Below are positions 1 through 64,000 of a stretch of 64,000 nt of DNA, one piece after another. Every line of letters starts with the position of its first letter. Positions within the stretch are counted from its first letter, which is position 1. Below the pieces are notes generated by a model that ran no database searches, had not been told where the DNA came from, and saw nothing but the letters and a program-made list of their open reading frames with translations. The position numbers and the translations under genes are program-made. The stretch lies in the IMG/VR virus record IMGVR_UViG_3300043499_000238, positions 32,001 through 96,000 of that record; one strand, 5' to 3'. Source of the stretch: a virus.

Positions 1-29
1 GATCCTCGATGCCTGATCTCTCAACGACG

Positions 30-58
30 TTGTGTGTCTCCGATGCTGCTGCTAGCAT
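30..58 (+). promoter_or_regulatory. Sigma70-like promoter for a leaderless GTG at 66, overlapped by the CAACGACGTTG palindrome (22-32)
   Basis: TTGTGT (30-35), 17 nt, TAGCAT (53-58), 7 nt, in-frame GTG at 66. Confidence 0.65.
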
Positions 59-65
59 CACACCT

Positions 66-431
66 GTGAGCACCACCACCTTCGCCTGCGACACCTGCTA
101 CGACACGGGTGAGATCGACTACGAGGGCCGCGTCACTGCGTGCCCCGACTGCACCATCGCCGCCCCCGACACGATCACCATCCGCATCAGCGGCCTGGGC
201 CACGGCCTCGGCGCCGACGGTCGCCACTACGAGACCGCCGTCGCCTGGACCGCCAGCTCGATCACGTTCGAGGGCACCAAGAGCGCCATCCGCGCCGACG
301 TGCGCCGGGTGCGTGCCCACGCAGTCGTGGCCGCCAACATCGCCGGGTACAAGGGCCGCACCCGCAACTCGATCAGCTCGGGTGCGATCGCCATCGACAA
401 CCGCGTGAGCGCAGAGCTGGCCAAGTCATGA
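66..431 (+). CDS. Hypothetical protein with N-terminal Zn finger (CDTC...CPDC)
   Basis: ORF 9..431; GTG at 66 fits the promoter spacing. Confidence 0.7.
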   Translation: MSTTTFACDTCYDTGEIDYEGRVTACPDCTIAAPDTITIRISGLGHGLGADGRHYETAVAWTASSITFEGTKSAIRADVRRVRAHAVVAANIAGYKGRTRNSISSGAIAIDNRVSAELAKS

Positions 432-1486
432 GCACCAAGGCCGAGCAGGCCATGGAGCTGGCGCTCGCCGCCGGGTTCGAGGTCACCGAGGAGTTCGACG
501 CCTCCAACCAGGGCGACAGGTACTTCATCGATGGCAGCTACAAGGTCATCATCATGCGCCGCCTCCACGGCGCCCGGCCTATCCACGGCTTCGACTCGCT
601 GGAGCTGCGCACCTGCGGCCCCAAGCTCATCAACGCCGTGCTCCGCTTCGGTGACGGTCGTGCGTTCGCCTCCAAGACGTGCACCTCGATCCCAGCGTTC
701 ACACGGGCGCTGCTCGATGTGCGCAACGGCCCCAAGCGCCGCCGGGCCGTCGCCGCCCACCTCAACATCCCCATCACCATCTGACCAACCACCAAGGAAC
801 CACCACCATGATCACCATCAAAGTCACCGACGATGGCTGCTTCGTTGAGACGTACACCATCGATGTCGACGCCGCCACCGGCCAGGTCACACTGGCCCGA
901 GGCACGGGCGGAGTCATCGACTTCGGCGACGACCGTGACGCTGCCAAGAGCCATCTGCTCAACCATCTCCAGGCCGATCTCAACAAGGGCATCGGGTTCA
1001 ACGTGCCGGTGCGTGAGCACGTCACCAAGGTCACCGAGGGCCACCTGGCCACCGGCAACGGCCGGGTGGCTTACTGGGGCACCTGCTCGTGCGGCTGGAA
1101 GGGCACGCCGTGGGAGAGCCGTGAGACTGCTCAGGCGAGCGCCAACGGCCACTTCGTCTTCCCCGAGATGGTGGTGCAGTCATGAGCGTCTTCACCCCCA
1201 AGAGCGTGGGCGTCACGTTCACCTACGAGGCCAACCCGTTGCTCGAATCCGTCGACATCGGCGCCAACGCCTTCCTCGTGCAGCGCCTGACCGTCAGCAT
1301 CGAGCCTGACGAAGAGGCCGACGACGGCATCTACACCGACGTGCGTACGTGGGGTCGCAAGCTCACCAAGTCCGGTGAGATCGACCAGCGCAGCTCGTTC
1401 GGCGCCGTCTTCGTCCGCCTCGCCGACACCCAGCCATGGGTGGACGACGCCAAGGCCCGCTACGCCAAGCTCGTGGTGCTCGCATC

Positions 1487-1822
1487 ATGAAGTACACCAA
1501 CTACACCAACCTCGACAGCCGCTACGCGCGTGCGTACGAGCCGGGCGACCGGCTGGTGCGTGGGTACGAGGGCGAGCTGCCCAACCACTTCGCTCTCGTG
1601 GTCGATGAGGCCACCGCTCGTGCTACGGCCGAGGTGGTGTTCTGGATCCACAACCGTGACGATCGCCCCGATGGTCAGCTCTGCCCATCGATGAGCGTCG
1701 GCGACGTCGTGGTCTTCGGTGAGATGGCACTCAGTGCTGAGCCTGCTGGGTGGAGGATCGTGCAGCTCGATGCTGCCGATCTGGTCACCGATCGTACGTG
1801 GTCAGATATGGTGCGATCATGA
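1487..1822 (+). CDS. YodL-like domain protein
   Basis: Motif HNRDDRPDGQLCPSMSVGDVVV resembles the YodL core N-x-D-x-P...S-L/M-S-V-x-D-V-V. Confidence 0.55.
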   Translation: MKYTNYTNLDSRYARAYEPGDRLVRGYEGELPNHFALVVDEATARATAEVVFWIHNRDDRPDGQLCPSMSVGDVVVFGEMALSAEPAGWRIVQLDAADLVTDRTWSDMVRS

Positions 1823-2341
1823 GCGACTCCAGAAGCACCACAGAGGCCACTCAGGTGCCCCAGGAGACGAGCAACGACGTGGAAGCACCTACGACAGCCC
1901 AGGAAGCTCCTGAGGCCACACAGCGCGAGCTGGCCTACGGTGACCACGAGCACCTCGTGACCATCGCTCGTGGCCTCGTGACCAACGAGCTGATGATCGC
2001 CGACCTCAGCCGCCACGAGTGGCAGACGTCGCTGGCGATGATGTTGCCCAGCCTCGCCGAGTACACCAACCTCGGCCTGATCCTGGTGCCGTTCGCAGCA
2101 CACGCCAGCATGCCCTGGATCAACAACATCGCGCCCGGCATGGTGATGCAGTGCCAGGGCGTGGCCCGAGAGGACATCGAAGCATTGACCGCCGAGTGCG
2201 AGCGCATGTACGCCGCACTCCACCCCGAACAGGAGAAGACCGTGAGTGACCAGCCGGACGAGCGCAAGCCGGACGAGTACGTGGACGACGAGCCGGGTAT
2301 CGACCCGCGACTCATCGACCCCGACGAGGAGGACGAGCCTG

Positions 2342-2548
2342 ATGAGTGATCGTCACACCAAGGGTCCAGGCCCGTGGTGCGGCACTGCTGGTGGCTACAG
2401 CAACCACAAGTGCAAGTGCGACGCATGCACCACGGCGTGGGCCGACGCGCGCCGTGACTACATGGCACGCAACCCCGAGCAACGAGAACGACACCGCGCC
2501 CGTGTTGCGGTGTGGAAGGCCAACCAGGTCAAGGAGACCGCATCATGA
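2342..2548 (+). CDS. Small Zn-binding protein of a common actinophage type
   Basis: CGTAGGYSNHKCKCDAC motif. Confidence 0.6.
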   Translation: MSDRHTKGPGPWCGTAGGYSNHKCKCDACTTAWADARRDYMARNPEQRERHRARVAVWKANQVKETAS

Positions 2549-4578
2549 GGATCATCACACTGCCCCACTTCGCCATGGAGCGCGACGAGGACGGCACCGC
2601 CAACGCTGAGTTCCAACGTCTCGTGACGTACGCCATGCGGTGGTGGCCCGAGGGTCTCAACATGAGCGACATCGACTTCGCCAAGGGCGCCGCAGCGATT
2701 CGCTCGCTGGCCCAGGGCGACACGATCAGCTACGACCGCATGCAGCTCGCAGTCGGCTACGTGATCGACTCCATCGCCTTCTACGAGTCCGGCCCGTGGG
2801 AGGGCAGCGAACCGTACGAGGGACGCAACGCAGCAGCGATCGCCGACCTGCGCGCCCTGCTCGATGTGGTCAACGTCGAGGTGCTCGCATGAGCACCATC
2901 AACACCTGCGCTACGTGCGGTGGGCCGATCGCACGTCGCACCAACGTGGCCTACAGCCACGACGAGCAGCCCAACGACGGACCGTGGCTGCACCTCCACG
3001 CCGAGGACTGGCAGGACAACGTGCACGAGGCCAAGCCGGTGGAGGTGGACGCATGATGCGCTGCGACCACTGTGGTGAGGAAGTGCACCACGACGCCAAC
3101 GGCTGGTGGGTGGGCGAGGACGACTCGTCCGACTGCCCAGTGGGCGATCGTGGCCACGAGGTGGGAGGCAGCAGCTCGTGAAGTTCAAGGTTGTCATCGC
3201 CAGCCAGCCGCTCGGCAACACCGTGGGACGCAACGGTGAGGACGTGTACGCCGCCTACGTGTCGCTGGCTGGTGTGCAGGTGCACAGCACCAGTGTGACC
3301 AACCCAGGCGGCCCCACGGCCCACGAGGAGATGCGGCACGAGGCGATGCAGAGCTTCGCCTACCTGCTCCACGACGTGCTCGCCGAGCACACCGTATGAC
3401 CGACAACGAGGTGCAGGACTTCCTGCGCGCCCTGGCGCGCAAGGAGTTGGCACAGATGGCCTACGACGACATGAGCGTGCACGAGGTGCACATCCACGCC
3501 GTCGCCGACGAGCGTCGTGAAGCTCGTGCTGAGTTCAAGCGTGCGTGTGAGTGGGTGAGGGGACACTGATGACCCAGGACCACGAGCCGCCCGCCAACAT
3601 CGATCCACGACCCTGCTGCCACCGTTGGCGTGCACCGCGCAAGGATGTGCCAAGATCTACGCCAGTGGAACACGTCTGCATGCGTCCGGTGGCCAACGCT
3701 GGCCACATGGGCGTGCACATCTGCACCTGCGGTGAGGTCACCACGTACTCAGGAGACGAACCATGACGTGCCCCATCTGTGACGAGGCCATCGACAGCCC
3801 CGACACGATCGTGCTGTACACCGAGGACGGCCCGCGTCCCTCGCACCGTGAGTGCATGCTGCGCGAGGTGATGGGTGGCATCGGCCACCACCTCGGCCAC
3901 GAGTACTGGTGCATCCAGCGCGACGATCCCGACGCCGGACTCACACGCCGCCAGTCAGCGGTGATGGTGGCCAAGCTGTTGGAGCTGCTCGGCCCCGACG
4001 CCATGGCCGCCAACGCCGCAGTCATCCCCATCAATCCCACCGAGGAACCACCATGCCCAAGCACCCCAATCTGAGAGGCACACCGATCGAGGAGATGCGA
4101 GAAGAGTTCCTCGCATGCCGCGCACTGAGACACGCATGGGAGCCGATCGGTGCAACGCCTGGTGGTCGACGCCCTCAGTTCGGTGAGCTGGTGACGCTGC
4201 GCTGCATCCGCTGCGGTGGGCTGCGCTACGACAAGTTCAGCCGCATCACTGGTGAGCGCCTGGGCAAGCCACAGTACGACCAGGCGCCCGGCTACAAGGC
4301 CAGTGAGTCACACTCGTTCGCCTGGTGGAGAGCTGCGTGGGCCGAGACGATCAGTGACATGATCGTGAGCAGTCACGACAACGTCACACCGATCAAGAGG
4401 GGCAAGGCGTCATGACCAAGTATCTCGTCACCTACGTCGTCAGGGGAGCCTTCTCGGTGGAGGTCGACAACCCGTCGGACGACCCGGCGAAGGCCAAGGA
4501 CAAGGTGAGGGATCTCATTCGGGAGATCCCAGGCAGCATGGAGCACGAACTGGTCGTCCACTACCTGGAAGAGTTGTC

Positions 4579-4983
4579 ATGAGCAGCGACACGATGCTGA
4601 TCACCACCAAGCTGGCCGTGGTCACCTGCTGGTGCGGGATGACGTACGCCATCCCCGAGAAGATCACCACCCGCATGCTCCGTCAGCGTGACAACAACGA
4701 GCGCCAGACCGACTGCTACTGCCCGCTCGGTCATGTGTGGGAGTACACCGGCAAGAGCAAGCTGGACGAGGAGCGCGAGCGCGCCGAGCGCCTGGCGCGC
4801 CAGCTCGCATCGCGCGAGGAGGACGTGCGCGCTGAGCGCGCCTCGCACATCGCCACCAAGGGACAGCTCACCCGCGCCCGCAAGCGCGCTGACCGCGGTG
4901 TGTGCCTGCACTGCAACCGCTCGTTCGTCAACGTCGCCCGCCACATCGAGACCAAGCACCCAGGAGTACTCGCACATGAGTGA
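4579..4983 (+). CDS. Zn finger / coiled-coil / C2H2 hypothetical protein
   Basis: CWCG, YCPLGH, a charged helix, and C-terminal CLHC...HIETKH. Confidence 0.65.
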   Translation: MSSDTMLITTKLAVVTCWCGMTYAIPEKITTRMLRQRDNNERQTDCYCPLGHVWEYTGKSKLDEERERAERLARQLASREEDVRAERASHIATKGQLTRARKRADRGVCLHCNRSFVNVARHIETKHPGVLAHE

Positions 4984-7099
4984 CACCCCGCCCCAACCGA
5001 GCGCCATGCTGCCAGGCGTGGCCGCCCTACTGCTCCAGCGTGGCTGCCCTGACGATCGCCTCGATGAGGCGCTGGATGGCCTCAGCGCCACGCAACTGCC
5101 CACCACACTCACCGAGGCCGTGGAGCACGCCGACCGCGCCGTTGCATCACTCAACGCTCGCCCACCGATCGATACGACAGCAACGTGAGCGACTTACGCC
5201 CTGACGCACAGGGCGTCAACCCGTACTGCGTGAACGACGAGCACGCCCTCTACGTCGGCTGCGTGGCAGGCATCGCCGTGCGCAACGGACTGCGTGTGAG
5301 CTTCGTTGATGACGAGCGTGGCGTGCACACCGACCGCCTGCTGATACACCTGCCTCGTGGTGTCGAGATCACGGTGATCGTGCCGCCGCCACCAGAGGGC
5401 TGGAAGCTCACCGACTGGCTGCCCGACGATGACGCGAACTGAGGCGCTGCGCCTCTTCGCTGACATGGGGTGCAACGAGCTGGAGGCGTGCGATCTCATG
5501 CGCATCTTGGACAAGGAGAGCTACCCATGGAACAGCACCGCCAGTTCGACCTCGCCATCGAGCAGTACGAGATCTTCAACAGAGGCACGTACGATAAGCG
5601 CAAGCACGTAGAGCACGTCCGCGCCGTGGTGGTACGCGGTCAGCAGCTACTGCGCGAGCTGGGCGAGCCGCCAACCACGAGCGCCAGTCTGAGCGTGATC
5701 ATGGAGGCCAACGTGTGGGCACTGCAGCACTTCGAGGCCATCGACCGCGCCAACGCAGCAGTGCACTGCGCCCCCGTGCGCTACAGCCCGATCACGTTCC
5801 GCCTGGCGCGAGCACTACGTGAGGTGTGGCCGCCCACCGACGAGTTCACGCAAGCGATGACCAACGTGCTCCAGCACGACGGCGTGTACGAAGAGGATCC
5901 AGGCCGATGAGCATCCTCGACAAGCTGCGCACGAGGTACAAGGTGCGCTGCCGCATCTGCAACCACTTCGACGCCGACATGACCACAGTGCACGAGGTGA
6001 TGGACGAGGCCGCCTCCACGATCGAGCTACTGCAGCACGAGCTGGACCGCATGCAGCTCGCCTACATCGAGGCCACCAACCCAGGCATCGACATGCACAG
6101 CGTGCGCCGCCTACGAGGCTGCGGCCCCGAGTGCTCCGAGCACCACACGTACACAGCGCCGTGCGTACTGGACGGTGATGCTCAGATCATGGAGGCAGCT
6201 CGTGCCAGCAACCGTGAGCAGGCGGCCGCCGTCGAGCAGCGCATGCTCGATGCGATGAGGTCACCTGATGCCTGACTGGCCCGAGTGCGATCGCCCACAC
6301 TGCGAGGCGCCTGCTCGTTGGAAGGTCTACGCCGCCTACGAGGCTGAGCAAGACTCCGCCCACCCACGAGTAGCTCGCCACACCGAGCCACTGGCGCGCA
6401 CCTGCGGCATGCACCTGCCACTCACACTGGGCCGCGACGCCGCCAACCACGACAGCACACAGATGTGGGTGGTGCAGCCACTGTGAGAGCACTGCGCTTC
6501 TCGATCGCCTACATGGCAGCGATGACCGTGCTCTACACCGCCGTGTTCTACGCCTTCCACCACGAGGTGCCCTGGTGATCGACGCACTGGTGCTCTGGCT
6601 CGAACGCATACACGGTCGCTACCAATGGCGCCGGTACTGGCGTGACACTGCACGAGCTGCCCAACGCCAACAGCACGCAGCGCGCATGCGCGAGCACGAC
6701 GCCGAGTACAACCGCAACGCCGCCGCCCTCCACACGGCACAGCGCAAGGCCGCCGAACGGTAAGCACCATGTACCGCTACGCACACATCGCCGCACTGGT
6801 GATGAGTGTGATCGCAGTACTGGTCTTCCTGGTGGCCTGGCATCACGCCCGCCGTCACTGAGCACGCTCCACCTCGAACGTCACGCAGCAACTGCCCAAC
6901 GCAGCAGCCAGCCGCCGCCCACTACCGAGTGCAGTGGTCAACCCGCGCCCACGTAACCAACGCACCATGGCCGCCCCGCACAGGGACGCCGTTGGATACT
7001 CACCAAGCTCGTACTCGACGCCGCCCACCGACACGCTCAGTAGGTAGAGGTCGTGGTCGATGAGGATGGACACGGTGGTGGTGGGTAGTGCGTTCACAC

Positions 7100-7860
7100 C
7101 TAGTACAAGGAGCGTTGCGCACCTCGATGTCAACGCCACCCGGCACGCCGCCTAGCTAGCCGGACAGGCCGCCCGTAAGTGCTTCACTGCTCCACAGCCA
7201 CTGCATGCACTACTCACACTCACACACGCACCCGTAGCGCTCACAGCACAACGACGTTGCGCTCACGCACGTTGCTACCTGGTGTGCGTCTACCACTCGC
7301 GCGACAGCCGCGCGCGAGCACTCAGGCCCGCACCCCGCCCCTACCGTCATACCGCAGCAAGCGCTCACGCTGCGTGTGCAACAGCTCTAATGAGGAGGCT
7401 GCGCCTCCGCATTAGCGCTTAGTCGTACAACGGCGTTGCGCCATTAGGCACTAATGGGCGCTACGCGCGCACGCCATTAGCACTAAGCAGCGGAGCTGCT
7501 AAGCGCTAATTGCGCAACGCAAGCAAGCAGCGCTGAGCTGCGTAGCAGCGCAGCTCTGCGTTAGCAACGTGCAACGACGTTGCGCATGTCACACCCTGTG
7601 GAGGTTGCGTTCGGCGTAGCCGAGCGCTACCACCCCCCACCCTTAAGTCGGCGGCTGCGCAGCAGTCGGCGGCTGGAGGTAGGCGCAATCCCAGCCACAA
7701 CAGCATCGAGCTACGTACCCCTAGGCCCATTCCTGAGCCGAGATAGCTATTCAGCCGTACCACTAACCACTGCCGTACCCCCGTTAGTTAGCTGGTAGGC
7801 GCAGGCCGTAAGCGGGCGCACTGCTGGGAGTCGTACAACGACGTTGTGGGGAAGTAGGAT
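7100..7860. other. Non-coding region rich in palindromes and repeats (candidate origin, packaging site or regulatory hub)
   Basis: No credible ORF; rich in TAA/TAG/CTA. Hairpins CTAATG..CATTAG (about 7387-7415) and CCATTAG-GCA-CTAATGG (7441-7457); direct repeat AGTCGGCGGCTG at 7646-7657 and 7664-7675; four CAACGNCGTTG sites. Confidence 0.6.
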
Positions 7861-7866
7861 GTGTGG

Positions 7867-8121
7867 ATGCCACGCACCATCTACAAGTACCCGTTCATGG
7901 ACTCCACCACCATCGAGGTGACTGGCGGCGAGCCGAAGCCGCTCTTCGCTGGGATCGACCCAGCGACGGGAGCGGTAGCCGTGTGGGTGGAGGTGGATCC
8001 CGATGGCGAGGACACCGCTACCTTCTCCTTCGTCGGCACTGGGTGGGAGGTACCGCAAGGGAGTTACGTCGGTAGTTGTATCGCTCCCGGTGGGTTCGTC
8101 TGGCACGTCTATCGTACGTAG
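7867..8121 (+). CDS. Small conserved phage protein (DUF7352-like)
   Basis: IYKYP...VWVEVDP...VGTGW...YVGS...FVWHVY pattern; leaderless start TAGGAT-6 nt-ATG. Confidence 0.6.
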   Translation: MPRTIYKYPFMDSTTIEVTGGEPKPLFAGIDPATGAVAVWVEVDPDGEDTATFSFVGTGWEVPQGSYVGSCIAPGGFVWHVYRT

Positions 8122-8629
8122 CTGTGATCGAGGCGACGTGGTTGGGCGGGCCGCACGACGGTGATACGTGGCCGCTGAGCGGGCCAGCGTGGTTCTCGTT
8201 GGAGTTCCTCGATGAGGAGTGCTACGACGCCAGTGGGCAGCGCGAGTCGCTGACGTTCCACTCTCGCTGGTTCAAGCCCGAGCTGCTCTCTGATGGGCGG
8301 TACGTGATCGTGTGGAGGGAGAGCTAGGTTGGCGGGCGGCCCCCCGTCAGCAACTCCATACACGACGTGGTGGTTTCCGCCGCAGGCGGGGGGTCAACTT
8401 GCTCACTGCTCAACGACGTTGTACTGTGACCGGTGACGAAGGGTCTCGACTGGGTTGGCGCTCGGTCGTCCGGTTCCCCTCGTCCCAACCAGGTGGTTGG
8501 CGGCTAGGCGGCGACGTCGAACCCGCCGACCACCGCCTGGTTGTACAACGACGTTGGGACGCTGTAGGACGGCAGAGGGACGCCGTCGAGGGACGTTGAG
8601 GTCTCCAACTACCTTGGGAGGTACCAGAC

Positions 8630-9037
8630 ATGAGACGACTACTCGTCGGCCTCGTCGCCGCCGCCAGCCTGATCGGAGCGGGGAGCGTTGCTACGGCGGC
8701 GCCACCGGCTGCTCAGGAGGTCACCGTGCACCACGAGGCGCCAGCGGCCACCATGCACCCCGAGTGGGTGCGCACCTGTGGGTTCGCCAACTGCTCGGTG
8801 TACTTCAACAAGTCGGAAACCCGGGTGGCCGCCTACGGCGGGGCGCTGCTGTCCACGCTGATCTGCACGATGTTGCGCTCGACGCCAGCGGCGTTGGTGT
8901 GCACGGCGATCTCGTGGGCGGTGGGCAAGGCTGGTGACAACGCCGTGTCGGCAGGCAGGTGCGTGAAGCTGAGCTTCTCGCGCTGGACCGGCGTCGTCTA
9001 CTACATCGGTACCTACTCAGGATGGCAATGCAAGTGA
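8630..9037 (+). CDS. Secreted Cys-rich small protein with hydrophobic core
   Basis: Signal peptide MRRLLVGLVAAASLIGAGSVATA; six Cys; good SD (GGAGG). Confidence 0.75.
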   Translation: MRRLLVGLVAAASLIGAGSVATAAPPAAQEVTVHHEAPAATMHPEWVRTCGFANCSVYFNKSETRVAAYGGALLSTLICTMLRSTPAALVCTAISWAVGKAGDNAVSAGRCVKLSFSRWTGVVYYIGTYSGWQCK

Positions 9038-9270
9038 TGGCCCGTCGAGTGATTCCCGTGACCGAGTACCGCTCGCCGTTCCAGGTGCCGAGGACGTTGG
9101 ACGAGTGGTTGGTGACCGCAGTGGCGGTCGCCTGGCCGCTGCTGTTCATCTTCGTGATCTACCCGGACATGGAGCTGAACGCCTTCGGGCAGGTGATCGC
9201 CTGGGGGGCGGCGTTCGCCGTGCAGTGTGGGATCCTGTTCGCACTGCGCAACGCCAGGCGACACGCCTAG
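9037..9270 (+). CDS. Two-TM membrane protein
   Basis: Two hydrophobic stretches (WLVTAVAVAWPLLFIFVIY; VIAWGAAFAVQCGILFAL); overlaps the upstream stop. Confidence 0.65.
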   Translation: MARRVIPVTEYRSPFQVPRTLDEWLVTAVAVAWPLLFIFVIYPDMELNAFGQVIAWGAAFAVQCGILFALRNARRHA

Positions 9271-9280
9271 CATCATCGTT

Positions 9281-9348
9281 GGCGGCCCGGCCGACCGAGG
9301 TTCAGCTCTGGCAACAGACCTAGTTCGTGTAGGTCGAGCCGGGCCGCC
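9281..9348. terminator. Long GC-rich hairpin between convergent gene trains
   Basis: GGCGGCCCGGC-CGACC ... GGTCG-AGCCGGGCCGCC inverted repeat. Confidence 0.55.
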
Positions 9349-9353
9349 GCCTA

Positions 9354-12300
9354 TTAGAGCAGCAGCAGGATCCCGAGCACGACGGCGCCGATCGCCCACC
9401 ACAAGAGCTGGTTCATCGTGATCCCTGGGTCGTCGCCCTGGTCGTAGACGGGGGGCGGGACGAACGGCTCGTAGTCGATGCCCTGGGCCGCCAACAGGTC
9501 ATCGAGATCGTCGTCCACCGCCCCATCATGGCTCGTAGACGCTCACCCGGCAGTCGACCCAATGGCCGGTGGCCTCCATGTGCTCACGCCGCCAGTTGTC
9601 GCGCTCGACGTGGTTGGTGAACACCTTCACGAGGCGCGCTCTCGACAGTGGCGTCCAGTGCGTCAGGGCGCAGCCAGGGCACTCGGCCTGCCAGAGCAGC
9701 ATCAGTCGGGAGGCGTCGCCCGCAGCTCGTCGCCGAGGCCGCAGAAGAGGTTGTGCTCGATGTAGTCGTCGGGGTCGTCCTCGTAGACCTTGGCGATCAC
9801 GCCGTCGTAGAACCAGCTCCAGCGGAACGTGCCCACCGTCCAGTGCTCGGCGCCCTTCTTGCGCCACCAGCAGCGGTCGCCCACGATCATCGTGCTCGCC
9901 AGCCATTCTGCTTCGTTGCAGCGGTAGCCCTCGATGATCGGCCCGACGAAGCCGGGCGGGTAGGCAGCGAGGCTCACTGGCGCGGCTCGGGCTTCCAGCC
10001 GGGTGCGGGGCCACGGGCCTCTTCCTGCCAGCTCGGCGGGAAGCGCAGGCTGTCAGCGACCCCCTTCATCCACTCGGGGTCACGCCGGTCCACTGTGTCG
10101 ATCCCCATCCCCGCCAGGGCGGCGACCGCAGCATCACGCGCCTGGGTATTGCGGATCGCATCGTCGGCGATCATGCGGGTGATCGGCACCAGCACACGCA
10201 CGAGCGTGTCGATGGTGGCGTGGAACTCGGCGCTGGTCTGGTACATGCGTGGGTAGTTGACGGAGTCGAGATCGAGCACCGCCTCCAGCAGGCGTCGGTG
10301 GGCGTTCATAGCTTCTCCCCCAGCACCCACTCGTCGGCCTCCTCGTCCCACACCATCACGTAGCGGCCGTACACGCCGAGGTCGCCCTCGGTCCACGTCA
10401 CGGTGCAGTCGAACAGCGTCCCGTCGAGACGCTCGCTCAGCGGGTGCTGGATCATCCAGCCGTCGTCACGTAGCTCGATGATGTGGTCGTTGGCGTGGGG
10501 GTCGTTCTCCAGGCGCTGCTGGGTCGCCAGCGGTAGATCTACGGGCAGGTTGCCCTTGTCGATCAGATCCTCGATGTGGTCGGCCACGATGGCGAACAGC
10601 AGCGCCAGGTCGGCGGTCAGCTTCCACATGTGCATGGAGTTGTCGAGGATGGCCGGGTTGTCGGCAGTGCGGAGCGCCATGTTCTCCAACTCGCCGTTCT
10701 TGGCCCGGCACAGGCGCGCGGCGCGCTCCGGTGTCAGCTTCTCGTCCGCTGGCAACCATCCATCATCTCTGTCACCCATCGTTGTCCTTCCTTTCGTGAA
10801 GTGGAGATCGAGACCGAGGTCGATCACGCCCCCGTCCATCAGTGGGCGCTCTCCCGGTAGGAAGGCGTGCCAGGGCCAGTCGATGTCGTCGTCAGCCACC
10901 GAGGTTCCAATCGAACGGGCGACACATGCGCCAGCGTTGCTTCCCGTCATCCTCCATGTCGAACTCCATCCACCCGTCCGGGCCTGCCTCACGCAAGAGA
11001 GGACCGACCGGGGCATCCATCTCCTGCCAGTCGGTGCAGAGCGGCTTGCCCAGCCCGTTGGACTTGAACGCTGGACTGCTCACGGCGGCCCCTCTCCCTC
11101 GTGGAGCACCAGCCCGTTGTCGCTGACGTGCTTCCAGGTCCACACACCGTCGCGGCACCAGTACTCCATGCGGGTGCCGTCGCCGTTGTTGAACCAGATG
11201 TCGGGCATCGCAGCGGCGAGGCGCACCTTGTCCTCGTTCGTCAGCTTGGCGCTCCAGGCGATGTCGCCCTTGCGCTTCACCTCGTCACTCACGGTTGCCC
11301 TCCTTGATGTGCGTGGCCATCCGCTCGATGCAGCCGCCGCCCTCGGCGCGCGATCCGCACTTGCACTCCAGCTCAGTCGGCGGCATGCCCGTCACTCGCA
11401 CGAGGTAGTGCTTGGCGTTCTCGTCAACCATCGTGTCTCTTCCTGTGACGGGCCAACGCAGCGTCTGACCTCTCTTTCACTTCATCCCAGCGGCTCTCTT
11501 CGATGCCCCTCGCTTCGTTGTAGCGGGCCATCGCCTCGGCCGCCTGCACAGGCGGACGCCCGTACTTGATCCACAGCCCGAGTGCGAGCGCCAGCTCGTC
11601 GGCCAGCGCCTTCTCGGCCACGATCTCGTCAGCGGCTCGCTGTGCGATCTCGCGGAAGATGCTGTCGGGCATCCCGATGCGACCGAGATCTTGAACCACG
11701 TCACTCATCGTCATAGTCCTTGTCCTTGTCCTCGGGAGGATCACTCAGATCACGGCCACAGGAGCATCCACAGCGCCACGGCAGGCAGCGCCCGAAGTGT
11801 CGGTGATCGCTCCGGCACTCACTCGTCGTCATAGTCCTCGTCCTTGCTCTTGCCACCCTGCTCCAACCAGGCGCCCGCCACGAAGGCGGCGAACAGCAAC
11901 AGCACTGCGACACCCACCGGGATCACGTAACCCATTCAACGACCTCCAGCGCCACCGCCATCCTCAGCGGCATCGTGGCGTACCGATCGAAGAAGCCCTT
12001 GCAGACCGGCTCGATCGGCTTGCCCTGATGCAGGTGATGATGGCACGGGATGCAGCCATCATCGTTGCGCGTTGCCTTGGCCACCATGTCGTCCACCCGC
12101 TCCTGGTCGACCGGCGAGCGCGGCCCGAAGATGCACGTACTGCACTGCTTGCGTCGGATGTGCACCTTGCCGTTGACGTAGATCTTGTGGCGCTTGCGGC
12201 TCACCGTGGATCGCGCTTGATGCAGGTCTTGCAGGTGATCGGCATCGACAGGGGAAGGTCGTGGGGGCTGGTGAAGTAGGCGCTCGTGCCGGTGCTGGGG

Positions 12301-14971
12301 CGGCAGGCGAGCACCCACTCCTTCCAGTCCCTCGACCAGAACTGCAGGTGCACCTTGCCCTCACCCCAACGGCTGCCTCCCGTGGCGACGAGGCGATAGC
12401 GCACGCCCATGACGGTGAACTTGGTCTTGTCCTTGATCGGCTTGTCGTTCACTCGATCACCTCCGAGGTACGCCACTTGCCGCTGGTGGGCTTGAACCGG
12501 ATCCAGGCAACGCCGTTGACGCACAGCCAGATGCGGCCGTCCCAGGCCACCTGGACGCCCACCGTGCAGTGCTTGAAGTCGATGTCCATGATCTGATCGA
12601 CGTTCTCGATCGAGAGCTGCCCCTCGGCGTACTGCGGCCCGAAGTCGATCGAGGCGTTGAGCGACGGCTCGTGACCACGCGACGTCCTCTTGCGAGTGAT
12701 GTGAGTCATCCCGCCCGGCAGAGGGTTGTCGCCCTTGCGGGTACGGCACTCCTCGCCGGGTCGCGCCCCGCAGAAGTGGCACAGCACGCTCTTCGGGTCG
12801 TCGTTCATGTCGACGGGTCCGCCATGATCCGCAGACGCAGCTCGGCGCGCAGCTTGGTGAGCAGAGCGTCTGAGTCGAGATACTCCTGCGTCGCCTCGCG
12901 GAATCGGCGAGGGTTCTCGCCTCGGCTGCGGTTGCGCTTGTTCAACGCTGCGTCGCAGGTGATGGCGATCGACTTGATCACGAGCTGCAGCTCGACGTCA
13001 GTCATCGGGAAGTCATCCATCGCCCAACCTCCGCAGTGTCTCGGCGTGCTCGTCCAGTGTCTCTCGGATCATCTCTGACCGATTGGCCTTGTAGGCGCGG
13101 TAGCGCGCCATTACCCGCTCCACGTCGGGGTACTGAGCGAGGTCGACGCCAATGACGTTCAGCCAACCGACCACACTGCGGCTGAGCACATCGGCCAGGT
13201 CATCGACCAGAGCGGTGAACTGGATCTCTCCGGTACGGCTGTTGCGCGGCAGCAGTGCCTCGATCGCAGCGCTGTCCTCGGGCGTCATCTGGTCGCTCAA
13301 CGTCGTGCCTTTCCTTGATGCTGTCGGTGTCGTCGGATACGGCGCGCTCTGCGCTCGTCGGGCGAGCCGAGCACCTTGCGCCCATCAGGGATCGGCATGG
13401 GTGCGCTGGAGTAGTGACGGCTCACGATGGTGTCGTGCCAGGCGTCGTTGCACTGCGGCTCGCCGTGGGGGTGGGTGCCGTGCTTGTAGTAGCGGTACTT
13501 CGTTCCGTACCAGTGCATCCAACGCCACTGACGGCCGCAGGACGGGCACAGGGGGTAGGCGAAGCGCCAACGTCGATGGCGGCTCACGGCAGCGGCTCCG
13601 TCAAGCGCTCATGCAAGGCGTGGTGCATCTCGGCGGTGGCGACCCGCAGGCGCCGCTGGGCCATCCGCAGTTCCCCTTCGAGGTGCTCGACGTCATCGAA
13701 GGCTTCGTCCCAGCGCTTCACCGCCTGGGCGTACGTGAGTCGCTCAACTATCATGACTCTCGCTCCCTCACGCACTTGGAGCCACGGCAGAGTCCTTCGA
13801 CAGGAACCGACCGCAGCACGCCGCAGTTGGGGCACTGCACGACCTCTCTCGCCCGCCCACCCCAGTCGGCCGAGGCGATGTCACTCGTCCACCCGTAATC
13901 ACCCTCGTGCTCGCCGTAGAGGACGGCGTAGTGATCGGTGTGCGGCCCCTTGCGCTCGCACTTGGTGCGCGACTGGTGGCCTGGTCCGTGGTAGATCACG
14001 GCCTCGCACGGCTTGTTCAAGTCGAGCATCTGCTGGGCGAAGGCGGGCCAGTCGGTGGTGCCGTCGTCGTTGGCCGGGATCTCGGGCAGGCCCAGGATCT
14101 GAGCGATGGTCATCTTCGGATCGTCGGTCACGACATCGCCTTCAAGACCATCTCGGCCAACTCTTGGCCCCCGGAGTAGTCACGGTCGAGGCCGAGAGCG
14201 ATCACCGTCTCGGCCTCCTGACGGATCTTGTCCCACTCGTCCGTCTCTTCGACCTTGCAGATGCGGTAGCCCATCGACTCCAGGCCCGCCACGCAGTAGG
14301 TGCAGGCGTCCATCCAGGCACTGTCGGTGCTGGCACCGATGGCCTGCCACAGGTCACCACTCGACGGTGCGTCGGACCCCTTGCGGAGGCCGGTGTGGAC
14401 GCCGATGGCGATGTTCTCGACCGCTTGCTCCCGCTCCATGGGCGTGTACTTGGTGCTCATGGTGCCTTATCGTACAACGACGTTGAACGATCATGCAACA
14501 CAGTGCGTAGATCCTCCACCAACTGCATGCGCAAACGTAGGATCCTGGTGTCGAGCTGTTCGTAGAGTCCGAGCAGCTCGACACTGACGCCCAATCGGCT
14601 CATCTTCTGCAGCAGATCGCGCGCATCACGCTCCAGAAGCATGATGTCGACCCTCGTTGAGGCCGTTTCGTTGAAGATCACGGCTGGGGAGCGGCCTTCT
14701 TGGCCCCCGGAGCCGCCTTCTTGGCCGCTGCGGCCTTCTTCACGGGCTGTGAGCGCTCCTGAGTTGGCTCGGGGAGGTAGGCGACGCCCGCGATCGGCCT
14801 CTTCTCGTCTAATCCGAGCAGTTTGACGACCGCACCGCGCAGGTTGGAGTCGTCCTGCACCCCTCGAACGTCCACCACGACCCCCTCGGAGGTCATGAAG
14901 CGGTACGTCGTCCAGCGGTACTCGACCTCGTAGCCCGTCTCAGTGGGCACGAGGCGGATGATGTTCGTCAT
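9354..14971 (-). other. Train of about 22 small hypothetical ORFs on the - strand
   Basis: Overlapping ORFs including 14678-14971, 14457-14681, 14128-14460, 13751-14131, 13297-13587, 13013-13300, 12805-13020, 12449-12808, 12201-12452, 11923-12204, 11424-11708, 11080-11292, 10306-10779, 9974-10309, 9702-9977. Confidence 0.75.
14469..14498 (-). promoter_or_regulatory. Internal promoter with the palindromic operator in its spacer
   Basis: - strand: TTGCAT, 18 nt containing CAACGTCGTTG, TACGAT, 8 nt, ATG at 14460. Confidence 0.65.
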
Positions 14972-15010
14972 CCGGTCATCCTAAGTCGTGAAACGTCCTT
15001 GTGAAGCACA

Positions 15011-15032
15011 GAAGCCCCCCGAAGGGGGCTTC
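15011..15032 (-). terminator. Intrinsic terminator-like hairpin ending the secreted-protein operon
   Basis: GAAGCCCCC-CGAA-GGGGGCTTC (UUCG loop on the - strand). Confidence 0.7.
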
Positions 15033-15055
15033 CGGCTCACTCCCTGGGCGGGTTG

Positions 15056-15685
15056 TCAGGGGGCGACGTTGAAGGTCCGCAGCACGACCTCCAGTTCTGC
15101 TGGGTCGGCCGTCTGGACCTGCAACACAGCCGTGAACGCATGGTCGGCCGGGTTGGCCACCACCATGTTCCACGTCATGTGCTGTGGGCCGCAGTCCGAG
15201 CCGACCTGAACGACACCGACGAACACCGGATCGTCGTACTCCTTGAAGGCGATCGACGTGCACCCCGACGTCAGCCCGTACTGGTCCATGATCGTGAGCG
15301 GATCAGCGGTGTACGGCACGGCGAAGTAGCTCAGTCCCGGCACGTCGAAGCTCGTGTAGAACTTCTGGATGTCGGGCGAGGCCACGATCGAGGGCTGCCC
15401 CTCGGCAGCGGTCCCCTCCTCGGGGATGAACGCCGTCGTGTTGACGTCCTGCCATGACGGAGGCACCGCCACCGCGATGGTGTGGCTGTCGTCCACCAGG
15501 GGCACGTAGCCCTCGGGGATCGGGATCGTCGTGGTCGGGCCGCTGGGCACGGTCGTGGTCACTCCTGTGGTCGTTGGTGCTGCCGCCACGGTGGTCGGGG
15601 CCGTGGCGGCAGGGGTGGGTGGCGGCGCTGGCGAAGATGCGTGCACCAGCGCCGCCAGAACGAGAGCTGCTCCTGAGATGATCAT
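15056..15685 (-). CDS. Secreted/surface protein with Pro/Thr linker and globular C-terminal domain
   Basis: Signal-like N-terminus MIISGAALVLAALVHA, PT-rich linker, two Cys. Confidence 0.7.
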   Translation of the reverse strand: MIISGAALVLAALVHASSPAPPPTPAATAPTTVAAAPTTTGVTTTVPSGPTTTIPIPEGYVPLVDDSHTIAVAVPPSWQDVNTTAFIPEEGTAAEGQPSIVASPDIQKFYTSFDVPGLSYFAVPYTADPLTIMDQYGLTSGCTSIAFKEYDDPVFVGVVQVGSDCGPQHMTWNMVVANPADHAFTAVLQVQTADPAELEVVLRTFNVAP

Positions 15686-15693
15686 CGTTGTTC

Positions 15694-17724
15694 CTAGCAG
15701 GTGAGTGGGAGGAGCATCCCAGGCGTGAACCCGGGCGGCAGAGAGACGGACACCACCGGGTCGACCGGAGCCGTGGTGGGTGGTGCTGGGCAAGTCGTGG
15801 TGGGCGCAACGACGGTCGAAGTCGTCGTCGTACCCACCACGACACTCGTGGTCGACGTGATGACCGTGGTCGGTGTGACCACCGTGGTCGTCGTCGGCTC
15901 GGGATCGCCGCCAGGTGGCTGCGTGGTCGTGGTCGGTGGTGCCAGGCAGTCGATGTCGTCGGCGTTGATCCGCTGACACATGACCACCTGAGCGGTGTTG
16001 CCCGCATCAGCGTCGCCGGTACCAATGATGTTGCCCGCATCGTCCAGAGCGAGCACCTGCACGGCGTCGCCTGACTGCACCCCGTTCACGTTGTTCCCCT
16101 GGCTCACGCTCTGCGTGGTGTTGTTGCCCGTGTTGGCGTTGGCCAGGCCCAGCGAGATGATCACCGTCACCTGACGCATGTTCGCCTGCGCTCCGGTGGC
16201 CGACGTGGTCGTCGTGTCGAGACCCTCGAACGAGGCGTCGAGGCGCAGCAGCACGCCCTGGAACGGCACGTCGATCCCCCGGCTGACGGCGTCCATCGTG
16301 GCGCCGTTGGCAGAGTCGTGCACGAGGGCGAGCATCTCGGCCATGAAGGCCGCCATCATCACGATCGATGAGGCGTCGTCGGCTGAGAGGGTCTGGATGC
16401 CGCCACCCAAGACGTTCCCTCCGGTGTTAGCTGCAGCGGCTCCCATGTTGGCCACGAGGACGTTCTGCACGATGTCCACCACACCGTCGCCCGATGAAGC
16501 CGCAAGAGCAACCTGGCGAACGAACGTGTCGCTGTCGTTACCCACTGCGGTGGCGTCTCCACTGGAGATGGCGCCTGCCGCCGGGCCGTACCCGTACGAC
16601 TGGAGCAGCGCCGGGAGGAGCATGGCGAAGAGGTCTTGTGCGTAGGCGTTGTCGTCGGTCGGGTCGGCGGAGAGAAGTCCACCAGCTACTCCTGAGATGT
16701 CGTTGATACCTGAGTTGGCGAGGGCGAAGCCCACGTTGAGCACCGTGGCGCGTTGCGTCACGTTGAGGGTCGCAGTGTCCTCACCGAGTAGCTGTGCGTA
16801 CTGGTCGATGTTGGTGGTCGACAGGTTGCCGGTAGCGGCCGCATCACCGGCAGTGATCGCACCGCCCGAGCCGCCGGTAGCCCCGGCGCCCGTGACACCG
16901 TTCAGTCCGGTGTTCGCCGTACCGAGGCCCATCCACAGTGAGATGGCGAGCTGCCCGGCGTGGGCGTCGGTGTCCTCGTCGCCCGTCTCGCGCGCCGCCT
17001 GGGTGATGTATTGGCCGATATCGAGGCCGGTGGCGTCGGCGTCGCCCGTGGTGACGCCTGCGGTCAGTCCTGCTCCGCCTGGCGTGCTCGCAACGCCGTT
17101 GTAGCCGGAGTTGGCCAGTGCCACCCCAACATTGATGATGAGGGCCACCTGGACGACGTTGGCGATGGCTTGGTCCTGCAGCGTGATGTCAGCGCCCTGA
17201 GTGACGACATTGGCGTCCTGAGAGCCGACAGCGTCTGCAGCGCCAGTAGCGATGTCAGCAGGAAGCTGCCCACCGCCCGGCTGGCCAGAGTTGTCGACCG
17301 CATTGTTGCCTCCCGTGTTGGCGTTGGCCACCACGGTGGCGGTGACCACGGACTGCTGGTCCTGGTTGACCTGGTTGGGGTTGGAGGTAGGAGCGATCGC
17401 CACCGTCGTCTCGGCGTCGACCACCTGCTGCGGCGTGGTCACAGAATCATTCGATGATTCGGTACCGACGGGCGCTGGCGCTGTGGTGGCTGCCTCGGTA
17501 GGCGCCGGGGTCGTCTCCGGGTCCGTCACCACGATCTGGATCGTCGTGGGAGGATCGGTGTCGGGCGCCTGGGTGGTGGGAGCCTCAGTGACCGGCGCCG
17601 TGGTGGGCGCCTCGGTCGGCGGAGGTGTCTCCGGTGGAGTACTGGCGTCCACCATCGCCGCACCGATCATGGTCAGTGCCGCCGTTGTGACGAAGGCCGT
17701 CACGAGCCTGATGCCGCGCATCAA
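15694..17724 (-). CDS. Secreted repeat protein (ANTGxN and IxTGDAxAxG repeats) flanked by Thr-rich stalks
   Basis: Signal peptide; about five copies each of ANTGGN/ANSG-type and TGDADATG-type motifs. Confidence 0.8.
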   Translation of the reverse strand: MMRGIRLVTAFVTTAALTMIGAAMVDASTPPETPPPTEAPTTAPVTEAPTTQAPDTDPPTTIQIVVTDPETTPAPTEAATTAPAPVGTESSNDSVTTPQQVVDAETTVAIAPTSNPNQVNQDQQSVVTATVVANANTGGNNAVDNSGQPGGGQLPADIATGAADAVGSQDANVVTQGADITLQDQAIANVVQVALIINVGVALANSGYNGVASTPGGAGLTAGVTTGDADATGLDIGQYITQAARETGDEDTDAHAGQLAISLWMGLGTANTGLNGVTGAGATGGSGGAITAGDAAATGNLSTTNIDQYAQLLGEDTATLNVTQRATVLNVGFALANSGINDISGVAGGLLSADPTDDNAYAQDLFAMLLPALLQSYGYGPAAGAISSGDATAVGNDSDTFVRQVALAASSGDGVVDIVQNVLVANMGAAAANTGGNVLGGGIQTLSADDASSIVMMAAFMAEMLALVHDSANGATMDAVSRGIDVPFQGVLLRLDASFEGLDTTTTSATGAQANMRQVTVIISLGLANANTGNNTTQSVSQGNNVNGVQSGDAVQVLALDDAGNIIGTGDADAGNTAQVVMCQRINADDIDCLAPPTTTTQPPGGDPEPTTTTVVTPTTVITSTTSVVVGTTTTSTVVAPTTTCPAPPTTAPVDPVVSVSLPPGFTPGMLLPLTC

Positions 17725-17742
17725 ATCCGCCTTTCATGCAAA

Positions 17743-17772
17743 GGGGCGGGGCCACCGAAGCAGCCCCGCCCC
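17743..17772 (-). terminator. Intergenic hairpin (attenuator or mRNA stabiliser) between the two repeat-protein genes
   Basis: GGGGCGGGGC-N10-GCCCCGCCCC. Confidence 0.6.
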
Positions 17773-17806
17773 AGGTTCTCCTCAGACTCCTCAGAGGAGA
17801 GGTTGG

Positions 17807-18841
17807 TCAGCCTGCGTCGCCGGTCGCCGCGGCCGAGTCGGCCGTGGTGTTGTCCTGCGTCTGCGTGACCGTCAACGTCGCGGTGTTGGTGGCCGTGGCC
17901 GCCCCCGTCGTGATGTTGTTGCTCGCCGTCGAGGCGTTGGTCCCGGTGTTGGTGTTGCCACCGCTGCTGGTCCCACCCGCACCACCGGTCGCCTCGGCGG
18001 CATCGCTGCCGCTGGCGGCCGACGCACCCGAGCCGCCGGAGGCGGACGAGGTCGAGTCGCTGGACGAGTCGCTGGTGTGGGCGCTGCCGCCGTCGGCGTC
18101 GCTGTCGGCGTCCTGCGACGCCGAGTTGCTCTGGTTCACCGTGTTGGTCGCCGTGTTGCCGCCCGAGTTGGACGAGGCGTCCTGGCTCACCGAAGCGTGC
18201 ACGGTGGCGTCCTGGTAGACGCTCGCCGAAGCGCTGGCCTCCGCACCGGTCGGCGTCGAGGACGCCGCGGTGGCGCCGCCAGCCGAGGAGGCCGACGTGG
18301 CCGCCCCACCGGTCGCCGTCGCCGTGTTGGTGTTGTCGTTGGTCTGCTCCTGCGAGATGCCGCCGTTGACGGTGTTGCCCGCCGTGGCCGCACCGGCTGC
18401 GATGCCGTTGGTGGCGCCGCTCGTGTTGCCGCCCGTGTTGCCGTTGGTGGCATCGCTGCCGCCGCCGACTCCGCCGGTCGCCTTCACGCCGCCGCCGCCC
18501 TCGGCCGCCGAGGCGCCCGAGCCGGAAGCCGCCGAGACCTCGTCCTCGGAGCGGTCGCTCGAAGAAGCGTCCCCACCGTTGGCGTCGGAGTTGGACTCCT
18601 GGTCGGCGCTGTTGGACTGGTCGACGTAGTTGTACTCGACGTTGTCCCCGGTGTTGGTGTACGCCTTCTGGCACAGCTCGACGTCGGCGACGGCCGACTG
18701 AGTCACGCTGGAGCTGGCGTCCGAGACGGCCGGATCGGGAGCCGGTGCCTCTTCGGCGGACGCCGCAGCGCCGACACCGATGGTCAACCCCGCCGAAGCG
18801 AGGGTGGCGAGAACGACTCGCCGGGTCTTGGAACGAAGCAT
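17807..18841 (-). CDS. Secreted low-complexity A/S/T/G/N/Q protein with two internal repeats (curlin/amyloid-like)
   Basis: Signal peptide ending ASA; strong SD (AGGAGG); repeats NTGDNVEYNYVDQSNSADQ and NSGGNTATNTVNQSNSASQ. Confidence 0.8.
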   Translation of the reverse strand: MLRSKTRRVVLATLASAGLTIGVGAAASAEEAPAPDPAVSDASSSVTQSAVADVELCQKAYTNTGDNVEYNYVDQSNSADQESNSDANGGDASSSDRSEDEVSAASGSGASAAEGGGGVKATGGVGGGSDATNGNTGGNTSGATNGIAAGAATAGNTVNGGISQEQTNDNTNTATATGGAATSASSAGGATAASSTPTGAEASASASVYQDATVHASVSQDASSNSGGNTATNTVNQSNSASQDADSDADGGSAHTSDSSSDSTSSASGGSGASAASGSDAAEATGGAGGTSSGGNTNTGTNASTASNNITTGAATATNTATLTVTQTQDNTTADSAAATGDAG

Positions 18842-19039
18842 TGTGCCTCCTGGTTCAGGGCGTTACCGCCGTTTGCTGCGCCGAGGGGTGCCTGAGTGGA
18901 AGCTGACCCGGTTACCCGCCGTCCCCGCCACACCGTGTTCCTCTCGACTCGGAGCGCAACCTAACACAGATGTGGTGCGTGATGGAAGCGTTCACACACG
19001 CTTCTTTCAAGGATGTGGAGTGTTACGACTAGGTGACAA

Positions 19040-19297
19040 TCAACGACGTTGGCACCTGCGTGAGCGCCTACGCGACAAGACCCCGAGGTCACCTCCATCC
19101 TCGGGGTCTTGGGGTTCGGTCTTCGGCCTGCGGAACATGCGCAGACTGCGCTCGGGTGTCCACAGCGCCGACAGGTTGGCGCAGCGCGTTCGACGGCCCA
19201 CCGACGACACGCCGATCGCCGCCTGGGTCAACGGTCGGGTGGCCGTCTTCGCCCATTCGTCGTACTGCGGTTTCGTGGGAGCTGGGTCGAGCTTCAC
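19040..19297 (-). CDS. Hypothetical protein (leaderless)
   Basis: TACGGT-6 nt-GTG on the - strand. Confidence 0.4.
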   Translation of the reverse strand: MKLDPAPTKPQYDEWAKTATRPLTQAAIGVSSVGRRTRCANLSALWTPERSLRMFRRPKTEPQDPEDGGDLGVLSRRRSRRCQRR

Positions 19298-19382
19298 GCT
19301 CCGACCGTAGATCCCCAGTGGCGAGGTGATGTTGTGGGTTATGTCGTTGCAGTCATTCAACGACGTGTCTAGACTGCCACCC

Positions 19383-19493
19383 ATGAGCTATCGCCGTGGC
19401 ACCCGCCGCAAGCGCATCGACTGGGGTGGCTACTTCGAGTGCGCCCTTCTCACTGTCGGGATCACGCTGATCGTCCTCGCGATCGCCATCTGA
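19383..19493 (+). CDS. 36-aa single-TM peptide (not in the ORF track)
   Basis: MSYRRGTRRKRIDWGGYFECALLTVGITLIVLAIAI; promoter TTGCAG-17 nt-TAGACT-7 nt-ATG. Confidence 0.65.
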   Translation: MSYRRGTRRKRIDWGGYFECALLTVGITLIVLAIAI

Positions 19494-19504
19494 ACGGAAC
19501 CACC

Positions 19505-20146
19505 ATGAACCTCCGATCACGCCTCACTACTCACTCCGACACCGTGGCCGCCCGCAAGCGCGACAAGCGGTGGGCGCACTTCATCGCCACCTTCCCCGAT
19601 CTCTACCGCATGACCGTGCTTGACCTCGGTGGCACCGTCAGCTCGTGGCAGCACGCGCCGGTCCAGCCTCTCCATGTCCACTGCATCAACCCGTGGGAGG
19701 ACGAGGTGACCGAGGGGCGGATCACCTCCGAGCAGGAGGACGCCTGCGTCCCTCTCGCCTGGAAGTCACGCCGCCAGGTGTACGACCTCGTCTACTCCAA
19801 CTCGGTGATCGAGCACGTCGGCGGCCACCGCATGCGTATGCGGTTCGCCGAGGTCGTGCGGAACAAGGCGGTACGTCACTGGGTGCAGACGCCGTACCGC
19901 TACTTCCCGGTGGAGCCGCATGTGATGGCGCCGATGATCCAGTTCCTCCCCCTGGCGGCTCGGGCCAAGTTTGCCGAGTACTGGCCGCTGCACACCACGC
20001 CGCACGACTTCCGCGACTCGGTCGTCACGCAGATGAACACCGAGCTGCTGGACATCACCCTGATGCGCCTCTACTTCCCCGGCAGCCAGATCCACTACGA
20101 GCGCATGGCCGGTCTGGTCAAGAGCATCACGGCAGTGCAGGCGTGA
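19505..20146 (+). CDS. Class I SAM-dependent methyltransferase
   Basis: Motifs VLDLGG, YDLVYSNSVIEHVG, WVQTPYRYFPVEPH. Confidence 0.85.
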   Translation: MNLRSRLTTHSDTVAARKRDKRWAHFIATFPDLYRMTVLDLGGTVSSWQHAPVQPLHVHCINPWEDEVTEGRITSEQEDACVPLAWKSRRQVYDLVYSNSVIEHVGGHRMRMRFAEVVRNKAVRHWVQTPYRYFPVEPHVMAPMIQFLPLAARAKFAEYWPLHTTPHDFRDSVVTQMNTELLDITLMRLYFPGSQIHYERMAGLVKSITAVQA

Positions 20147-20297
20147 ACCTCGATGACCTCGCCGAGTGGCTGGAGCGTCACCCCGAGATCGAGTCGGTGA
20201 CCATCACCGAGGTCACGGAGACCGTCGTCATACCCGAGCTGCCTCAGTACTTCAACGAACTTGACGGATAGACCGCTCAGTGATGTATCATGAAACG

Positions 20298-20447
20298 ATG
20301 TTCGCAGCAGTCACGCATGAGACCGTGAAGCGCTCCAACACCATCGGGATGCTGGTGATCATCATCCTCGTGCTCCTGGCCCTCCTGGTGCTCGACGTGG
20401 TCATCGAGATCGTGCGCATGCACGATCGTCCCAAAGATCGCCGCTGA
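20298..20447 (+). CDS. 49-aa single-TM protein (not in the ORF track)
   Basis: MFAAVTHETVKRSNTIGMLVIIILVLLALLVLDVVIEIV...; promoter TTGACG (20261) to TATCAT (20286), 6 nt, ATG. Confidence 0.65.
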   Translation: MFAAVTHETVKRSNTIGMLVIIILVLLALLVLDVVIEIVRMHDRPKDRR

Positions 20448-20494
20448 CGTTCAGTTAGTCAGCGTCGAGGTCGCTGTCGGCGGACGGCGACAGC

Positions 20495-20530
20495 AAGAGG
20501 CCCACTCCTCCACGAGGGAGTGGGCCTCTT
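20495..20530. terminator. Bidirectional terminator hairpin
   Basis: AAGAGGCCCACTCC-N8-GGAGTGGGCCTCTT between convergent genes. Confidence 0.75.
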
Positions 20531-20707
20531 CGCGTCAGCCCTCGGGATCGTCCTCGTACAGCGCAGCCAGCTCTTCGCTGGCGGCCTCCATCGCCTCAGC
20601 GAGGCGCCCCACGATGGGGTAGGCCGCCGAGGGCAGCGCCTCTTCGAGATCGATGTGGCAGTGGATCATCGGCTGGCTGAGGTCGAGTCGGTTCATGGCG
20701 TACCCCT

Positions 20708-22741
20708 CTACCGGGTCGGCGGCAGCTCGGGCGGAGCTGTCGTGGTGGTCGTGGTCGTCGGCGGGAACGGCCCGTTCGGGTTGGCGCACGCCGCCGTCTC
20801 GGGGGGGTACTCCACGAACGCCGTGGCCGTGGGGTTCACCTCGTAGGTGAGGTTGATGCCGTCGCGTAGGTAGTCGTCGCTCGGGTCGAGCACCCAAAAG
20901 CCGTCGCTGTTCAGCTCCCAGCCGGGCACGTCGGCGATCGAGCCATCGGGGTTCACGGCGGTACCGGGGTACAGCACCTGGACCGTGGTGCCCGGCTCGT
21001 AGACCAGCGGCTGCGACGACACGAAGTTGCCGTTGACATCCCGCATCGTCAGCGTGCCAGTGCGGCCCGCCAGCGACGGGAACTGGTTGCGGAAGATGAT
21101 CTGGATCGTCGGCACCTCACGCTGGCACACCGTCTCAGCGTCTCCGAAGGAGAAGAGGCTAGGGATTGGTGGCGGAACGCTGCTGCTCGTCGTCGTGCTT
21201 GTCGATGACGGCGATGATGTGGTCGAGGACGACGGGCTTGTGGTCGTCGTCGTGGGCGTACCCTGCGTCGTCGTCGGAGCAACCGTGGTGGACGTGGTCG
21301 TCACCGCGGGGAGCGAGGTGGTCGTCGTTGAGGCCGTCGTGGTTGTCGGGGCAGCCGTCGTCGTAGTGGTGCCCCCTCCGGGCACGCTCGTGCTCGTCGT
21401 CGTGCTGGTGCTGCTGGGGACGGTTGTCGTCGTGGATGTCGTGCTGCTTGTCGTGGTGGTGGCCGCTGCGGTAGTCGTAGGGCCAGGGGGCTGGGTAGTG
21501 GTAGTCGAGGTGCTCGTCGTCGGGGCCACCGTGGTGGTGGACGTAGACGTGCTGGTAACCGGCACGGTGGAGGTCGTCGTTGAGGGCGCGGTGGTCGAAG
21601 ACGTCGATGAGGTTGTTGTACCCGCTGTCGTCGTGGTCGTACACGTTCCTGGGTAGGTCACCGAGGCCGTCGCCGTCTCCGGGCCGAGCGAGTAGATCAG
21701 GTTGACGTTCTGCGTCGTGTTCGGGTAGGGGATCGTCACCGTCTGGTTCGACTGGAAGACCAGGAACACCGACCCGCCCGTGCTGAACGACAGGACTCCG
21801 GTCTGACCGTCGAGATCCGGCCGGTTGCCGAAGGTGATCGTGATCGTCGGCTGGCCATCCACGCACGACGTGAAGACGTTAACGCCGAACAGGCTCACCC
21901 TCGGCTGCGTCGTCGTCGTCGTGGACGATGTGGTCGTAGTGGTCACGACGGTAGATGACGTTGTTGGGGCCGTAGACGTAGTCGAGGACGTGGATGTCGT
22001 CGGTGGAGAAGTCGTCGTAGTTGAGGTGGGCGGGGAAGTCGTCGTGGTCGTTGATGTCGGCACCGCCGTGGTCGAGGTGGTCGTGGTCGTGGTCGTTGGC
22101 GTACCGGTGCAGCCGAGCACGCTCGGCTCGTCCTGGCCGATGTCGTAGGCGATCACGATGGAGCGGCCCTGGCGGTCAGCGAAGAACGCACCGTCGATCA
22201 CACCGTTCCAGTTGGGGATCGAGTGGATGTCGACCGAGATCGGGTTGTCGCCGGTCTGGAGCCGCTCATCGACTCCCGGCGTCCCGACGAACTTGCAGAC
22301 GAAGACCTTGTGGCTGACCTCAGTCGTCGTGGTCGCGCCACCCGGCAGCGTCGTCGTCGTCAGAGCTGGGGAGGTGGTAGTCGTCGTAGTCGAGGAGGGG
22401 GCCGTTGTTGACGACGTAGCCGTCGTCGTAGAGGTGGTACTGGATGTGGGTGTCGCCGTGGTTGTAGTACCGCCGTCCACGGTGGTGGTGGTGCGAGGAG
22501 GCGATGTTGTCGTCGGCGCCACCGTCGTCGTGTACTTCGGGATGGTCGACGTCGGCGTGATCGTGTTGTGGGTCGTCGTCGTCGGGTTGTCGTGTGGGGT
22601 CGTGACCGGCGCCTGTGTGGTCGACGTCTCGTACCCGCCCCGGAAAGCGTCGCCAGGCACGTCGAAGAACGCCATCGTGGGCGCCCCCACCGCCACCACT
22701 GCTGCCACGGCCACAACTGCTGCTACCCGCACCTTCATCAA
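20708..22741 (-). CDS. Secreted mucin-like Thr-rich protein with three small Cys-bounded domains
   Basis: Signal peptide; long poly-Thr/Ser/Pro tracts; domains VFVCKFVGTPG..., CVDGQPTITITF... and CQREVPTIQIIF... (the last two resemble each other). Confidence 0.85.
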   Translation of the reverse strand: MMKVRVAAVVAVAAVVAVGAPTMAFFDVPGDAFRGGYETSTTQAPVTTPHDNPTTTTHNTITPTSTIPKYTTTVAPTTTSPPRTTTTVDGGTTTTATPTSSTTSTTTATSSTTAPSSTTTTTTSPALTTTTLPGGATTTTEVSHKVFVCKFVGTPGVDERLQTGDNPISVDIHSIPNWNGVIDGAFFADRQGRSIVIAYDIGQDEPSVLGCTGTPTTTTTTTSTTAVPTSTTTTTSPPTSTTTTSPPTTSTSSTTSTAPTTSSTVVTTTTTSSTTTTTQPRVSLFGVNVFTSCVDGQPTITITFGNRPDLDGQTGVLSFSTGGSVFLVFQSNQTVTIPYPNTTQNVNLIYSLGPETATASVTYPGTCTTTTTAGTTTSSTSSTTAPSTTTSTVPVTSTSTSTTTVAPTTSTSTTTTQPPGPTTTAAATTTTSSTTSTTTTVPSSTSTTTSTSVPGGGTTTTTAAPTTTTASTTTTSLPAVTTTSTTVAPTTTQGTPTTTTTSPSSSTTSSPSSTSTTTSSSVPPPIPSLFSFGDAETVCQREVPTIQIIFRNQFPSLAGRTGTLTMRDVNGNFVSSQPLVYEPGTTVQVLYPGTAVNPDGSIADVPGWELNSDGFWVLDPSDDYLRDGINLTYEVNPTATAFVEYPPETAACANPNGPFPPTTTTTTTAPPELPPTR

Positions 22742-22858
22742 CGCCTCCCAGCATCACCAGATCGGACCCAAACTACTCGACCATCCTTGAAGCAGGTGAC
22801 CCTACTCGCCCTGCCCTTGTTGTGCAATGTGGTTGAATGATGGGGTACCATGGCCTGC

Positions 22859-23161
22859 ATGCAGGACTGGAACGTACCAATCGACGTCAGCCACCAGATC
22901 GCCAGGGCGATCCTCGGCAAGGTCCGCACCGACCTGATCGAGATCCACGAGGCCAACGCCTCCTGGGAGCCGTCGCCCGTACCCGACGACTGGCACCCCT
23001 CCCCCGACGACCACCTCCAGCCACGGGCCTACGCCATGCCGCTGCACGTCCTCGGCGATCGGTGGCTGAGACCGAGCCGCAAGGGTGATGTCGTGACGTT
23101 CTACGACTACTCGATGACCAACGTTCCACGACGAGGTTGTATCCTTGAAGGACCGGGATGA
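22859..23161 (+). CDS. Hypothetical protein (leaderless)
   Basis: TACCAT-7 nt-ATG. Confidence 0.55.
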   Translation: MQDWNVPIDVSHQIARAILGKVRTDLIEIHEANASWEPSPVPDDWHPSPDDHLQPRAYAMPLHVLGDRWLRPSRKGDVVTFYDYSMTNVPRRGCILEGPG

Positions 23162-23177
23162 CCCACAGGAGTATCCG

Positions 23178-23615
23178 ATGACCCAGCCCTCCAAGCCCGA
23201 GGCCGACTCTCAGCCCCTCGTTGGCGCGAGCGAGGCCGCAGAGATCATGGACGTCGAGCTGTCGACGTTCTCGCACCTTCGTCGCCGGGAAGAGGCGGTC
23301 GAGGGATCGAAGTTCCCCAAGCCCGTGGCGATCCTTCGCTGCGGCCCGATCTGGAAGACGACCGACATCAAGCGGTTCGCCAACAAGTACGTGGCGCCGC
23401 GGCCCGGTCCCAAGCCTGCGGCCGAGGTGGCGAAGCCGATCAAGAAGGTCGCTGCCCCGGCCAAGAAGGTGCCCGCCAAGGCGGTCGCCACCAACGGCCA
23501 CACCGAGCCGGAGAAGGCGCCCGCCAAGAAGGTCGCCGCCAAGAAGACCGCTCCGCTGCCCACCAAGCGGCCGTTGAAGCGTGCCCCTCGCACCCCGGAG
23601 ACCGTCGGGGTCTAA
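23178..23615 (+). CDS. AlpA/excisionase-like HTH DNA-binding protein with Lys/Ala/Pro-rich tail
   Basis: LVGASEAAEIMDV...FPKPVAILRCGPIW; PAKK repeats. Confidence 0.75.
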   Translation: MTQPSKPEADSQPLVGASEAAEIMDVELSTFSHLRRREEAVEGSKFPKPVAILRCGPIWKTTDIKRFANKYVAPRPGPKPAAEVAKPIKKVAAPAKKVPAKAVATNGHTEPEKAPAKKVAAKKTAPLPTKRPLKRAPRTPETVGV

Positions 23616-23627
23616 CGTTGGTCAGCC

Positions 23628-24038
23628 ATGGCCTCGAACAGCGATCGCAGACATCTCTCTACACCGGGAGATGGATCGCGTCCGGGGCCATGGTTGCCGT
23701 TCCAGTCGACCCGGCTCAACGTCGCTAGGTACGACTCGGGCCTGCAGCAGATCCAGGTCATCTTCCGCGACGGCACACCGTGGGTCTACGACCAGGTGCC
23801 CCGCAACGTGTGGCGCAACTTCCGTCGAGCACCGTCGCCCGGTAGGTACATCGAGCGGGTGCTCAACGGCTTCCCCTACTTCCAGGGATCGTTCAGCTAC
23901 TCAGGCCACCTCGACACGCGCGACGACGAGGAGTTCGGCGGCGACGTCGAGCCGGAGCGTCAGGTCGTCGGTCAGCAGTTCGGCGGGCCGAGGACAAGCG
24001 GCACGCCGCTCCAGTCGGTCGGCAATCCCTGGGTGTGA
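23628..24038 (+). CDS. KTSC-domain protein
   Basis: STRLNVARYD...IQVIFRDG..WVYDQVPRNVWRNFRRAPSPGRY matches the KTSC pattern. Confidence 0.8.
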   Translation: MASNSDRRHLSTPGDGSRPGPWLPFQSTRLNVARYDSGLQQIQVIFRDGTPWVYDQVPRNVWRNFRRAPSPGRYIERVLNGFPYFQGSFSYSGHLDTRDDEEFGGDVEPERQVVGQQFGGPRTSGTPLQSVGNPWV

Positions 24039-24340
24039 ACAAGGTCTGGCTCCACACCTACTGGTTGGCGTGGGGGCCGATCGCTCCGTCAGTGACGTCG
24101 CTCAGCGATCGCCAGCCACGCATCCAGCGTGCGTGGATGCGCTCGGTCGCACCTCCCTACTACGAGGGCATCGGCATCGCCATCCGCTTCGGCGTCAACA
24201 CCCTCCGCTTCGGTACCTGCACACCGCTCGGCAGTGTCACCCGGCCGGACCTCGATGACGGGATCATCGAGTCGATCTTCGGCCGCCCCGTCGACAAGGA
24301 GCAGGAGGGCACATGGGGTGGCGTAGAGAGAAGCGCCTGA
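24035..24340 (+). CDS. Hypothetical protein
   Basis: ORF coupled to the KTSC gene. Confidence 0.6.
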   Translation: MNKVWLHTYWLAWGPIAPSVTSLSDRQPRIQRAWMRSVAPPYYEGIGIAIRFGVNTLRFGTCTPLGSVTRPDLDDGIIESIFGRPVDKEQEGTWGGVERSA

Positions 24341-24561
24341 CCGAGTACCCGGTGCACGAGGCGGTGGAGGTCTCGTACCAACGCTCGCTGACGATGGACC
24401 GCACGACGTTGCTGACGTGGTCCGAGGCGACGGCCGTCAACATCGATCGGCTGCTCGCCGAGTACCGCAAGGGCCAGCCCAGTGCTGCCATCGAAGCGCA
24501 CCACCAAGCGCTCCAGCTCGTCGGGATGACGCGCGCCATCTACGAGCAGGCCATCGTCTGA
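24313..24561 (+). CDS. Small helical hypothetical protein
   Basis: ORF with SD AGGAGG. Confidence 0.6.
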   Translation: MGWRREKRLTEYPVHEAVEVSYQRSLTMDRTTLLTWSEATAVNIDRLLAEYRKGQPSAAIEAHHQALQLVGMTRAIYEQAIV

Positions 24562-24592
24562 GGTCATGAAACGGTGTCGTACGGTTACCTCT

Positions 24593-24808
24593 ATGAATGT
24601 TCCCGTGATCGCTCGCCAGGTGGCCGACGCCCTCCAGCGGGTGGTCCCTGGTACCGACCTGACCTCCGAGACGTTCGAGGAGGACCGGGTTCGGGTGACG
24701 ATGAACTGGCGCGACGCACTCGTGCTGATCGACTTCATCGAGGAGCACAAGAAGGCGATGAGACCTAGCCAGCGTCAGGTGTCGCTCTTCGGCCCTACCG
24801 ATCAGTGA
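24593..24808 (+). CDS. Small protein ending in QVSLF
   Basis: TACGGT-7 nt-ATG leaderless start. Confidence 0.6.
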   Translation: MNVPVIARQVADALQRVVPGTDLTSETFEEDRVRVTMNWRDALVLIDFIEEHKKAMRPSQRQVSLFGPTDQ

Positions 24809-25242
24809 CGCCGATTGCTGACGAGCTTCATCGGCGGGACGGCGACATACAGCCGGTAGTCCCACGGCCCCAGTGTCTCGCCCGGTCGCTCCCTGAGCGG
24901 CCAGCCAAGCTTGCGTAGGTCGCGCACCCGGCGGAGCGCCTCCGAGCCGTGGACGAGCAGGTCTCTGCCAGGCACCCATTGACGGTTGCGGATCCACAGG
25001 TGCCGCCAGCACTTCCACATCACCGTGCCTCGTACCGCCTCGTACTCCAGCGCCGCCAGGATTGAGTTCCAGGTGCCGTCGTAGTTGGGGCCGACGACCG
25101 CATGCCCATTGCGTTTCGTCTGCAGCTCGAACGTCCCCTCGACATGTCCTATCGGTGCACTCTCCCCGTGCAGTGCATACTCCCGTCCCTGCAGGTCACG
25201 GAAGATGTACGGCTTGCGTTCAGGCACATCGTTGATTATCAC
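24802..25242 (-). CDS. Possible winged-HTH protein
   Basis: GSEALRRVRDLRKLGWPL...WDYRL resembles a wHTH recognition helix and wing. Confidence 0.5.
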   Translation of the reverse strand: MIINDVPERKPYIFRDLQGREYALHGESAPIGHVEGTFELQTKRNGHAVVGPNYDGTWNSILAALEYEAVRGTVMWKCWRHLWIRNRQWVPGRDLLVHGSEALRRVRDLRKLGWPLRERPGETLGPWDYRLYVAVPPMKLVSNRRH

Positions 25243-25274
25243 ACACTCGGAGAGGCCCGTTCTAAGCTGCCCGT

Positions 25275-26861
25275 GTGACGGCAGCCGTACGCGAGATCGC
25301 CGAAGAGCGATACGAGGAGTACGTCGAGGAGCAAGAGGAGGCCGAGGACTTCGTTGAGGTCGACCCCGACTCCGAGGAGTTCATCCACGAGCTGACGATG
25401 CGCTGCATGGTCTTCATGGAGGCGCTGGCCGAGATACAGCTCCACCCCTATCAGAAGGATCTGGCGTACCGCACGATCCAGTCGGTGTTGCTCAACGACG
25501 GCGCCGAGATCACCGCCCTGTGGGCACGCCAGTCCGGCAAATCGACAGCGCTGGCGTCGATCATCGCGACGATGATGGTGCTGCTGCCCAAGTTGGCGGC
25601 CGCCTATCCCGAGCACTTCCCCCAGTTCGCTCGTGGGTTCCTCGTCGGAGTGTTTGCTCCGACTGAGGAGCAGGCGTACACGGTGTGGTCGAAGATCCAC
25701 GACATCCTCACCTGCAAGCGCGGCCGCGAGATCCTCAGCGACGAGGACATCGAGGACGTGCCGCAGAAGGAAGGCTCCAAGGTCAAGGTCGTCCGCCTCG
25801 TCAACAGCGGCTCGCTGTGCCGCATGCAGACCGCCAACCCGAAGGCGCAGATCGAGTCGAAGACGTACCACTTCGTGCTCCTCGATGAGAGCCAGGACTG
25901 CGACTCGGAGAAGGCACGCAAGTCGATCTTCCCGATGCTCGCCTCGACCAACGGCACCAAGGTGTTCACCGGCACCTGCTCGCGCAAGCGCAACTTCTTC
26001 TATGACGCCATCCAGGCCAACAAGCGCAAGGCGCTCCGTCGAGGCTCCCGGCAGGACCACTTCCAGTACAACTGGAAGGTCGTCGTCAAGTTCAACAGCT
26101 TCTACAAGAAGTACATCGCTGGGGAGAAGGAGCGGCTCGGCGAGGACAGTGACGAGTTCCGCCTGAGCTACGCATGCGAGTGGTTGCTGGAGTCGGGGAT
26201 GTTCGTGACCGAGGAGTCGTTGGACTTCCTTGGCGATCCCGGCATGGAGATCCAGCCGTGGTTCGTGGTCGACAAGTGCGTTGCGGGAATCGACGTGGCG
26301 CGCACCAAGGACTCGACCGTCGTCACCGTGATGTGGGTCGACTGGAACAACCCCGACCCGTACGGCTACTGCCAGCACCGCATCCTCAACTGGCTGGAGA
26401 TCCACAACAAGCTGTGGGAGCAGCAGTACGCACAGATCATCGAGTTCCTGTCGCACTACAACGTCGCGATCGTCGGTGTCGACGGTCAGGGCATGGGCCA
26501 GCCCGTCGGCGAGCGCATCGCCCACGAGATGCCGTGGGTCGACGTGCGCATCCTCAGCTCGGACCAGTCCACCCAGGAGAAGCGCTGGAAGCGGCTCAAG
26601 GCGTTGATCGAGCGGCGCATGTTCATCTACCCGGCCGGTCGCAAGACCAAGAGGCTGCGCTGCTACAAGCGCTTCCGGCTGCAGTTCGAGGAGCTGGAGA
26701 CGGCGTACAGCGGCAAGTACATGCTCGCCGCAGCGCCCGAGGCGGTCAACGCCTTCGATGACTACTGCGACTCGGCGGCCCTCGGCGTGGCCGTCACCGA
26801 GGACGAGGACTTCGGCGTGGTGCAGGTGGTCGACTCACCGTTCCATGGTCGCCACCGGTAA
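25275..26861 (+). CDS. terL: Terminase large subunit
   Basis: Walker A ARQSGKS, Walker B VLLDESQ, coupling motif FTGT, nuclease motifs GIDVAR and FDDYCDS. Confidence 0.95.
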   Translation: MTAAVREIAEERYEEYVEEQEEAEDFVEVDPDSEEFIHELTMRCMVFMEALAEIQLHPYQKDLAYRTIQSVLLNDGAEITALWARQSGKSTALASIIATMMVLLPKLAAAYPEHFPQFARGFLVGVFAPTEEQAYTVWSKIHDILTCKRGREILSDEDIEDVPQKEGSKVKVVRLVNSGSLCRMQTANPKAQIESKTYHFVLLDESQDCDSEKARKSIFPMLASTNGTKVFTGTCSRKRNFFYDAIQANKRKALRRGSRQDHFQYNWKVVVKFNSFYKKYIAGEKERLGEDSDEFRLSYACEWLLESGMFVTEESLDFLGDPGMEIQPWFVVDKCVAGIDVARTKDSTVVTVMWVDWNNPDPYGYCQHRILNWLEIHNKLWEQQYAQIIEFLSHYNVAIVGVDGQGMGQPVGERIAHEMPWVDVRILSSDQSTQEKRWKRLKALIERRMFIYPAGRKTKRLRCYKRFRLQFEELETAYSGKYMLAAAPEAVNAFDDYCDSAALGVAVTEDEDFGVVQVVDSPFHGRHR

Positions 26862-26885
26862 CGGGGCGGGAACTACGCTGGGACC

Positions 26886-27287
26886 ATGACGATTGCACCG
26901 AACCCGCTCTTCCCCGAGCGGACGTCCCAGGCGTACGAGCTGGCCTTCGCTGCGAACCCTGCGGGCAACCGCGGGGACATGCGGTTCGAGGAGGGCATCG
27001 GCACCGACACTGACGTCCCCAACGACTTCGTGCGTGGAGCGTTCATGGACCCGACCTCGGTTCCCGGGCGGCTCAGCCACAACAACCCCGACATGGTCTA
27101 CAAGAGCGCCGAGGAGACGATGCGCGAGCGCGCACACGTCGGCAGCGCTTCGTGGATCGAGGCGCCAGCGATGCTGAGCGACTTCGTCGCCGGAGCGGGC
27201 GTCGGCCAGACGCCGCCCTCCTTCGAGATGATCCGCGTGCCCGGCACCTACATGTACCGCCGGGCGCCAACGGTCATTGACGACTGA
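26886..27287 (+). CDS. Phage head-region protein
   Basis: Directly follows terL with its own leaderless promoter (TACGCT-6 nt-ATG). Confidence 0.7.
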   Translation: MTIAPNPLFPERTSQAYELAFAANPAGNRGDMRFEEGIGTDTDVPNDFVRGAFMDPTSVPGRLSHNNPDMVYKSAEETMRERAHVGSASWIEAPAMLSDFVAGAGVGQTPPSFEMIRVPGTYMYRRAPTVIDD

Positions 27288-27293
27288 GCTGCC

Positions 27294-27854
27294 GTGGCGC
27301 GCTCGTACAAGTCAGCGCTGCCGACGTGGTCGACGTACACGCCGCACGTCTCCCCGCTCGGGATCCAGGCGCCTGTGAACCAGGAGACCATCTGGCGTAA
27401 TCGAGCGCGCCAGTTCTCGCCTGCTGGCATCCACGGCGAGATGAACCGCGCCATGCTCGGGATCCAGGCACAGGTGAAGGGCACGGGCGCCGGGTACGCC
27501 GCTGTGCAGACGGTTGGCCACACGCCACTCATCGACGCCGCACAGGGCTTCGCCAACCAGCGCCGCGACGCCCAGCGCACCTGGGCGGCGCACATGCAGG
27601 ACTCGCTCCAGCGTCAGGCGCCCGAGGACATGGTCGCCCCCGGCGAGGCGCCTCCGCAGGAGGAGACGCAGGTGCGTGCCGCACGTACCGCACCCGACAC
27701 CGTCAACCCCGCCGACGTGCAGACCCAGGACGCCGCTCGCGGCTCCGCCGAGCAGATGGTCGGAGGCGTGCTGCGCTCGAAGCGCTCCGGCCCGTCCACC
27801 ATCCCCGTGTCGATGACCCAGTCGGGCATCTTCGTACCCACGAGAGGCAGATAG
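27294..27854 (+). CDS. Hypothetical, largely disordered protein
   Basis: ORF track. Confidence 0.6.
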   Translation: MARSYKSALPTWSTYTPHVSPLGIQAPVNQETIWRNRARQFSPAGIHGEMNRAMLGIQAQVKGTGAGYAAVQTVGHTPLIDAAQGFANQRRDAQRTWAAHMQDSLQRQAPEDMVAPGEAPPQEETQVRAARTAPDTVNPADVQTQDAARGSAEQMVGGVLRSKRSGPSTIPVSMTQSGIFVPTRGR

Positions 27855-27856
27855 CC

Positions 27857-28012
27857 ATGGCAGATCAGGACTACGTCGGGCAGCTCGCCCCCGGTGAAGA
27901 GGCGGCCGGTGGGCCGATCGATGAGCCGTACCAGGGCTTCGCTCCGTACATGCACCAGGGCCAGTCGATGAACGAGGCGTTCGCCGAGGGCGCTCAGGCC
28001 GGTCGCTACTGA
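27857..28012 (+). CDS. 51-aa acidic peptide (not in the ORF track)
   Basis: MADQDYVGQLAPGEEAAGGPIDEPYQGFAPYMHQGQSMNEAFAEGAQAGRY; SD GAGG. Confidence 0.55.
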   Translation: MADQDYVGQLAPGEEAAGGPIDEPYQGFAPYMHQGQSMNEAFAEGAQAGRY

Positions 28013-28051
28013 TCGACCCGGCCCGATAGGGCCGTCGCTTACGCTGGGCGT

Positions 28052-28534
28052 GTGGACACCAACTGGGGTATCAGTCTCGTCCGCACCATCGTTGTTCCGC
28101 TCTCGATCGGCTTGCTCGTCTCGTTGCTGATCCCCTTCGGTGGCGGCTCTTCCTCCTTCGTCGGGATCGCAAGAGTCGCCACCATCTTCTCGATCGCCGT
28201 GGCGTGGTATGTCTGCGCCCGTCTGGCCCAGCGCGCACGCCCGCAGCTCGGCTTCCTCCTCGGAGTCTCTGTCCGACCTCGGTACGGAGAGGACGGTGAA
28301 CACGAGCTAGCGCCGTCCCTCCGACGCACGCTCGTGCCGCTCGCCGTCGCCACGGCGGTCGGGTGCTTGGTTGCGGCGTTCATCGGGGGCGCCACGCCTG
28401 CACTGGCCGTCGTGGCGGCCGCACTTACGTACTACGGAAGCCTCCGCTACATCGAGGTCTACGCCCGTCCCTACTCGACAGCTCGGGACGTCGCTGGGTG
28501 GTTCCTCGGCGCCCGAGCTGTCCCCTACTACTGA
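28052..28534 (+). CDS. Four-TM membrane protein
   Basis: Four hydrophobic segments; leaderless TACGCT-6 nt-GTG. Confidence 0.7.
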   Translation: MDTNWGISLVRTIVVPLSIGLLVSLLIPFGGGSSSFVGIARVATIFSIAVAWYVCARLAQRARPQLGFLLGVSVRPRYGEDGEHELAPSLRRTLVPLAVATAVGCLVAAFIGGATPALAVVAAALTYYGSLRYIEVYARPYSTARDVAGWFLGARAVPYY

Positions 28535-28543
28535 GGAGTCGAC

Positions 28544-29998
28544 GTGCCGAGGAAGAAGGCCGCAGCAGCGCCAGGACCGATGTCACCGGACGAGCTGCGC
28601 GCCGCATACATCCCCGGCGTGGGGCCGCAGGGATCGATCAACGGCGTCAAGCCGCACCGCACCGCCGCCGGTCGTGAGAAGCAGCGGGCCGCCCGTGAGG
28701 AGATGCACCGCACGATCCCGCAGCAGGAGCTGCCCGAGTCGGGCGAGGCCGTGCGCATGCCCAACCCGAAGTCAGCCAAGTTCCACAAGCCAGCCGTGAT
28801 GAGCGAGGCCGAGTCGGTGCAGGCGGCCAACGCTCGTGCGTCTCGCGCTGCGTGGGAGCAGACGCCCGAGGGCAAGGCGCGCACCGCCAACATGAGCGAC
28901 CTGATGGGCGCCGATGCCAAGGGGATGTCGATCCGCCAGGTGTACGGAGCCAAGAAGGCACCGACGCGCGACCCCGGCCCGGTGACCGGTCAGCTACAGC
29001 TCCCCGGCATGGCCGACCCCCACGCAGCTCCGCGCCCGGCGCGCTGGGAGGAGCTGTCGGAGGCCAACCGCAGCCACGCCCTCAAGGGGCTGGCGCTTCA
29101 CGGCACGAGCATCGAGCAGATGATCGGCGACTATGGAGCGCAGATCGACCAGGCCCACCACCGCGCCTGGCAGGCCGGTGCCGAGCGGCCCTTCTCGCAG
29201 GAGTTCTACAGCGTCGGTGAACCACGCCAGGTGATCAGCCAGTCGGCGCACGAGCTGGGCATCCCCGAGCAGATCCACTCGCACATGAACGCCCTCACGT
29301 CGCCGAACACCAAGTTCAGCCAGCGCACCAAGGAAGGCGAGACGGTCTACCCCAACAACCGCGCCGCCGAGCACGCAGTGCGTCACGTCCAGCAGGGTGG
29401 TGATCCGGCCGACCTGACCAACGCCTTCTCGACCACCGGCATGGAGCGCTGGAAGGGCGAGCACGCCCAGGGCTACGAGAAGAACATGATCAAGGCGGCG
29501 TCGTCGTACCAGCAGCACGAGGCTGGCGTTCCTCCGGCGGAGTGGGTGACCGGCAAGAAGGGCGAGGGTCCGTTCGAGTCATCGCCCAAGACCGGCCCGT
29601 ACTCCAACTCGTGGAACGACTCGCACCCGCAGTTCTTCGTCAGCGACGTGCACTCCGGTGGCGGCGGCTTCCTCCCCCACCTCTCATCGGACAAGCCGGT
29701 GCCGATGGAGGGCGGTCAGATCAAGCGCACCGCCTCGGGCAAGAAGGCGTCGGTGAAGAGCGAGCGCGAGGTCGGCATCGAGCGCACGCCGTTCTTCCAT
29801 GCCGCTGCCGACTACGCAGCGCGCCAGGCGCACGAGGCCCGCGGCATCGCTCACGTACGGGAAGGCCAGGCGGTGCAGTGGGGCGAGGAGCAACTGCAGC
29901 GCGGTGAGGCCGGGATGCGCGGCGCCCCCAAGCAGCGCGACGTCTACCCGGCGGCGGTCAACACCAAGCAGTTCAACCACCCGTCGCTGTTCGACTGA
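28544..29998 (+). CDS. DUF7178-like / HhH-glycosylase-fold-like protein with disordered N-terminus
   Basis: ALTSPNTKF..N, SPKTGPYSNSW, FFVSDVH and QAVQW appear in the order I recall for this family. Confidence 0.5.
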   Translation: MPRKKAAAAPGPMSPDELRAAYIPGVGPQGSINGVKPHRTAAGREKQRAAREEMHRTIPQQELPESGEAVRMPNPKSAKFHKPAVMSEAESVQAANARASRAAWEQTPEGKARTANMSDLMGADAKGMSIRQVYGAKKAPTRDPGPVTGQLQLPGMADPHAAPRPARWEELSEANRSHALKGLALHGTSIEQMIGDYGAQIDQAHHRAWQAGAERPFSQEFYSVGEPRQVISQSAHELGIPEQIHSHMNALTSPNTKFSQRTKEGETVYPNNRAAEHAVRHVQQGGDPADLTNAFSTTGMERWKGEHAQGYEKNMIKAASSYQQHEAGVPPAEWVTGKKGEGPFESSPKTGPYSNSWNDSHPQFFVSDVHSGGGGFLPHLSSDKPVPMEGGQIKRTASGKKASVKSEREVGIERTPFFHAAADYAARQAHEARGIAHVREGQAVQWGEEQLQRGEAGMRGAPKQRDVYPAAVNTKQFNHPSLFD

Positions 29999-30008
29999 GG
30001 AGACCACG

Positions 30009-30200
30009 ATGAGCAACTACGAGAACGAGCGGGAGATGTGGGACGACATCGCCCGCAACGATCGCCCGAGCGGCCGCATGATCCGTCGGGTCGGTGTGCA
30101 CCCCAGCAACTTCGGCAAGGGACCGGCGCTGCAGAAGAACGCGAGCGGAAGTGGGTACCACGTCAAGGGCGCCCCCGGCTTCGAGGACGATCCCGACTGA
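30009..30200 (+). CDS. Small hypothetical protein
   Basis: SD GAGGAG; ORF. Confidence 0.55.
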   Translation: MSNYENEREMWDDIARNDRPSGRMIRRVGVHPSNFGKGPALQKNASGSGYHVKGAPGFEDDPD

Positions 30201-30231
30201 TGGCCAGTTACCACTACCCAAGGGGAAGACA

Positions 30232-30450
30232 ATGAAGCAGCTCGCAACCGTCATGCTCGCCGAGATCATGGACTCGCCGGACTTCGCCGAGATCATGTTC
30301 CTCGTGGCGTTCATCCTGTTCGTCATCGAGGTCGTGCGTCTCGCCGTCGGCCGCGGCTCGGCGTGGGACTTCCACTGGATCCTCGTCGTCGCCGGTCTCG
30401 CCTGCATCTCTCTCGGGCTGCTCGCCCTACCGACCGGCGCAGCACCGTGA
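30232..30450 (+). CDS. Two-TM membrane protein
   Basis: Two hydrophobic helices. Confidence 0.65.
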   Translation: MKQLATVMLAEIMDSPDFAEIMFLVAFILFVIEVVRLAVGRGSAWDFHWILVVAGLACISLGLLALPTGAAP

Positions 30451-30557
30451 CGCCAGCCGTGCTGTCGGCGATCCTCGCTGATGGCATCTATGTCGGCGGC
30501 GGCTTCCTGCTGCTGGTGCTCGTCATCATCCTGATCGTCATCCTGCTGCGGAGATAG
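30447..30557 (+). CDS. 36-aa single-TM peptide
   Basis: GIYVGGGFLLLVLVIILIVILLRR. Confidence 0.6.
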   Translation: MTPAVLSAILADGIYVGGGFLLLVLVIILIVILLRR

Positions 30558-30559
30558 CG

Positions 30560-30775
30560 ATGGCCGCCCACGATCATCTCGGCGCCCAGTTCGGTGTCGG
30601 CGACACCGTGCACGTACCAGGCCACGGGCCGGTCACCGTCGAGTCGATGAACAAGCGCTACTTCTCCGGCACCACGGCGTCCGGTGAGCGTCTCGGTCAG
30701 ACCGGCATCGGTCTGGCCGCCGGGCAGGGGATGCGTGGCGGCACCCCGTGGCGGGTCGAGAGAGGCGCCGAGTAG
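30560..30775 (+). CDS. Small SH3/KOW-like protein with N-terminal DHLGAQF tag
   Basis: FGVGDTVHVPGHGPVTVES beta-rich pattern. Confidence 0.6.
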   Translation: MAAHDHLGAQFGVGDTVHVPGHGPVTVESMNKRYFSGTTASGERLGQTGIGLAAGQGMRGGTPWRVERGAE

Positions 30776-30778
30776 CTC

Positions 30779-31573
30779 GTGACGATCCGAGGCCGTATCT
30801 ACCGAGGGGAGGTGCGCCACGCCGTTCCGACGTACCAGCACCCCGACCCAGCGGCGCATGCGGCCGAGGATCCCGAGGGCTTCCTCCACCAGTGGATGCA
30901 GCCGCACTACCCGTACCCGAAGGGCTGGACCGGCGACGCTCCCACCGTCGGCCAGCACTGGACGCGCTCGCCGCAGAGCATCCCCGAGCGCTTCATCGAG
31001 CCGGTGCTGCTGCGCCCGCAGCCGGGTGTGCCGATGGGCAAGCGTGAGCAGACCGCCGTGATGCGCCGGGAGGCGACCGAGCAGGACACGGGTGGCCCGG
31101 GCTACGGCATGCCCGGCCACGAAGAGCACCAGGAGATGATGCGCAAGTACGCGGCGCATGCCGACCGAGCTGACCGTCAGGGCATCAACACGTACCACGA
31201 TCTCTCCGGCGGCGACCCGGACCGCCCGGGAGCGGCCAAGCCGTACAAGATGGCCGTGGTGTGGGAGGGCCAGCACCATGAAGCTGCCGAGCAAGGCACC
31301 AACTACGAGGACGAGCTGAACATCCCCATGGGTGAGCACGTCACCGTCACTGGTGCGCGCATCTACGTACCGAAGCCAGGCGTGGAGCACGACTTCCGGG
31401 CGCGCCACCCGTCGGTGTTCACGCCCGAGGAGCACGCCCACGCACGGGCCGACGTGATCACTCGATCGGCGTACAGCCACATCGACCCCCACTCGTCTAT
31501 CCCTTGGAGCCGGATCCAGTTCGAGAACGCTCAGCAGCTCAAAGTCGATCGCTACCGGGGAGGGTCGCGCTGA
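30779..31573 (+). CDS. Putative ADP-ribosyltransferase-fold protein
   Basis: IYRG...GQHWTRS...EDEL, the R-S/T-ExE order of ART folds. Confidence 0.5.
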   Translation: MTIRGRIYRGEVRHAVPTYQHPDPAAHAAEDPEGFLHQWMQPHYPYPKGWTGDAPTVGQHWTRSPQSIPERFIEPVLLRPQPGVPMGKREQTAVMRREATEQDTGGPGYGMPGHEEHQEMMRKYAAHADRADRQGINTYHDLSGGDPDRPGAAKPYKMAVVWEGQHHEAAEQGTNYEDELNIPMGEHVTVTGARIYVPKPGVEHDFRARHPSVFTPEEHAHARADVITRSAYSHIDPHSSIPWSRIQFENAQQLKVDRYRGGSR

Positions 31574-31583
31574 GCTACAGTGA

Positions 31584-31910
31584 TCTTGAACGTTGGCGTG
31601 AAGAAGGGGACGAGTTATGCGACAACCGGCTCGCCCTGGAGTAGTCGCTGACGACGGGGTCGGGCCGCAGGCACGCAGGTCCGGTTGGTCCGACCCCGAC
31701 CATTCGATGGAGGGCACGTACTGGTGATCTCGATCGGTGCTGGTGAAGCACGGGCACTTGCCCCTGACGCTTTCCTTGGATGCGACGTACAGCCTTCTGG
31801 TTCGCCGGACTGGCCGAGGCGGGACACCATGGTCTGTCGTTCAGGGAGAGAGACCCGGATGGATCCAGAGACCGACGAGGGCATCGGGTAGGCGTTCACG
31901 GACGTTGAGA
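31584..31910 (+). ncRNA. Candidate large structured non-coding RNA (about 325 nt)
   Basis: -10 TACAGT at 31576-31581; 5' and 3' ends complementary; at least six internal helices, a UUCG loop and a possible pseudoknot; no credible ORF in an otherwise gene-dense region. Confidence 0.6.
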
Positions 31911-31936
31911 AGTGCGGGGGGACCGTGATCCTCCCA

Positions 31937-32197
31937 ATGCGGCGACGTGCCCTCCCTCAATCCAGCGAGCAGTACGGTTGGTCCATGGCCAAGCACGAGC
32001 ACATGACGCCGGTCGACGCCGTCACCCACGCCGCGCTCATCGGGCACTTGATCCGCGGCACGGTGGTCGAGGGCAAGAGCTTCGTGGAGGCACACGCCGA
32101 TGCCCGCAAGGCTGTTGGCGCCGGAGCGGAGAGCCACGTCCGTCACGCCGGTCCTGCGATCGATGAGGCGCTCTACCCGTCGTGGGCGCAGCCATAG
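31937..32197 (+). CDS. Small His-rich hypothetical protein
   Basis: ORF track. Confidence 0.55.
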   Translation: MRRRALPQSSEQYGWSMAKHEHMTPVDAVTHAALIGHLIRGTVVEGKSFVEAHADARKAVGAGAESHVRHAGPAIDEALYPSWAQP

Positions 32198-32233
32198 CTC
32201 CCCCGTGATCGGGGCCAGATCTACGCTGGGGCC

Positions 32234-32701
32234 ATGACGACCCCTGCTCCCGTCCTCACGATCACGCCCGCCTCCGTGAACCGGACGGCCGCCGATCTCA
32301 CCCCCACCGTGAACCTCGCCGACACGGCGACGCACACGCCCGTCGCCACCGGCCGCTCGTTCCGGTTCGACGCCGTTGCCGTGAAGGCGACCGTCGGCGC
32401 TACCGGAGCAGGCATCTCCTCCGCAGTGCCGTACCCCGTCAACCTTGCCGCCGGTACTCGCCAGGGCAGCGTCGCCACGACGAATACCGACGGCACCGGC
32501 ACGAGCGCCAACGTTGCGCTCACCGTGACCGACGCAGTCGCCACGCAGTACGCCACGCCGGTCTACGTCGAGAACAACAAGAACGTCAGCCGCTGGTTGC
32601 CCGAGCAGCTCCCCAACGAGTACCGCGACCCCACGCTGTCGACGCCGGGGCTGCCCACGGCGACGGGCGTGTACAACGCCCGTACCCGCGGCGTCATCTG
32701 A
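32234..32701 (+). CDS. Thr/Ala/Val-rich beta protein, probably virion structural or decoration
   Basis: Ig-like composition; leaderless TACGCT-6 nt-ATG. Confidence 0.55.
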   Translation: MTTPAPVLTITPASVNRTAADLTPTVNLADTATHTPVATGRSFRFDAVAVKATVGATGAGISSAVPYPVNLAAGTRQGSVATTNTDGTGTSANVALTVTDAVATQYATPVYVENNKNVSRWLPEQLPNEYRDPTLSTPGLPTATGVYNARTRGVI

Positions 32702-32702
32702 C

Positions 32703-33800
32703 GTGCCTCGGGTGGCCGAGCCACCTGGGCAGGCTGGGTCCACCCGTCTAGCCCGCGAGCACGTCGACCGTACGCGCGACCTGACAGCAGCGGCCGCTGC
32801 GCCGGGCGACACCAACGCTGCTGTCGACGCTCACCAGCACGCCGTCAGTCGTGTGCAGGACCACGCCGGGCGCATGGGCGTCAACCTCGTTGACCTCCCG
32901 CCGATGAACCCCAAGCCGTTGCGGCCGGGACAGGTGAGCCAAGGCACGCTGTGGGACTCCCGCTCGATGAAGCCGTCGCCGGAGCACCAGTGGGCGGCGC
33001 ACGGCTACTCCCCCGAGCGCCGCGACGCCATCGCCGCCGCGATCCCCAAGGTGGGTGTCTCGTCTTCCTTCTCGTACCCCGGCGGTAGCACGGGCGTGCC
33101 GTACACGGGCGAGGTCACTGGCGGTGTGTATCCGGCGATCGGTCAAGTCGGCGGCAAGCGCAAGAACCAGGTGGCTGCGACACGCAACTCGGTGGTCGAC
33201 ATCCTCGCTCGATCGACGGCGCCGTTGGGCGACATCGTCAACGCCACGCCGGACATCAAGGTGCAGCCGATGGCGAGAGCGGCCGGTCAGCACCGCACGA
33301 AGATGCGCGGGTGGGAGGACGAGCCGTTCGTCCGTGAGATCAAGCTCCACCCCGGTGGCGGCCCGGCGCGCACCCGTGCCCAGGTCGAGCACACCGTGCT
33401 CCACGAGTTCGGGCACAACGTCGACTTCGAGCGTGACCGTAAAGCCTTCACCACCAACGCACGATTCAACCTCCCGGCGGTGGAGGGGTTCGCCGAGGGC
33501 TACGCCGCCAAGCACCGGGTGGGGCGGCGCAACGAGCCACCCGTTCCGTACTCCGGCGTTGCCGCCTACAAGAGCATGCACGGTCGCTCCTCGTTCGGTG
33601 AGAACTTCGAGCGTGCAAGCGGGCGATCGCTCCCTCAGGCGATGGGTGCGCAGAAGCATCTCGGTGAGCAGTGGTCGCAGGGCAAGCTCTTCACCGGATC
33701 GAGCGAGACCGGTTTCGTCAAGGATGAGAACGAGCCACTCCCCACGATCTCGAATGCCGAGTGGGACCACCTCACCGGGCGCAACCGTGCCCGCCGTTGA
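32703..33800 (+). CDS. Zincin-like metallopeptidase (HExxH)
   Basis: VLHEFGH followed by VEGFAEGYA (third-ligand Glu). Confidence 0.7.
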   Translation: MPRVAEPPGQAGSTRLAREHVDRTRDLTAAAAAPGDTNAAVDAHQHAVSRVQDHAGRMGVNLVDLPPMNPKPLRPGQVSQGTLWDSRSMKPSPEHQWAAHGYSPERRDAIAAAIPKVGVSSSFSYPGGSTGVPYTGEVTGGVYPAIGQVGGKRKNQVAATRNSVVDILARSTAPLGDIVNATPDIKVQPMARAAGQHRTKMRGWEDEPFVREIKLHPGGGPARTRAQVEHTVLHEFGHNVDFERDRKAFTTNARFNLPAVEGFAEGYAAKHRVGRRNEPPVPYSGVAAYKSMHGRSSFGENFERASGRSLPQAMGAQKHLGEQWSQGKLFTGSSETGFVKDENEPLPTISNAEWDHLTGRNRARR

Positions 33801-34101
33801 CCATCTCAACGGCGAGCTGTTCCACGGCACCGCTCACCCGTTCGAGCCGGGCGACATCGTCAGCCCCACCGACACCGAGCACACCGAGTTCCCGACGGCG
33901 TGGGCGACACCACGGATGGACGAGGCCAACCAGATCGCACGGGCCAAGGTGCGTCGGCACAACCGTCGCAACCCCGACGACCCAGCCACCGAGCACGTCT
34001 TCGCCGTCGAGCACATGAGCAAGCCGGTCGATGTGTGGGGACGAGCCAACGTCGCCGCAGACCCCGTTGGCTTCCGCGTACTACGTAGGGTTGGTCCGTG
34101 A
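33787..34101 (+). CDS. Arr-like ADP-ribosyltransferase domain protein
   Basis: LFHGTAHPFEPGDIVSP...WAT...VFAVE resembles the Arr N-terminal H-G-T...PGD motif; GTG start at 33787. Confidence 0.6.
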   Translation: MPAVDHLNGELFHGTAHPFEPGDIVSPTDTEHTEFPTAWATPRMDEANQIARAKVRRHNRRNPDDPATEHVFAVEHMSKPVDVWGRANVAADPVGFRVLRRVGP

Positions 34102-35789
34102 GCATCGCCTTCTGGCCTCCGAGCTACCGCGCCGGTACCTCGGACCTTGCCATCCAGATCTCGCCGCTCGGCCTGGTCGACCTCAGCAACGAGGAGATGG
34201 AGGTCCACGGCATCCGCCTCAGCAGGTACTCGCTCTACTGGGCGCACTACCTCGGCCACCACTGGGCGTACCGCCGTGAGGTCGGCGAGCCGCAGTTCAC
34301 GTTCAACTACGTGCGGGCACTGAGCGACTACCTCACGAACTTCACCTTCGGCCGTGGCGTCACCTTCCAGTCGCCGCCAGCGACCGCCGCCATCGTGCCC
34401 ACACTCCTCAAGCGAGTGTGGGAGGGCGACAACCGCAAGGCCGCACTGCTGTGGGAGATGGGACAGATCGCCTCGGTAACCGGCGACCTCTTCGTCAAGG
34501 TGGCGTACGAAGACCCGTTCGTTGACCCGGCGGGACGGGTCCATCCTGGCCGGGTTCGGATACTCCCTCTGAACCCGGCCAACTGCTTCCCGCAATGGCA
34601 CGAGCACGACCGCACACGGCTGCTCAGCTTCAAGCTCAAGTATCGCTTCTTCTCCACCGACCAGACCGGCACGCGCATCGTCAATACCTACGTCGAGCGC
34701 GTCACCGACAACGGCATCGAGGAGTACGTCAACGACGAGCTGATCTCGGCCCGCCCCAACCCGCTGGGCGTGATCCCGATCGTCTACATCCCCAACATCA
34801 TGGTGAGCGGCTCACCGTGGGGACTGAGCGACATCGGCGAGGTGATCCCGCTCAACCGTGAGTACAACGAGAAGGCGATCGAGATCTCCGACATCGTCAA
34901 CTACCACTCCGCTCCCGTCACGGTGATCACCGGGGCCAAGGTGCCGCAGTTGGAGAAGGGTGCGCGCAAGACGTGGTTCCTGCCCAAGGACGCCAAGGTC
35001 GAGACTCTGCAGTCCACCTGGCAGCTAGAGCACATGCTCGGCTACATGGAGGTCGTCAAGCGGGGCATGCACGAGATGACCGGCGTGCCGGAGCAAGCGC
35101 TCGGGCAGGTGCAGCCGATCAGCAACACCAGCGGCGTGGCGTTGGCGATCCAGTACGCGCCAACGATGCAGCGCTTCCGCATGAAGAAGAACAACTTCGA
35201 GACGGGCTTCCAACAGATCAACGAGCTGGTGCTCTTGACGCTGTTCCAGAAGGAACCCATGTCGATGCAGTTCAACCCCATGGAGGATCTCGCCCCCAAG
35301 CCGGGACAGCTCACAGCGCTCGATCCCGCTGACCCCAACAGCTACGAGACGTCGGTCTACTGGCCCGAGCCACTGCCGGTCGACGTGCTCGTCAAGCTCA
35401 ACGAGATCGCACAGAAGATGCAGCTCGGCATCGAGTCCAAGCGCGGTGCGCTCGCCGACCTCGGTGAGGAGTTCCCCGACGCCAAGCTCGCCGAGATCTT
35501 CGCTGAGATCCTCGAAGACTCCAAGGATCAGGGTGCGTTGCAGCTCCAGAACAGCGCCATCCAGTCGGCGATCGTTGCGCTCACCGGCATGGTGCCCCAG
35601 GGCGGCGAGGTGGCCGACACCGGACAGCAGGGTGCCGACAGCGGCTCGCCTGACGCTGGTGGTACCGGCATCATGCCTGGTCTCGTGCTCGATCAGAACA
35701 CGATGAACCTCATGAACGAGCTGACGACTCGGGCGTACCTGCCTCGCATGGGACAGTTCAGGAATCCCTCCAACGCAGGCATCGAGTAG
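34098..35789 (+). CDS. Portal protein (SPP1 gp6-like)
   Basis: 563 aa; NPLGVIPIVYIPN, GLSDI and SGVAL motifs; position before scaffold and capsid. Confidence 0.9.
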   Translation: MSIAFWPPSYRAGTSDLAIQISPLGLVDLSNEEMEVHGIRLSRYSLYWAHYLGHHWAYRREVGEPQFTFNYVRALSDYLTNFTFGRGVTFQSPPATAAIVPTLLKRVWEGDNRKAALLWEMGQIASVTGDLFVKVAYEDPFVDPAGRVHPGRVRILPLNPANCFPQWHEHDRTRLLSFKLKYRFFSTDQTGTRIVNTYVERVTDNGIEEYVNDELISARPNPLGVIPIVYIPNIMVSGSPWGLSDIGEVIPLNREYNEKAIEISDIVNYHSAPVTVITGAKVPQLEKGARKTWFLPKDAKVETLQSTWQLEHMLGYMEVVKRGMHEMTGVPEQALGQVQPISNTSGVALAIQYAPTMQRFRMKKNNFETGFQQINELVLLTLFQKEPMSMQFNPMEDLAPKPGQLTALDPADPNSYETSVYWPEPLPVDVLVKLNEIAQKMQLGIESKRGALADLGEEFPDAKLAEIFAEILEDSKDQGALQLQNSAIQSAIVALTGMVPQGGEVADTGQQGADSGSPDAGGTGIMPGLVLDQNTMNLMNELTTRAYLPRMGQFRNPSNAGIE

Positions 35790-35859
35790 CGTTCGACCTC
35801 TTCACGCTGGGTAGATAACCTCTACTGGCACAACGTCGAACCACCGCCGGAGGCTTTCA

Positions 35860-36717
35860 ATGTCGGACAGCAACACCATCCAGGTCGATCAGACGGGTGG
35901 GCAGCCCGCCAACAGCACAGGTGGTGCCAATCCGCTCAGTACCGGCAACGGCTTCCTCACTGGTGTGCAGCCCGCTGCACAGCCGGGGAGTGTGACGCAG
36001 ACCAACCCGCAGGGTCTGTCGGCGGCCGAGCTGGCGTTGGTTCAGCAGCACGCCGCCCAGGCTGCTCAGGCCGCCGTCGCACCGCAGGGCGAGACGCTCG
36101 CCGAGATGCAACAGCGCATGGCCGCCATGCAGACCGAGCTGGACGCCGCCCGTACCGCTCGTGAAGCGTCCGAGGCCGAGGCCGCTGCTGCCGAGCAGGC
36201 CCGCCTCGATGCCGAGCGTGCCGCCGCCGAGAGCACCATGTCGGCCACCGAGCTGGTCGGTCAGGTGCGTGCCGAGATGCAGGCCGAGTTCGCCGCGATC
36301 CAAGAGCGCGCCGCCGCCAGCGAGGCGCTGCTCGAACGTGAGCGTCGGTACAGCGCACTGCAGGACTACAAGGCGCAGCGTCTCGCCGACCCCGAGATCG
36401 CCGCCGCCGTGATGCCGCACCTCCACCCGTACATCGTTGGTGGCAGCGAGCAGGAGATCGAGGAAGCGATCGCTCGGGCGGCGCAGACGTCCAGCAGCAT
36501 CGTGGCCGAGTTCCAGCAGTACCAGCAGCAGTACCGCCAGCAGGCACCCGGCGTGTCGCCGACGGCGCCGACGACCGGCCCGCTGGAGCAGCAGCAGTCG
36601 ACGCGCCCGATGAGCGCACAGGAGATCGCGGCGCTCCCCGACGCCGAGTACGCACGGCTGCGGCCACAGTTGCTGCGCGCTGCGGGACAGCAGTTCCGCG
36701 CCCAGCGCGGAGGCTGA
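35860..36717 (+). CDS. Capsid scaffolding protein
   Basis: Ala/Glu/Gln coiled-coil protein between portal and major capsid. Confidence 0.8.
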   Translation: MSDSNTIQVDQTGGQPANSTGGANPLSTGNGFLTGVQPAAQPGSVTQTNPQGLSAAELALVQQHAAQAAQAAVAPQGETLAEMQQRMAAMQTELDAARTAREASEAEAAAAEQARLDAERAAAESTMSATELVGQVRAEMQAEFAAIQERAAASEALLERERRYSALQDYKAQRLADPEIAAAVMPHLHPYIVGGSEQEIEEAIARAAQTSSSIVAEFQQYQQQYRQQAPGVSPTAPTTGPLEQQQSTRPMSAQEIAALPDAEYARLRPQLLRAAGQQFRAQRGG

Positions 36718-36803
36718 TAGCTCCCGTCGTACGAAAGGGTCGAACTACTGTCTCTTGTAGGTCAGCAGCTCGTCTGATCGTCGCGACCTTCAAGGAGTAA
36801 CTC

Positions 36804-37931
36804 ATGCCCGATATCTCAGGTGGCATCTCGGGTACTGGCAACCTGTACTCGGGTGTGTCCGGTGGATCCAACCCGGCTGCCGTCCCGGTTGGTGGTGCCT
36901 TCCTCGGGGTGCAAGTGCCACCCGCCCCCAGCGGTCTCGTGACCCAGGGCTATCCGCAGGGGACGGCGATCACCGGCTCCACGACGATGACCCCCGCGGT
37001 CCAGACGATCTGGTCCAAGGAGATCCTCTTCCAGGCGATGCCCATCCTGAGGTTCGAGCAGTTCGCGGTCAAGAAGACCGAGCTGGGCGTCACCCCCGGC
37101 CTGACCGTGAACTTCATGAAGTACAACAACCTTGACGTCGACAGCGTCAACGGTGCGACCCTCACCGAAGGCATCCGCATGAGCACTCGTGCGCTGTCGG
37201 CCTTCCAGTTCCGCATCACGGTCGCCGAGCAGGGCACCGCCGTCGCCGTCTCCGAGCTGCTGCTGCACGCCTCGTTCGATGACGTGATGGCCTCGGCCTC
37301 TCGCCTGCTCGGGCGCCACATGGCGCAGTCGATGGACTACCAGGCCCGCAACACGCTGATGCTGGCGCCGGGGTCCGAGGTCTACGGCTACGACGACGCC
37401 GCCCCCTGGCAGGGCGCCTCGACCAACATCTACGAGCCGGGCACCAAGGCGGCCAACGCCGCCGCAGTGACCGGCGCCGTGGCCGCCACCAACAAGTACT
37501 ACCTCACCCCGCACACGGTGAAGGACGCAGTGCAGGCGCTGGCGTCGCTCAACATCCCCCGCCTCGGCGAGACGTACGTCATGTTCGCCCACCCGGCGCA
37601 GGCCCGCCGGTTGCGTGACTCCCCCGAGTTCATCGAGGTCACGAAGTACGCCGCCCCCGGCAACTTCATGCTCGGCGAGATCGGCCGCCTGTGGGACGTC
37701 GTCATCATCGAGACCACGCAGGTCAACTACGCCGCTGCGGGTGCGGGCAACAACTACTACGACGGGATCATGATCGGCGACAACGCCTTCGGTCACGCCG
37801 TGTCGTTGCCGGTCGAGCTTCGCGATGGCGGAGTCCTCGACTTCGGGCGTGAGCACGCTCTGGCGTGGTACGCCATTTGGGGTTGGGGTTCGATCACGCC
37901 GCAGGCCGTGGTCCGCGTCCTGACGAACTGA
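36804..37931 (+). CDS. Major capsid protein (N4-gp56-like, HK97 fold)
   Basis: LTEG, YVMFAHPAQ..LR and GEIGRLWDV motifs; strong SD; own -10 (TACTGT 36746); downstream terminator. Confidence 0.92.
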   Translation: MPDISGGISGTGNLYSGVSGGSNPAAVPVGGAFLGVQVPPAPSGLVTQGYPQGTAITGSTTMTPAVQTIWSKEILFQAMPILRFEQFAVKKTELGVTPGLTVNFMKYNNLDVDSVNGATLTEGIRMSTRALSAFQFRITVAEQGTAVAVSELLLHASFDDVMASASRLLGRHMAQSMDYQARNTLMLAPGSEVYGYDDAAPWQGASTNIYEPGTKAANAAAVTGAVAATNKYYLTPHTVKDAVQALASLNIPRLGETYVMFAHPAQARRLRDSPEFIEVTKYAAPGNFMLGEIGRLWDVVIIETTQVNYAAAGAGNNYYDGIMIGDNAFGHAVSLPVELRDGGVLDFGREHALAWYAIWGWGSITPQAVVRVLTN

Positions 37932-37958
37932 ACCCCTACCAAGCCCTCAGGGGTTGAG

Positions 37959-37988
37959 GACGGAGCGCCCCTTCGGGGGCGCTCTGTC
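37959..37988 (+). terminator. Terminator hairpin after the major capsid gene
   Basis: GACGGAGCGCCCC-TTCG-GGGGCGCTCTGTC. Confidence 0.75.
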
Positions 37989-38003
37989 GCGTACCGTGGA
38001 GGT

Positions 38004-38513
38004 GTGGCCGCCAGCGATCACGTCAACCCTGATCAGCTCCAGCTCTTCATGACGGGCACGGAGTTGAAGGGTGCGATCACCGACTCGATCGACCGCAATC
38101 CGCTCGGTGGCTTCGGCGGCACGATGGACAAGATGTGGGCGACCAAGCTGCGCCAGTCCAAGCGCCCCGCCGACCATCCCGGCCATGGTGCTGGCATCTA
38201 CCAGTCGATGAAGCAGCACGGGTGGAACCCACCCGAGCAGGTGTGGGGTGACGAGGCTCCTGGGTGGGACAACGCAGGCTTCGAGATCAACCACGTCCGC
38301 AAGTACGGAGGCATCCCCGAGTGGGACCGTACCGAGGTCTCTGTCACGGGCGCCCACCACCGCATCGCTGCGGCCGCCGACATCGAGGCCAAGACCGCTG
38401 GCACGAAGAGGCCGCGCACGATCTACTTCCCGACGGCCAACAACCAGTACGAGCACCCGTCGATCATCCCGCCAGATCGCACGCCAGCGAAGAGCGATCG
38501 CCTTGCCCGCTGA
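38004..38513 (+). CDS. ParB/Srx-like domain protein with N-terminal DHVNPDQL tag
   Basis: IYQSMKQHGW...VSVTGAHHRIAAA resembles the ParB-N GxHR motif. Confidence 0.55.
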   Translation: MAASDHVNPDQLQLFMTGTELKGAITDSIDRNPLGGFGGTMDKMWATKLRQSKRPADHPGHGAGIYQSMKQHGWNPPEQVWGDEAPGWDNAGFEINHVRKYGGIPEWDRTEVSVTGAHHRIAAAADIEAKTAGTKRPRTIYFPTANNQYEHPSIIPPDRTPAKSDRLAR

Positions 38514-38841
38514 CGAACACCTCGGGCTGCAGTTCGACTACGACAACCCCGAGCTGGGCACAGCGAAGGTCGTCCACCGGGTCACAGCGAGAGCAGGCCC
38601 ACTGTTGAACGAGGTGGGGCGGATGCTCTGGAACAGTCGCAGCATCCTCAACATCGACGTCGATCCGCAGCACGCACGTCGTGGGGTGGCGACATCGATG
38701 TGGAACGAAGGTCACCGGCTCGCCGAGCAGAACGCTCGCGTCCCCGCACCCAAGCACTCACCCGATCGCACAGCGATGGGCGATGCATGGGCGCGCTCGG
38801 TCGGAGGGCAGCTTCCCCGGCGCAAGAGAGACGCTGGTTAG
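38503..38841 (+). CDS. GNAT acetyltransferase with N-terminal EHLGLQF tag
   Basis: ILNIDVDPQHARRGVATSM (motif A) and TAMGDAWARS; TTG start at 38503. Confidence 0.75.
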   Translation: MPADEHLGLQFDYDNPELGTAKVVHRVTARAGPLLNEVGRMLWNSRSILNIDVDPQHARRGVATSMWNEGHRLAEQNARVPAPKHSPDRTAMGDAWARSVGGQLPRRKRDAG

Positions 38842-38851
38842 AGTTGGCCTG

Positions 38852-39259
38852 ATGCCACCCCGAGCACGTACCCCAGCAACACCCGCAGAAGTCGAAGTCG
38901 AGGTGACGCCTCCCGACGACCTTGGTCCCTCGGGTGTGCGCAGCCTGGAGCCGGAGCCTGACCCCGAGACGGACTACGACGGCGTGGACGAGGTCGAGCA
39001 GCCGCGCGATGACATCGCCACCACGCAGAACTTCTACGGAGGGCACCCCACGCAGGGTGTCAACGAGGTGGTCGAGATCCAGCCGGAGATCCTCGAAGGT
39101 GACGAACCGACGTACCGCATCCGCCTGACCCAGGACATCGACACGATCTTCATCGGCATCGACAACCCGATCCCACCGATGAAGAAGGACGTCCTCTACG
39201 AGGTCAACCAGCGCGTCTACGACTACCTCCTGCCCAAGGGCTTGATTCAAGGGAAGTGA
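38852..39259 (+). CDS. Acidic virion-associated hypothetical protein
   Basis: TAGAGT-7 nt-ATG; lies after the capsid gene. Confidence 0.6.
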   Translation: MPPRARTPATPAEVEVEVTPPDDLGPSGVRSLEPEPDPETDYDGVDEVEQPRDDIATTQNFYGGHPTQGVNEVVEIQPEILEGDEPTYRIRLTQDIDTIFIGIDNPIPPMKKDVLYEVNQRVYDYLLPKGLIQGK

Positions 39260-39262
39260 CCA

Positions 39263-39604
39263 ATGGCCAAGACATCCGCCAGCAACGATGAGCCGACCGG
39301 CGAAGAGGTCGACGCTCCAGAGCAGACCGACGCTCCGCCCGAGGAGACTCCGCCGGAGGGCGAGGAAGCAGAGCAGGCCACCGAGAGCGAGCCGCAGGCG
39401 GCGACGTTCGAGCTGCCGCCCACGCTCAAGGACGCCGGTCTCAACGGCGTCGTCGCCACGTCGTCGGGTCAGTACAGCACGCCCGGCGGTTCGAGCTTCT
39501 TCCTCACCCCGGGGCAGGGCTATGCCATGTCGCCCGAGGACGCACAGGCGTTGATCGACATGGGTGTGGCCAAGGCTCTGGATGACACCAGCGCTCCGAC
39601 CTGA
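39263..39604 (+). CDS. Acidic hypothetical protein
   Basis: ORF track. Confidence 0.6.
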   Translation: MAKTSASNDEPTGEEVDAPEQTDAPPEETPPEGEEAEQATESEPQAATFELPPTLKDAGLNGVVATSSGQYSTPGGSSFFLTPGQGYAMSPEDAQALIDMGVAKALDDTSAPT

Positions 39605-41043
39605 TGCCCTACAACGTCCCCAACGGCCCCGACGTACCCGTCGTAGATCTCGCCGAGCCTGACTCGGGGGACTTCCTCGCGCTCGGCTACCAGCGCACGG
39701 GAGTGGTGTCAGGGGGCACGGTGACCCAGTCGGGGTCGCCGAACATGACGGTGTTGGTGGCGGCTGCCGAGATCGTCATCGAGGGCGTGCCGATCACCAA
39801 GACCGCAGGGTCGGTGGTGCTCGATGCCTCTACGGCCAGCCCGCGCTTCGACCTCATCGGTTGGAACGTGGCTGGCGCCCCGGTGGCGATCAAGGGCACG
39901 CCGTCCAACAACCCGTCGTTCCCGGTGTTCGACCCGTCGGTGTTCTGCGTGACGGCGGCGATCTACGTGACCGCCGGTACGTCGACCATCACGTCGCCGT
40001 ACATCGTGCAGAAGCAGGTGGTCCCACCGCTCGCCCTGCGCCGCCACTACGCCAACGACACCGACATCGTCATCGAGTCGACCACGCCGATGCGTGGTGC
40101 CAACGCCTTCCGCCTGCTCGCCAGCGGCGCAATGCAGTGGCTCTCCAGCACGCTCGCCTCGATCAACGAGACGGTGATGGAGATGGTGGCGACGCTGCAG
40201 ATCCGCCAGACCGCCAACACCGACAAGGCGTTGATCCTCAAGGTCACCGGGACGGGCGTCAAGGGCAACAACATCTTCGAGGTGCAGGGCGCCTCGGCGC
40301 TCGCGCCGCTCGTCGGCATCGACACCATCGGTCGCTTCTTCGCCACCAACCTCCGCGTTGGCAACGGCTCGCCCGAGGGAGCGGTCACCGCTGATGCTGG
40401 CACGCTGTTCATCAACGAGGCGCCGACCGACGCCAACACGGCGTTGTACGTCAAGCTCACCAACGGCGTCGCCACCGGGTGGGCTGCGCTCGGTGCGTTC
40501 GTACCGTCGTCGCAGGCGGTGCCCGTTGGCACGGTGATCGCCTGGCCGGGTGTGCTCGTCTCGATGCCCGTCGGCTACCTCTACTGCGACGGCACCGAGT
40601 ACGCCTCGTCCGCCTACACCGCTCTGTCGGACTGGTGCGCCGGTCGCTTCGGTGCGGCCGCCGTCGGCAACTTCAAGCTGCCCGACTACCGCGGCCGCAC
40701 GCTGTTCGGTGTGGAGGGCACGCTGGCCACGGCGCCCGGTACCAACGTCGGCGCAGACACGGTCACGCTCACGCTCGACCAGATCCCGTCGCACACGCAC
40801 CCGACGACCGAGACGCCTCACGGCCACGCTCAGGACGGCGCCTACCTCTACAAGGTCGACCAGGTGTACAGCCCGCCGTGGAACATCGACCACAACGACA
40901 GCACCGGTCTCGGTGTCGGCGTCGAGGCCAACGACTCGGACCACACGATCGAGACCGGTCTCACCGTGCAGGCGGTGGGTGGCGGCCAGCCCTTCTCGAC
41001 CTACCAGCCGTCGCAGTCGACCTACTGGATCATCAAGACGTAG
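39604..41043 (+). CDS. Fibre protein with phage tail-collar domain
   Basis: PVGTVIAWPG...GYLYCDG...FKLPDYRGR...IPSHTH...QPSQSTYWIIK. Confidence 0.85.
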   Translation: MPYNVPNGPDVPVVDLAEPDSGDFLALGYQRTGVVSGGTVTQSGSPNMTVLVAAAEIVIEGVPITKTAGSVVLDASTASPRFDLIGWNVAGAPVAIKGTPSNNPSFPVFDPSVFCVTAAIYVTAGTSTITSPYIVQKQVVPPLALRRHYANDTDIVIESTTPMRGANAFRLLASGAMQWLSSTLASINETVMEMVATLQIRQTANTDKALILKVTGTGVKGNNIFEVQGASALAPLVGIDTIGRFFATNLRVGNGSPEGAVTADAGTLFINEAPTDANTALYVKLTNGVATGWAALGAFVPSSQAVPVGTVIAWPGVLVSMPVGYLYCDGTEYASSAYTALSDWCAGRFGAAAVGNFKLPDYRGRTLFGVEGTLATAPGTNVGADTVTLTLDQIPSHTHPTTETPHGHAQDGAYLYKVDQVYSPPWNIDHNDSTGLGVGVEANDSDHTIETGLTVQAVGGGQPFSTYQPSQSTYWIIKT

Positions 41044-41207
41044 TGGCTGGCTTCGAGCGCTTCTTCGGTCACCGCGACGCTGTCGACGGGATGCTCTACA
41101 CCGGCAAGAGCGACGACCCCACCGACCCCGGCACCGACAACTTCGAGCCGGGCTTGGCCAAGATGGTCGACGTCGCCCAGTCGGACGACACGCTCGACAG
41201 GGACTGA
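41043..41207 (+). CDS. Small acidic protein
   Basis: GTG overlapping the upstream stop. Confidence 0.5.
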   Translation: MAGFERFFGHRDAVDGMLYTGKSDDPTDPGTDNFEPGLAKMVDVAQSDDTLDRD

Positions 41208-41221
41208 TCTAGCCTGGCCTC

Positions 41222-42082
41222 ATGGGCCGTACCATCGAGTCGCTGATGGTCGACGCTCGCTCCTGGCTGCGTGACTTCCCGACCTACTTCACCGCCACCT
41301 CGTCGGCGACGGCGGCGTCGCACCGCACGATCGAGCTGCCTCACAAGAACATCCTGTACGCCGGGCTGGCCGTGTGGGCCACCGACGGCACGACGACCTG
41401 GCAGGGCGTGCTCGATGACCACGAGGTGACCGTGGCGGCCGCCGAGTTCGGCTACCAGCTCGATGAGCGCAACGGGCTGCTGCGCATCACCACCACGCCG
41501 ACGACGACCCCGTTCACGAACACCACGCACATCAACGTCGAGGGCTACTACGTCGAGTGGGTCGCTGACCCCGACCTCAAGTTCCACACCGTCAACACGA
41601 TCGCCGAGTACGGCTACGGCAACCCGAGCTGGACCCTGGAGACGATCGGAGACGTCGAGGCCGACCTCGTCTCACTGCGCTCCGCAGTCGATGCGATGTA
41701 CGCCCTGCTGGTCGAGTACTCGCGCGACATCGACGTGTCGACGCCGCAGGCGATGCACATCCCGGCGACGCAGCGCTTCCATCAGGTGAACGCTCTGCTG
41801 TTCGGGCCGGGCGGCCTCAACGAGAAGCTCAAGGAGAAGGAGAACATGCTCGGCGTCGGCCTGGGGGCCGCCGAGGTGGGCACCCTGCGCCGTGTGAGCA
41901 AGACCACCAACCGGCTCGTGCCGGTGTACGTGGTGCGCGAGTACGACGACATCTCGCGACCGCGGCGCCTCTTCACCGAGCCGGACACGCCGGGCCAGTT
42001 CACGCCGCCCGCTGGCTTCGTACCGGGGCGCGCCGTGATCGCTGCGCAGGGTGGCACCTTCCCCGACGAGCCGAACCCGTGA
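41222..42082 (+). CDS. Head-tail adaptor / neck protein
   Basis: Position; leaderless TAGCCT-6 nt-ATG. Confidence 0.6.
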   Translation: MGRTIESLMVDARSWLRDFPTYFTATSSATAASHRTIELPHKNILYAGLAVWATDGTTTWQGVLDDHEVTVAAAEFGYQLDERNGLLRITTTPTTTPFTNTTHINVEGYYVEWVADPDLKFHTVNTIAEYGYGNPSWTLETIGDVEADLVSLRSAVDAMYALLVEYSRDIDVSTPQAMHIPATQRFHQVNALLFGPGGLNEKLKEKENMLGVGLGAAEVGTLRRVSKTTNRLVPVYVVREYDDISRPRRLFTEPDTPGQFTPPAGFVPGRAVIAAQGGTFPDEPNP

Positions 42083-42083
42083 G

Positions 42084-42689
42084 ATGGCCTCCCCTCGCAA
42101 CGAACTGAGCCACGTCCGCCGACAGCTCAACTGGTACCAGCGCGAGCACGGCGAGGTCGTGATGTGGTTCGAGCTGGACGGCAAGCAGTCGAGCTACGAC
42201 GACACCTTCAACGTCCGCAACAAGGTGTACCGGCCGGGCGTCGCCGTACCGACACTGTGGGTCATCTACACCGAGGACACGCAGGAGTCGAACCCCGAGG
42301 GCAGCAGGCACAACCCGTCGTTGCAGTTCGCCGTGTCGATGTGGGAGTTCCGTCGTGTCGGCATCTCCGATCCCTACGACTTCGAGCGCCACCTCAACGA
42401 CCTCGTCGTCTACTACGGCGAGTACTTCTCGGTAGGCGAGTTCTCCCCGCAGGGTCGGCTGTGGCGCGACGACGTGATCCTCGCCGTCAACACCACGAAG
42501 GTGTACCCCGAGGAGGAGTTGGTCGGCAGCGAGATCCCCGATGCCGACTACGTCGCTGAGTCGACGCGCCCATCGCTCGGCATCAACGCCAGCGAGCCGC
42601 AGACGTACGTGCTTTATCCACCGCCAGCCCCACAGGCTGTGACTACCGGGACGATCTCCGGTGGCTACTCCTGGGTGAAGGCTCCGTAG
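42084..42689 (+). CDS. Head closure / neck protein
   Basis: Position and beta-rich composition. Confidence 0.55.
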   Translation: MASPRNELSHVRRQLNWYQREHGEVVMWFELDGKQSSYDDTFNVRNKVYRPGVAVPTLWVIYTEDTQESNPEGSRHNPSLQFAVSMWEFRRVGISDPYDFERHLNDLVVYYGEYFSVGEFSPQGRLWRDDVILAVNTTKVYPEEELVGSEIPDADYVAESTRPSLGINASEPQTYVLYPPPAPQAVTTGTISGGYSWVKAP

Positions 42690-42765
42690 CTCGAACCCCC
42701 GCAAGTACTGTTGGCCGTGAGACCGGATTGCGCCCGGCTCCCCAACAGTTAGCGAGTGCGTAGCA

Positions 42766-43071
42766 GTGGCGACAACGCTGTTTGAGTTCAACATGCCTGC
42801 CATCGATCTCCTCAGTGGAGTGCGGTTCGGTGCTGATCTCAACGACCTCCTCAACGGCATCGAGGAAGAGGTGCGCAGCGCTCTCACCGCTGAGGCGCCA
42901 GCCGAGAGCTACGAGGTGGAGTGGGCCGACGGTGGCCTCAGCATCGGGCTGACCGGCGACCAGGCCGAGCGCGAGTTCGGTACGCCGAGCGTGCCGATGC
43001 AGCCGCACGTACGCAACGCCGTGATGATCGCTGCCGAGAACGTGCGGCCGCGACTGGTGATCACCTCGTGA
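42766..43071 (+). CDS. Neck / tail-completion protein
   Basis: EFGT..VPMQPHVR resembles the HK97-gp10-like motif. Confidence 0.5.
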   Translation: MATTLFEFNMPAIDLLSGVRFGADLNDLLNGIEEEVRSALTAEAPAESYEVEWADGGLSIGLTGDQAEREFGTPSVPMQPHVRNAVMIAAENVRPRLVITS

Positions 43072-43814
43072 CCACCACCACGCCCGACCGGCGCGTCGAC
43101 CAACTGCATCGCGGCCTCATCTTCGCCGAGTCGTCGGCGTTGAAGGCCAAGCTGTCGGGGATCTCCGTCCCTCGACCTGGCGGGGATCCCCGGCGTGTGC
43201 GCACGTACTTCCGCTACCCCGACGAGCAGACCGAGCGCATCTACCCGTTCATCACCATCGAGTTCATGTCGATGCAGCTCGCTCGGGACCGCGCCCACTC
43301 GGCGCAGATGGTGCCGATCGACTACTGGCCGAGCGAGTACGCCACCTTCGCCGAGTACGCCGAGGCGCACAACCTCACCGAGTGGACCGGCCGGGTCGGC
43401 AGCTCCGAAGCGGTGATGTGGCACCCGTACAACATGCTCTTCCAGATCTCGGTGCACAGCCGCGATCCGATCGACGCCATGTACCTCGACGGGCAGCTCA
43501 TCGGCACGCACTACATCCCCGACCGTTGGGGCTACCTCGACATCCCCGAGGACGGCTCGTGCCGCTGGCTCGACCGCCTGGAGATGCGCACCGCCAACTA
43601 CATCGAGGGCAACCCGCAGGCGATGAACCAGACCGTGTTCCGCACGATCTACACCGTCTCGGTCAACGCCCACGTACCGCCGATCGACCCCAACGTCTTC
43701 TTCCAGGCGCTGCGCATCGTCGGCGTCATCCTCAAGATCTCGCTCCGCCCTGGATCGGATCCTGTGGTCCTCGGCTCGTGGATCAACGAAGCACCAGAAG
43801 CACCCTCCCCGTAG
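43068..43814 (+). CDS. Tail terminator / sheath stabiliser
   Basis: YPFITI motif; immediately before the sheath gene. Confidence 0.6.
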   Translation: MTTTTPDRRVDQLHRGLIFAESSALKAKLSGISVPRPGGDPRRVRTYFRYPDEQTERIYPFITIEFMSMQLARDRAHSAQMVPIDYWPSEYATFAEYAEAHNLTEWTGRVGSSEAVMWHPYNMLFQISVHSRDPIDAMYLDGQLIGTHYIPDRWGYLDIPEDGSCRWLDRLEMRTANYIEGNPQAMNQTVFRTIYTVSVNAHVPPIDPNVFFQALRIVGVILKISLRPGSDPVVLGSWINEAPEAPSP

Positions 43815-43826
43815 AAGGACGGCACC

Positions 43827-45440
43827 ATGGCCACCATCACCGACACCTACTTCCCCGGCGTCCACGTCGTAGAGCGGCCGTTCCAGCCGGGGATCAAGAA
43901 CACCGCCGATGTCACCGCCTTCGGCGCCTTCATCGGCAGGTCCGACCAGGGGCCGACCGTCCCCACCGAGTGCCGCTCGTGGGTGCAGTTCGTGGGCCTC
44001 TTCGGCTCGCACTACACCGACCTGCACAACGCCGTCTACGACTTCTTCTCCAACGGCGGGCGTCGGTGCTACGTCGTGCGCCTCGCTGGTGTCGGCGGAG
44101 CTGTGGCCTCGCTGCCGGTGTACGACGTCGCCGTGCCCGAGACGCCGGGTGCCGCCACGCCGATCTTCACCGTCACGGCGACCAACCCGGGCACCTGGGG
44201 CAACTCGCTCTACCTCGGTACGTACCCGCGCGACCCAACGAACTACCGCTTCGACGTGGCGCTGTACAAGGTGCCAGCGGGCGTCACGTTCGATGAGACC
44301 AAGCGCAACAGCGAGTACCTGGTCGACCAGTGGAACGACGTCACGCTGTTCCCCAACGACGAGCGCTACCTCTACACGGTGACCAACCCGCCGTCGGCGA
44401 CCGGCTCTGCCCTCGTGACCTTCTCGGGCACGAGCTACGACGCATCGCTGCCGAACAACCCGACCAACCGCCCAATGCCTGGGACCGGTGGTCCGTACCC
44501 CGGCTTCACGGGTGGGGTCGACGGCAGCTACACGGGCGGCTACGACCCGGCCATCGCCTACCCCGCCGCCATCGCAGCGATGCAGGTGGTGCCCGGGCCG
44601 TACGTGCTCAACATGCCGAACATGACGACGGGGTCGATCGTCAAGGGCGCCATCCAAGACGCCGCCGCCCGCGGCGACGTGTTCGTGGTGTGCGACTGCC
44701 CACTCGGACAGACCCCGACGCAGATGGCCACCTACGTCAACACCACGCTCGGACTGAACGCCTTCCAGTCCAACATCCCGAGCTTCGGCGCCATCTACTA
44801 TCCGCAGGTGTTCATGCCCGCCATCGGTGCCGCCTCGCCGGGCCGTACTGCTCTGCGCCCCGCAGGTGGGGCGATCATCGGCACGTACATGGCCACCGAC
44901 GACCAGCGCGGCCCGTGGCGCGTGCCCGCCGGTCGTGACTTCCGCCTCGGCGGTGCGCTGCAGGTCGAGTACTCGCTGACCGAGGCCGACCTCACGTCGT
45001 TGAACAACAACAACATCAACGCACTGCGCGTGATGATGGGCACGGGTGTGTCGATCATGGGCGGGCGCACGATGAAGAAGACCGCCGCCGACATGTACAT
45101 CAACGTGCGCCGCACGCTGATGGAGGTCACCCGCAGCCTCGTCAACGCCACCGAGCCGTACGTGTTCGAGAACAACGACGCACGTCTGTGGGAGCAGCTC
45201 GGCGGAGTGTGCGTCGCCTACCTCAACAACATCTTCACCCAGGGTGGGTTGAAGGGCGGCTCGCCCAGCGACGCCTACTACGTCCGCTGCGACGACACCA
45301 ACAACACGCCGCAGACCGTCTCGCAGGGCGTGGTCAACATCGAGGTCGGTGTTGCTCTGCTCACCCCGGCCGAGTTCATCATCATCACCATCGGCCAGTA
45401 CGAGGGCGGCGCCACGGCGACCACCTCGGTCAGCATCTGA
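43827..45440 (+). CDS. Contractile tail sheath protein
   Basis: FPGVHVVE, FFSNGG, PAG, YINVRR, FENND, CDDTNN and PAEFI motifs. Confidence 0.95.
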   Translation: MATITDTYFPGVHVVERPFQPGIKNTADVTAFGAFIGRSDQGPTVPTECRSWVQFVGLFGSHYTDLHNAVYDFFSNGGRRCYVVRLAGVGGAVASLPVYDVAVPETPGAATPIFTVTATNPGTWGNSLYLGTYPRDPTNYRFDVALYKVPAGVTFDETKRNSEYLVDQWNDVTLFPNDERYLYTVTNPPSATGSALVTFSGTSYDASLPNNPTNRPMPGTGGPYPGFTGGVDGSYTGGYDPAIAYPAAIAAMQVVPGPYVLNMPNMTTGSIVKGAIQDAAARGDVFVVCDCPLGQTPTQMATYVNTTLGLNAFQSNIPSFGAIYYPQVFMPAIGAASPGRTALRPAGGAIIGTYMATDDQRGPWRVPAGRDFRLGGALQVEYSLTEADLTSLNNNNINALRVMMGTGVSIMGGRTMKKTAADMYINVRRTLMEVTRSLVNATEPYVFENNDARLWEQLGGVCVAYLNNIFTQGGLKGGSPSDAYYVRCDDTNNTPQTVSQGVVNIEVGVALLTPAEFIIITIGQYEGGATATTSVSI

Positions 45441-45454
45441 GGAGGAGCATCACC

Positions 45455-46081
45455 ATGGCTGGAGTAGCACAACTCACGTCCCCCATCACGTCGAAGCCAG
45501 CGATCCGCGATCCGCTGCGCAACTTCGTCTTCCGTGTCGACTTCGTCGGCAATGCGAAGATCGGCAAGGGCTTCGCCGCCATGGGCTTCATCTCGGTCTC
45601 CGGTCAGGGGATCAACACCGAGATGATCCCGTACCGCGAGGGCGGCGACAACACGATCACGCGCAAGATGCCCGGGCAGTCCGACGTCGGCCCGCTGCAG
45701 CTCATCCGCGGCGTGTTCATGCACCCGACCTCGCCGCAGTACGAGTGGTTCAAGAACGTCTTCTCGGTGCAGTGGGGCAAGGGCAACACCGAGTGGGCCG
45801 ACGACTTCCGCTGCAACGTGATCGTGCGCGTCAACAAGCACCCAGTCACCAAGTGGAACCAGAACGGCCAGGGCGATCCCCGCGGCAACCTCTCCGCCGG
45901 GATGCTCACCTACTACTACAACTGCTGGCCGTCGGCGATGCAGTGGAACGACCTCAACGCTGGCGACAACTCGGTGATGGTCGAGACCATGACCCTGCAG
46001 CACGAGGGCTTCGACGTGTACTACGGCGAGGGAACGTTCCCCAACGGTGCACAGGGCGGCGTCAACACGCCCAACACGTAG
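45455..46081 (+). CDS. Tail tube protein (T4 gp19-like)
   Basis: DPLRNFVFRV, YREGG, KMPG, WPS...DLNA...VETMTLQHEG. Confidence 0.92.
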   Translation: MAGVAQLTSPITSKPAIRDPLRNFVFRVDFVGNAKIGKGFAAMGFISVSGQGINTEMIPYREGGDNTITRKMPGQSDVGPLQLIRGVFMHPTSPQYEWFKNVFSVQWGKGNTEWADDFRCNVIVRVNKHPVTKWNQNGQGDPRGNLSAGMLTYYYNCWPSAMQWNDLNAGDNSVMVETMTLQHEGFDVYYGEGTFPNGAQGGVNTPNT

Positions 46082-46093
46082 TAGTACGTCACC

Positions 46094-47008
46094 ATGACGA
46101 GCGAGCAGACAGAGATCCCGGTCAACCCCGAGGACGAGATCTTCGACATGTCGAAGTGGTCGACCACGCCCCCGGGCCTGGCCGCCACCGACGACGAGTC
46201 GTCACCGGAGACCAAGAACGACGCTCTGCGTCAGATGCTCGAACCGGCGCGTCCGGGCATCCCGGTGATCGATGATCCGCCACCGGGGACGGCCGAGCTG
46301 TTGTGGGGGATCGAGCGTGACGGTCGCCGCTACCGCACGGCGTTGGTGCGTGAGTTGACCGGCGCCGACGAGGAAGCGATCGCTCGCCTGCCATCGGGCA
46401 GCCCCAACTTCAACGTCATGGTGGTCGACCTCCACCTGCGCTGTGCCGTCACGCAGATCGGCGTGGTCGACGTCGAGCAGGACAAGGACGTGCTCGGTGA
46501 GCTGTTGATCTCGGACCGCGACATCCTGTTCAAGGAGGTGCTCCTCACCACCTACGGCAAGACCCGCGAGTACGAGAACGTCGCCTGCCCGACATGCGGG
46601 TTCGAGATGGACCTGCACATCGACATCGAGGGGTTGATCGAGGTCCGCAACCCGAAGACGTTCGAGAGCGACAAGTTCACCGTCACGCTGCGCGACGGCA
46701 AGCAGGTGCTGATGCGCTTCGTCAACGGCAAGGATCAGATCTCGGTGTTCCACAGCGGCTCCAAGCGGCTGACCGCCCCCGAGGCCAACACAGCGTTCCT
46801 CGCTGCGTGCGTGGAGCGCGTCGACGGCAAGGCGGTGGCCGACCCCGAGGCGTGGGCGCTCGGGCTGGGGATCGCCGACCGGCGCATACTCGTGGACTCA
46901 CTGCTGGACATCCCAGCCATCGGCTTCAAGGAGGTTGAAGTGCCCTGCGACAAGTGTGGAGAGAACCTCCCCACCGTGTTCGGTTGGGCCGACCTTCTAC
47001 CGAGTTAG
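46094..47008 (+). CDS. Tail/baseplate assembly chaperone (Zn-binding)
   Basis: VRELTGADEE, CPTCG and CDKCG; lies between tube and tape measure. Confidence 0.75.
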   Translation: MTSEQTEIPVNPEDEIFDMSKWSTTPPGLAATDDESSPETKNDALRQMLEPARPGIPVIDDPPPGTAELLWGIERDGRRYRTALVRELTGADEEAIARLPSGSPNFNVMVVDLHLRCAVTQIGVVDVEQDKDVLGELLISDRDILFKEVLLTTYGKTREYENVACPTCGFEMDLHIDIEGLIEVRNPKTFESDKFTVTLRDGKQVLMRFVNGKDQISVFHSGSKRLTAPEANTAFLAACVERVDGKAVADPEAWALGLGIADRRILVDSLLDIPAIGFKEVEVPCDKCGENLPTVFGWADLLPS

Positions 47009-47180
47009 CTACCAGGCGGTCTACGCCAACTACACCCGGCTGGTCGAGACGTTCGGCTGGAACCCGACGATCTGCAAGGCACTGACGATCAGAGAGCGCC
47101 GGTACTGGATCCAGTACCTCGACTACAAGCAGCGGCTGGAGCAGTTCAACAAGATGATGGCCCCGACACAGCAGAGGTAG
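46995..47180 (+). CDS. Second tail-chaperone segment in the +1 frame, probably frameshift-dependent
   Basis: YTRLVETFGWNP..CKALTIRERRYW resembles the short chaperone segment before tape measure genes; no well-placed start codon. Confidence 0.55.
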   Translation, partial: FYRVSYQAVYANYTRLVETFGWNPTICKALTIRERRYWIQYLDYKQRLEQFNKMMAPTQQR

Positions 47181-47186
47181 GTAGGT

Positions 47187-50100
47187 GTGCCCGAGACAAT
47201 GATCGGCGGTGGACCGCAACTCCCACCTCGATCTGGTTCGTGGATCGGTGGCAAGTCCACCCCGCTGACCACCATCGGCGCGCAGGTCAAGGTCGACGGG
47301 CTGCGTTCACTGGAGCAGGCGCTGGCGTCGATCGCCAAGCACTCCAAGACCATCCGCGACAACTTCGACGCCATCAACAAGGCGGGCCGTACCGGCGGTT
47401 CGATCTGGAGCAAGCTCGGTAGCGGAGGCGCAGCGCCCAGCTCGGGCAACACATCGATGCCGTGGGCCACCCCGCTCATCCAGCGAGGCCCACAGCCGAC
47501 CATCACGGCTGGCGCACCACAGCGAGCAGCAGCGACGACTGGTGCGGCTCCTGGCGGCGGCCAGGCGCCTCCGGCGGGCGGAGCCACATCCACTCCGTCT
47601 GCTGGAGGCAGTGGGGGCAGCACGATGCCGTGGCTGTCCCGTACCGGCTTCATGCTCTCGGCGGTCACCACCGGGGCCAACATCCTCAGCAACCGCATCG
47701 GGCGCAACATCGCCGAGAGCGCACCCATCTCCTCGCAGATGGCGCTCTTCTCCTCGATGTACTCGGGGATGCCGTACCAGGGCCAGGAGATGCGGCGCTT
47801 CGATGCGTCGGGTCGCTACGGCGGCACCCGCCAGGATCAGGCCGCCACCCAGGCGCTCGCTCTGCGCTACGGCCAGACCCCGCAGCAGGCGACCAACTTC
47901 ATGTCGGGCATCGGCAACATGGTGCAGGCGTTCGGCGGCACGATCTCCTCGACGCAGGCGGCCTCGCAGGCCGGTGGCTTCCTCGATCCGATGGTGCTGC
48001 GTCGTCAGATCTCCTCGGGCATGACCCCGGCGCGCGTTGGCGGTCAGGTGCGCAACCCGATGACGGTGGCGCAGGAGTACATCAAGAACTACGAGCAGCG
48101 CCGCAACGGCGGCACGAAGCTCAACGAGTTCGACTTCATCAACCTGCAGACACCTGGCTCGGCGTTGCGCATCACGTTCGCCCGTCTGTACGGACTCGAT
48201 GACGCCTCGCTCGATCTCATCTCCACCGCCGGGATGCAGACCGCACGCGCTGGTGGGTCGCTCAACTACAACTCGTCGGCGGCGATCGCCGGGCAGCTAG
48301 GGATGGATCGCAGCAAGCTCGGCCTGCAGGCCACCAGCCTGCTGACGACCAAGGGCCGCCGTGAGGCCAGCTTCTTCAACCAGAACGAGGGTGGCATGAA
48401 CACCCAACTGGCCATCGAGGAGTCGACGCAGAAGGCGCTCACCGGTCTGGAGGATGCAGCCAGCGGACTGACCAACACCTTCGCCGCACTCGACAAGGTG
48501 ATCAAGGCAGCGACCGCCGGACTGGGGCTGCTCATGGGCGGCTCGATGCTCGCTGGTGGCATGGGTGGTGGTGGCGGGTTGCTCGGGTTGCTCAAGGGCG
48601 GCAGCCGTTCCGCCGCCGGAGCGCCCGGAGCAGTGACTGCCGCCTTCGGTGGTGGCGGTGGTGGCGGTATCGCTGGAGGGTTGGCCACGGCGGGGATGGC
48701 GATCGGTGGCACCGTGATGGCGGGCAGCGCCATCCAGTCCGCCGTCAACACCAACAGCCTCGGTGGCTTCGCCGGGTCGGTCGGCAAGGGTGCGGCCGCC
48801 GGGGCGATGCTTGGCAGCGTCATCCCCGGCGTCGGCACCATCACCGGCATGCTCATCGGTGGAGGCATCGCCGCTGGGCTGTCCGGCGCCAGTTGGCTGA
48901 CGAGTGGCGACGAGAAGGCCAACGCTGCGGCGCGCGAAGCCTCAGGTGTCCAGGCGTCGAACATGAGCGACAAGGAGATCATCAGCGCCTTCTTCGACTG
49001 GAACCACCATGCCCCGCAGGGGTCGTACGTCCAGGTCGATGACTGGAAGAACGTCACCTCCAGCGACCCCGACACGGCGGGACTCATCGACGTCTTCCAG
49101 AGACGTCGTGCGACGTTGATCGCTCAGTGGATGCAGGACGTCATGCAGCGCGACCCCAATGCGTTCACCAGCATGATGAGCCAGCTCGCCAAGGCGGACG
49201 AGACGACCCCGGGGAAGGAGGCGCAGGACTGGACCGCCATCACGAACGGCTTCCTCGCTCTCGCCTCCAACGCCAAGCCCAGCGACGACGACTACAACTC
49301 GTGGGGCGACAAGCTCATCAAGATGTCGCGCGCCGCTCGGTCACCGTCGTGGAAGAACGCCTACCGAGGCTCGCGTGCGATGTTCGACATGTACACCGAG
49401 TACTTCGGTGGCATCGAGCACCCCATGCGGTTCCAACCGATCTACACAGAGAAGAACTATGCGGTGATGGATCAGTTCGGGACGTCGCTCTCGGACTACT
49501 CCATGGCCAACGTGACGCAGCCGACGGGCGACCCCACCGACACGTCGAGCAACACATCGAACACCGCCAACTCGGCGAACTACTCGTACGTCGATCGCAT
49601 GCCGATGGCGAAGCCGCCCGACGACAGCTCGTGGGGCGGTCTCGACTCCCGCATGAAGAAGCGCTTGCTCGCACTGTTCGCTGCCTCGGGCGGCTCGGTG
49701 CGCCTCGGTGGTGGTGGCGGCACGCGCTCCACCGAGCAGCAGCGCAAGATGTTCCTCGATCGCCACCGGGTCGACCCCAACGGCGACATCACCTGGGATG
49801 GCAAGAAGTGGAGCCTGATCCCCGGCAACGCAGCGGCCGCACCGCCCGGGCGGTCGATGCACGAGATCGGTCTCGCCGCCGACCTCGATGGCCCAGGCGT
49901 CGGTACGTGGCTGCAGAAGAACGCCTCACGCTTCGGACTCAAGACGTTCGCCAACGTCAACCACGAGCCGTGGCACGTCCAGCTTTCCGAGCTGCCCAAC
50001 AGCCGTCGCGAGTACGAGGGCGGTGACTACGGCGCCACCAGTACCGAAGACCCCGTCGCTGCCACCTCCGAGTCGACCCCGGCGAACGCTGGGTTGGCTG

Positions 50101-50897
50101 GTTCGATAGGAGCGTCCGGCCTCGGCGGCACGAGTGGTGGCGCTCTCAGCCTCGGCATGTCCAGCCTCTCCATCCTGCAGGGCGGTGCCCCAGCGGGTGG
50201 TGGCGGTGGTGGGATGGAAGGGACCGGCGGGCAGACCACCGCCAGCCAGACGGCCGACGTCAACTACTCGGGCAGCGGGCCACTCACCGGCAAGCAGATG
50301 GCGCAGATGCTGTACAACCAAGGCTTCCGAGGCGACGCCCTGGTGATGGCGCTGGCGATCTCCAAGCGCGAGTCGGACTGGGATCCCAGTGCCTACAACC
50401 CCAACCGCAGTACCGGTGACGACAGCTACGGCCTGTTCCAGATCAACATGCTCGGCGATCTCGGTGTGTCGCGGCGCAACGCTTACGGGCTGCACGACAA
50501 CAAGGATCTGCTCAACCCGAACACCAACATCCGTGTCGCCTGGGAGATGTCGCAGCACGGCAGCAACTTCAACCCCTGGGGCGGCTACAAGGGGATGGCC
50601 GACAACTACAACACCGACATGGACTCGGCCCGCAACATCGTTGCGAGCATGCACCTCGGTGACGCCTCGTTCGACACCGGCCAGGTCGGTACCGGCGGGC
50701 TGGTGCTGCCGAGCGGTGGCGTCGGTCGCAGTGCCACCAGGCAGGACGTCGCCAGCGGCAATGGTGGTGGTGTTCACGTCCATGTCACGATCCAGTCCAC
50801 CGGCAACTACACCTACGACGCCCAGCGGTTGGCCAAGGCCGCCCGCCCGGCACTGGAAGCGGAGTACGCCGAGGTCTCAGCGAAGAGGAACACGTAG
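47187..50897 (+). CDS. Tape measure protein with M15 peptidase and lytic transglycosylase domains
   Basis: 1236 aa, Gly/Ala-rich; RSTEQQ..APPGRSMHE.GLAADL..EPWH (M15); RES...SYGLFQIN (SLT). Confidence 0.9.
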   Translation: MPETMIGGGPQLPPRSGSWIGGKSTPLTTIGAQVKVDGLRSLEQALASIAKHSKTIRDNFDAINKAGRTGGSIWSKLGSGGAAPSSGNTSMPWATPLIQRGPQPTITAGAPQRAAATTGAAPGGGQAPPAGGATSTPSAGGSGGSTMPWLSRTGFMLSAVTTGANILSNRIGRNIAESAPISSQMALFSSMYSGMPYQGQEMRRFDASGRYGGTRQDQAATQALALRYGQTPQQATNFMSGIGNMVQAFGGTISSTQAASQAGGFLDPMVLRRQISSGMTPARVGGQVRNPMTVAQEYIKNYEQRRNGGTKLNEFDFINLQTPGSALRITFARLYGLDDASLDLISTAGMQTARAGGSLNYNSSAAIAGQLGMDRSKLGLQATSLLTTKGRREASFFNQNEGGMNTQLAIEESTQKALTGLEDAASGLTNTFAALDKVIKAATAGLGLLMGGSMLAGGMGGGGGLLGLLKGGSRSAAGAPGAVTAAFGGGGGGGIAGGLATAGMAIGGTVMAGSAIQSAVNTNSLGGFAGSVGKGAAAGAMLGSVIPGVGTITGMLIGGGIAAGLSGASWLTSGDEKANAAAREASGVQASNMSDKEIISAFFDWNHHAPQGSYVQVDDWKNVTSSDPDTAGLIDVFQRRRATLIAQWMQDVMQRDPNAFTSMMSQLAKADETTPGKEAQDWTAITNGFLALASNAKPSDDDYNSWGDKLIKMSRAARSPSWKNAYRGSRAMFDMYTEYFGGIEHPMRFQPIYTEKNYAVMDQFGTSLSDYSMANVTQPTGDPTDTSSNTSNTANSANYSYVDRMPMAKPPDDSSWGGLDSRMKKRLLALFAASGGSVRLGGGGGTRSTEQQRKMFLDRHRVDPNGDITWDGKKWSLIPGNAAAAPPGRSMHEIGLAADLDGPGVGTWLQKNASRFGLKTFANVNHEPWHVQLSELPNSRREYEGGDYGATSTEDPVAATSESTPANAGLAGSIGASGLGGTSGGALSLGMSSLSILQGGAPAGGGGGGMEGTGGQTTASQTADVNYSGSGPLTGKQMAQMLYNQGFRGDALVMALAISKRESDWDPSAYNPNRSTGDDSYGLFQINMLGDLGVSRRNAYGLHDNKDLLNPNTNIRVAWEMSQHGSNFNPWGGYKGMADNYNTDMDSARNIVASMHLGDASFDTGQVGTGGLVLPSGGVGRSATRQDVASGNGGGVHVHVTIQSTGNYTYDAQRLAKAARPALEAEYAEVSAKRNT

Positions 50898-52168
50898 TGG
50901 CGAACAACGCAGCTCATACCCCAGCCACCGATGCGGTGGGGCGCCAGCAGGCCAACGCCACGTACACGATCAGCAACGACTACCTCTACCCACGGCGCAC
51001 CGTGCCGCCGATGTTGCGGCAGTCGTACCTCGATCGCGGCGCCGAGACCAATCCCTACAAGAACATCGGACTGCTGCGTGGCTTCATCTACCCGATCGAC
51101 ATCAACAGCTCCGAGGCGACGGCGGCGATCACGTCGGGTAATGGTGACGACCCGCTGTCGGCATCGGACAAGGCGCGCCAGGAGGTCGTGGACGCCTACA
51201 ACCTGGCCAACTCAACGGCAGCAGCAGGTGCGACGGTGTTGGCGGCGGCGCTCGCTGCCACACCGCTGGCAGCGGTTGGTCCGTCGCGCGGCTCGGGCAC
51301 ACTCGCCGCCACCGCCAACGACCCGGTGAAGCAGCCCAAGCGGATCCGTTACGCCGAGGGCAAGCAGTTCCAGTTCAACCCGATGGCGTTGTCGGTGACG
51401 ATCGGCATGACCGGCGTGGCTCCCACCGAGACCGTGCAGACCGAGGGCACCGCCGGGAGCATGATGGTCGGCCAGGGCGAGACCGGCATCCAGCTCTACT
51501 TCGATCGCTCACTGGAGACGGCGGCCGCATCACGAGGTGCGTTGACGGTCAACGGTCACTCGGTCGATCCGATCTTCGCCGACATCGGTGTGCAGAAGGA
51601 TCTGTGGGACGTCTACCGGATCATCCTCGGCGGTGACGAGAACTACTTCTCCAAGATCGGCAACAAGATCATCAACATCGACAACGCATCTGGCGTACAG
51701 ATGCAGGTGCGCCCCGGTAGCGCCACCGACATGTTCGGCCGCCTCTTCGACCTCGGTGCCTCCGGTACCAAGGCGTGGGGTCGGCGTGTCGCTCTGTTCT
51801 TCAATCCCAACCTCGTGATCATCGGCGACGTCACGAGCATCGGCTTCGTGTACGCCGAGTTCAACGCCAACTACGTACCGACCAAGGCCAAGCTCGACCT
51901 CGGCATCCAGATCCTGAGCACCACCTCGGAGTCGGGCGCCGACGCCTTCAACGGCACCGACACCACCACCGACACCACCGACGACAGCACCAGCAGTTCC
52001 AGCAGCAGCTCCAGCTCCAGCAGCAACGACGACACTCCCAACGCCTCGACCGTCAACGGTGCGGTGCGTACGGTCAACGGCCGTGTCGTCGTCACGCGCT
52101 CCACGCCCAACGGTGGTGGCTCGAACACCTACACCGTCAACCCAGTCGATCTCCACCTCCAGGTCTGA
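50897..52168 (+). CDS. Baseplate / tube-initiator protein
   Basis: FQFNP motif; follows the tape measure gene. Confidence 0.6.
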   Translation: MANNAAHTPATDAVGRQQANATYTISNDYLYPRRTVPPMLRQSYLDRGAETNPYKNIGLLRGFIYPIDINSSEATAAITSGNGDDPLSASDKARQEVVDAYNLANSTAAAGATVLAAALAATPLAAVGPSRGSGTLAATANDPVKQPKRIRYAEGKQFQFNPMALSVTIGMTGVAPTETVQTEGTAGSMMVGQGETGIQLYFDRSLETAAASRGALTVNGHSVDPIFADIGVQKDLWDVYRIILGGDENYFSKIGNKIINIDNASGVQMQVRPGSATDMFGRLFDLGASGTKAWGRRVALFFNPNLVIIGDVTSIGFVYAEFNANYVPTKAKLDLGIQILSTTSESGADAFNGTDTTTDTTDDSTSSSSSSSSSSSNDDTPNASTVNGAVRTVNGRVVVTRSTPNGGGSNTYTVNPVDLHLQV

Positions 52169-52174
52169 GGCACC

Positions 52175-52441
52175 ATGACCGCTCGCTACGCCAACGAACA
52201 GCTCGTCTCGATGCCGCACGCCAGTGGCGTGCAGGTGCAGACCGTGATCCGGCGGCCGCACTTCTGGATCAACCAGCCGTACATCACGTACACGCTCACC
52301 GCCGCCGATGCGATGTGGACCATCGCCGATCGGTACTACCTCAACTCGCAGGACTGGTGGGTGATCGCCGATCTCAACCCGCACTTCCCCTGCCCCGACG
52401 ACTTGCTGTACGGGATGACGCTGCTGATCCCTGTGGGCTGA
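52175..52441 (+). CDS. LysM / gpX-like baseplate protein
   Basis: D.MWTIADRYY...WWVIADLNP...GMTLLIP. Confidence 0.8.
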   Translation: MTARYANEQLVSMPHASGVQVQTVIRRPHFWINQPYITYTLTAADAMWTIADRYYLNSQDWWVIADLNPHFPCPDDLLYGMTLLIPVG

Positions 52442-52442
52442 C

Positions 52443-53465
52443 ATGGGCGACACCTTCATGGTCGGTGACCTTGCTCTGCAGGCCACCACGTTCACCATCG
52501 AGGAGCGTTGCGGGCAGCACGACCTGCTGTCGATCTCGGGCACACAGTCGACGGCGTTGACGAAGTACGCCGGGCAGCCCGCCAAGCTGACCGCCTGGCA
52601 GGGGTCGGCCACGCGCGCCATCCACGGGTATCTCGACACCCACGCCATCTCCACCGGCTTCAACAAGGACATGGTCGTCACCGGCTACGTGCTCGGTGCG
52701 TCGAGCGTGATGCGCTCGGGCGCCGAGCGCCAGTGGAAGGACAAGCGCCCCTTCGACATCGCCCGCGACATCGTGCGTCCCTACGGCTTCTGCCTGGAGA
52801 TGGACACGTACCAGTACACGATCCCGCTGTTCGTGCAGTCGGCCGAGAGCGACTGGCAGTTGCTCGCTCGGCTGGCTCAGGAGATCGGCATGGCGCTGAT
52901 CGGTACCAACGTGGTGATCCGCATGGTCGATCCCTCGTTGGAGATCCGCCGACGGCGGATGCGGCCGCTCTACAAGTTCAACGTCAACAAGCTCTTCAAC
53001 TACTCGATCAGTGCCTCGCCGGTACCGCTCGGCTACGAGGCGCGCGTGTTCGCTGGCGTCGACAAGTTCGGCGAGTCGTTCAGTGTCACCGCCAACCCCG
53101 ACGCTGCCGTCACCCTGCCAGCGCCGGAGACCGTGCGCTCACTGGAGGATGCGATCAGCGCTGCCGAGCGCATCGGGCGGCGACGTCACCGGCTGCGCCG
53201 TGCGACGTGCTCGTTGAAGTTCACGCCAGGGCTGCGCTCGGGCACCACGGTGGCGCTGACCAACGGTGCCGACACCAACGTCTGGTTCGTCCACGAGGCG
53301 ACGCACGTCAAGTCGTTCGAGGAGAGCTACACCTCGCTCGTGCTCAACCGCGACGAGGACGACCAGACGGCGACGTCGCCGGTCTGGCAGAGCGTGCAGT
53401 GGCCGCAGCCGACGCTCCAGTCGGCGCGCTGGATCGCACCGTCGCGCTGGGAGCGTGAGCTGTGA
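52443..53465 (+). CDS. Baseplate hub protein (GpD / gp44-like)
   Basis: QSAESDWQLLARLAQEIG motif. Confidence 0.8.
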   Translation: MGDTFMVGDLALQATTFTIEERCGQHDLLSISGTQSTALTKYAGQPAKLTAWQGSATRAIHGYLDTHAISTGFNKDMVVTGYVLGASSVMRSGAERQWKDKRPFDIARDIVRPYGFCLEMDTYQYTIPLFVQSAESDWQLLARLAQEIGMALIGTNVVIRMVDPSLEIRRRRMRPLYKFNVNKLFNYSISASPVPLGYEARVFAGVDKFGESFSVTANPDAAVTLPAPETVRSLEDAISAAERIGRRRHRLRRATCSLKFTPGLRSGTTVALTNGADTNVWFVHEATHVKSFEESYTSLVLNRDEDDQTATSPVWQSVQWPQPTLQSARWIAPSRWEREL

Positions 53466-55204
53466 GCCGCGACATCCTCACCCTCTACGAAGCGCGGGTG
53501 CGCAAGTTCGATCAGTCGACCGGCGTCGCCACCGTGGTGATGCCAGGGCCGTACGGCATGGAGCCGATCGAGGCACCGCCGTTCGCCCGTGGTGTCTTCG
53601 ACCCGTACACCATCGAGCCGCTCGTGGTCGGCGACCGCGTGTTGGTGACGATGAGCGAGAACCAGCCGCCCGAGTGGATCTCCTCCAACAGCGACTGGAT
53701 GGCCAAGGGCGACGATCGCTGGGTCGACATCTACGGCGACCGGATGACGGGGACGTTGGAGATCGTTGCTGGCATCGAGTCGCTGCGGCTCGCCCGGTAC
53801 GGGTTCACCACCCCGCACATGGGCTTCTACAGCGACGACTTCCTCACTCGCTACGGCTACATCATGGGTACGCCGACGGACCTGCGCGCGGTGAGCACCA
53901 GCGGCACGGTGTCGCTGTGGGGAGCGGCCAGCGTTTCGCTGTCGGCCACCGGTCTCGGGGTCACGATCCCCAACCCGAACATCCTCGACTTCGGTGCTAC
54001 CACCCGGCAGATGCTCAACCTCTACGGGTCGACGTACGCCGCTGGTGTCCAGGGGAGCACGCTGTTCCTCCGCACGGGCGGTGGCTTCAACATCTACCGA
54101 GGCGGCGTCTTTGCACCTGGCGTTGCCGATCCCGGTGGCGGTGTCAACGTCTTCACGATCCGCAGCGACGGTGTGATCGAGGGCTTCACACGCATCCAGG
54201 GTGTGATGCGGCCGCAGACGGGCGCTGGTGTGTGGGGCAGCGGTTCGTCCTACATCGCCTTCTACAACGCCACGACTGACCCTGACGCTCTCGGCACACG
54301 CACTGGCTACGTCGGCTTCTCAGGTACCGACATGTACCTCAACAACGAGAACGGAGTGAACACTCGCATCGCCTCCGGCTCGGGCGTGCTGCTCTTCATC
54401 CAGAACGTCACCGAGGTCAGTCGCATCGAGCCAAGCGGCCAGGCGTGGGGTCGCACCATCGGCACCTACAACACCACGAGCGGATTCGACATCCGCACCG
54501 ATGGTCGGTTCATCTCCTCGATGGACGGCGGCTCTGCCTACAACTGGATGATCAACATGGGTGCGGCCGACACCAACGGCGGCGTCTTCCTGACACTGCG
54601 CCGCGGCACTCCCACCGCTGCGCAGATCGGCTCGATCACTCAGGTCTCCACGACAGGTGTCAACTTCAACCAGACATCGCACGGCCCATGGAAGGGCAAC
54701 GTTCGAGATCTCGATGACGACGAGGCACTGGAAAGGTTGGCGCGCTGGCGCCCCGTCGCTTACCAGTGGAAGTTCGACGCCGACGGCATGCAGGACGAGG
54801 AGGGCACTCCGAGCGGAGACATCCAGCACGGCTTCATCGCCCAGGAGCTGTACGAGGTACAACCCACCGCCGTCACCAAGGGCTTCGGTGTGCAGACCGA
54901 GGAGAAGGTGTGGGCCGAGCGCAAGGCCAACCACGAGGCGGCGCAAGCGGTACGTGAGATCGAGATCGAGGAGTGGGAGCAGCTCGACCCCGAGACTCGT
55001 AGCGCCCCGCCCGAGCGCATCGCTGACTTCGATGAGCCGGATCCGTTCATGCCGTGGGGGCAGGACAACTCCAAGCTCGTGCCCGACATGGTGGCTGCGA
55101 TGCAGGCGATACTGCGAAAGGTCGAAGCGCAGGAGGACGAGATCGCTGCGCTGCGAGATGAGGTAGCGCTGTTGCGGTCAGCCCCGGGCGGAGAGACCAG
55201 CTAA
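53462..55204 (+). CDS. Baseplate spike (OB-fold N-terminus) fused to a fibre-like body and a C-terminal S74 intramolecular chaperone
   Basis: VGDRVLV..P.W near the N-terminus; S...KGNVRDL..AL..L..W.PV.YQWK...GFIAQE followed by a coiled coil. Confidence 0.75.
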   Translation: MSRDILTLYEARVRKFDQSTGVATVVMPGPYGMEPIEAPPFARGVFDPYTIEPLVVGDRVLVTMSENQPPEWISSNSDWMAKGDDRWVDIYGDRMTGTLEIVAGIESLRLARYGFTTPHMGFYSDDFLTRYGYIMGTPTDLRAVSTSGTVSLWGAASVSLSATGLGVTIPNPNILDFGATTRQMLNLYGSTYAAGVQGSTLFLRTGGGFNIYRGGVFAPGVADPGGGVNVFTIRSDGVIEGFTRIQGVMRPQTGAGVWGSGSSYIAFYNATTDPDALGTRTGYVGFSGTDMYLNNENGVNTRIASGSGVLLFIQNVTEVSRIEPSGQAWGRTIGTYNTTSGFDIRTDGRFISSMDGGSAYNWMINMGAADTNGGVFLTLRRGTPTAAQIGSITQVSTTGVNFNQTSHGPWKGNVRDLDDDEALERLARWRPVAYQWKFDADGMQDEEGTPSGDIQHGFIAQELYEVQPTAVTKGFGVQTEEKVWAERKANHEAAQAVREIEIEEWEQLDPETRSAPPERIADFDEPDPFMPWGQDNSKLVPDMVAAMQAILRKVEAQEDEIAALRDEVALLRSAPGGETS

Positions 55205-55218
55205 CTAGTGTTGGCTGC

Positions 55219-55566
55219 ATGACCGGCTCCATCACACCGCCGCCCGCGGGCACCACCTTCACCAAGGATCCGGTGCTGATCACGACCGTCGTGTTCTTCA
55301 TCATCTTCGGTGTGGCCTCGTTGCTCACGGCGACCGGTGTCTTCTCCGACACGGTCGGCGGCATCATCATGGGCATCATCACCGTGCTGTGGGGCGGCGT
55401 GCAGTTGATGATGGTCAAGCCCGCCACCGTGCCGCGACAACCGCTCGCCGAGCTGGCCTACGAGAACCAGCAACCTGCTGGCTCCGTCATGCCTCCGTCC
55501 ACTCAGGTGGTCGAGGTAGCCGATCTCCCCATCGATCAACAACCACCAACAGGAGCAACACAATGA
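55219..55566 (+). CDS. Holin-like two-TM protein
   Basis: Two TM helices; upstream of the endolysin; leaderless promoter TAGTGT-7 nt-ATG. Confidence 0.6.
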   Translation: MTGSITPPPAGTTFTKDPVLITTVVFFIIFGVASLLTATGVFSDTVGGIIMGIITVLWGGVQLMMVKPATVPRQPLAELAYENQQPAGSVMPPSTQVVEVADLPIDQQPPTGATQ

Positions 55567-55694
55567 GCGACGACGACACCGCCACTGACGTCGAGGCGAT
55601 CCCCGCCGGGGAAGAGACCGACGACGACTTCGTGAGCGATCCCGTCGACCCCGATGCGGATGACGACGACAACGACGTCGATGACGATGGCTGA
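55563..55694 (+). CDS. 43-aa hyper-acidic peptide
   Basis: MSDDDTATDVEAIPAGEETDDDFVSDPVDPDADDDDNDVDDDG; SD AGGAG. Confidence 0.55.
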   Translation: MSDDDTATDVEAIPAGEETDDDFVSDPVDPDADDDDNDVDDDG

Positions 55695-56730
55695 GGTCAA
55701 GTACCCGTACGGGTACGCCAACCCTCCGGCGATGCTCACGCTCGATGAGATCTTCGCCAAGGCGCCGGTCGCCATGCTCCACTCGGAGTACAAGAAGCGC
55801 TTCAAGGGGCTGATGGTCGCGGGCGGCGGCAGGTTCAGCATCGGAGGCGCCGGGCGCACGACCAAGCAGCAGGAGACCGTGTTCCTGCAGCGGCACCACG
55901 AGGTGAAGAGCGGAGGGTGCTGCGGCTACAACGGCAAGCGGTACCAGCTCAACACCGGCATGGCGCACGCTGCGCCGCCTGGTCGCTCGTTCCACGAGCC
56001 GCTCGTGCAGGGTGCGGCGTCGGCTGTCGACGCCATCGGCGACCTCAAGTGGGCCGCCCTCAACTGCGAGGCGTACGGCCTGGAGCAGGCGACGTGGGGC
56101 GGGGAGATCTGGCACTTCCAGTTCTCCGAGTTCCCGCACAGCGTTGCTCAGTGGCAGAAGTCGGGCAGCCCTGCACCGCAGAACTGGAAGCTGCCCACGT
56201 CGGGCGGCGGAGGTGGCAGTCCCACGCCGCCGGTCCAGCCGAACACGTACACCGTCAAGTCGGGCGACTCGTGGTACGGGATCGCCAGCAAGGTCGGCTG
56301 CACGCCGGAGGCGCTGGTCGCCGCCAACCCGCCTGCCACGATGAGCACCGTCATCCATCCGGGCGACGTGCTCAAGCTCCCGAGCGGAGTGGCGCCGCCT
56401 GCGAGTACCGACTGGAAGGCGTACGGCGCCGCCGCCAAGACGCCGCCAGGCAACCCGCAGCTCGTGCTCGGGGTGATCCACCCCAACGCACAAGAGGTGC
56501 AGGCGATCCTCTGCTCGATGCCCAAGCCCGCCGCCGACGGCGGAGCACCGTGCTACCCGCCGGAGAAGGTCGACAAGGACACCGTCAAGGGCGGGCCGCC
56601 GACCGACAACCTGTGGGGCGACCAGAGCGTCGCTGACCTCAAGTGGTGGCAGGGCAAGAACGGGCTGACGTCCGACGGTCAGTTCGGCCCGAAGACCTCC
56701 TCGAAGATGACGAGCGTGCGCGGCAAGTAA
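55687..56730 (+). CDS. Endolysin: M15-type peptidase + LysM + peptidoglycan-binding domain
   Basis: AAPPGRSFHE...D...EIWH; YTVKSGDSWYGIA...IHPGDVLKLP; WQGKNGLTSDGQFGPKT. Confidence 0.88.
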   Translation: MAEVKYPYGYANPPAMLTLDEIFAKAPVAMLHSEYKKRFKGLMVAGGGRFSIGGAGRTTKQQETVFLQRHHEVKSGGCCGYNGKRYQLNTGMAHAAPPGRSFHEPLVQGAASAVDAIGDLKWAALNCEAYGLEQATWGGEIWHFQFSEFPHSVAQWQKSGSPAPQNWKLPTSGGGGGSPTPPVQPNTYTVKSGDSWYGIASKVGCTPEALVAANPPATMSTVIHPGDVLKLPSGVAPPASTDWKAYGAAAKTPPGNPQLVLGVIHPNAQEVQAILCSMPKPAADGGAPCYPPEKVDKDTVKGGPPTDNLWGDQSVADLKWWQGKNGLTSDGQFGPKTSSKMTSVRGK

Positions 56731-56756
56731 CCCCCCAGCACCCTGATCGGAGGACG

Positions 56757-57116
56757 GTGCCTGAGCAACCACAGCGTCCTCCACGAGTGCCGCTCATGCC
56801 TCGTCCTCCGATCAGGAACATGACGGACTTCATCGTCTTCGCCTTCATCACGATCATCGTCTTCATCCTGATGTCGGCGGCGGTGACGCTCGTGCTGATG
56901 TCCATCTTCCGGCCCGAGCAGGACAACGCGCGGCTGGTGACCATACTGGCCGACGTGACCACGTCGTTGATCTCGGCGCTGGTCGGCTTCCTCGCTGGCA
57001 AGGGCCAGGGGCGTAGCGACGCCGAGGAGGCGCACAAGGAGCAGGAGCTGCGCATCGAGGAGATCAAGGCGCACGTCCCAGCACCGACGCCAGTGGGCAA
57101 GGACGGCGACGTGTGA
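56757..57116 (+). CDS. Two-TM lysis-cassette membrane protein
   Basis: Two TM helices and a charged C-terminal tail. Confidence 0.65.
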   Translation: MPEQPQRPPRVPLMPRPPIRNMTDFIVFAFITIIVFILMSAAVTLVLMSIFRPEQDNARLVTILADVTTSLISALVGFLAGKGQGRSDAEEAHKEQELRIEEIKAHVPAPTPVGKDGDV

Positions 57117-57901
57117 GACCGATGCAGGGCATTGTCGCCATCGCCGTTGTCGGTACGGCGGTCACTTGCGGTGCTGTCGCTGCAGGCGTCAACATCCGCA
57201 ACGGCAACGAGCTACCACCTGCGCCGGTCAACGTGGTCGACGTCAACGGTGCTGGTGTCGTGGAGACACCAGGCGGTGGCTCAGTCGTTGTCATCGAGGG
57301 CGAGCGCGGCCCGCAGGGCGTTCCCGGTGACCAAGGTGAGCAAGGAGACCAAGGTGAGCAGGGCATCCAAGGAGAGCAGGGCGACCCGGGTCCGCCGGGC
57401 AGTGTCGGCGAGCAAGGACCGCCTGGGAGCACGGGAGAGCGTGGTCCTGTTGGGCCTGCTGGCCGTGACGGGAGTCCTGGTCTCGCTGGCGCTCAAGGCG
57501 AGCAAGGCGCCCAAGGAGTCCCCGGTGACACCGGAGGCGTCGGACCGCCCGGTGAGGTAGGTCCGCAAGGCCAGCAGGGCGAGCAGGGAGCTACCGGAGC
57601 GCAGGGTCCGCCGGGCCAGGACGCTCAGAACGTGCCCGTGCCCGGGCCTCAGGGCGAGCAGGGCGCTGCTGGTCCAGCAGGACCGCCAGGACCGGCCGGG
57701 GAGTCCGTTACCGGCCCGCAGGGTCCACCGGGAGCGCAGGGCGCTCAAGGCGAGCCAGGAGCGCAAGGAGAGCAAGGTCCGCAGGGCGAGCAGGGACCAG
57801 CGGGCCAGGACGGTGGCTCGTGCCCTGGCTCGATCCAGACGTTCATCGTGCACGTACTCGACGGCCCCAACAAGACGATCCAAGCGTGCGTAGTTGGGTG
57901 A
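57113..57901 (+). CDS. Membrane-anchored collagen-like protein
   Basis: N-terminal hydrophobic anchor, long Gly-X-Y tract, C-terminal Cys pair. Confidence 0.85.
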
Positions 57902-57940
57902 GGTCACCGCCGAGTTAGTCCTGCGTGGGAAACTGGCGAG

Positions 57941-58471
57941 GTGACCATGACGTCGAGCGTCTTCGGTCCCGGCACCTGGTCGATGGACTACTTGGTGACG
58001 GGCGGCTGGGCCTACGCGCCCATCGGTGACGTCTACCCGCTGGAGCCGATCTGGTCGGAGAGCCATGGCGTCACGGGCGAGACCATCAACGTCGCCGACG
58101 AGCAGAACTACTACTCGCTGGTGTGCCCGTACTACGCCGACATCGACCCGTACTTCATCGTGCAGGTGACCGAGGACGACCTCGACACCGAAGACGTCGA
58201 GGAGGACGTGCCGATCGGCCCCGTGTCCACCACGGCGTGGTGCTGGCTGCCGTGGGGCTGGAGCACCGAGCACCAGGTGCTCGTGCAGCAGGTGATGAGC
58301 GGCACCGCTCCCGACGAGGTGTGGACCGGCAAGTTCAAGGTCACGTTCGAGAAGCCACTGCGCCAGGCGATCGGTCCCAACACGTTGGCCAAGTTCGCCT
58401 TCGACTTCTGGATCACCGGGGACATGGAGCGCATCCGGTTGGCCTTCGGCGACGTGGTGTTCCGACGGTGA
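57941..58471 (+). CDS. Hypothetical tail-associated protein
   Basis: ORF with SD GAGG. Confidence 0.6.
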   Translation: MTMTSSVFGPGTWSMDYLVTGGWAYAPIGDVYPLEPIWSESHGVTGETINVADEQNYYSLVCPYYADIDPYFIVQVTEDDLDTEDVEEDVPIGPVSTTAWCWLPWGWSTEHQVLVQQVMSGTAPDEVWTGKFKVTFEKPLRQAIGPNTLAKFAFDFWITGDMERIRLAFGDVVFRR

Positions 58472-58713
58472 CCGACACCATCAACGAGGCTGCGCTCGGG
58501 CCGAAGCGCAAGTTCACGGCGACCGTCGCCTTCCCGCAGTCGCGCGTGACCACGGCGCGCAGTGACGAGGTCGACTTCGTCACCGGCCCTGGCGGAACGC
58601 CGGGGACACCCGGGCCTCCCGGGCCGCAGGGCGAGTGGACGAAGATGACCCAGGCCGACTACGACGCCCTGCCCAACAAAGACCCCAACGTTCTGTACGT
58701 GATCATCGGATAA
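58468..58713 (+). CDS. Short fibre-associated protein
   Basis: Short collagen stretch plus C-terminal MTQADYDALPNKDPNVLYVI, a motif common in fibre proteins. Confidence 0.6.
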   Translation: MTDTINEAALGPKRKFTATVAFPQSRVTTARSDEVDFVTGPGGTPGTPGPPGPQGEWTKMTQADYDALPNKDPNVLYVIIG

Positions 58714-58726
58714 GGAGCAACCGGCC

Positions 58727-59308
58727 ATGCGCCACTTCGGCACCAGCTACCAGTTCGCCCACCATCGCACCGTCGATGGCGAGCGCTGTCTCATTTGGGG
58801 CAACGGCATTGGGGAACTGCTGATCCCCGTCAACTCGATCGAGTACGCCGAGGCTCTCGGCGATCGTGGTTGGCAGAACAACGCTCTCGTCAACGAGGGC
58901 GAGGACGAGTTGCTCAACACGTACTTCCGTGGACTGGCCAAGAAGACCACGCTCTACGGGCGGCTGTACGGCGCCGGGACCATTGTCGAAACGTCGACCC
59001 TCGCTGCTCCGGTGGCGACCGAGCTTGCTGCCACGAACGGCTACGCCCCGGCCACGCAGTGTGCATGGACGGTCGGCAACACCGACTTCGGTGCGCCCGC
59101 CGATGTCTCCGGCTCGCAGACGACGACTTCGACCACCAAGACGTTCACCGCCACGGGTGGAGCGTGGGCACCAGCGGTGCAGCTCATCCTGTCCGATGCG
59201 GCCACCGGTACGTCGGGCAAGCTCATCGCCTGGGTGGCTCTGTCGGCCACCCGTACGCTCGCCGCCACCGACACTCTCGACGTCTCGGTTGCTGTTGGCC
59301 TGAACTAG
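58727..59308 (+). CDS. Tail fibre-base / structural protein
   Basis: NNALVNEGE..LL..YF...FTATGG.W...L.DAATG.SG.LIAW..L...RTL...D. Confidence 0.65.
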   Translation: MRHFGTSYQFAHHRTVDGERCLIWGNGIGELLIPVNSIEYAEALGDRGWQNNALVNEGEDELLNTYFRGLAKKTTLYGRLYGAGTIVETSTLAAPVATELAATNGYAPATQCAWTVGNTDFGAPADVSGSQTTTSTTKTFTATGGAWAPAVQLILSDAATGTSGKLIAWVALSATRTLAATDTLDVSVAVGLN

Positions 59309-59311
59309 CTC

Positions 59312-60025
59312 ATGGCCGCTTCGGCCGTCAGCTTCAACGGCACGAACACCCGGTACACCCGAACGGCGCTCGGCCTGGGCGGCTCGTTCACGATGGCATG
59401 CTGGGTCAAGATCGTGGTCGACCAGAACACCTACACATCGGTACTGGCCCAGGGCGACGGAGCGAGCAACTACTACCACCTCGGTACCGGTAGCACCGGC
59501 ACGCTGTTCACCAGAGACTCGACGTCAGGTGCTGGGGCCAACAGTGGCTACGACTTCCCGATCGGTACGTGGGTGTACATCGCCACCGTCAACGACACCG
59601 GAGCGGGCAACGATCTGATGGGCTACAAGCCCGCTGGCGGGTCGTGGACGCCTCTCGCACTGGGCGCTGCCACAGTCACGGGACCGAGCGATACCAACAC
59701 GTTCTACATCGGGGCTGACTCGTTCGGCGGCTGGCTCAACGGCTCGGTCGCCGCCGTCAAGATCTGGACCGTTGCACTCACCGACGCTGAGCTACAGGCC
59801 GAGGCCGCCACCTACGCACCGGTCAAGACATCCGGGCTGTGGGCGGCGTACTCGTTCGAGAACGGCCCGCAGACCAACGACGAGAGCGGTAACGGTAGGA
59901 CGTTGACGGCAGCAGGAACGCCGACCCTCGACGCCTCGGGGCCACCCATCACCGGTAGCGGTCCACCGCCGACGTTCATCCTCACGCCGATCGTCGCCGT
60001 GCCAGCCATGCCCATGGGAGGATAG
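59312..60025 (+). CDS. LamG / concanavalin-like lectin domain protein
   Basis: FTMACWVK...WVYIA...FYIG...NGSVAAVKIWTVALT..E...DESGNGRTLT. Confidence 0.8.
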   Translation: MAASAVSFNGTNTRYTRTALGLGGSFTMACWVKIVVDQNTYTSVLAQGDGASNYYHLGTGSTGTLFTRDSTSGAGANSGYDFPIGTWVYIATVNDTGAGNDLMGYKPAGGSWTPLALGAATVTGPSDTNTFYIGADSFGGWLNGSVAAVKIWTVALTDAELQAEAATYAPVKTSGLWAAYSFENGPQTNDESGNGRTLTAAGTPTLDASGPPITGSGPPPTFILTPIVAVPAMPMGG

Positions 60026-60029
60026 GTAC

Positions 60030-60536
60030 ATGACCGAAACGTTCGCAGCACCTGGATCGCCGTGTACCGCACGAGCCAACTCTGGTGCTTCCATGGTCTC
60101 GGGTGAGGACGTACTCACCTGCGACAAGGTGCTCGGCGCCTACGGCGAGCACTCCGGCAGCCACCACGATCCGATGAAGGGCGATTGGAGCCAGATGCTC
60201 GCCGACCCAGCCTTTGATCCACTGGCCGGTACGGTCCCCTACGACCCAGCCGAGCTGCCTCCGGGGATACCGCTGACGTTGACGAGCAGCAACCCGACCG
60301 GACTCACTCAGGGCACCAGCAGCAACACCGTTGTGTTGACCGGCAGCGGCTTCGTCGATGGCTTGATGGCCGGACTCAACGGGGTCGCGGTCCCGACGAC
60401 GTTCACCGACGAGACGACGGCATCGTTCGTCACCGTGGTCGAGATGACGGAACCGGCTGGCCAGGCGGCGATATACGTCTACATCCCCGGTGGCGATCGG
60501 TCCAACGACATTCCATTCACGATTTGGGGGGCGTAA
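60030..60536 (+). CDS. IPT/TIG Ig-like domain protein
   Basis: LTSSNP...VVLTGSGF...SNDIPFTI. Confidence 0.65.
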   Translation: MTETFAAPGSPCTARANSGASMVSGEDVLTCDKVLGAYGEHSGSHHDPMKGDWSQMLADPAFDPLAGTVPYDPAELPPGIPLTLTSSNPTGLTQGTSSNTVVLTGSGFVDGLMAGLNGVAVPTTFTDETTASFVTVVEMTEPAGQAAIYVYIPGGDRSNDIPFTIWGA

Positions 60537-61003
60537 TGAGGTGGTCTCTCGCAGGCCGCTCAGCGGCGACAGCAGCGACGGCGAACCACTGTGCCTGTCA
60601 GCTCTGGAACGCATCCTCGACTCGCACCATTTGGGTGACGGCGATCGGCTGGAGCAAGACCGTTGCCACGGCCGATCAGGTGGCGTTGAAGCGCTCGACG
60701 GCACGAGGCGCCACCCCGGCGACCACGGTCACGCCGACGATCGCCTCCGACTGGGAGCGTGAGATCATCCCGCCGTCGCTGGCGGTGCTGGAGCTGGCGC
60801 TGTTCACCACTCAGCCCACGCTCGAAGGTGTGGCGCTGTTCCAGTACAGCCTCCCGGCTGCGCAGGCGTCTGGCTTCATCCTGCCGTTCGAGACCAAGGA
60901 TCTGCAGGGGATCAAGCTCATCCCCGGTGCAGGGTTGTGTCTCTACACACCGGTCGCCACCATCCTGCAACCGGCTGACGTCTTCTTCAACATCTACGAG
61001 TAG
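60536..61003 (+). CDS. Beta-sandwich virion / fibre accessory protein
   Basis: ORF coupled to its neighbours. Confidence 0.6.
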   Translation: MRWSLAGRSAATAATANHCACQLWNASSTRTIWVTAIGWSKTVATADQVALKRSTARGATPATTVTPTIASDWEREIIPPSLAVLELALFTTQPTLEGVALFQYSLPAAQASGFILPFETKDLQGIKLIPGAGLCLYTPVATILQPADVFFNIYE

Positions 61004-61013
61004 GAGCTGAGCC

Positions 61014-64000
61014 GTGCCGATCTATCGGACCGGCGCTGGCATCTACACCGTCGTCCAGACGTGGGGTCAACTGACTGGTGGTGCTGTTGACGTAGCGAGC
61101 TTCGTCTCGCAGGTCAACGTCGCTGCGCCGCCGGTCGTCCCGCAGCGTTACGTCTCGCCGCTGAACATCGCCGTCCCATCGCTCTACCTCGTCCCCACCC
61201 CGACTGCCTACGTCGAGACCGGGCTGTCGATCTCGATCACCGCCACCGTCGCCACCGTGACGGAGTCGGCCAAGTACAGAGAGCCGTGTGTCGTCACCGG
61301 CACTCCCTACCTCTACCCCACCACCGGCCGGGCCACCACGCCAGACCCCGGCATCCCTCCCTATCCCTTCCACTGGCTGGCCAAGCTGCGTGGTCCGCAG
61401 AGCACCTCGGCCTCCGACCAGTACGTCGCCAGCCAGGGCGCCGCATCCGGCTCCTACTCCTACGAGTTGGCCCGCCGTGGTACCTCGACGGCGACATCTG
61501 CGACTGGTGCTTACGTCAGTAGTGACGGGACTAACCGCTTCTTTGCCTCTGCTACGGCGCCGATCGACAAGGTGAATCCTCAGTACATCGCCGCCAGCAT
61601 TCAGGACGACACCGTCAACACACGAGCCATTGTGTACACGTCTCCCGATGGCACGACGTGGACCCAGTACGGCTCCAACTCGAACACCAGGGTCACGGCG
61701 CTGTTCGACTCCAACGATGTGGTACGTATCGGGGGTCGAGCTAACGACACCAGCCTTGGTCGGTGGGACGACCGCATCTACTGGGTCGAGATGCGTAGCG
61801 GCCTCACCATCGGTGGTGGGACGTTGCTGTGGCGCTTCGATGCGTCGGAGTGGGGTACCAGCACGACGTTGGTCGACCCTCGTGGTCTGACATGGACGTT
61901 GTCGGCAGCCGGTGCCATCGTCCAGCCGCCGGGTGTCGAGGCGACGGTCACCAGCACTGACATCTACCGCCAACATGAGCCTGGCCTCTCCATCCCGATC
62001 ACAGCAACGGTCACCTGCACCGATGCGCTGAGGCACGCCTATCAGGATCTCGGCCTCTCGATCACCATCGCCGCTGCCGTTACCGCAACCGACGTGGCCC
62101 ACCGCAAGGAGATCGGCCTGTCACTGCCGATCGTCGGAACGACAACGACATCCGACATCATCCACCGCAAGGAGCTTGCGCTCTCCGTTGCGATCGCGGC
62201 GACCGTCGCCTGCACCGACACCTACCACGCAGGGTCCACCAGCCAGAACTACAACGAGACCGGGCGCGTCCTGGCCATCGCCGCCACGACCACGCTGCCC
62301 ACCACCTCGGCGCACTACCACGAGATCGGCACCCCGACCGCAGCTCCCTACCGCTTCGCCGAGGACTGGAACACCGCCGACGCCAGCAACTGGGACTTCC
62401 TCAAGTGGCCGCACCAGCGTCCGTTCGACTCGATCTCGGGCGGCGTGGGGATGATGGCGACGGGTGGCAGCCCGACGCAGGTCTACGGCGATACGTACGT
62501 CGAAGACTTCGAGATGACGGTCAAGATGACGTGGCCGTCGTCCATTGGCGGGCAGTATCCCGAGATCGCCTGGCGAGTCGCCGACGGCATGGGGAACATC
62601 GGCAGCATCACCGCCTACGCCATCCAGATCAACGGCTCGGGCAACGGCATCGACATCTTCAAGATCGGTGCGTACTCCTCGATCGGCAGCGCCTCCGACG
62701 CTTCGCTGTTTGCTGCTGGCACACGGTGGTTCAAGATCCGTGTGGTCGGCAACAACCACAAGGTCAAGTGGTGGCTCGACGGCTCGGCCGAACCAGGCAC
62801 CTGGAACATCGACGCCACCGACGCCACGCCCCTCACCGACTCCGCCGGTCTGCCAGTCGTGGGAGGTGGCATCGGCTTCCGCTACTGGGGCGCTACGCAG
62901 ATCTGGTACGACGACCTCACCGTCACCGACCTGAACAGCACGCCACTGCCGATCGACGGCTCGCTCCGCATGCTGAGCCACGGCAAGGTCAACATGGCGG
63001 GCAACGCCAACGTCTTCAACGTCGACACCGACCTGACGTGGTGCTGCTGGTTCAAGACGACCTCCCTCGTCGTCGGCTGCCCGGTGATGTCGTTGTTCAA
63101 CGGCGGCTCCAACTACTGCATCACGACCCTGCAGTCCGACGGTGTGCTGCGCCAGTACATGAGCACGGGCGACTTCAACATCGGCACCACCCTCTCGCTC
63201 AACACTTGGTACTTCATCGCCCTGTCTCGCTCGATCACCGGAGGCTCCGACCTCTACTGGGCGCCGCAGGGCACAACGACGTTGAGCAGTGTGCACAGTG
63301 CCAGCGTCGGTGTCGTCACCGGTCAGCCGCTGCGCCTGCTGTCGGACGAGTACGGCAGCAGCCCCTACGAGATGGGTGCCGCCTTCAAGGTGTGGAAGGC
63401 AGCGCTCACCCAGGCCCAGCTCGAAGCGGAGATGGCGACCTACAGCGCCGTGCGCACCGCCAACCTGTTCGCCTCGTGGCCCATGCGCAACGGGCTGAGT
63501 CCGTACTCGGAGAACCCCGTCGACAACAACCTGCTGCTCTACTACGAGGCGGGCGGCATGGTCTCGGGGCCGGTGGCTTCCTTCCTCACCGATGCACCGG
63601 TACCGAGTGGTGGTGCGGGCAGTGGGTTGGCGATCGCGGTGGCAGCGGTCACCACTGCGACGGACAAGAAGGCGTACGCCGAGCTGGCGCTCTCCATCCC
63701 GATCGCAGCGACCGTCACCGAGACAGACCTGATCCACCGCAAGGAGCTGTCCCTCCCGCTCCCGGTGGCGGCAACGGTCACCGAGACCGGCGGGGCGCAC
63801 TTCAAGGAGCTTGCGCTATCGCTCCCCATCGCCGCCGTCGTAGCGGTCAACGACGCCTTCGGCCACCTCGGCAACTTCTCGGACCTCAACCTGTCGATCC
63901 CGATCTCTGGCGCTGTGGTGACGACCAGCAAGGCGACGTTGAAGGAGCTTGTGCGCTCCATCCCGGTCGCCGCCACCATCACCCGCACCGACGTGTACAC
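61014..64000 (+). CDS. Long tail fibre / adhesin, partial (runs off the window; absent from the ORF track)
   Basis: GTG at 61014 with SD AGGAG; same frame open where I translated it (start, about 61980-62230, 63660-64000); about 22-aa repeats KEL.LSIPIAATVT.TD..H between lectin-like modules. Confidence 0.8.
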   Translation, partial: MPIYRTGAGIYTVVQTWGQLTGGAVDVASFVSQVNVAAPPVVPQRYVSPLNIAVPSLYLVPTPTAYVETGLSISITATVATVTESAKYREPCVVTGTPYLYPTTGRATTPDPGIPPYPFHWLAKLRGPQSTSASDQYVASQGAASGSYSYELARRGTSTATSATGAYVSSDGTNRFFASATAPIDKVNPQYIAASIQDDTVNTRAIVYTSPDGTTWTQYGSNSNTRVTALFDSNDVVRIGGRANDTSLGRWDDRIYWVEMRSGLTIGGGTLLWRFDASEWGTSTTLVDPRGLTWTLSAAGAIVQPPGVEATVTSTDIYRQHEPGLSIPITATVTCTDALRHAYQDLGLSITIAAAVTATDVAHRKEIGLSLPIVGTTTTSDIIHRKELALSVAIAATVACTDTYHAGSTSQNYNETGRVLAIAATTTLPTTSAHYHEIGTPTAAPYRFAEDWNTADASNWDFLKWPHQRPFDSISGGVGMMATGGSPTQVYGDTYVEDFEMTVKMTWPSSIGGQYPEIAWRVADGMGNIGSITAYAIQINGSGNGIDIFKIGAYSSIGSASDASLFAAGTRWFKIRVVGNNHKVKWWLDGSAEPGTWNIDATDATPLTDSAGLPVVGGGIGFRYWGATQIWYDDLTVTDLNSTPLPIDGSLRMLSHGKVNMAGNANVFNVDTDLTWCCWFKTTSLVVGCPVMSLFNGGSNYCITTLQSDGVLRQYMSTGDFNIGTTLSLNTWYFIALSRSITGGSDLYWAPQGTTTLSSVHSASVGVVTGQPLRLLSDEYGSSPYEMGAAFKVWKAALTQAQLEAEMATYSAVRTANLFASWPMRNGLSPYSENPVDNNLLLYYEAGGMVSGPVASFLTDAPVPSGGAGSGLAIAVAAVTTATDKKAYAELALSIPIAATVTETDLIHRKELSLPLPVAATVTETGGAHFKELALSLPIAAVVAVNDAFGHLGNFSDLNLSIPISGAVVTTSKATLKELVRSIPVAATITRTDVY

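Follow-up and report, generated by a model that had tools for sequence, protein, structure and literature searches.

In phage T4, a capsid-targeting sequence (CTS) is found as an N-terminal leader of about 10 residues common to IPI-III and Alt (PMC3012670). The N-terminal signal of DarB in phage P1 loads an anti-restriction enzyme into the head; its first 30 residues suffice and residues 6-10 are critical (PMC9024508). Polyvalent proteins include ART, ParB, zincin-type peptidase and GNAT domains and are predicted to be delivered with the DNA (Iyer et al. 2017, PMC5512222; the word "leader" does not occur in that paper).

An uncultured 111-kb relative of Streptomyces phage BRock encodes six proteins that open with a shared peptide. 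Like the T4 CTS, this leader, or tag, precedes otherwise unrelated proteins, including an ADP-ribosyltransferase, and its cargo is diverse and fast-evolving with the genes scattered in the genome (PMC3012670, PMC5512222). Unlike the CTS, the tag has no Glu-terminated [LI]-x-E cleavage motif, the two sequences are unrelated, and no HK97-type head protease was detected in this phage, which belongs to a clade of BRock-like myoviruses of Actinomycetota. Packaging is demonstrated for the T4 CTS proteins whereas the tag here is known from sequence. The critical positions of P1 DarB resemble the D-H-L core at residues 5-7 of the tag, a parallel drawn by description; the P1 signal is known for DarB in the stepwise Dar assembly pathway and not for tens of cargo families. 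The domain repertoire overlaps with that of polyvalent proteins and of MuF- or portal-fused effectors, the phage is likewise a portal-terminase phage and the predicted delivery is the same. However, the tagged proteins are separate, single-domain proteins of 70-170 aa with a peptide leader rather than polypeptides with at least two domains each, and a MuF domain was undetected in the genome. Staphylococcus phage 80alpha has an L27-like N-terminal leader on its capsid and scaffold proteins that is cleaved by Prp. That leader is also a short peptide ending in Q-F-type residues and common to several phage proteins. It differs from the tag in its consensus, its Bacillota hosts and its use on structural proteins, and a Prp cleavage context is not evident here.

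The leader motif and its position

The window is the whole 64,000-nucleotide stretch analyzed (positions 32,001 to 96,000 of IMG/VR record IMGVR_UViG_3300043499_000238); all features given below as ranges are on its + strand. The 11-residue leader has the consensus M-x-A-x-[DE]-H-[LV]-[GNS]-x-[QE]-[FLW]. It opens four genes in the window, at 30560, 33787, 38004 and 38503, where the preliminary description had placed the peptides, and two elsewhere in the genome, at genome positions 16695 and 17045, both ParB-like. The strict pattern, which is that of the preliminary description, has four matches in a six-frame translation of the whole 111-kb genome versus a mean of 0.10 in shuffles (n = 200, maximum 2). 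All four are exactly 4 codons past a start codon (p ~5e-6, on top of the count). With a looser core, x-A-x-[DE]-H-[LVI], the genome has 20 matches, seven of them start-anchored versus 0.94 expected. The four window ORFs are coding-like (GC3 0.76-0.85) and begin with ATG (30560), GTG (33787 and 38004) or TTG (38503). A literature search did not find the motif described. In an unbiased all-against-all comparison of N-termini, the signal was swamped by low-complexity frames.

Relatives brought in 53 tagged proteins, and the cargo falls into about 23 BLAST clusters that include Arr-like ADP-ribosyltransferases, ParB/Srx proteins, short GNATs, a zincin and unknowns. The tagged proteins are single-domain and mostly 70-170 aa. 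M1, A3, [DE]5 and H6 are present in 100% of them and L7 in 89%. After the closing [QE]-[FLW] of the tag the residues vary, and a conserved cleavage motif is absent. Synonymous codons differ among tags (GAC/GAT/GAG/GAA, CAC/CAT and five Leu codons), and the tagged genes use all three start codons. Because synonymous codons vary, the tag is under selection at the peptide level, across genomes otherwise sharing only 25-45% protein identity. A shared promoter was also considered and rejected; the box C-G-T-A-C-C-G-T-[TG]-G-A-G-G upstream of 38004 occurs once in this genome.

When the start was left free, all five matches of A-x-D-H-L-G-P-Q-F in IMG/VR were start-anchored. In metagenomes, 8 of 33 were start-anchored, all of the M-A-A-S type, and the remaining 25 were apparently chance or off-frame. 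Every credible copy in the viral and metagenome scans is N-terminal, and start-free DNA patterns gave no credible fused or internal copy in either IMG/VR or the metagenomes. Use of the tag at C-termini, as first proposed, is thus not borne out. Among the C-terminal variants suggested earlier, the copy in the zincin-like protein looks true, but those at 29957 and 23961 and at the ends of the scaffold and portal are resemblances of 3-4 residues. The scaffold (G-Q-Q-F-R) and portal (M-G-Q-F-R) ends are not conserved in seven relatives. A domain-boundary motif of fused polyproteins was rejected, the sole internal copy being that in the zincin tail.

Cargo of the tagged genes

The first tagged gene in the window encodes a 71-aa protein with a small domain of unknown function (30560..30775), of which the tag is residues 1-11. 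The second encodes a 104-aa Arr-like ADP-ribosyltransferase (33787..34101, GTG start) and overlaps the upstream zincin gene by 14 nt. The AF2 model of this protein has a mean pLDDT of 78 with residues 1-7 below 50 and the first strand starting at residue 11, placing the tag in an exposed, low-confidence extension preceding that strand. With this model, the top three Foldseek matches are the Arr structures 9iba, 9iaf and 2hw2 (E 1.2e-3, probability 1.00, TM 0.62-0.64), in keeping with the original Arr label. The His of the H-G-T motif, H13, is invariant in 15 sequences; the Pfam Arr-ms match was under the cut-off. The model supports a predicted Arr-type ADP-ribosyltransferase fold with an H-G-T strand.

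Directly past the capsid-gene terminator is a gene for a 169-aa ParB/Srx-like protein (38004..38513), to which the two proteins at genome 16695 and 17045 are paralogs. In the alignment of this family (A2), the tag and G-H-H-R are both invariant. The A2 profile matched ParB 6t1f in the PDB (E 2e-4), and Pfam ParB_N matched one family member slightly under the cut-off (E 1e-5). These similarities support the earlier ParB-like label and a putative ParB/Srx protein with a G-x-x-R box. The AF2 model (pLDDT 62) was too weak to inform on the tag. Overlapping this gene by 11 nt is that for a 112-aa short GNAT-like protein (38503..38841, TTG start). It contains motif A ([RQ]-x-x-G-x-[AG]) and at about 110 aa is shorter than a full GNAT. 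Pfam Acetyltransf_1 matched four of seven family members (best E 3.6e-5) but not the window protein itself. The GNAT label is supported at the level of the family, as judged from these matches.

The preliminary description had also named several untagged proteins. The KTSC label of the 23961 protein was confirmed (Pfam E 1.4e-12), while the 484-aa protein called HhH-like matched neither Pfam nor PHROG. The zincin label is weak. The 365-aa protein (32703..33800), which has no N-terminal tag, contains HExxH, where the Pfam Zincin_1 match has an E of just 0.039. Its C-terminal tail holds the internal tag-like copy, M-G-A-Q-K-H-L-G-E-Q-W (33642..33674), which follows an in-frame ATG and deviates from the tag pattern only by K for D/E. 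The copy is identical in the L003/L004 orthologs (75%-identical ortholog) while its flanks diverge. L004 also encodes a different, 422-aa HExxH protein (5880-7148) that has an N-terminal tag.

One cargo family can occur with the tag, without it or with a second leader, so the tag is, on these comparisons, a portable element. Homologs of the GNAT-like protein in G002 and G003 are without the tag. The homolog of the 71-aa protein in L005 keeps the cargo and instead has the leader M-A-I-R-G-R, of a second class, M-[ATS]-I-R-G-[RK]. In the window, a 264-aa protein (30779..31573) has a leader of this class, M-T-I-R-G-R; L005 and L011 have it on four further, different small proteins. The idea of a modular peptide on interchangeable enzymes is supported, with cargo kinds that match those of polyvalent and injected phage proteins.

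Distribution of the leader

The tag is confined to a clade of BRock-like myoviruses whose capsid protein and portal are highly conserved. Its pattern is absent from the whole genome of BRock, and one DNA pattern searched in GiJojo gave a single match, out of frame. In tblastn against cultured phages, the Arr-like cargo had no match and the GNAT-like cargo no close homolog, its only match being a weak one in Mycobacterium phage Tonenili. Cellular genomes gave 76 pattern matches, nearly all antisense or in chance frames, including an antisense family in Micromonospora. The only real-looking cellular matches are three small MAG contigs, probably binned phage DNA; isolate bacterial genomes had no tag. 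The tag is kept in contigs of 39-68% GC.

Four of the six tagged genes of this phage are between the terminase and tail genes. The proposed tie to head modules does not extend to the other two, at genome 16695 and 17045, which are in the replication block. Neither does it fit relative G001, which has three tandem tagged genes 54 kb from the capsid gene. In G004, a tagged gene is among the tail genes.

Head genes and candidate receptors

The large terminase gene (25275..26861, Pfam Terminase_6C/6N) opens an expanded accessory block of 7 kb that precedes the portal gene; the corresponding gap in BRock is only about 2.4 kb. The portal is of the SPP1 type (34098..35789, Pfam SPP1_portal E 1.9e-24) and, with the major capsid protein (36804..37931, Pfam Phage_capsid_3), is a candidate receptor for the leader. 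The scaffolding protein (35860..36717) has a weak Pfam Phage_scaffold match and a GiJojo homolog annotated as scaffolding protein. Its C-terminus is unconserved in seven relatives, as is that of the portal, and mimicry of either end by the tag was rejected. In the five large tag-bearing contigs tested, the capsid protein always has 58-77% identity; the portal has 39-68% across the clade, and the majority of other proteins 25-45%. Comparable conservation was seen only in head proteins.

Pfam scans of the head genes gave no head-maturation protease. The HK97-type (S78) protease model PF04586 had no match while its positive control matched; PF03420 (gp21-type, S77) also had no match, but its positive control was likewise unmatched. 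The MuF (SPP1 gp7) domain PF04233 is absent from the whole genome, with its positive control matched. We also looked for a dedicated receptor gene by the presence or absence of all G000 proteins in five tag-bearing and two tag-free genomes. No gene was exclusive to the tag-bearing genomes and therefore no dedicated receptor was identified.

Possible functions of the leader

Our preferred reading, held tentatively, is that the tag is an N-terminal address leader for loading enzymes into the virion. With the initiator Met removed, it would form a flexible 10-residue extension, small-A-x-[DE]-H-L-[GNS]-x-Q-F, directly preceding a compact single-domain enzyme. The extension would dock on a conserved internal part of the head as it assembles, be it the capsid protein, the portal or the scaffold core. 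Docking would lead to encapsidation of interchangeable effectors, such as Arr-like ADP-ribosyltransferases, ParB/Srx proteins, short GNATs, zincins and others, and the packaged effectors would be injected along with the DNA. Functionally, the leader would resemble the CTS of T4 internal proteins and Alt or the signal of P1 DarB, and it would take the place of the polyvalent proteins and of the fusions to MuF or portal with which other phages deploy these domain types. A fuller version, to which we commit less, is that BRock-like myoviruses of about 90-115 kb use both an uncleaved 10-residue address peptide and the second leader, M-x-I-R-G-[RK], to load exchangeable single-domain host-modifying enzymes. 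The receptor would be the conserved interior of the capsid or portal, and the system would amount to a polyvalent protein split into separately tagged genes.

If the leader does load heads, short capsid-targeting tags reach beyond T4 and P1 to actinobacterial-type phages, and effector domains that are usually fused, as in polyvalent and MuF proteins, can be delivered as separate genes. Injected effectors could also be picked out of metagenomes by a simple rule on their sequence, with about 23 clusters, many of unknown function, already marked, and a small tag would be at hand with which to package foreign proteins into Streptomyces-type phages.

The invariant His and its fixed distance from the N-terminus could equally serve chemistry or recognition unrelated to the capsid. 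It is unlikely, in our view, that the leader instead docks on a host target or a non-virion phage partner, gathering the enzymes at one site, for example the replisome, via a sliding-clamp-like Q-L-x-[LM]-F, or at a chaperone or inhibitor that they have in common. Tags of the ParB-like cluster run on as Q-L-x-[LM]-F-M, in agreement with the bacterial consensus for clamp binding, and most members have Q-L-x-L-F. This sequence is missing from most other tags, however, in which Q-F is followed by unrelated residues without L-x-L-F. To our knowledge, the invariant A3, [DE]5, H6 and L7 are in no clamp-binding consensus, which counts against such docking, and the strict N-terminal anchoring would be left unexplained. 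Several tagged genes are located in regions for replication or nucleotide metabolism, and the tag is kept at 39-68% GC, where hosts probably differ, as would suit a universally conserved target. Yet the phages that have the tag all belong to one capsid clade, and isolate bacterial genomes lack it. Were a host target bound, it would be a new hub attacked by many phage enzymes.

More doubtful is a processing or regulatory propeptide that activates the enzymes or times their activity. It would be read by a peptidase, possibly the neighboring zincin-like proteins, or else by machinery that modifies or degrades proteins according to their N-termini. From the exact distance to Met1 and the small residue 2, Met is expected to be removed, leaving a defined free N-terminus. 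The residues past the tag vary freely, so a conserved site of cleavage is not apparent, and the Q-F end in the ADP-ribosyltransferases leads straight into the first catalytic strand with no linker. The zincin gene abuts the tagged Arr-like gene, the conserved copy in its tail may be a pseudo-substrate or autoprocessing site, and L004 has a tag on its other, unrelated HExxH protein. Against a role for these peptidases, zincin homologs were detected only in close relatives and G004 and not in the tag-bearing G001, G002 and G003; nor was the S78 protease detected.

It is very improbable, finally, that the similarity lies in the nucleic acid, as a cassette for translation initiation or recombination, or is a functionless relic of shared ancestry of the genes' 5' ends. 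All copies are at gene starts and tagged genes are in hot spots adjoining HNH-like genes, consistent with cassette exchange. However, different codons are used at synonymous sites, the start codons vary, as do the upstream contexts (SD-led, overlapping and coupled, or after a terminator), and six positions are at or near 100% identity despite 25-45% protein identity and 39-68% GC.

An N-terminal tag on small phage enzymes

Four small genes in the window begin with the peptide M-x-A-x-[DE]-H-[LV]-[GNS]-x-[QE]-[FLW] (the tag), at the places where a preliminary description had put them (starts ATG 30560, GTG 33787, GTG 38004 and TTG 38503). All four reading frames have coding-type composition (GC3 0.76-0.85). 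The predicted enrichment of the motif was borne out: the regular expression of that description matches four times in the six frames of the whole genome (IMG/VR virus record G000), against a mean of 0.10 and a maximum of 2 in 200 shuffles. All four matches have a start codon exactly four codons upstream. Given a start-codon share of 4.7% among codons, such anchoring has a probability of about 5e-6, in addition to that of the count. With the looser core x-A-x-[DE]-H-[LVI], G000 gives 20 matches, seven of them start-anchored against 0.94 expected; this core also brings in two ParB-like members beyond the window (genome 16695 and 17045). The minus strand has a degenerate copy, at 21502.

C-terminal variants of the tag had also been proposed, with the scaffold end as a possible model for it. 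These were rejected, with one exception. The variants have only three or four residues in common with the tag, and the ends of the scaffold (G-Q-Q-F-R) and portal (M-G-Q-F-R) are unconserved in seven relatives. The exception is an internal copy after an in-frame ATG (33642-33674) in the C-terminal tail of the zincin-like protein (here the zincin), an HExxH ORF at 32703-33800. The sequence of this copy is unchanged in an ortholog of 75% identity, although the residues on either side are not. It may serve as an internal start, as a pseudo-substrate or as a site of autoprocessing.

The tagged proteins, or cargo, are of several kinds. The modeled product of 33787 has Arr rifampin ADP-ribosyltransferases as its best structural matches, followed by other ADP-ribosyltransferases (ARTs). 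The ParB-like family of 38004 has an invariant G-H-H-R, and its profile matches ParB (6t1f, E 2e-4). Acetyltransf_1 is found in 4/7 members of the GNAT-like family of 38503. Pfam upheld the earlier KTSC label of the untagged 23628 product, and the label "HhH-like" for a 484-aa protein found no Pfam or PHROG match. The tag is also exchangeable. GNAT-like homologs in two relatives (G002 and G003) lack it, and the homolog of the 71-aa cargo (30560) in contig L005 starts with another leader, M-A-I-R-G-R. This second leader, M-[ATS]-I-R-G-[RK], heads five different small proteins: a 264-aa protein at 30779-31573 in the window, three in L005 (6777, 6966 and 7142), among them that homolog, and one on the minus strand of contig L011 (3996).

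The set of credible, distinct tagged proteins numbers 53 and falls into about 23 BLAST clusters. M1, A3, [DE]5, H6 and [GNS]8 are present in all 53 and L7 in 89%; the collecting expression itself fixes the residues allowed at the scored positions, so the informative features are single-residue dominance and the independent DNA-pattern matches. The residue at position 2 (A, P, S or T) predicts removal of the initiator Met. The ParB-like cluster has three extra residues, L-x-[LM], between Q and F. In the ARTs the tag leads directly into the strand with the H-G-T motif. The AlphaFold2 model of the 33787 ART (mean pLDDT 78) has pLDDT below 50 at residues 1-7 and its first strand from residue 11, which makes the tag an exposed extension.

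Distribution of the tag

G000 is 111,140 bp long with 65.7% G+C, and the window spans its bases 32001-96000. A 148-bp direct repeat (98.6% identity) lies at both contig ends (genome 1-148 and 110993-111140). IMG/VR nevertheless lists the record as linear and without repeated ends; the repeat may come from overlapping assembly or belong to a terminal repeat. Head genes of the window are those for the large terminase (25275-26861), the SPP1-type portal (34098-35789), the scaffold (35860-36717) and the major capsid protein (36804-37931); tail and sheath genes come after them. A Thr/Ser/Pro-rich protein of 677 aa, with a signal-like segment at its N-terminus, is encoded on the minus strand just upstream of the late block (20708-22741). 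The terminase-portal interval (26886-34097) is about 7.2 kb compared with about 2.4 kb in BRock, and holds the 484-aa protein, small membrane proteins, two leader-tagged proteins, the zincin and the ART.

The closest cultured phages are the Streptomyces myoviruses BRock (a Borockvirus; PMC7453282), GiJojo, pSt2308, LuckySocke and Alone3, with capsid identities of about 59-64%. BRock has no copy of the tag, and the sole pattern match in GiJojo is out of frame. By sequence, the tag-bearing contigs form one phage clade. The five large ones tested (G001-G005) all have the capsid (58-77% identity) and portal (39-68%) of G000, and most other common proteins are 25-45% identical. Three of the five, of 95-106 kb, are estimated to be complete, and two of these have terminal repeats; shorter fragments with the tag match other regions of G000 in synteny. 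The reading frame of the G003 portal homolog, upstream of the capsid gene (G003:33565-34446), runs on for 1121 codons without a stop, roughly double the length of the portal, and may include a fused upstream domain.

The tag is retained by orthologs in related IMG/VR contigs, which also carry tagged proteins of three further families: an HExxH protein of 422 aa, a small ParB-like protein and a second ART. In IMG/VR, a degenerate DNA pattern that joins the start codon to the tag matched 24 loci, of which about 20 are clearly genuine; these come from contigs with 43-68% GC and have M-A-A-S-D-H-L-G-P-Q-F as their consensus. A start-free pattern found five IMG/VR sites, all start-anchored, and 33 metagenome sites, eight of them ATG-anchored with M-[AGS]-A-[ST]; the remaining 25 resemble chance or off-frame matches. 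Since these scans gave only start-anchored credible sites, all credible copies are N-terminal, and no fused or domain-boundary form was seen in them. Across 185,579 species genomes nearly all matches were in antisense or chance frames. The tag looks real on three small MAG contigs, which probably represent binned phage DNA. In Micromonospora, about 20 genomes match, seemingly in the antisense frame of a conserved gene (L112, L121, L123, L124, L132 and others), a warning for DNA-pattern screens for the tag.

Possible role of the tag

Loading of the cargo into the capsid, as first proposed, fits the facts best, and we favor it tentatively. The tag is portable, N-terminal and predicted to be exposed, occurs on enzyme types thought to be injected (PMC5512222), and is conserved to the unusual degree of head proteins. 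No MuF domain that could carry the cargo enzymes was found in the G000 genome, which also favors this role. T4 and P1 are precedents for loading by a short signal, whereas in G000 we infer packaging. No HK97-type head protease was detected in G000.

Docking of the tag on a conserved host or phage partner is doubtful: the clamp-binding-like Q-L-x-[LM]-F found in some tags would suit it but is limited to the ParB-like subset. That the tag is a propeptide for processing or regulation, with a possible link to the neighboring zincin, is unlikely, even with the internal copy in that protein; no conserved cleavage motif was found at the tag. Synonymous-site codons of the tag vary and ATG, GTG and TTG starts are all in use, so selection acts on the peptide, and a nucleic-acid-level explanation of the similarity is essentially excluded.

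The motif was found in none of the papers that could be searched, and the word "leader" is absent from the polyvalent-protein survey (PMC5512222). The tag motif, its phage clade and the apparent absence of a protease are new here.

Location of the tagged genes

Tagged genes had been assigned to the head module. This holds for the four window genes, which lie between the terminase and tail genes, but not for others: two of the six tagged G000 genes are in the replication block, G001 has three in tandem 54 kb from its capsid gene, and G004 has one among tail genes. Tagged genes turn up repeatedly at two hot spots: one is the portal-capsid region, the other a conserved pair of genes for 169-aa and 432-aa proteins without Pfam match (G000 genome 17965-18474 and 18917-20215). 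The pair adjoins tagged genes in G000, G001, G003, L011, L024 and L029, and appears from gene order to be a second insertion hot spot for tagged cargo.

A gene for a 184-aa Cys-rich protein, possibly an HNH-type homing endonuclease, lies beside tagged genes in four contigs (G003:87494-88048, with homologs in L016, L025 and L106), a hint of mobile cargo cassettes. After the G000 capsid gene, 37964-38003 contains a G+C-rich hairpin, then T-A-C-C-G-T and G-G-A-G-G directly before GTG 38004. G000 has no second copy of this box; near-identical boxes precede the tagged GNAT-like genes in contigs L017 and L023.

Follow-up and report, generated by a model that had tools for sequence, protein, structure and literature searches.

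What occupies the largest non-coding gap in the late region of this phage, and does it act as RNA, as DNA, or through a small peptide? The sequence comes from an uncultivated soil phage represented by a 111,140-bp IMG/VR virus record, of which bases 32001-96000 were analyzed here (64,000 nucleotides with a G+C content of ~66%, hereafter referred to as the window, to which all coordinates refer unless another genome is named). The window contains the large terminase gene (25275-26861), the portal gene (34098-35789), and the capsid gene (36804-37931). The portal protein is 53-57% identical to the portals of the Streptomyces phages GiJojo, Alone3, and BRock. Small genes for which no family match was found occupy the 7 kb from terminase to portal, and the gap lies among them. 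An earlier note on this DNA had described it as a gap of ~325 nt; it is indeed the largest in the late region, but it extends from 31574 to 31984, that is, over 411 nt.

Extent of the gap and its genomic context

Codon composition marks the limits of the gap. The GC3 values of the flanking genes (0.8-0.95) drop to ~0.6 in all three phases from 31574 and recover near 31985. The next gene, which encodes a protein of 70 aa, begins at ATG 31985 and not at GTG 31925, as this ATG and the preceding 12 nt are conserved in three relatives, and the gap therefore reaches 31984. An N-terminal extension of the 70-aa protein from GTG 31925 was rejected: a homologous locus in the metagenomic phage L093 has ACG at that codon, followed by an in-frame stop.

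The terminase-portal interval as a whole (26886-34097; also L006:2500-8000, L093:1-1066, and L003:2600-5870) forms a mosaic accessory island. Immediately upstream of the gap, a 71-aa ORF (30560-30775) and a 264-aa ORF (30779-31573) share the same frame, with one stop and one codon between them; their homologues in L003 are separate and more widely spaced than in the window. A start peptide of the form M-x-x-x-(D/E)-H seems to fit both the 70-aa protein (31985, MAKHEH...) and the protein encoded at L006:4837 (MSALDHV...).

Distribution of the element among related phages

In all collections reached, the sequence that fills the gap (hereafter the element) occurs in three distinct versions, namely that of the window and those of the metagenomic phages L006 (5473-5879) and L093 (659-1066). 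The L006 version was found in identical form in several contigs from four metagenomes. Pairwise identity among the three versions is 63-69%, below that of the adjacent coding DNA. Homology to L006 and L093 sets in at the stop codon of the preceding gene and declines beyond 31955, and invariant blocks of 10-24 nt alternate in the alignment with segments that differ in sequence and have a similar fold.

Blastn and tblastn searches against GenBank phages retrieved no match for the element, the 264-aa protein, or the protein of a neighboring 155-aa gene. DNA-pattern scans of IMG/VR returned contigs of the L006 type and chance matches only, and the same kind of scan over GTDB genomes returned nothing but chance matches. 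Protein-guided scans of IMG/VR, JGI metagenomes, and GTDB added one new version, that of L093 (the contigs of 13 further homologues of the 155-aa protein lie outside the locus comparison), and nhmmer found no distant copies in any of the fetched loci. A DNA search of 401 genomes of Actinomycetota yielded no homologue, only scattered chance matches of 20-40 nt; the unpublished genomes G319 and G344 are part of this sample and underlie this negative result alone. Elsewhere in the phage genome, neither a second copy of the element nor a repeat was found.

The two sides of the element differ in their neighbors. The upstream genes of the three carriers (264, 209, and 204 aa) are unrelated to one another, and the element starts at their stop codon, while its 3' end always lies just ahead of the same 70-aa gene on the same strand. 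Homologues of both the 264-aa and the 70-aa genes also occur in two relatives, L003/L008 and L092, which have related portal genes; there, only ~40 nt separate the two genes and the element is missing. More distant relatives are without these flanking genes. Judged from these loci, the element is an accessory, optional module that borders a variable accessory block, since it is missing from close relatives that share its flanking genes. A downstream gene for a 365-aa zincin-like protein is present in the three carriers and absent from the two non-carriers, lineages too few to interpret.

Coding potential of the gap

The stretch 31574-31984 is non-coding, and the span devoid of coding signal measures 351-411 nt. 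Substitutions between versions affect the three codon phases about equally (0.35/0.36/0.32 and 0.37/0.34/0.36), indels between them are mostly not multiples of three, and the conserved nucleotide blocks that lie in one frame in the window lie in another in L006 or L093. Given this lack of codon periodicity and the differing frames of the conserved blocks, no protein accounts for the conservation. The ORF at 31685-31891, which the earlier note had named among the findings that could overturn its RNA interpretation, is excluded as a conserved protein.

The weak point of the non-coding reading is a + strand frame (~31724-31889) that is free of stops in all three versions. A short protein or leader peptide might be read from it, from a GUG near 31724, preceded by a GGAGGG run, to the UAG at 31887-31889, and in each phage the distance separating the conserved ends is divisible by three. 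However, amino-acid identity in this frame is 37-40%, lower than nucleotide identity, its middle is unalignable, and its GC3 is 0.62, as compared to 0.8-0.9 in real genes. We did not count the open frame as evidence for a protein, because several other long frames arise by chance in this G+C-rich stretch. Together with the absence of phase bias and the shifting frames of the conserved blocks, these properties make a peptide very improbable.

Putative promoter and predicted transcript ends

The element opens with a -10-like hexamer, TACAGT, at 31576-31581, which is the only copy on the + strand of the window. It is followed by six bases and then by G31588, the predicted transcript start, and the first helix of the element (P1, see below) begins three bases further on. 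L006 has the same TACAGT at this site and L093 has TACGAT. In actinobacterial leaderless genes, a TAnnnT -10 hexamer spans -12 to -7 and the start codon begins at +1, and a corresponding pattern is found across this genome. Hexamers of the type TAnnnT are rare on its + strand (91 in 111 kb), yet 36 of these 91 stand 6-7 nt before an ATG or GTG (an offset of 12 or 13), as compared to 2-6 at neighboring offsets. Among the genes that carry the signal are those for the terminase, the portal, the 70-aa protein, and the 155-aa protein, and examples in the window start at 25263, 26874, 28040, 31973, 32222, 34086, 37992, and 41210. The pattern suggests that many genes, terminase and portal included, would be made as leaderless transcripts from -10-only promoters. 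The hexamer at the head of the element fits the TAnnnT-N6/7-start pattern, in agreement with the earlier note, which had read it as a signal of the -10 style.

Shine-Dalgarno sequences are mostly absent at the starts that carry the TAnnnT signal. Just upstream of several hexamers (37960-37990, near 28015-28035, and 32200-32220) there are short G+C-rich hairpins without a U tract, such as the one after the capsid gene, which has a 9-bp stem and a UUCG loop. These hairpins may be terminators that give rise to single-gene transcription units.

Because the element opens with the same TAnnnT signal as 36 start codons, it probably has a promoter of its own. At its other end, the 70-aa gene has its own start signal outside the RNA (31973-31987, + strand: TACGGT, 6 nt, and ATG 31985), which is conserved in the carriers and in the element-free L003. 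As this signal follows an unconserved spacer of 17 nt, a separate non-coding transcript is favored over a leader of the 70-aa gene. No terminator-like site was detected at the element, and read-through is therefore possible.

The element could alternatively work in cis on the head-gene transcript, as a leader, a processing or stabilizing site, or an insulator for the 70-aa gene onward. It always lies directly upstream of that gene on the same strand with no terminator detected between them, and its 3' hairpin pairs a Shine-Dalgarno-like G-rich run with a CCUCC-like run. On the other hand, the TAnnnT-N6-ATG of the 70-aa gene is present in carriers and non-carriers alike, relatives with the same flanking genes lack the element, and the 17 nt between the RNA and TACGGT are not conserved. 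Neither an alternative terminator/anti-terminator pair nor pairing that would hide a start codon was seen. A role in cis is conceivable, but we judge it unlikely.

Consensus structure and compensatory changes

Folding of the three versions with RNAalifold gave a consensus of -122.8 kcal/mol, as compared to -87.4 +/- 5.6 kcal/mol for column shuffles (z -6.3), and none of the 100 shuffles reached this value. The structure conservation index (SCI, the consensus energy divided by the mean single-sequence energy) was 0.68 versus 0.51 for shuffles. The adjacent 155-aa gene from the same three genomes served as coding control and gave z -2.1 and an SCI of 0.57 versus 0.53 when shuffled. In the RNAalifold structure, 29 pairs are double-changed (counted per sequence, not per evolutionary event), against 12.6 +/- 2.5 with shuffled partners and 3-7 with partners slid by 1-3 columns. 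Pairing is found in 91.9% of cells, a percentage inflated by testing the structure on the alignment that produced it, a circularity to which the excess of double changes is less sensitive. Three distinct versions give no statistical power for a formal covariation test. In the hand-curated helices, 60 of 65 pairs are standard in all three versions, and 20 are compensatory. Imposing the common scaffold costs 1.6-11.7 kcal/mol relative to the unconstrained minimum-energy fold of each sequence. By comparison of these three sequences, the element is a structured RNA whose pairing is kept by compensatory change beyond the level of the controls.

Folding energy of single sequences was less uniform. 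The refined cores reach z -4.5 in L006 and in L093, but that of the window copy is not unusually stable against shuffles (z -1.08). G-U pairs are more numerous in the window copy, and its apical hairpin at 31830-31853 is weakened. Over the interval of the earlier note, which had called the RNA highly structured, the + strand gives z -0.86 and the - strand z -0.15, so for the window copy folding energy does not bear out that description. Its broader proposal of a non-coding, structured RNA on the + strand gains support from the comparison of the three homologues and none from the energy of the window copy.

Could such a copy be a gene or mobile element in decay that no longer has a function? 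The presence of the element in some relatives and its absence from others would fit decay, as would the G-U pairs, the weakened hairpin, and the unremarkable folding energy of the window copy. Against this, blocks of 10-24 nt are invariant across phages whose neighboring protein is only ~64% identical, compensatory changes maintain at least nine helices, the element shows neither terminal repeats nor a target duplication, and the genome has no reverse transcriptase. A functionless remnant is accordingly the reading to which we give the least credence, and we consider it exceedingly unlikely.

Predicted fold of the RNA

Homology, the consensus fold, and the double-changed pairs support a conserved core of the candidate RNA at 31588-31956 on the + strand (~369 nt). 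The RNA would fold into three domains: a 5' stem-loop, a long hairpin, and a large domain closed by an 11-bp long-range helix (L1) and holding a long interrupted helix, an inner arm, and two 3' hairpins. The hairpin at 31655-31698, L1, and a 7-bp hairpin at 31916-31935 are common to the single-sequence minimum-energy folds of all three versions, and the helices P1, P1a, P3, and P8 were added by hand comparison of the versions.

Domain 1 (31591-31653) is formed by P1 (31591-31598/31646-31653), the strands of which differ in all three phages with the pairing retained. Inside it lies the stem P1a (31605-31608 and 31611-31614 with 31630-31637), where all four pairs of the upper stem are compensatory. 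Hairpin A (31655-31667/31686-31698) has 13 bp in the window and 12-14 bp at the same place in all three versions, with five double-changed pairs. L1 (31709-31719/31945-31955) is perfect in all three single-sequence folds and includes one change from C-G to U-A; its 3' strand is the end of the conserved RNA, and the next 17 nt are not conserved. Helix P3 is long and interrupted (31721-31743 with 31865-31887), with sub-helices at 31721-31726/31882-31887, 31729-31732/31876-31879, and 31740-31743/31865-31868 and three compensatory pairs. Two segments compete within it, as either 31740-31743 or 31776-31780 can pair with 31863-31868, and both have changed in step in L093. The inner arm (31744-31864) consists of conserved unpaired blocks and variable hairpins, and its detailed pairing is uncertain. 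Two of its hairpins, 31796-31800/31805-31809 with a UUCG loop and 31830-31834/31849-31853, keep their position while their sequence changes. They are followed by hairpin P8 (31891-31896/31901-31906), with two compensatory pairs, and by the 3' hairpin (31916-31922/31929-31935, extended by 31913-31915/31939-31941), which pairs in all three versions with three double changes. All of these features lie on the + strand. The invariant blocks of 10-24 nt between the helices include three purine-rich, GARAAG-like stretches and are probably sites of tertiary contacts or sites for a bound partner.

This fold retains some of the helices first drawn from the window copy and replaces others. Those at 31655-31667/31686-31698, 31605-31614/31630-31637, 31796-31809 (the UUCG hairpin), and 31830-31834/31849-31853 stand after comparison of the three versions. 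The RNA had been taken to end at 31910; the conserved RNA runs to near 31956, and the main long-range helix, 31709-31719/31945-31955, had been missed. The proposed closing stem (31584-31602/31895-31910) acquires one mismatch in L006 and two in L093, all uncompensated, and its bases lie in P1 and P8. The helix 31767-31783/31881-31895 is not kept in L093 and competes with the covarying 31721-31743/31865-31887, and the CCAT/ATGG hairpin overlaps the long-range helix. The proposed loop pseudoknot includes one compensatory pair, yet two of the three versions have it in conflict with P1.

The strand on which the pairing is used was addressed by folding the complement. The + strand consensus is 24 kcal/mol better than that of the - strand (-122.8 versus -98.9 kcal/mol), and the G-U pairs favor the + strand, as the earlier note had argued. 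Nevertheless, the consensus fold of the minus strand also beats its own shuffles (z -6.3), as it would if the element were a DNA-level site (a packaging site, an origin, a recombination boundary, or a set of single-stranded DNA hairpins) with pairing that is not used in RNA. Its position between terminase and portal, at the junction of variable accessory and conserved blocks, and the three unrelated upstream genes that abut it in the three carriers are in line with such a site. The many G-U pairs and the lower energy of the + strand argue against it, as do compensatory long-range helices 235 nt apart, which would be unexpected for protein-binding DNA. Iterons and a second genomic copy were not found, and GATC or P1-pac-like repeats were rejected as candidates, GATC being common genome-wide and not enriched in the element. 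Moreover, close relatives can dispense with the element, as would not be expected of an origin or a packaging site. A site acting purely as DNA is, on balance, quite improbable.

Searches for known families and partners

Rfam 15 gave 0 matches at gathering thresholds over the whole window, and between 31400 and 32100 at E <= 10 the only match was a 27-nt chance similarity to blv_FSE (14.6 bits against a threshold of 34). ARAGORN detected neither tRNA nor tmRNA genes, whether in the window or across the 111-kb genome. The Rfam and ARAGORN results are in keeping with the earlier note, which had recognized no tRNA, tmRNA, or RNase P signatures. Most likely, the element is an accessory RNA gene whose family has not been described so far.

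Several candidate identities and partners were rejected. A group I or group II intron was discarded because the flanks are separate genes with their own stop and start in the element-free L003 and no intron model matched. A Y RNA with Ro60 was dismissed in the absence of any TROVE match in the genome, with controls matching as expected. No reverse transcriptase domain (RVT_1) was matched in the genome. A mobile element with terminal repeats was not retained either, as the homology continues well past the 11-bp inverted repeat and no target duplication is seen. A KTSC-domain protein (Pfam E 1.4e-12) is encoded at 23628-24038, upstream of the terminase; the suggestion that it is a nearby partner of the RNA does not hold, given that it lies 7.7 kb away and that nothing links KTSC to the RNA. 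Ro60 and reverse transcriptase, likewise considered as partners, are absent from the genome.

Proposed role and significance

We consider it rather probable that the element, as an accessory gene of the phage with its own -10-only promoter, encodes a non-coding RNA of ~370 nt that would act in trans as a scaffold or decoy. Transcription would probably start at G31588 through the -10-only TACAGT, a promoter of the type that appears to drive many leaderless genes here, and the product would be non-coding because no start codon follows TACAGT. Action in trans is preferred to a leader function on two grounds, namely the separate start signal of the next gene and the existence of close relatives that function without the element. 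With modest confidence, and from genomic context, we suggest that the RNA may serve as scaffold or decoy for a host or phage factor. The roles raised in the earlier note, in packaging, as a polymerase decoy, or against host defense, are conjectural. A bolder proposition, that the element is the first representative of a novel class of large phage RNAs acting in trans during infection, is one we would regard as possible but doubtful. As a decoy or scaffold, such an RNA could target a host defense or gene-expression factor; as cargo, it could be loaded with the neighboring accessory proteins.

To our knowledge, large structured RNAs without a protein partner are rare, and several of those known are phage-borne and of no known function. 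Another such RNA in phages of actinobacterial type would provide a tractable case, as ~370 nt is short enough for probing and cryo-EM, and a plausible promoter adds to the tractability of the candidate. Because close relatives can dispense with the element, genomes with and without it can be compared as they occur in nature. The gene-start signal has implications beyond the element: leaderless transcripts appear to serve most genes of this phage, and its phage group may rely heavily on them, which bears on how such phages take over translation.

Comparison with known systems

The predicted promoter of the element resembles the -10-only leaderless promoters of Actinobacteria in its hexamer, its spacing, and the purine at the predicted start; unlike in leaderless genes, no start codon follows TACAGT. 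In its location upstream of a same-strand gene, and in its conserved cores with variable stems, the element is similar to structured leaders such as riboswitches, T-boxes, and the rne 5' UTR. It differs from them in that it matches no Rfam family, no expression platform was found, and the downstream gene, which retains a start signal of its own, functions in relatives that have no element. The pRNA of phi29 is likewise a phage-encoded structured RNA, and the element, which the earlier note had suggested might be packaging-associated, lies between terminase and portal. However, phi29 pRNA is a smaller, essential RNA (~120-174 nt), whereas close relatives that share the head genes lack the element, which also has no match in Rfam and in which no interlocking-loop complementarity was identified.

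GOLLD and ROOL, two families of large RNAs, have no known function and often occur near tRNA islands, whereas this genome contains no tRNA. The element does not match their Rfam models, and at ~370 nt it is shorter than either (~580 and >800 nt). GOLLD and ROOL are encoded in phages and prophages and form homo-oligomeric cages (PMC12286853). The element resembles them in being large, multi-domain, and seemingly protein-free, in its presence in some phages and not in their close relatives, and in its conserved unpaired blocks.
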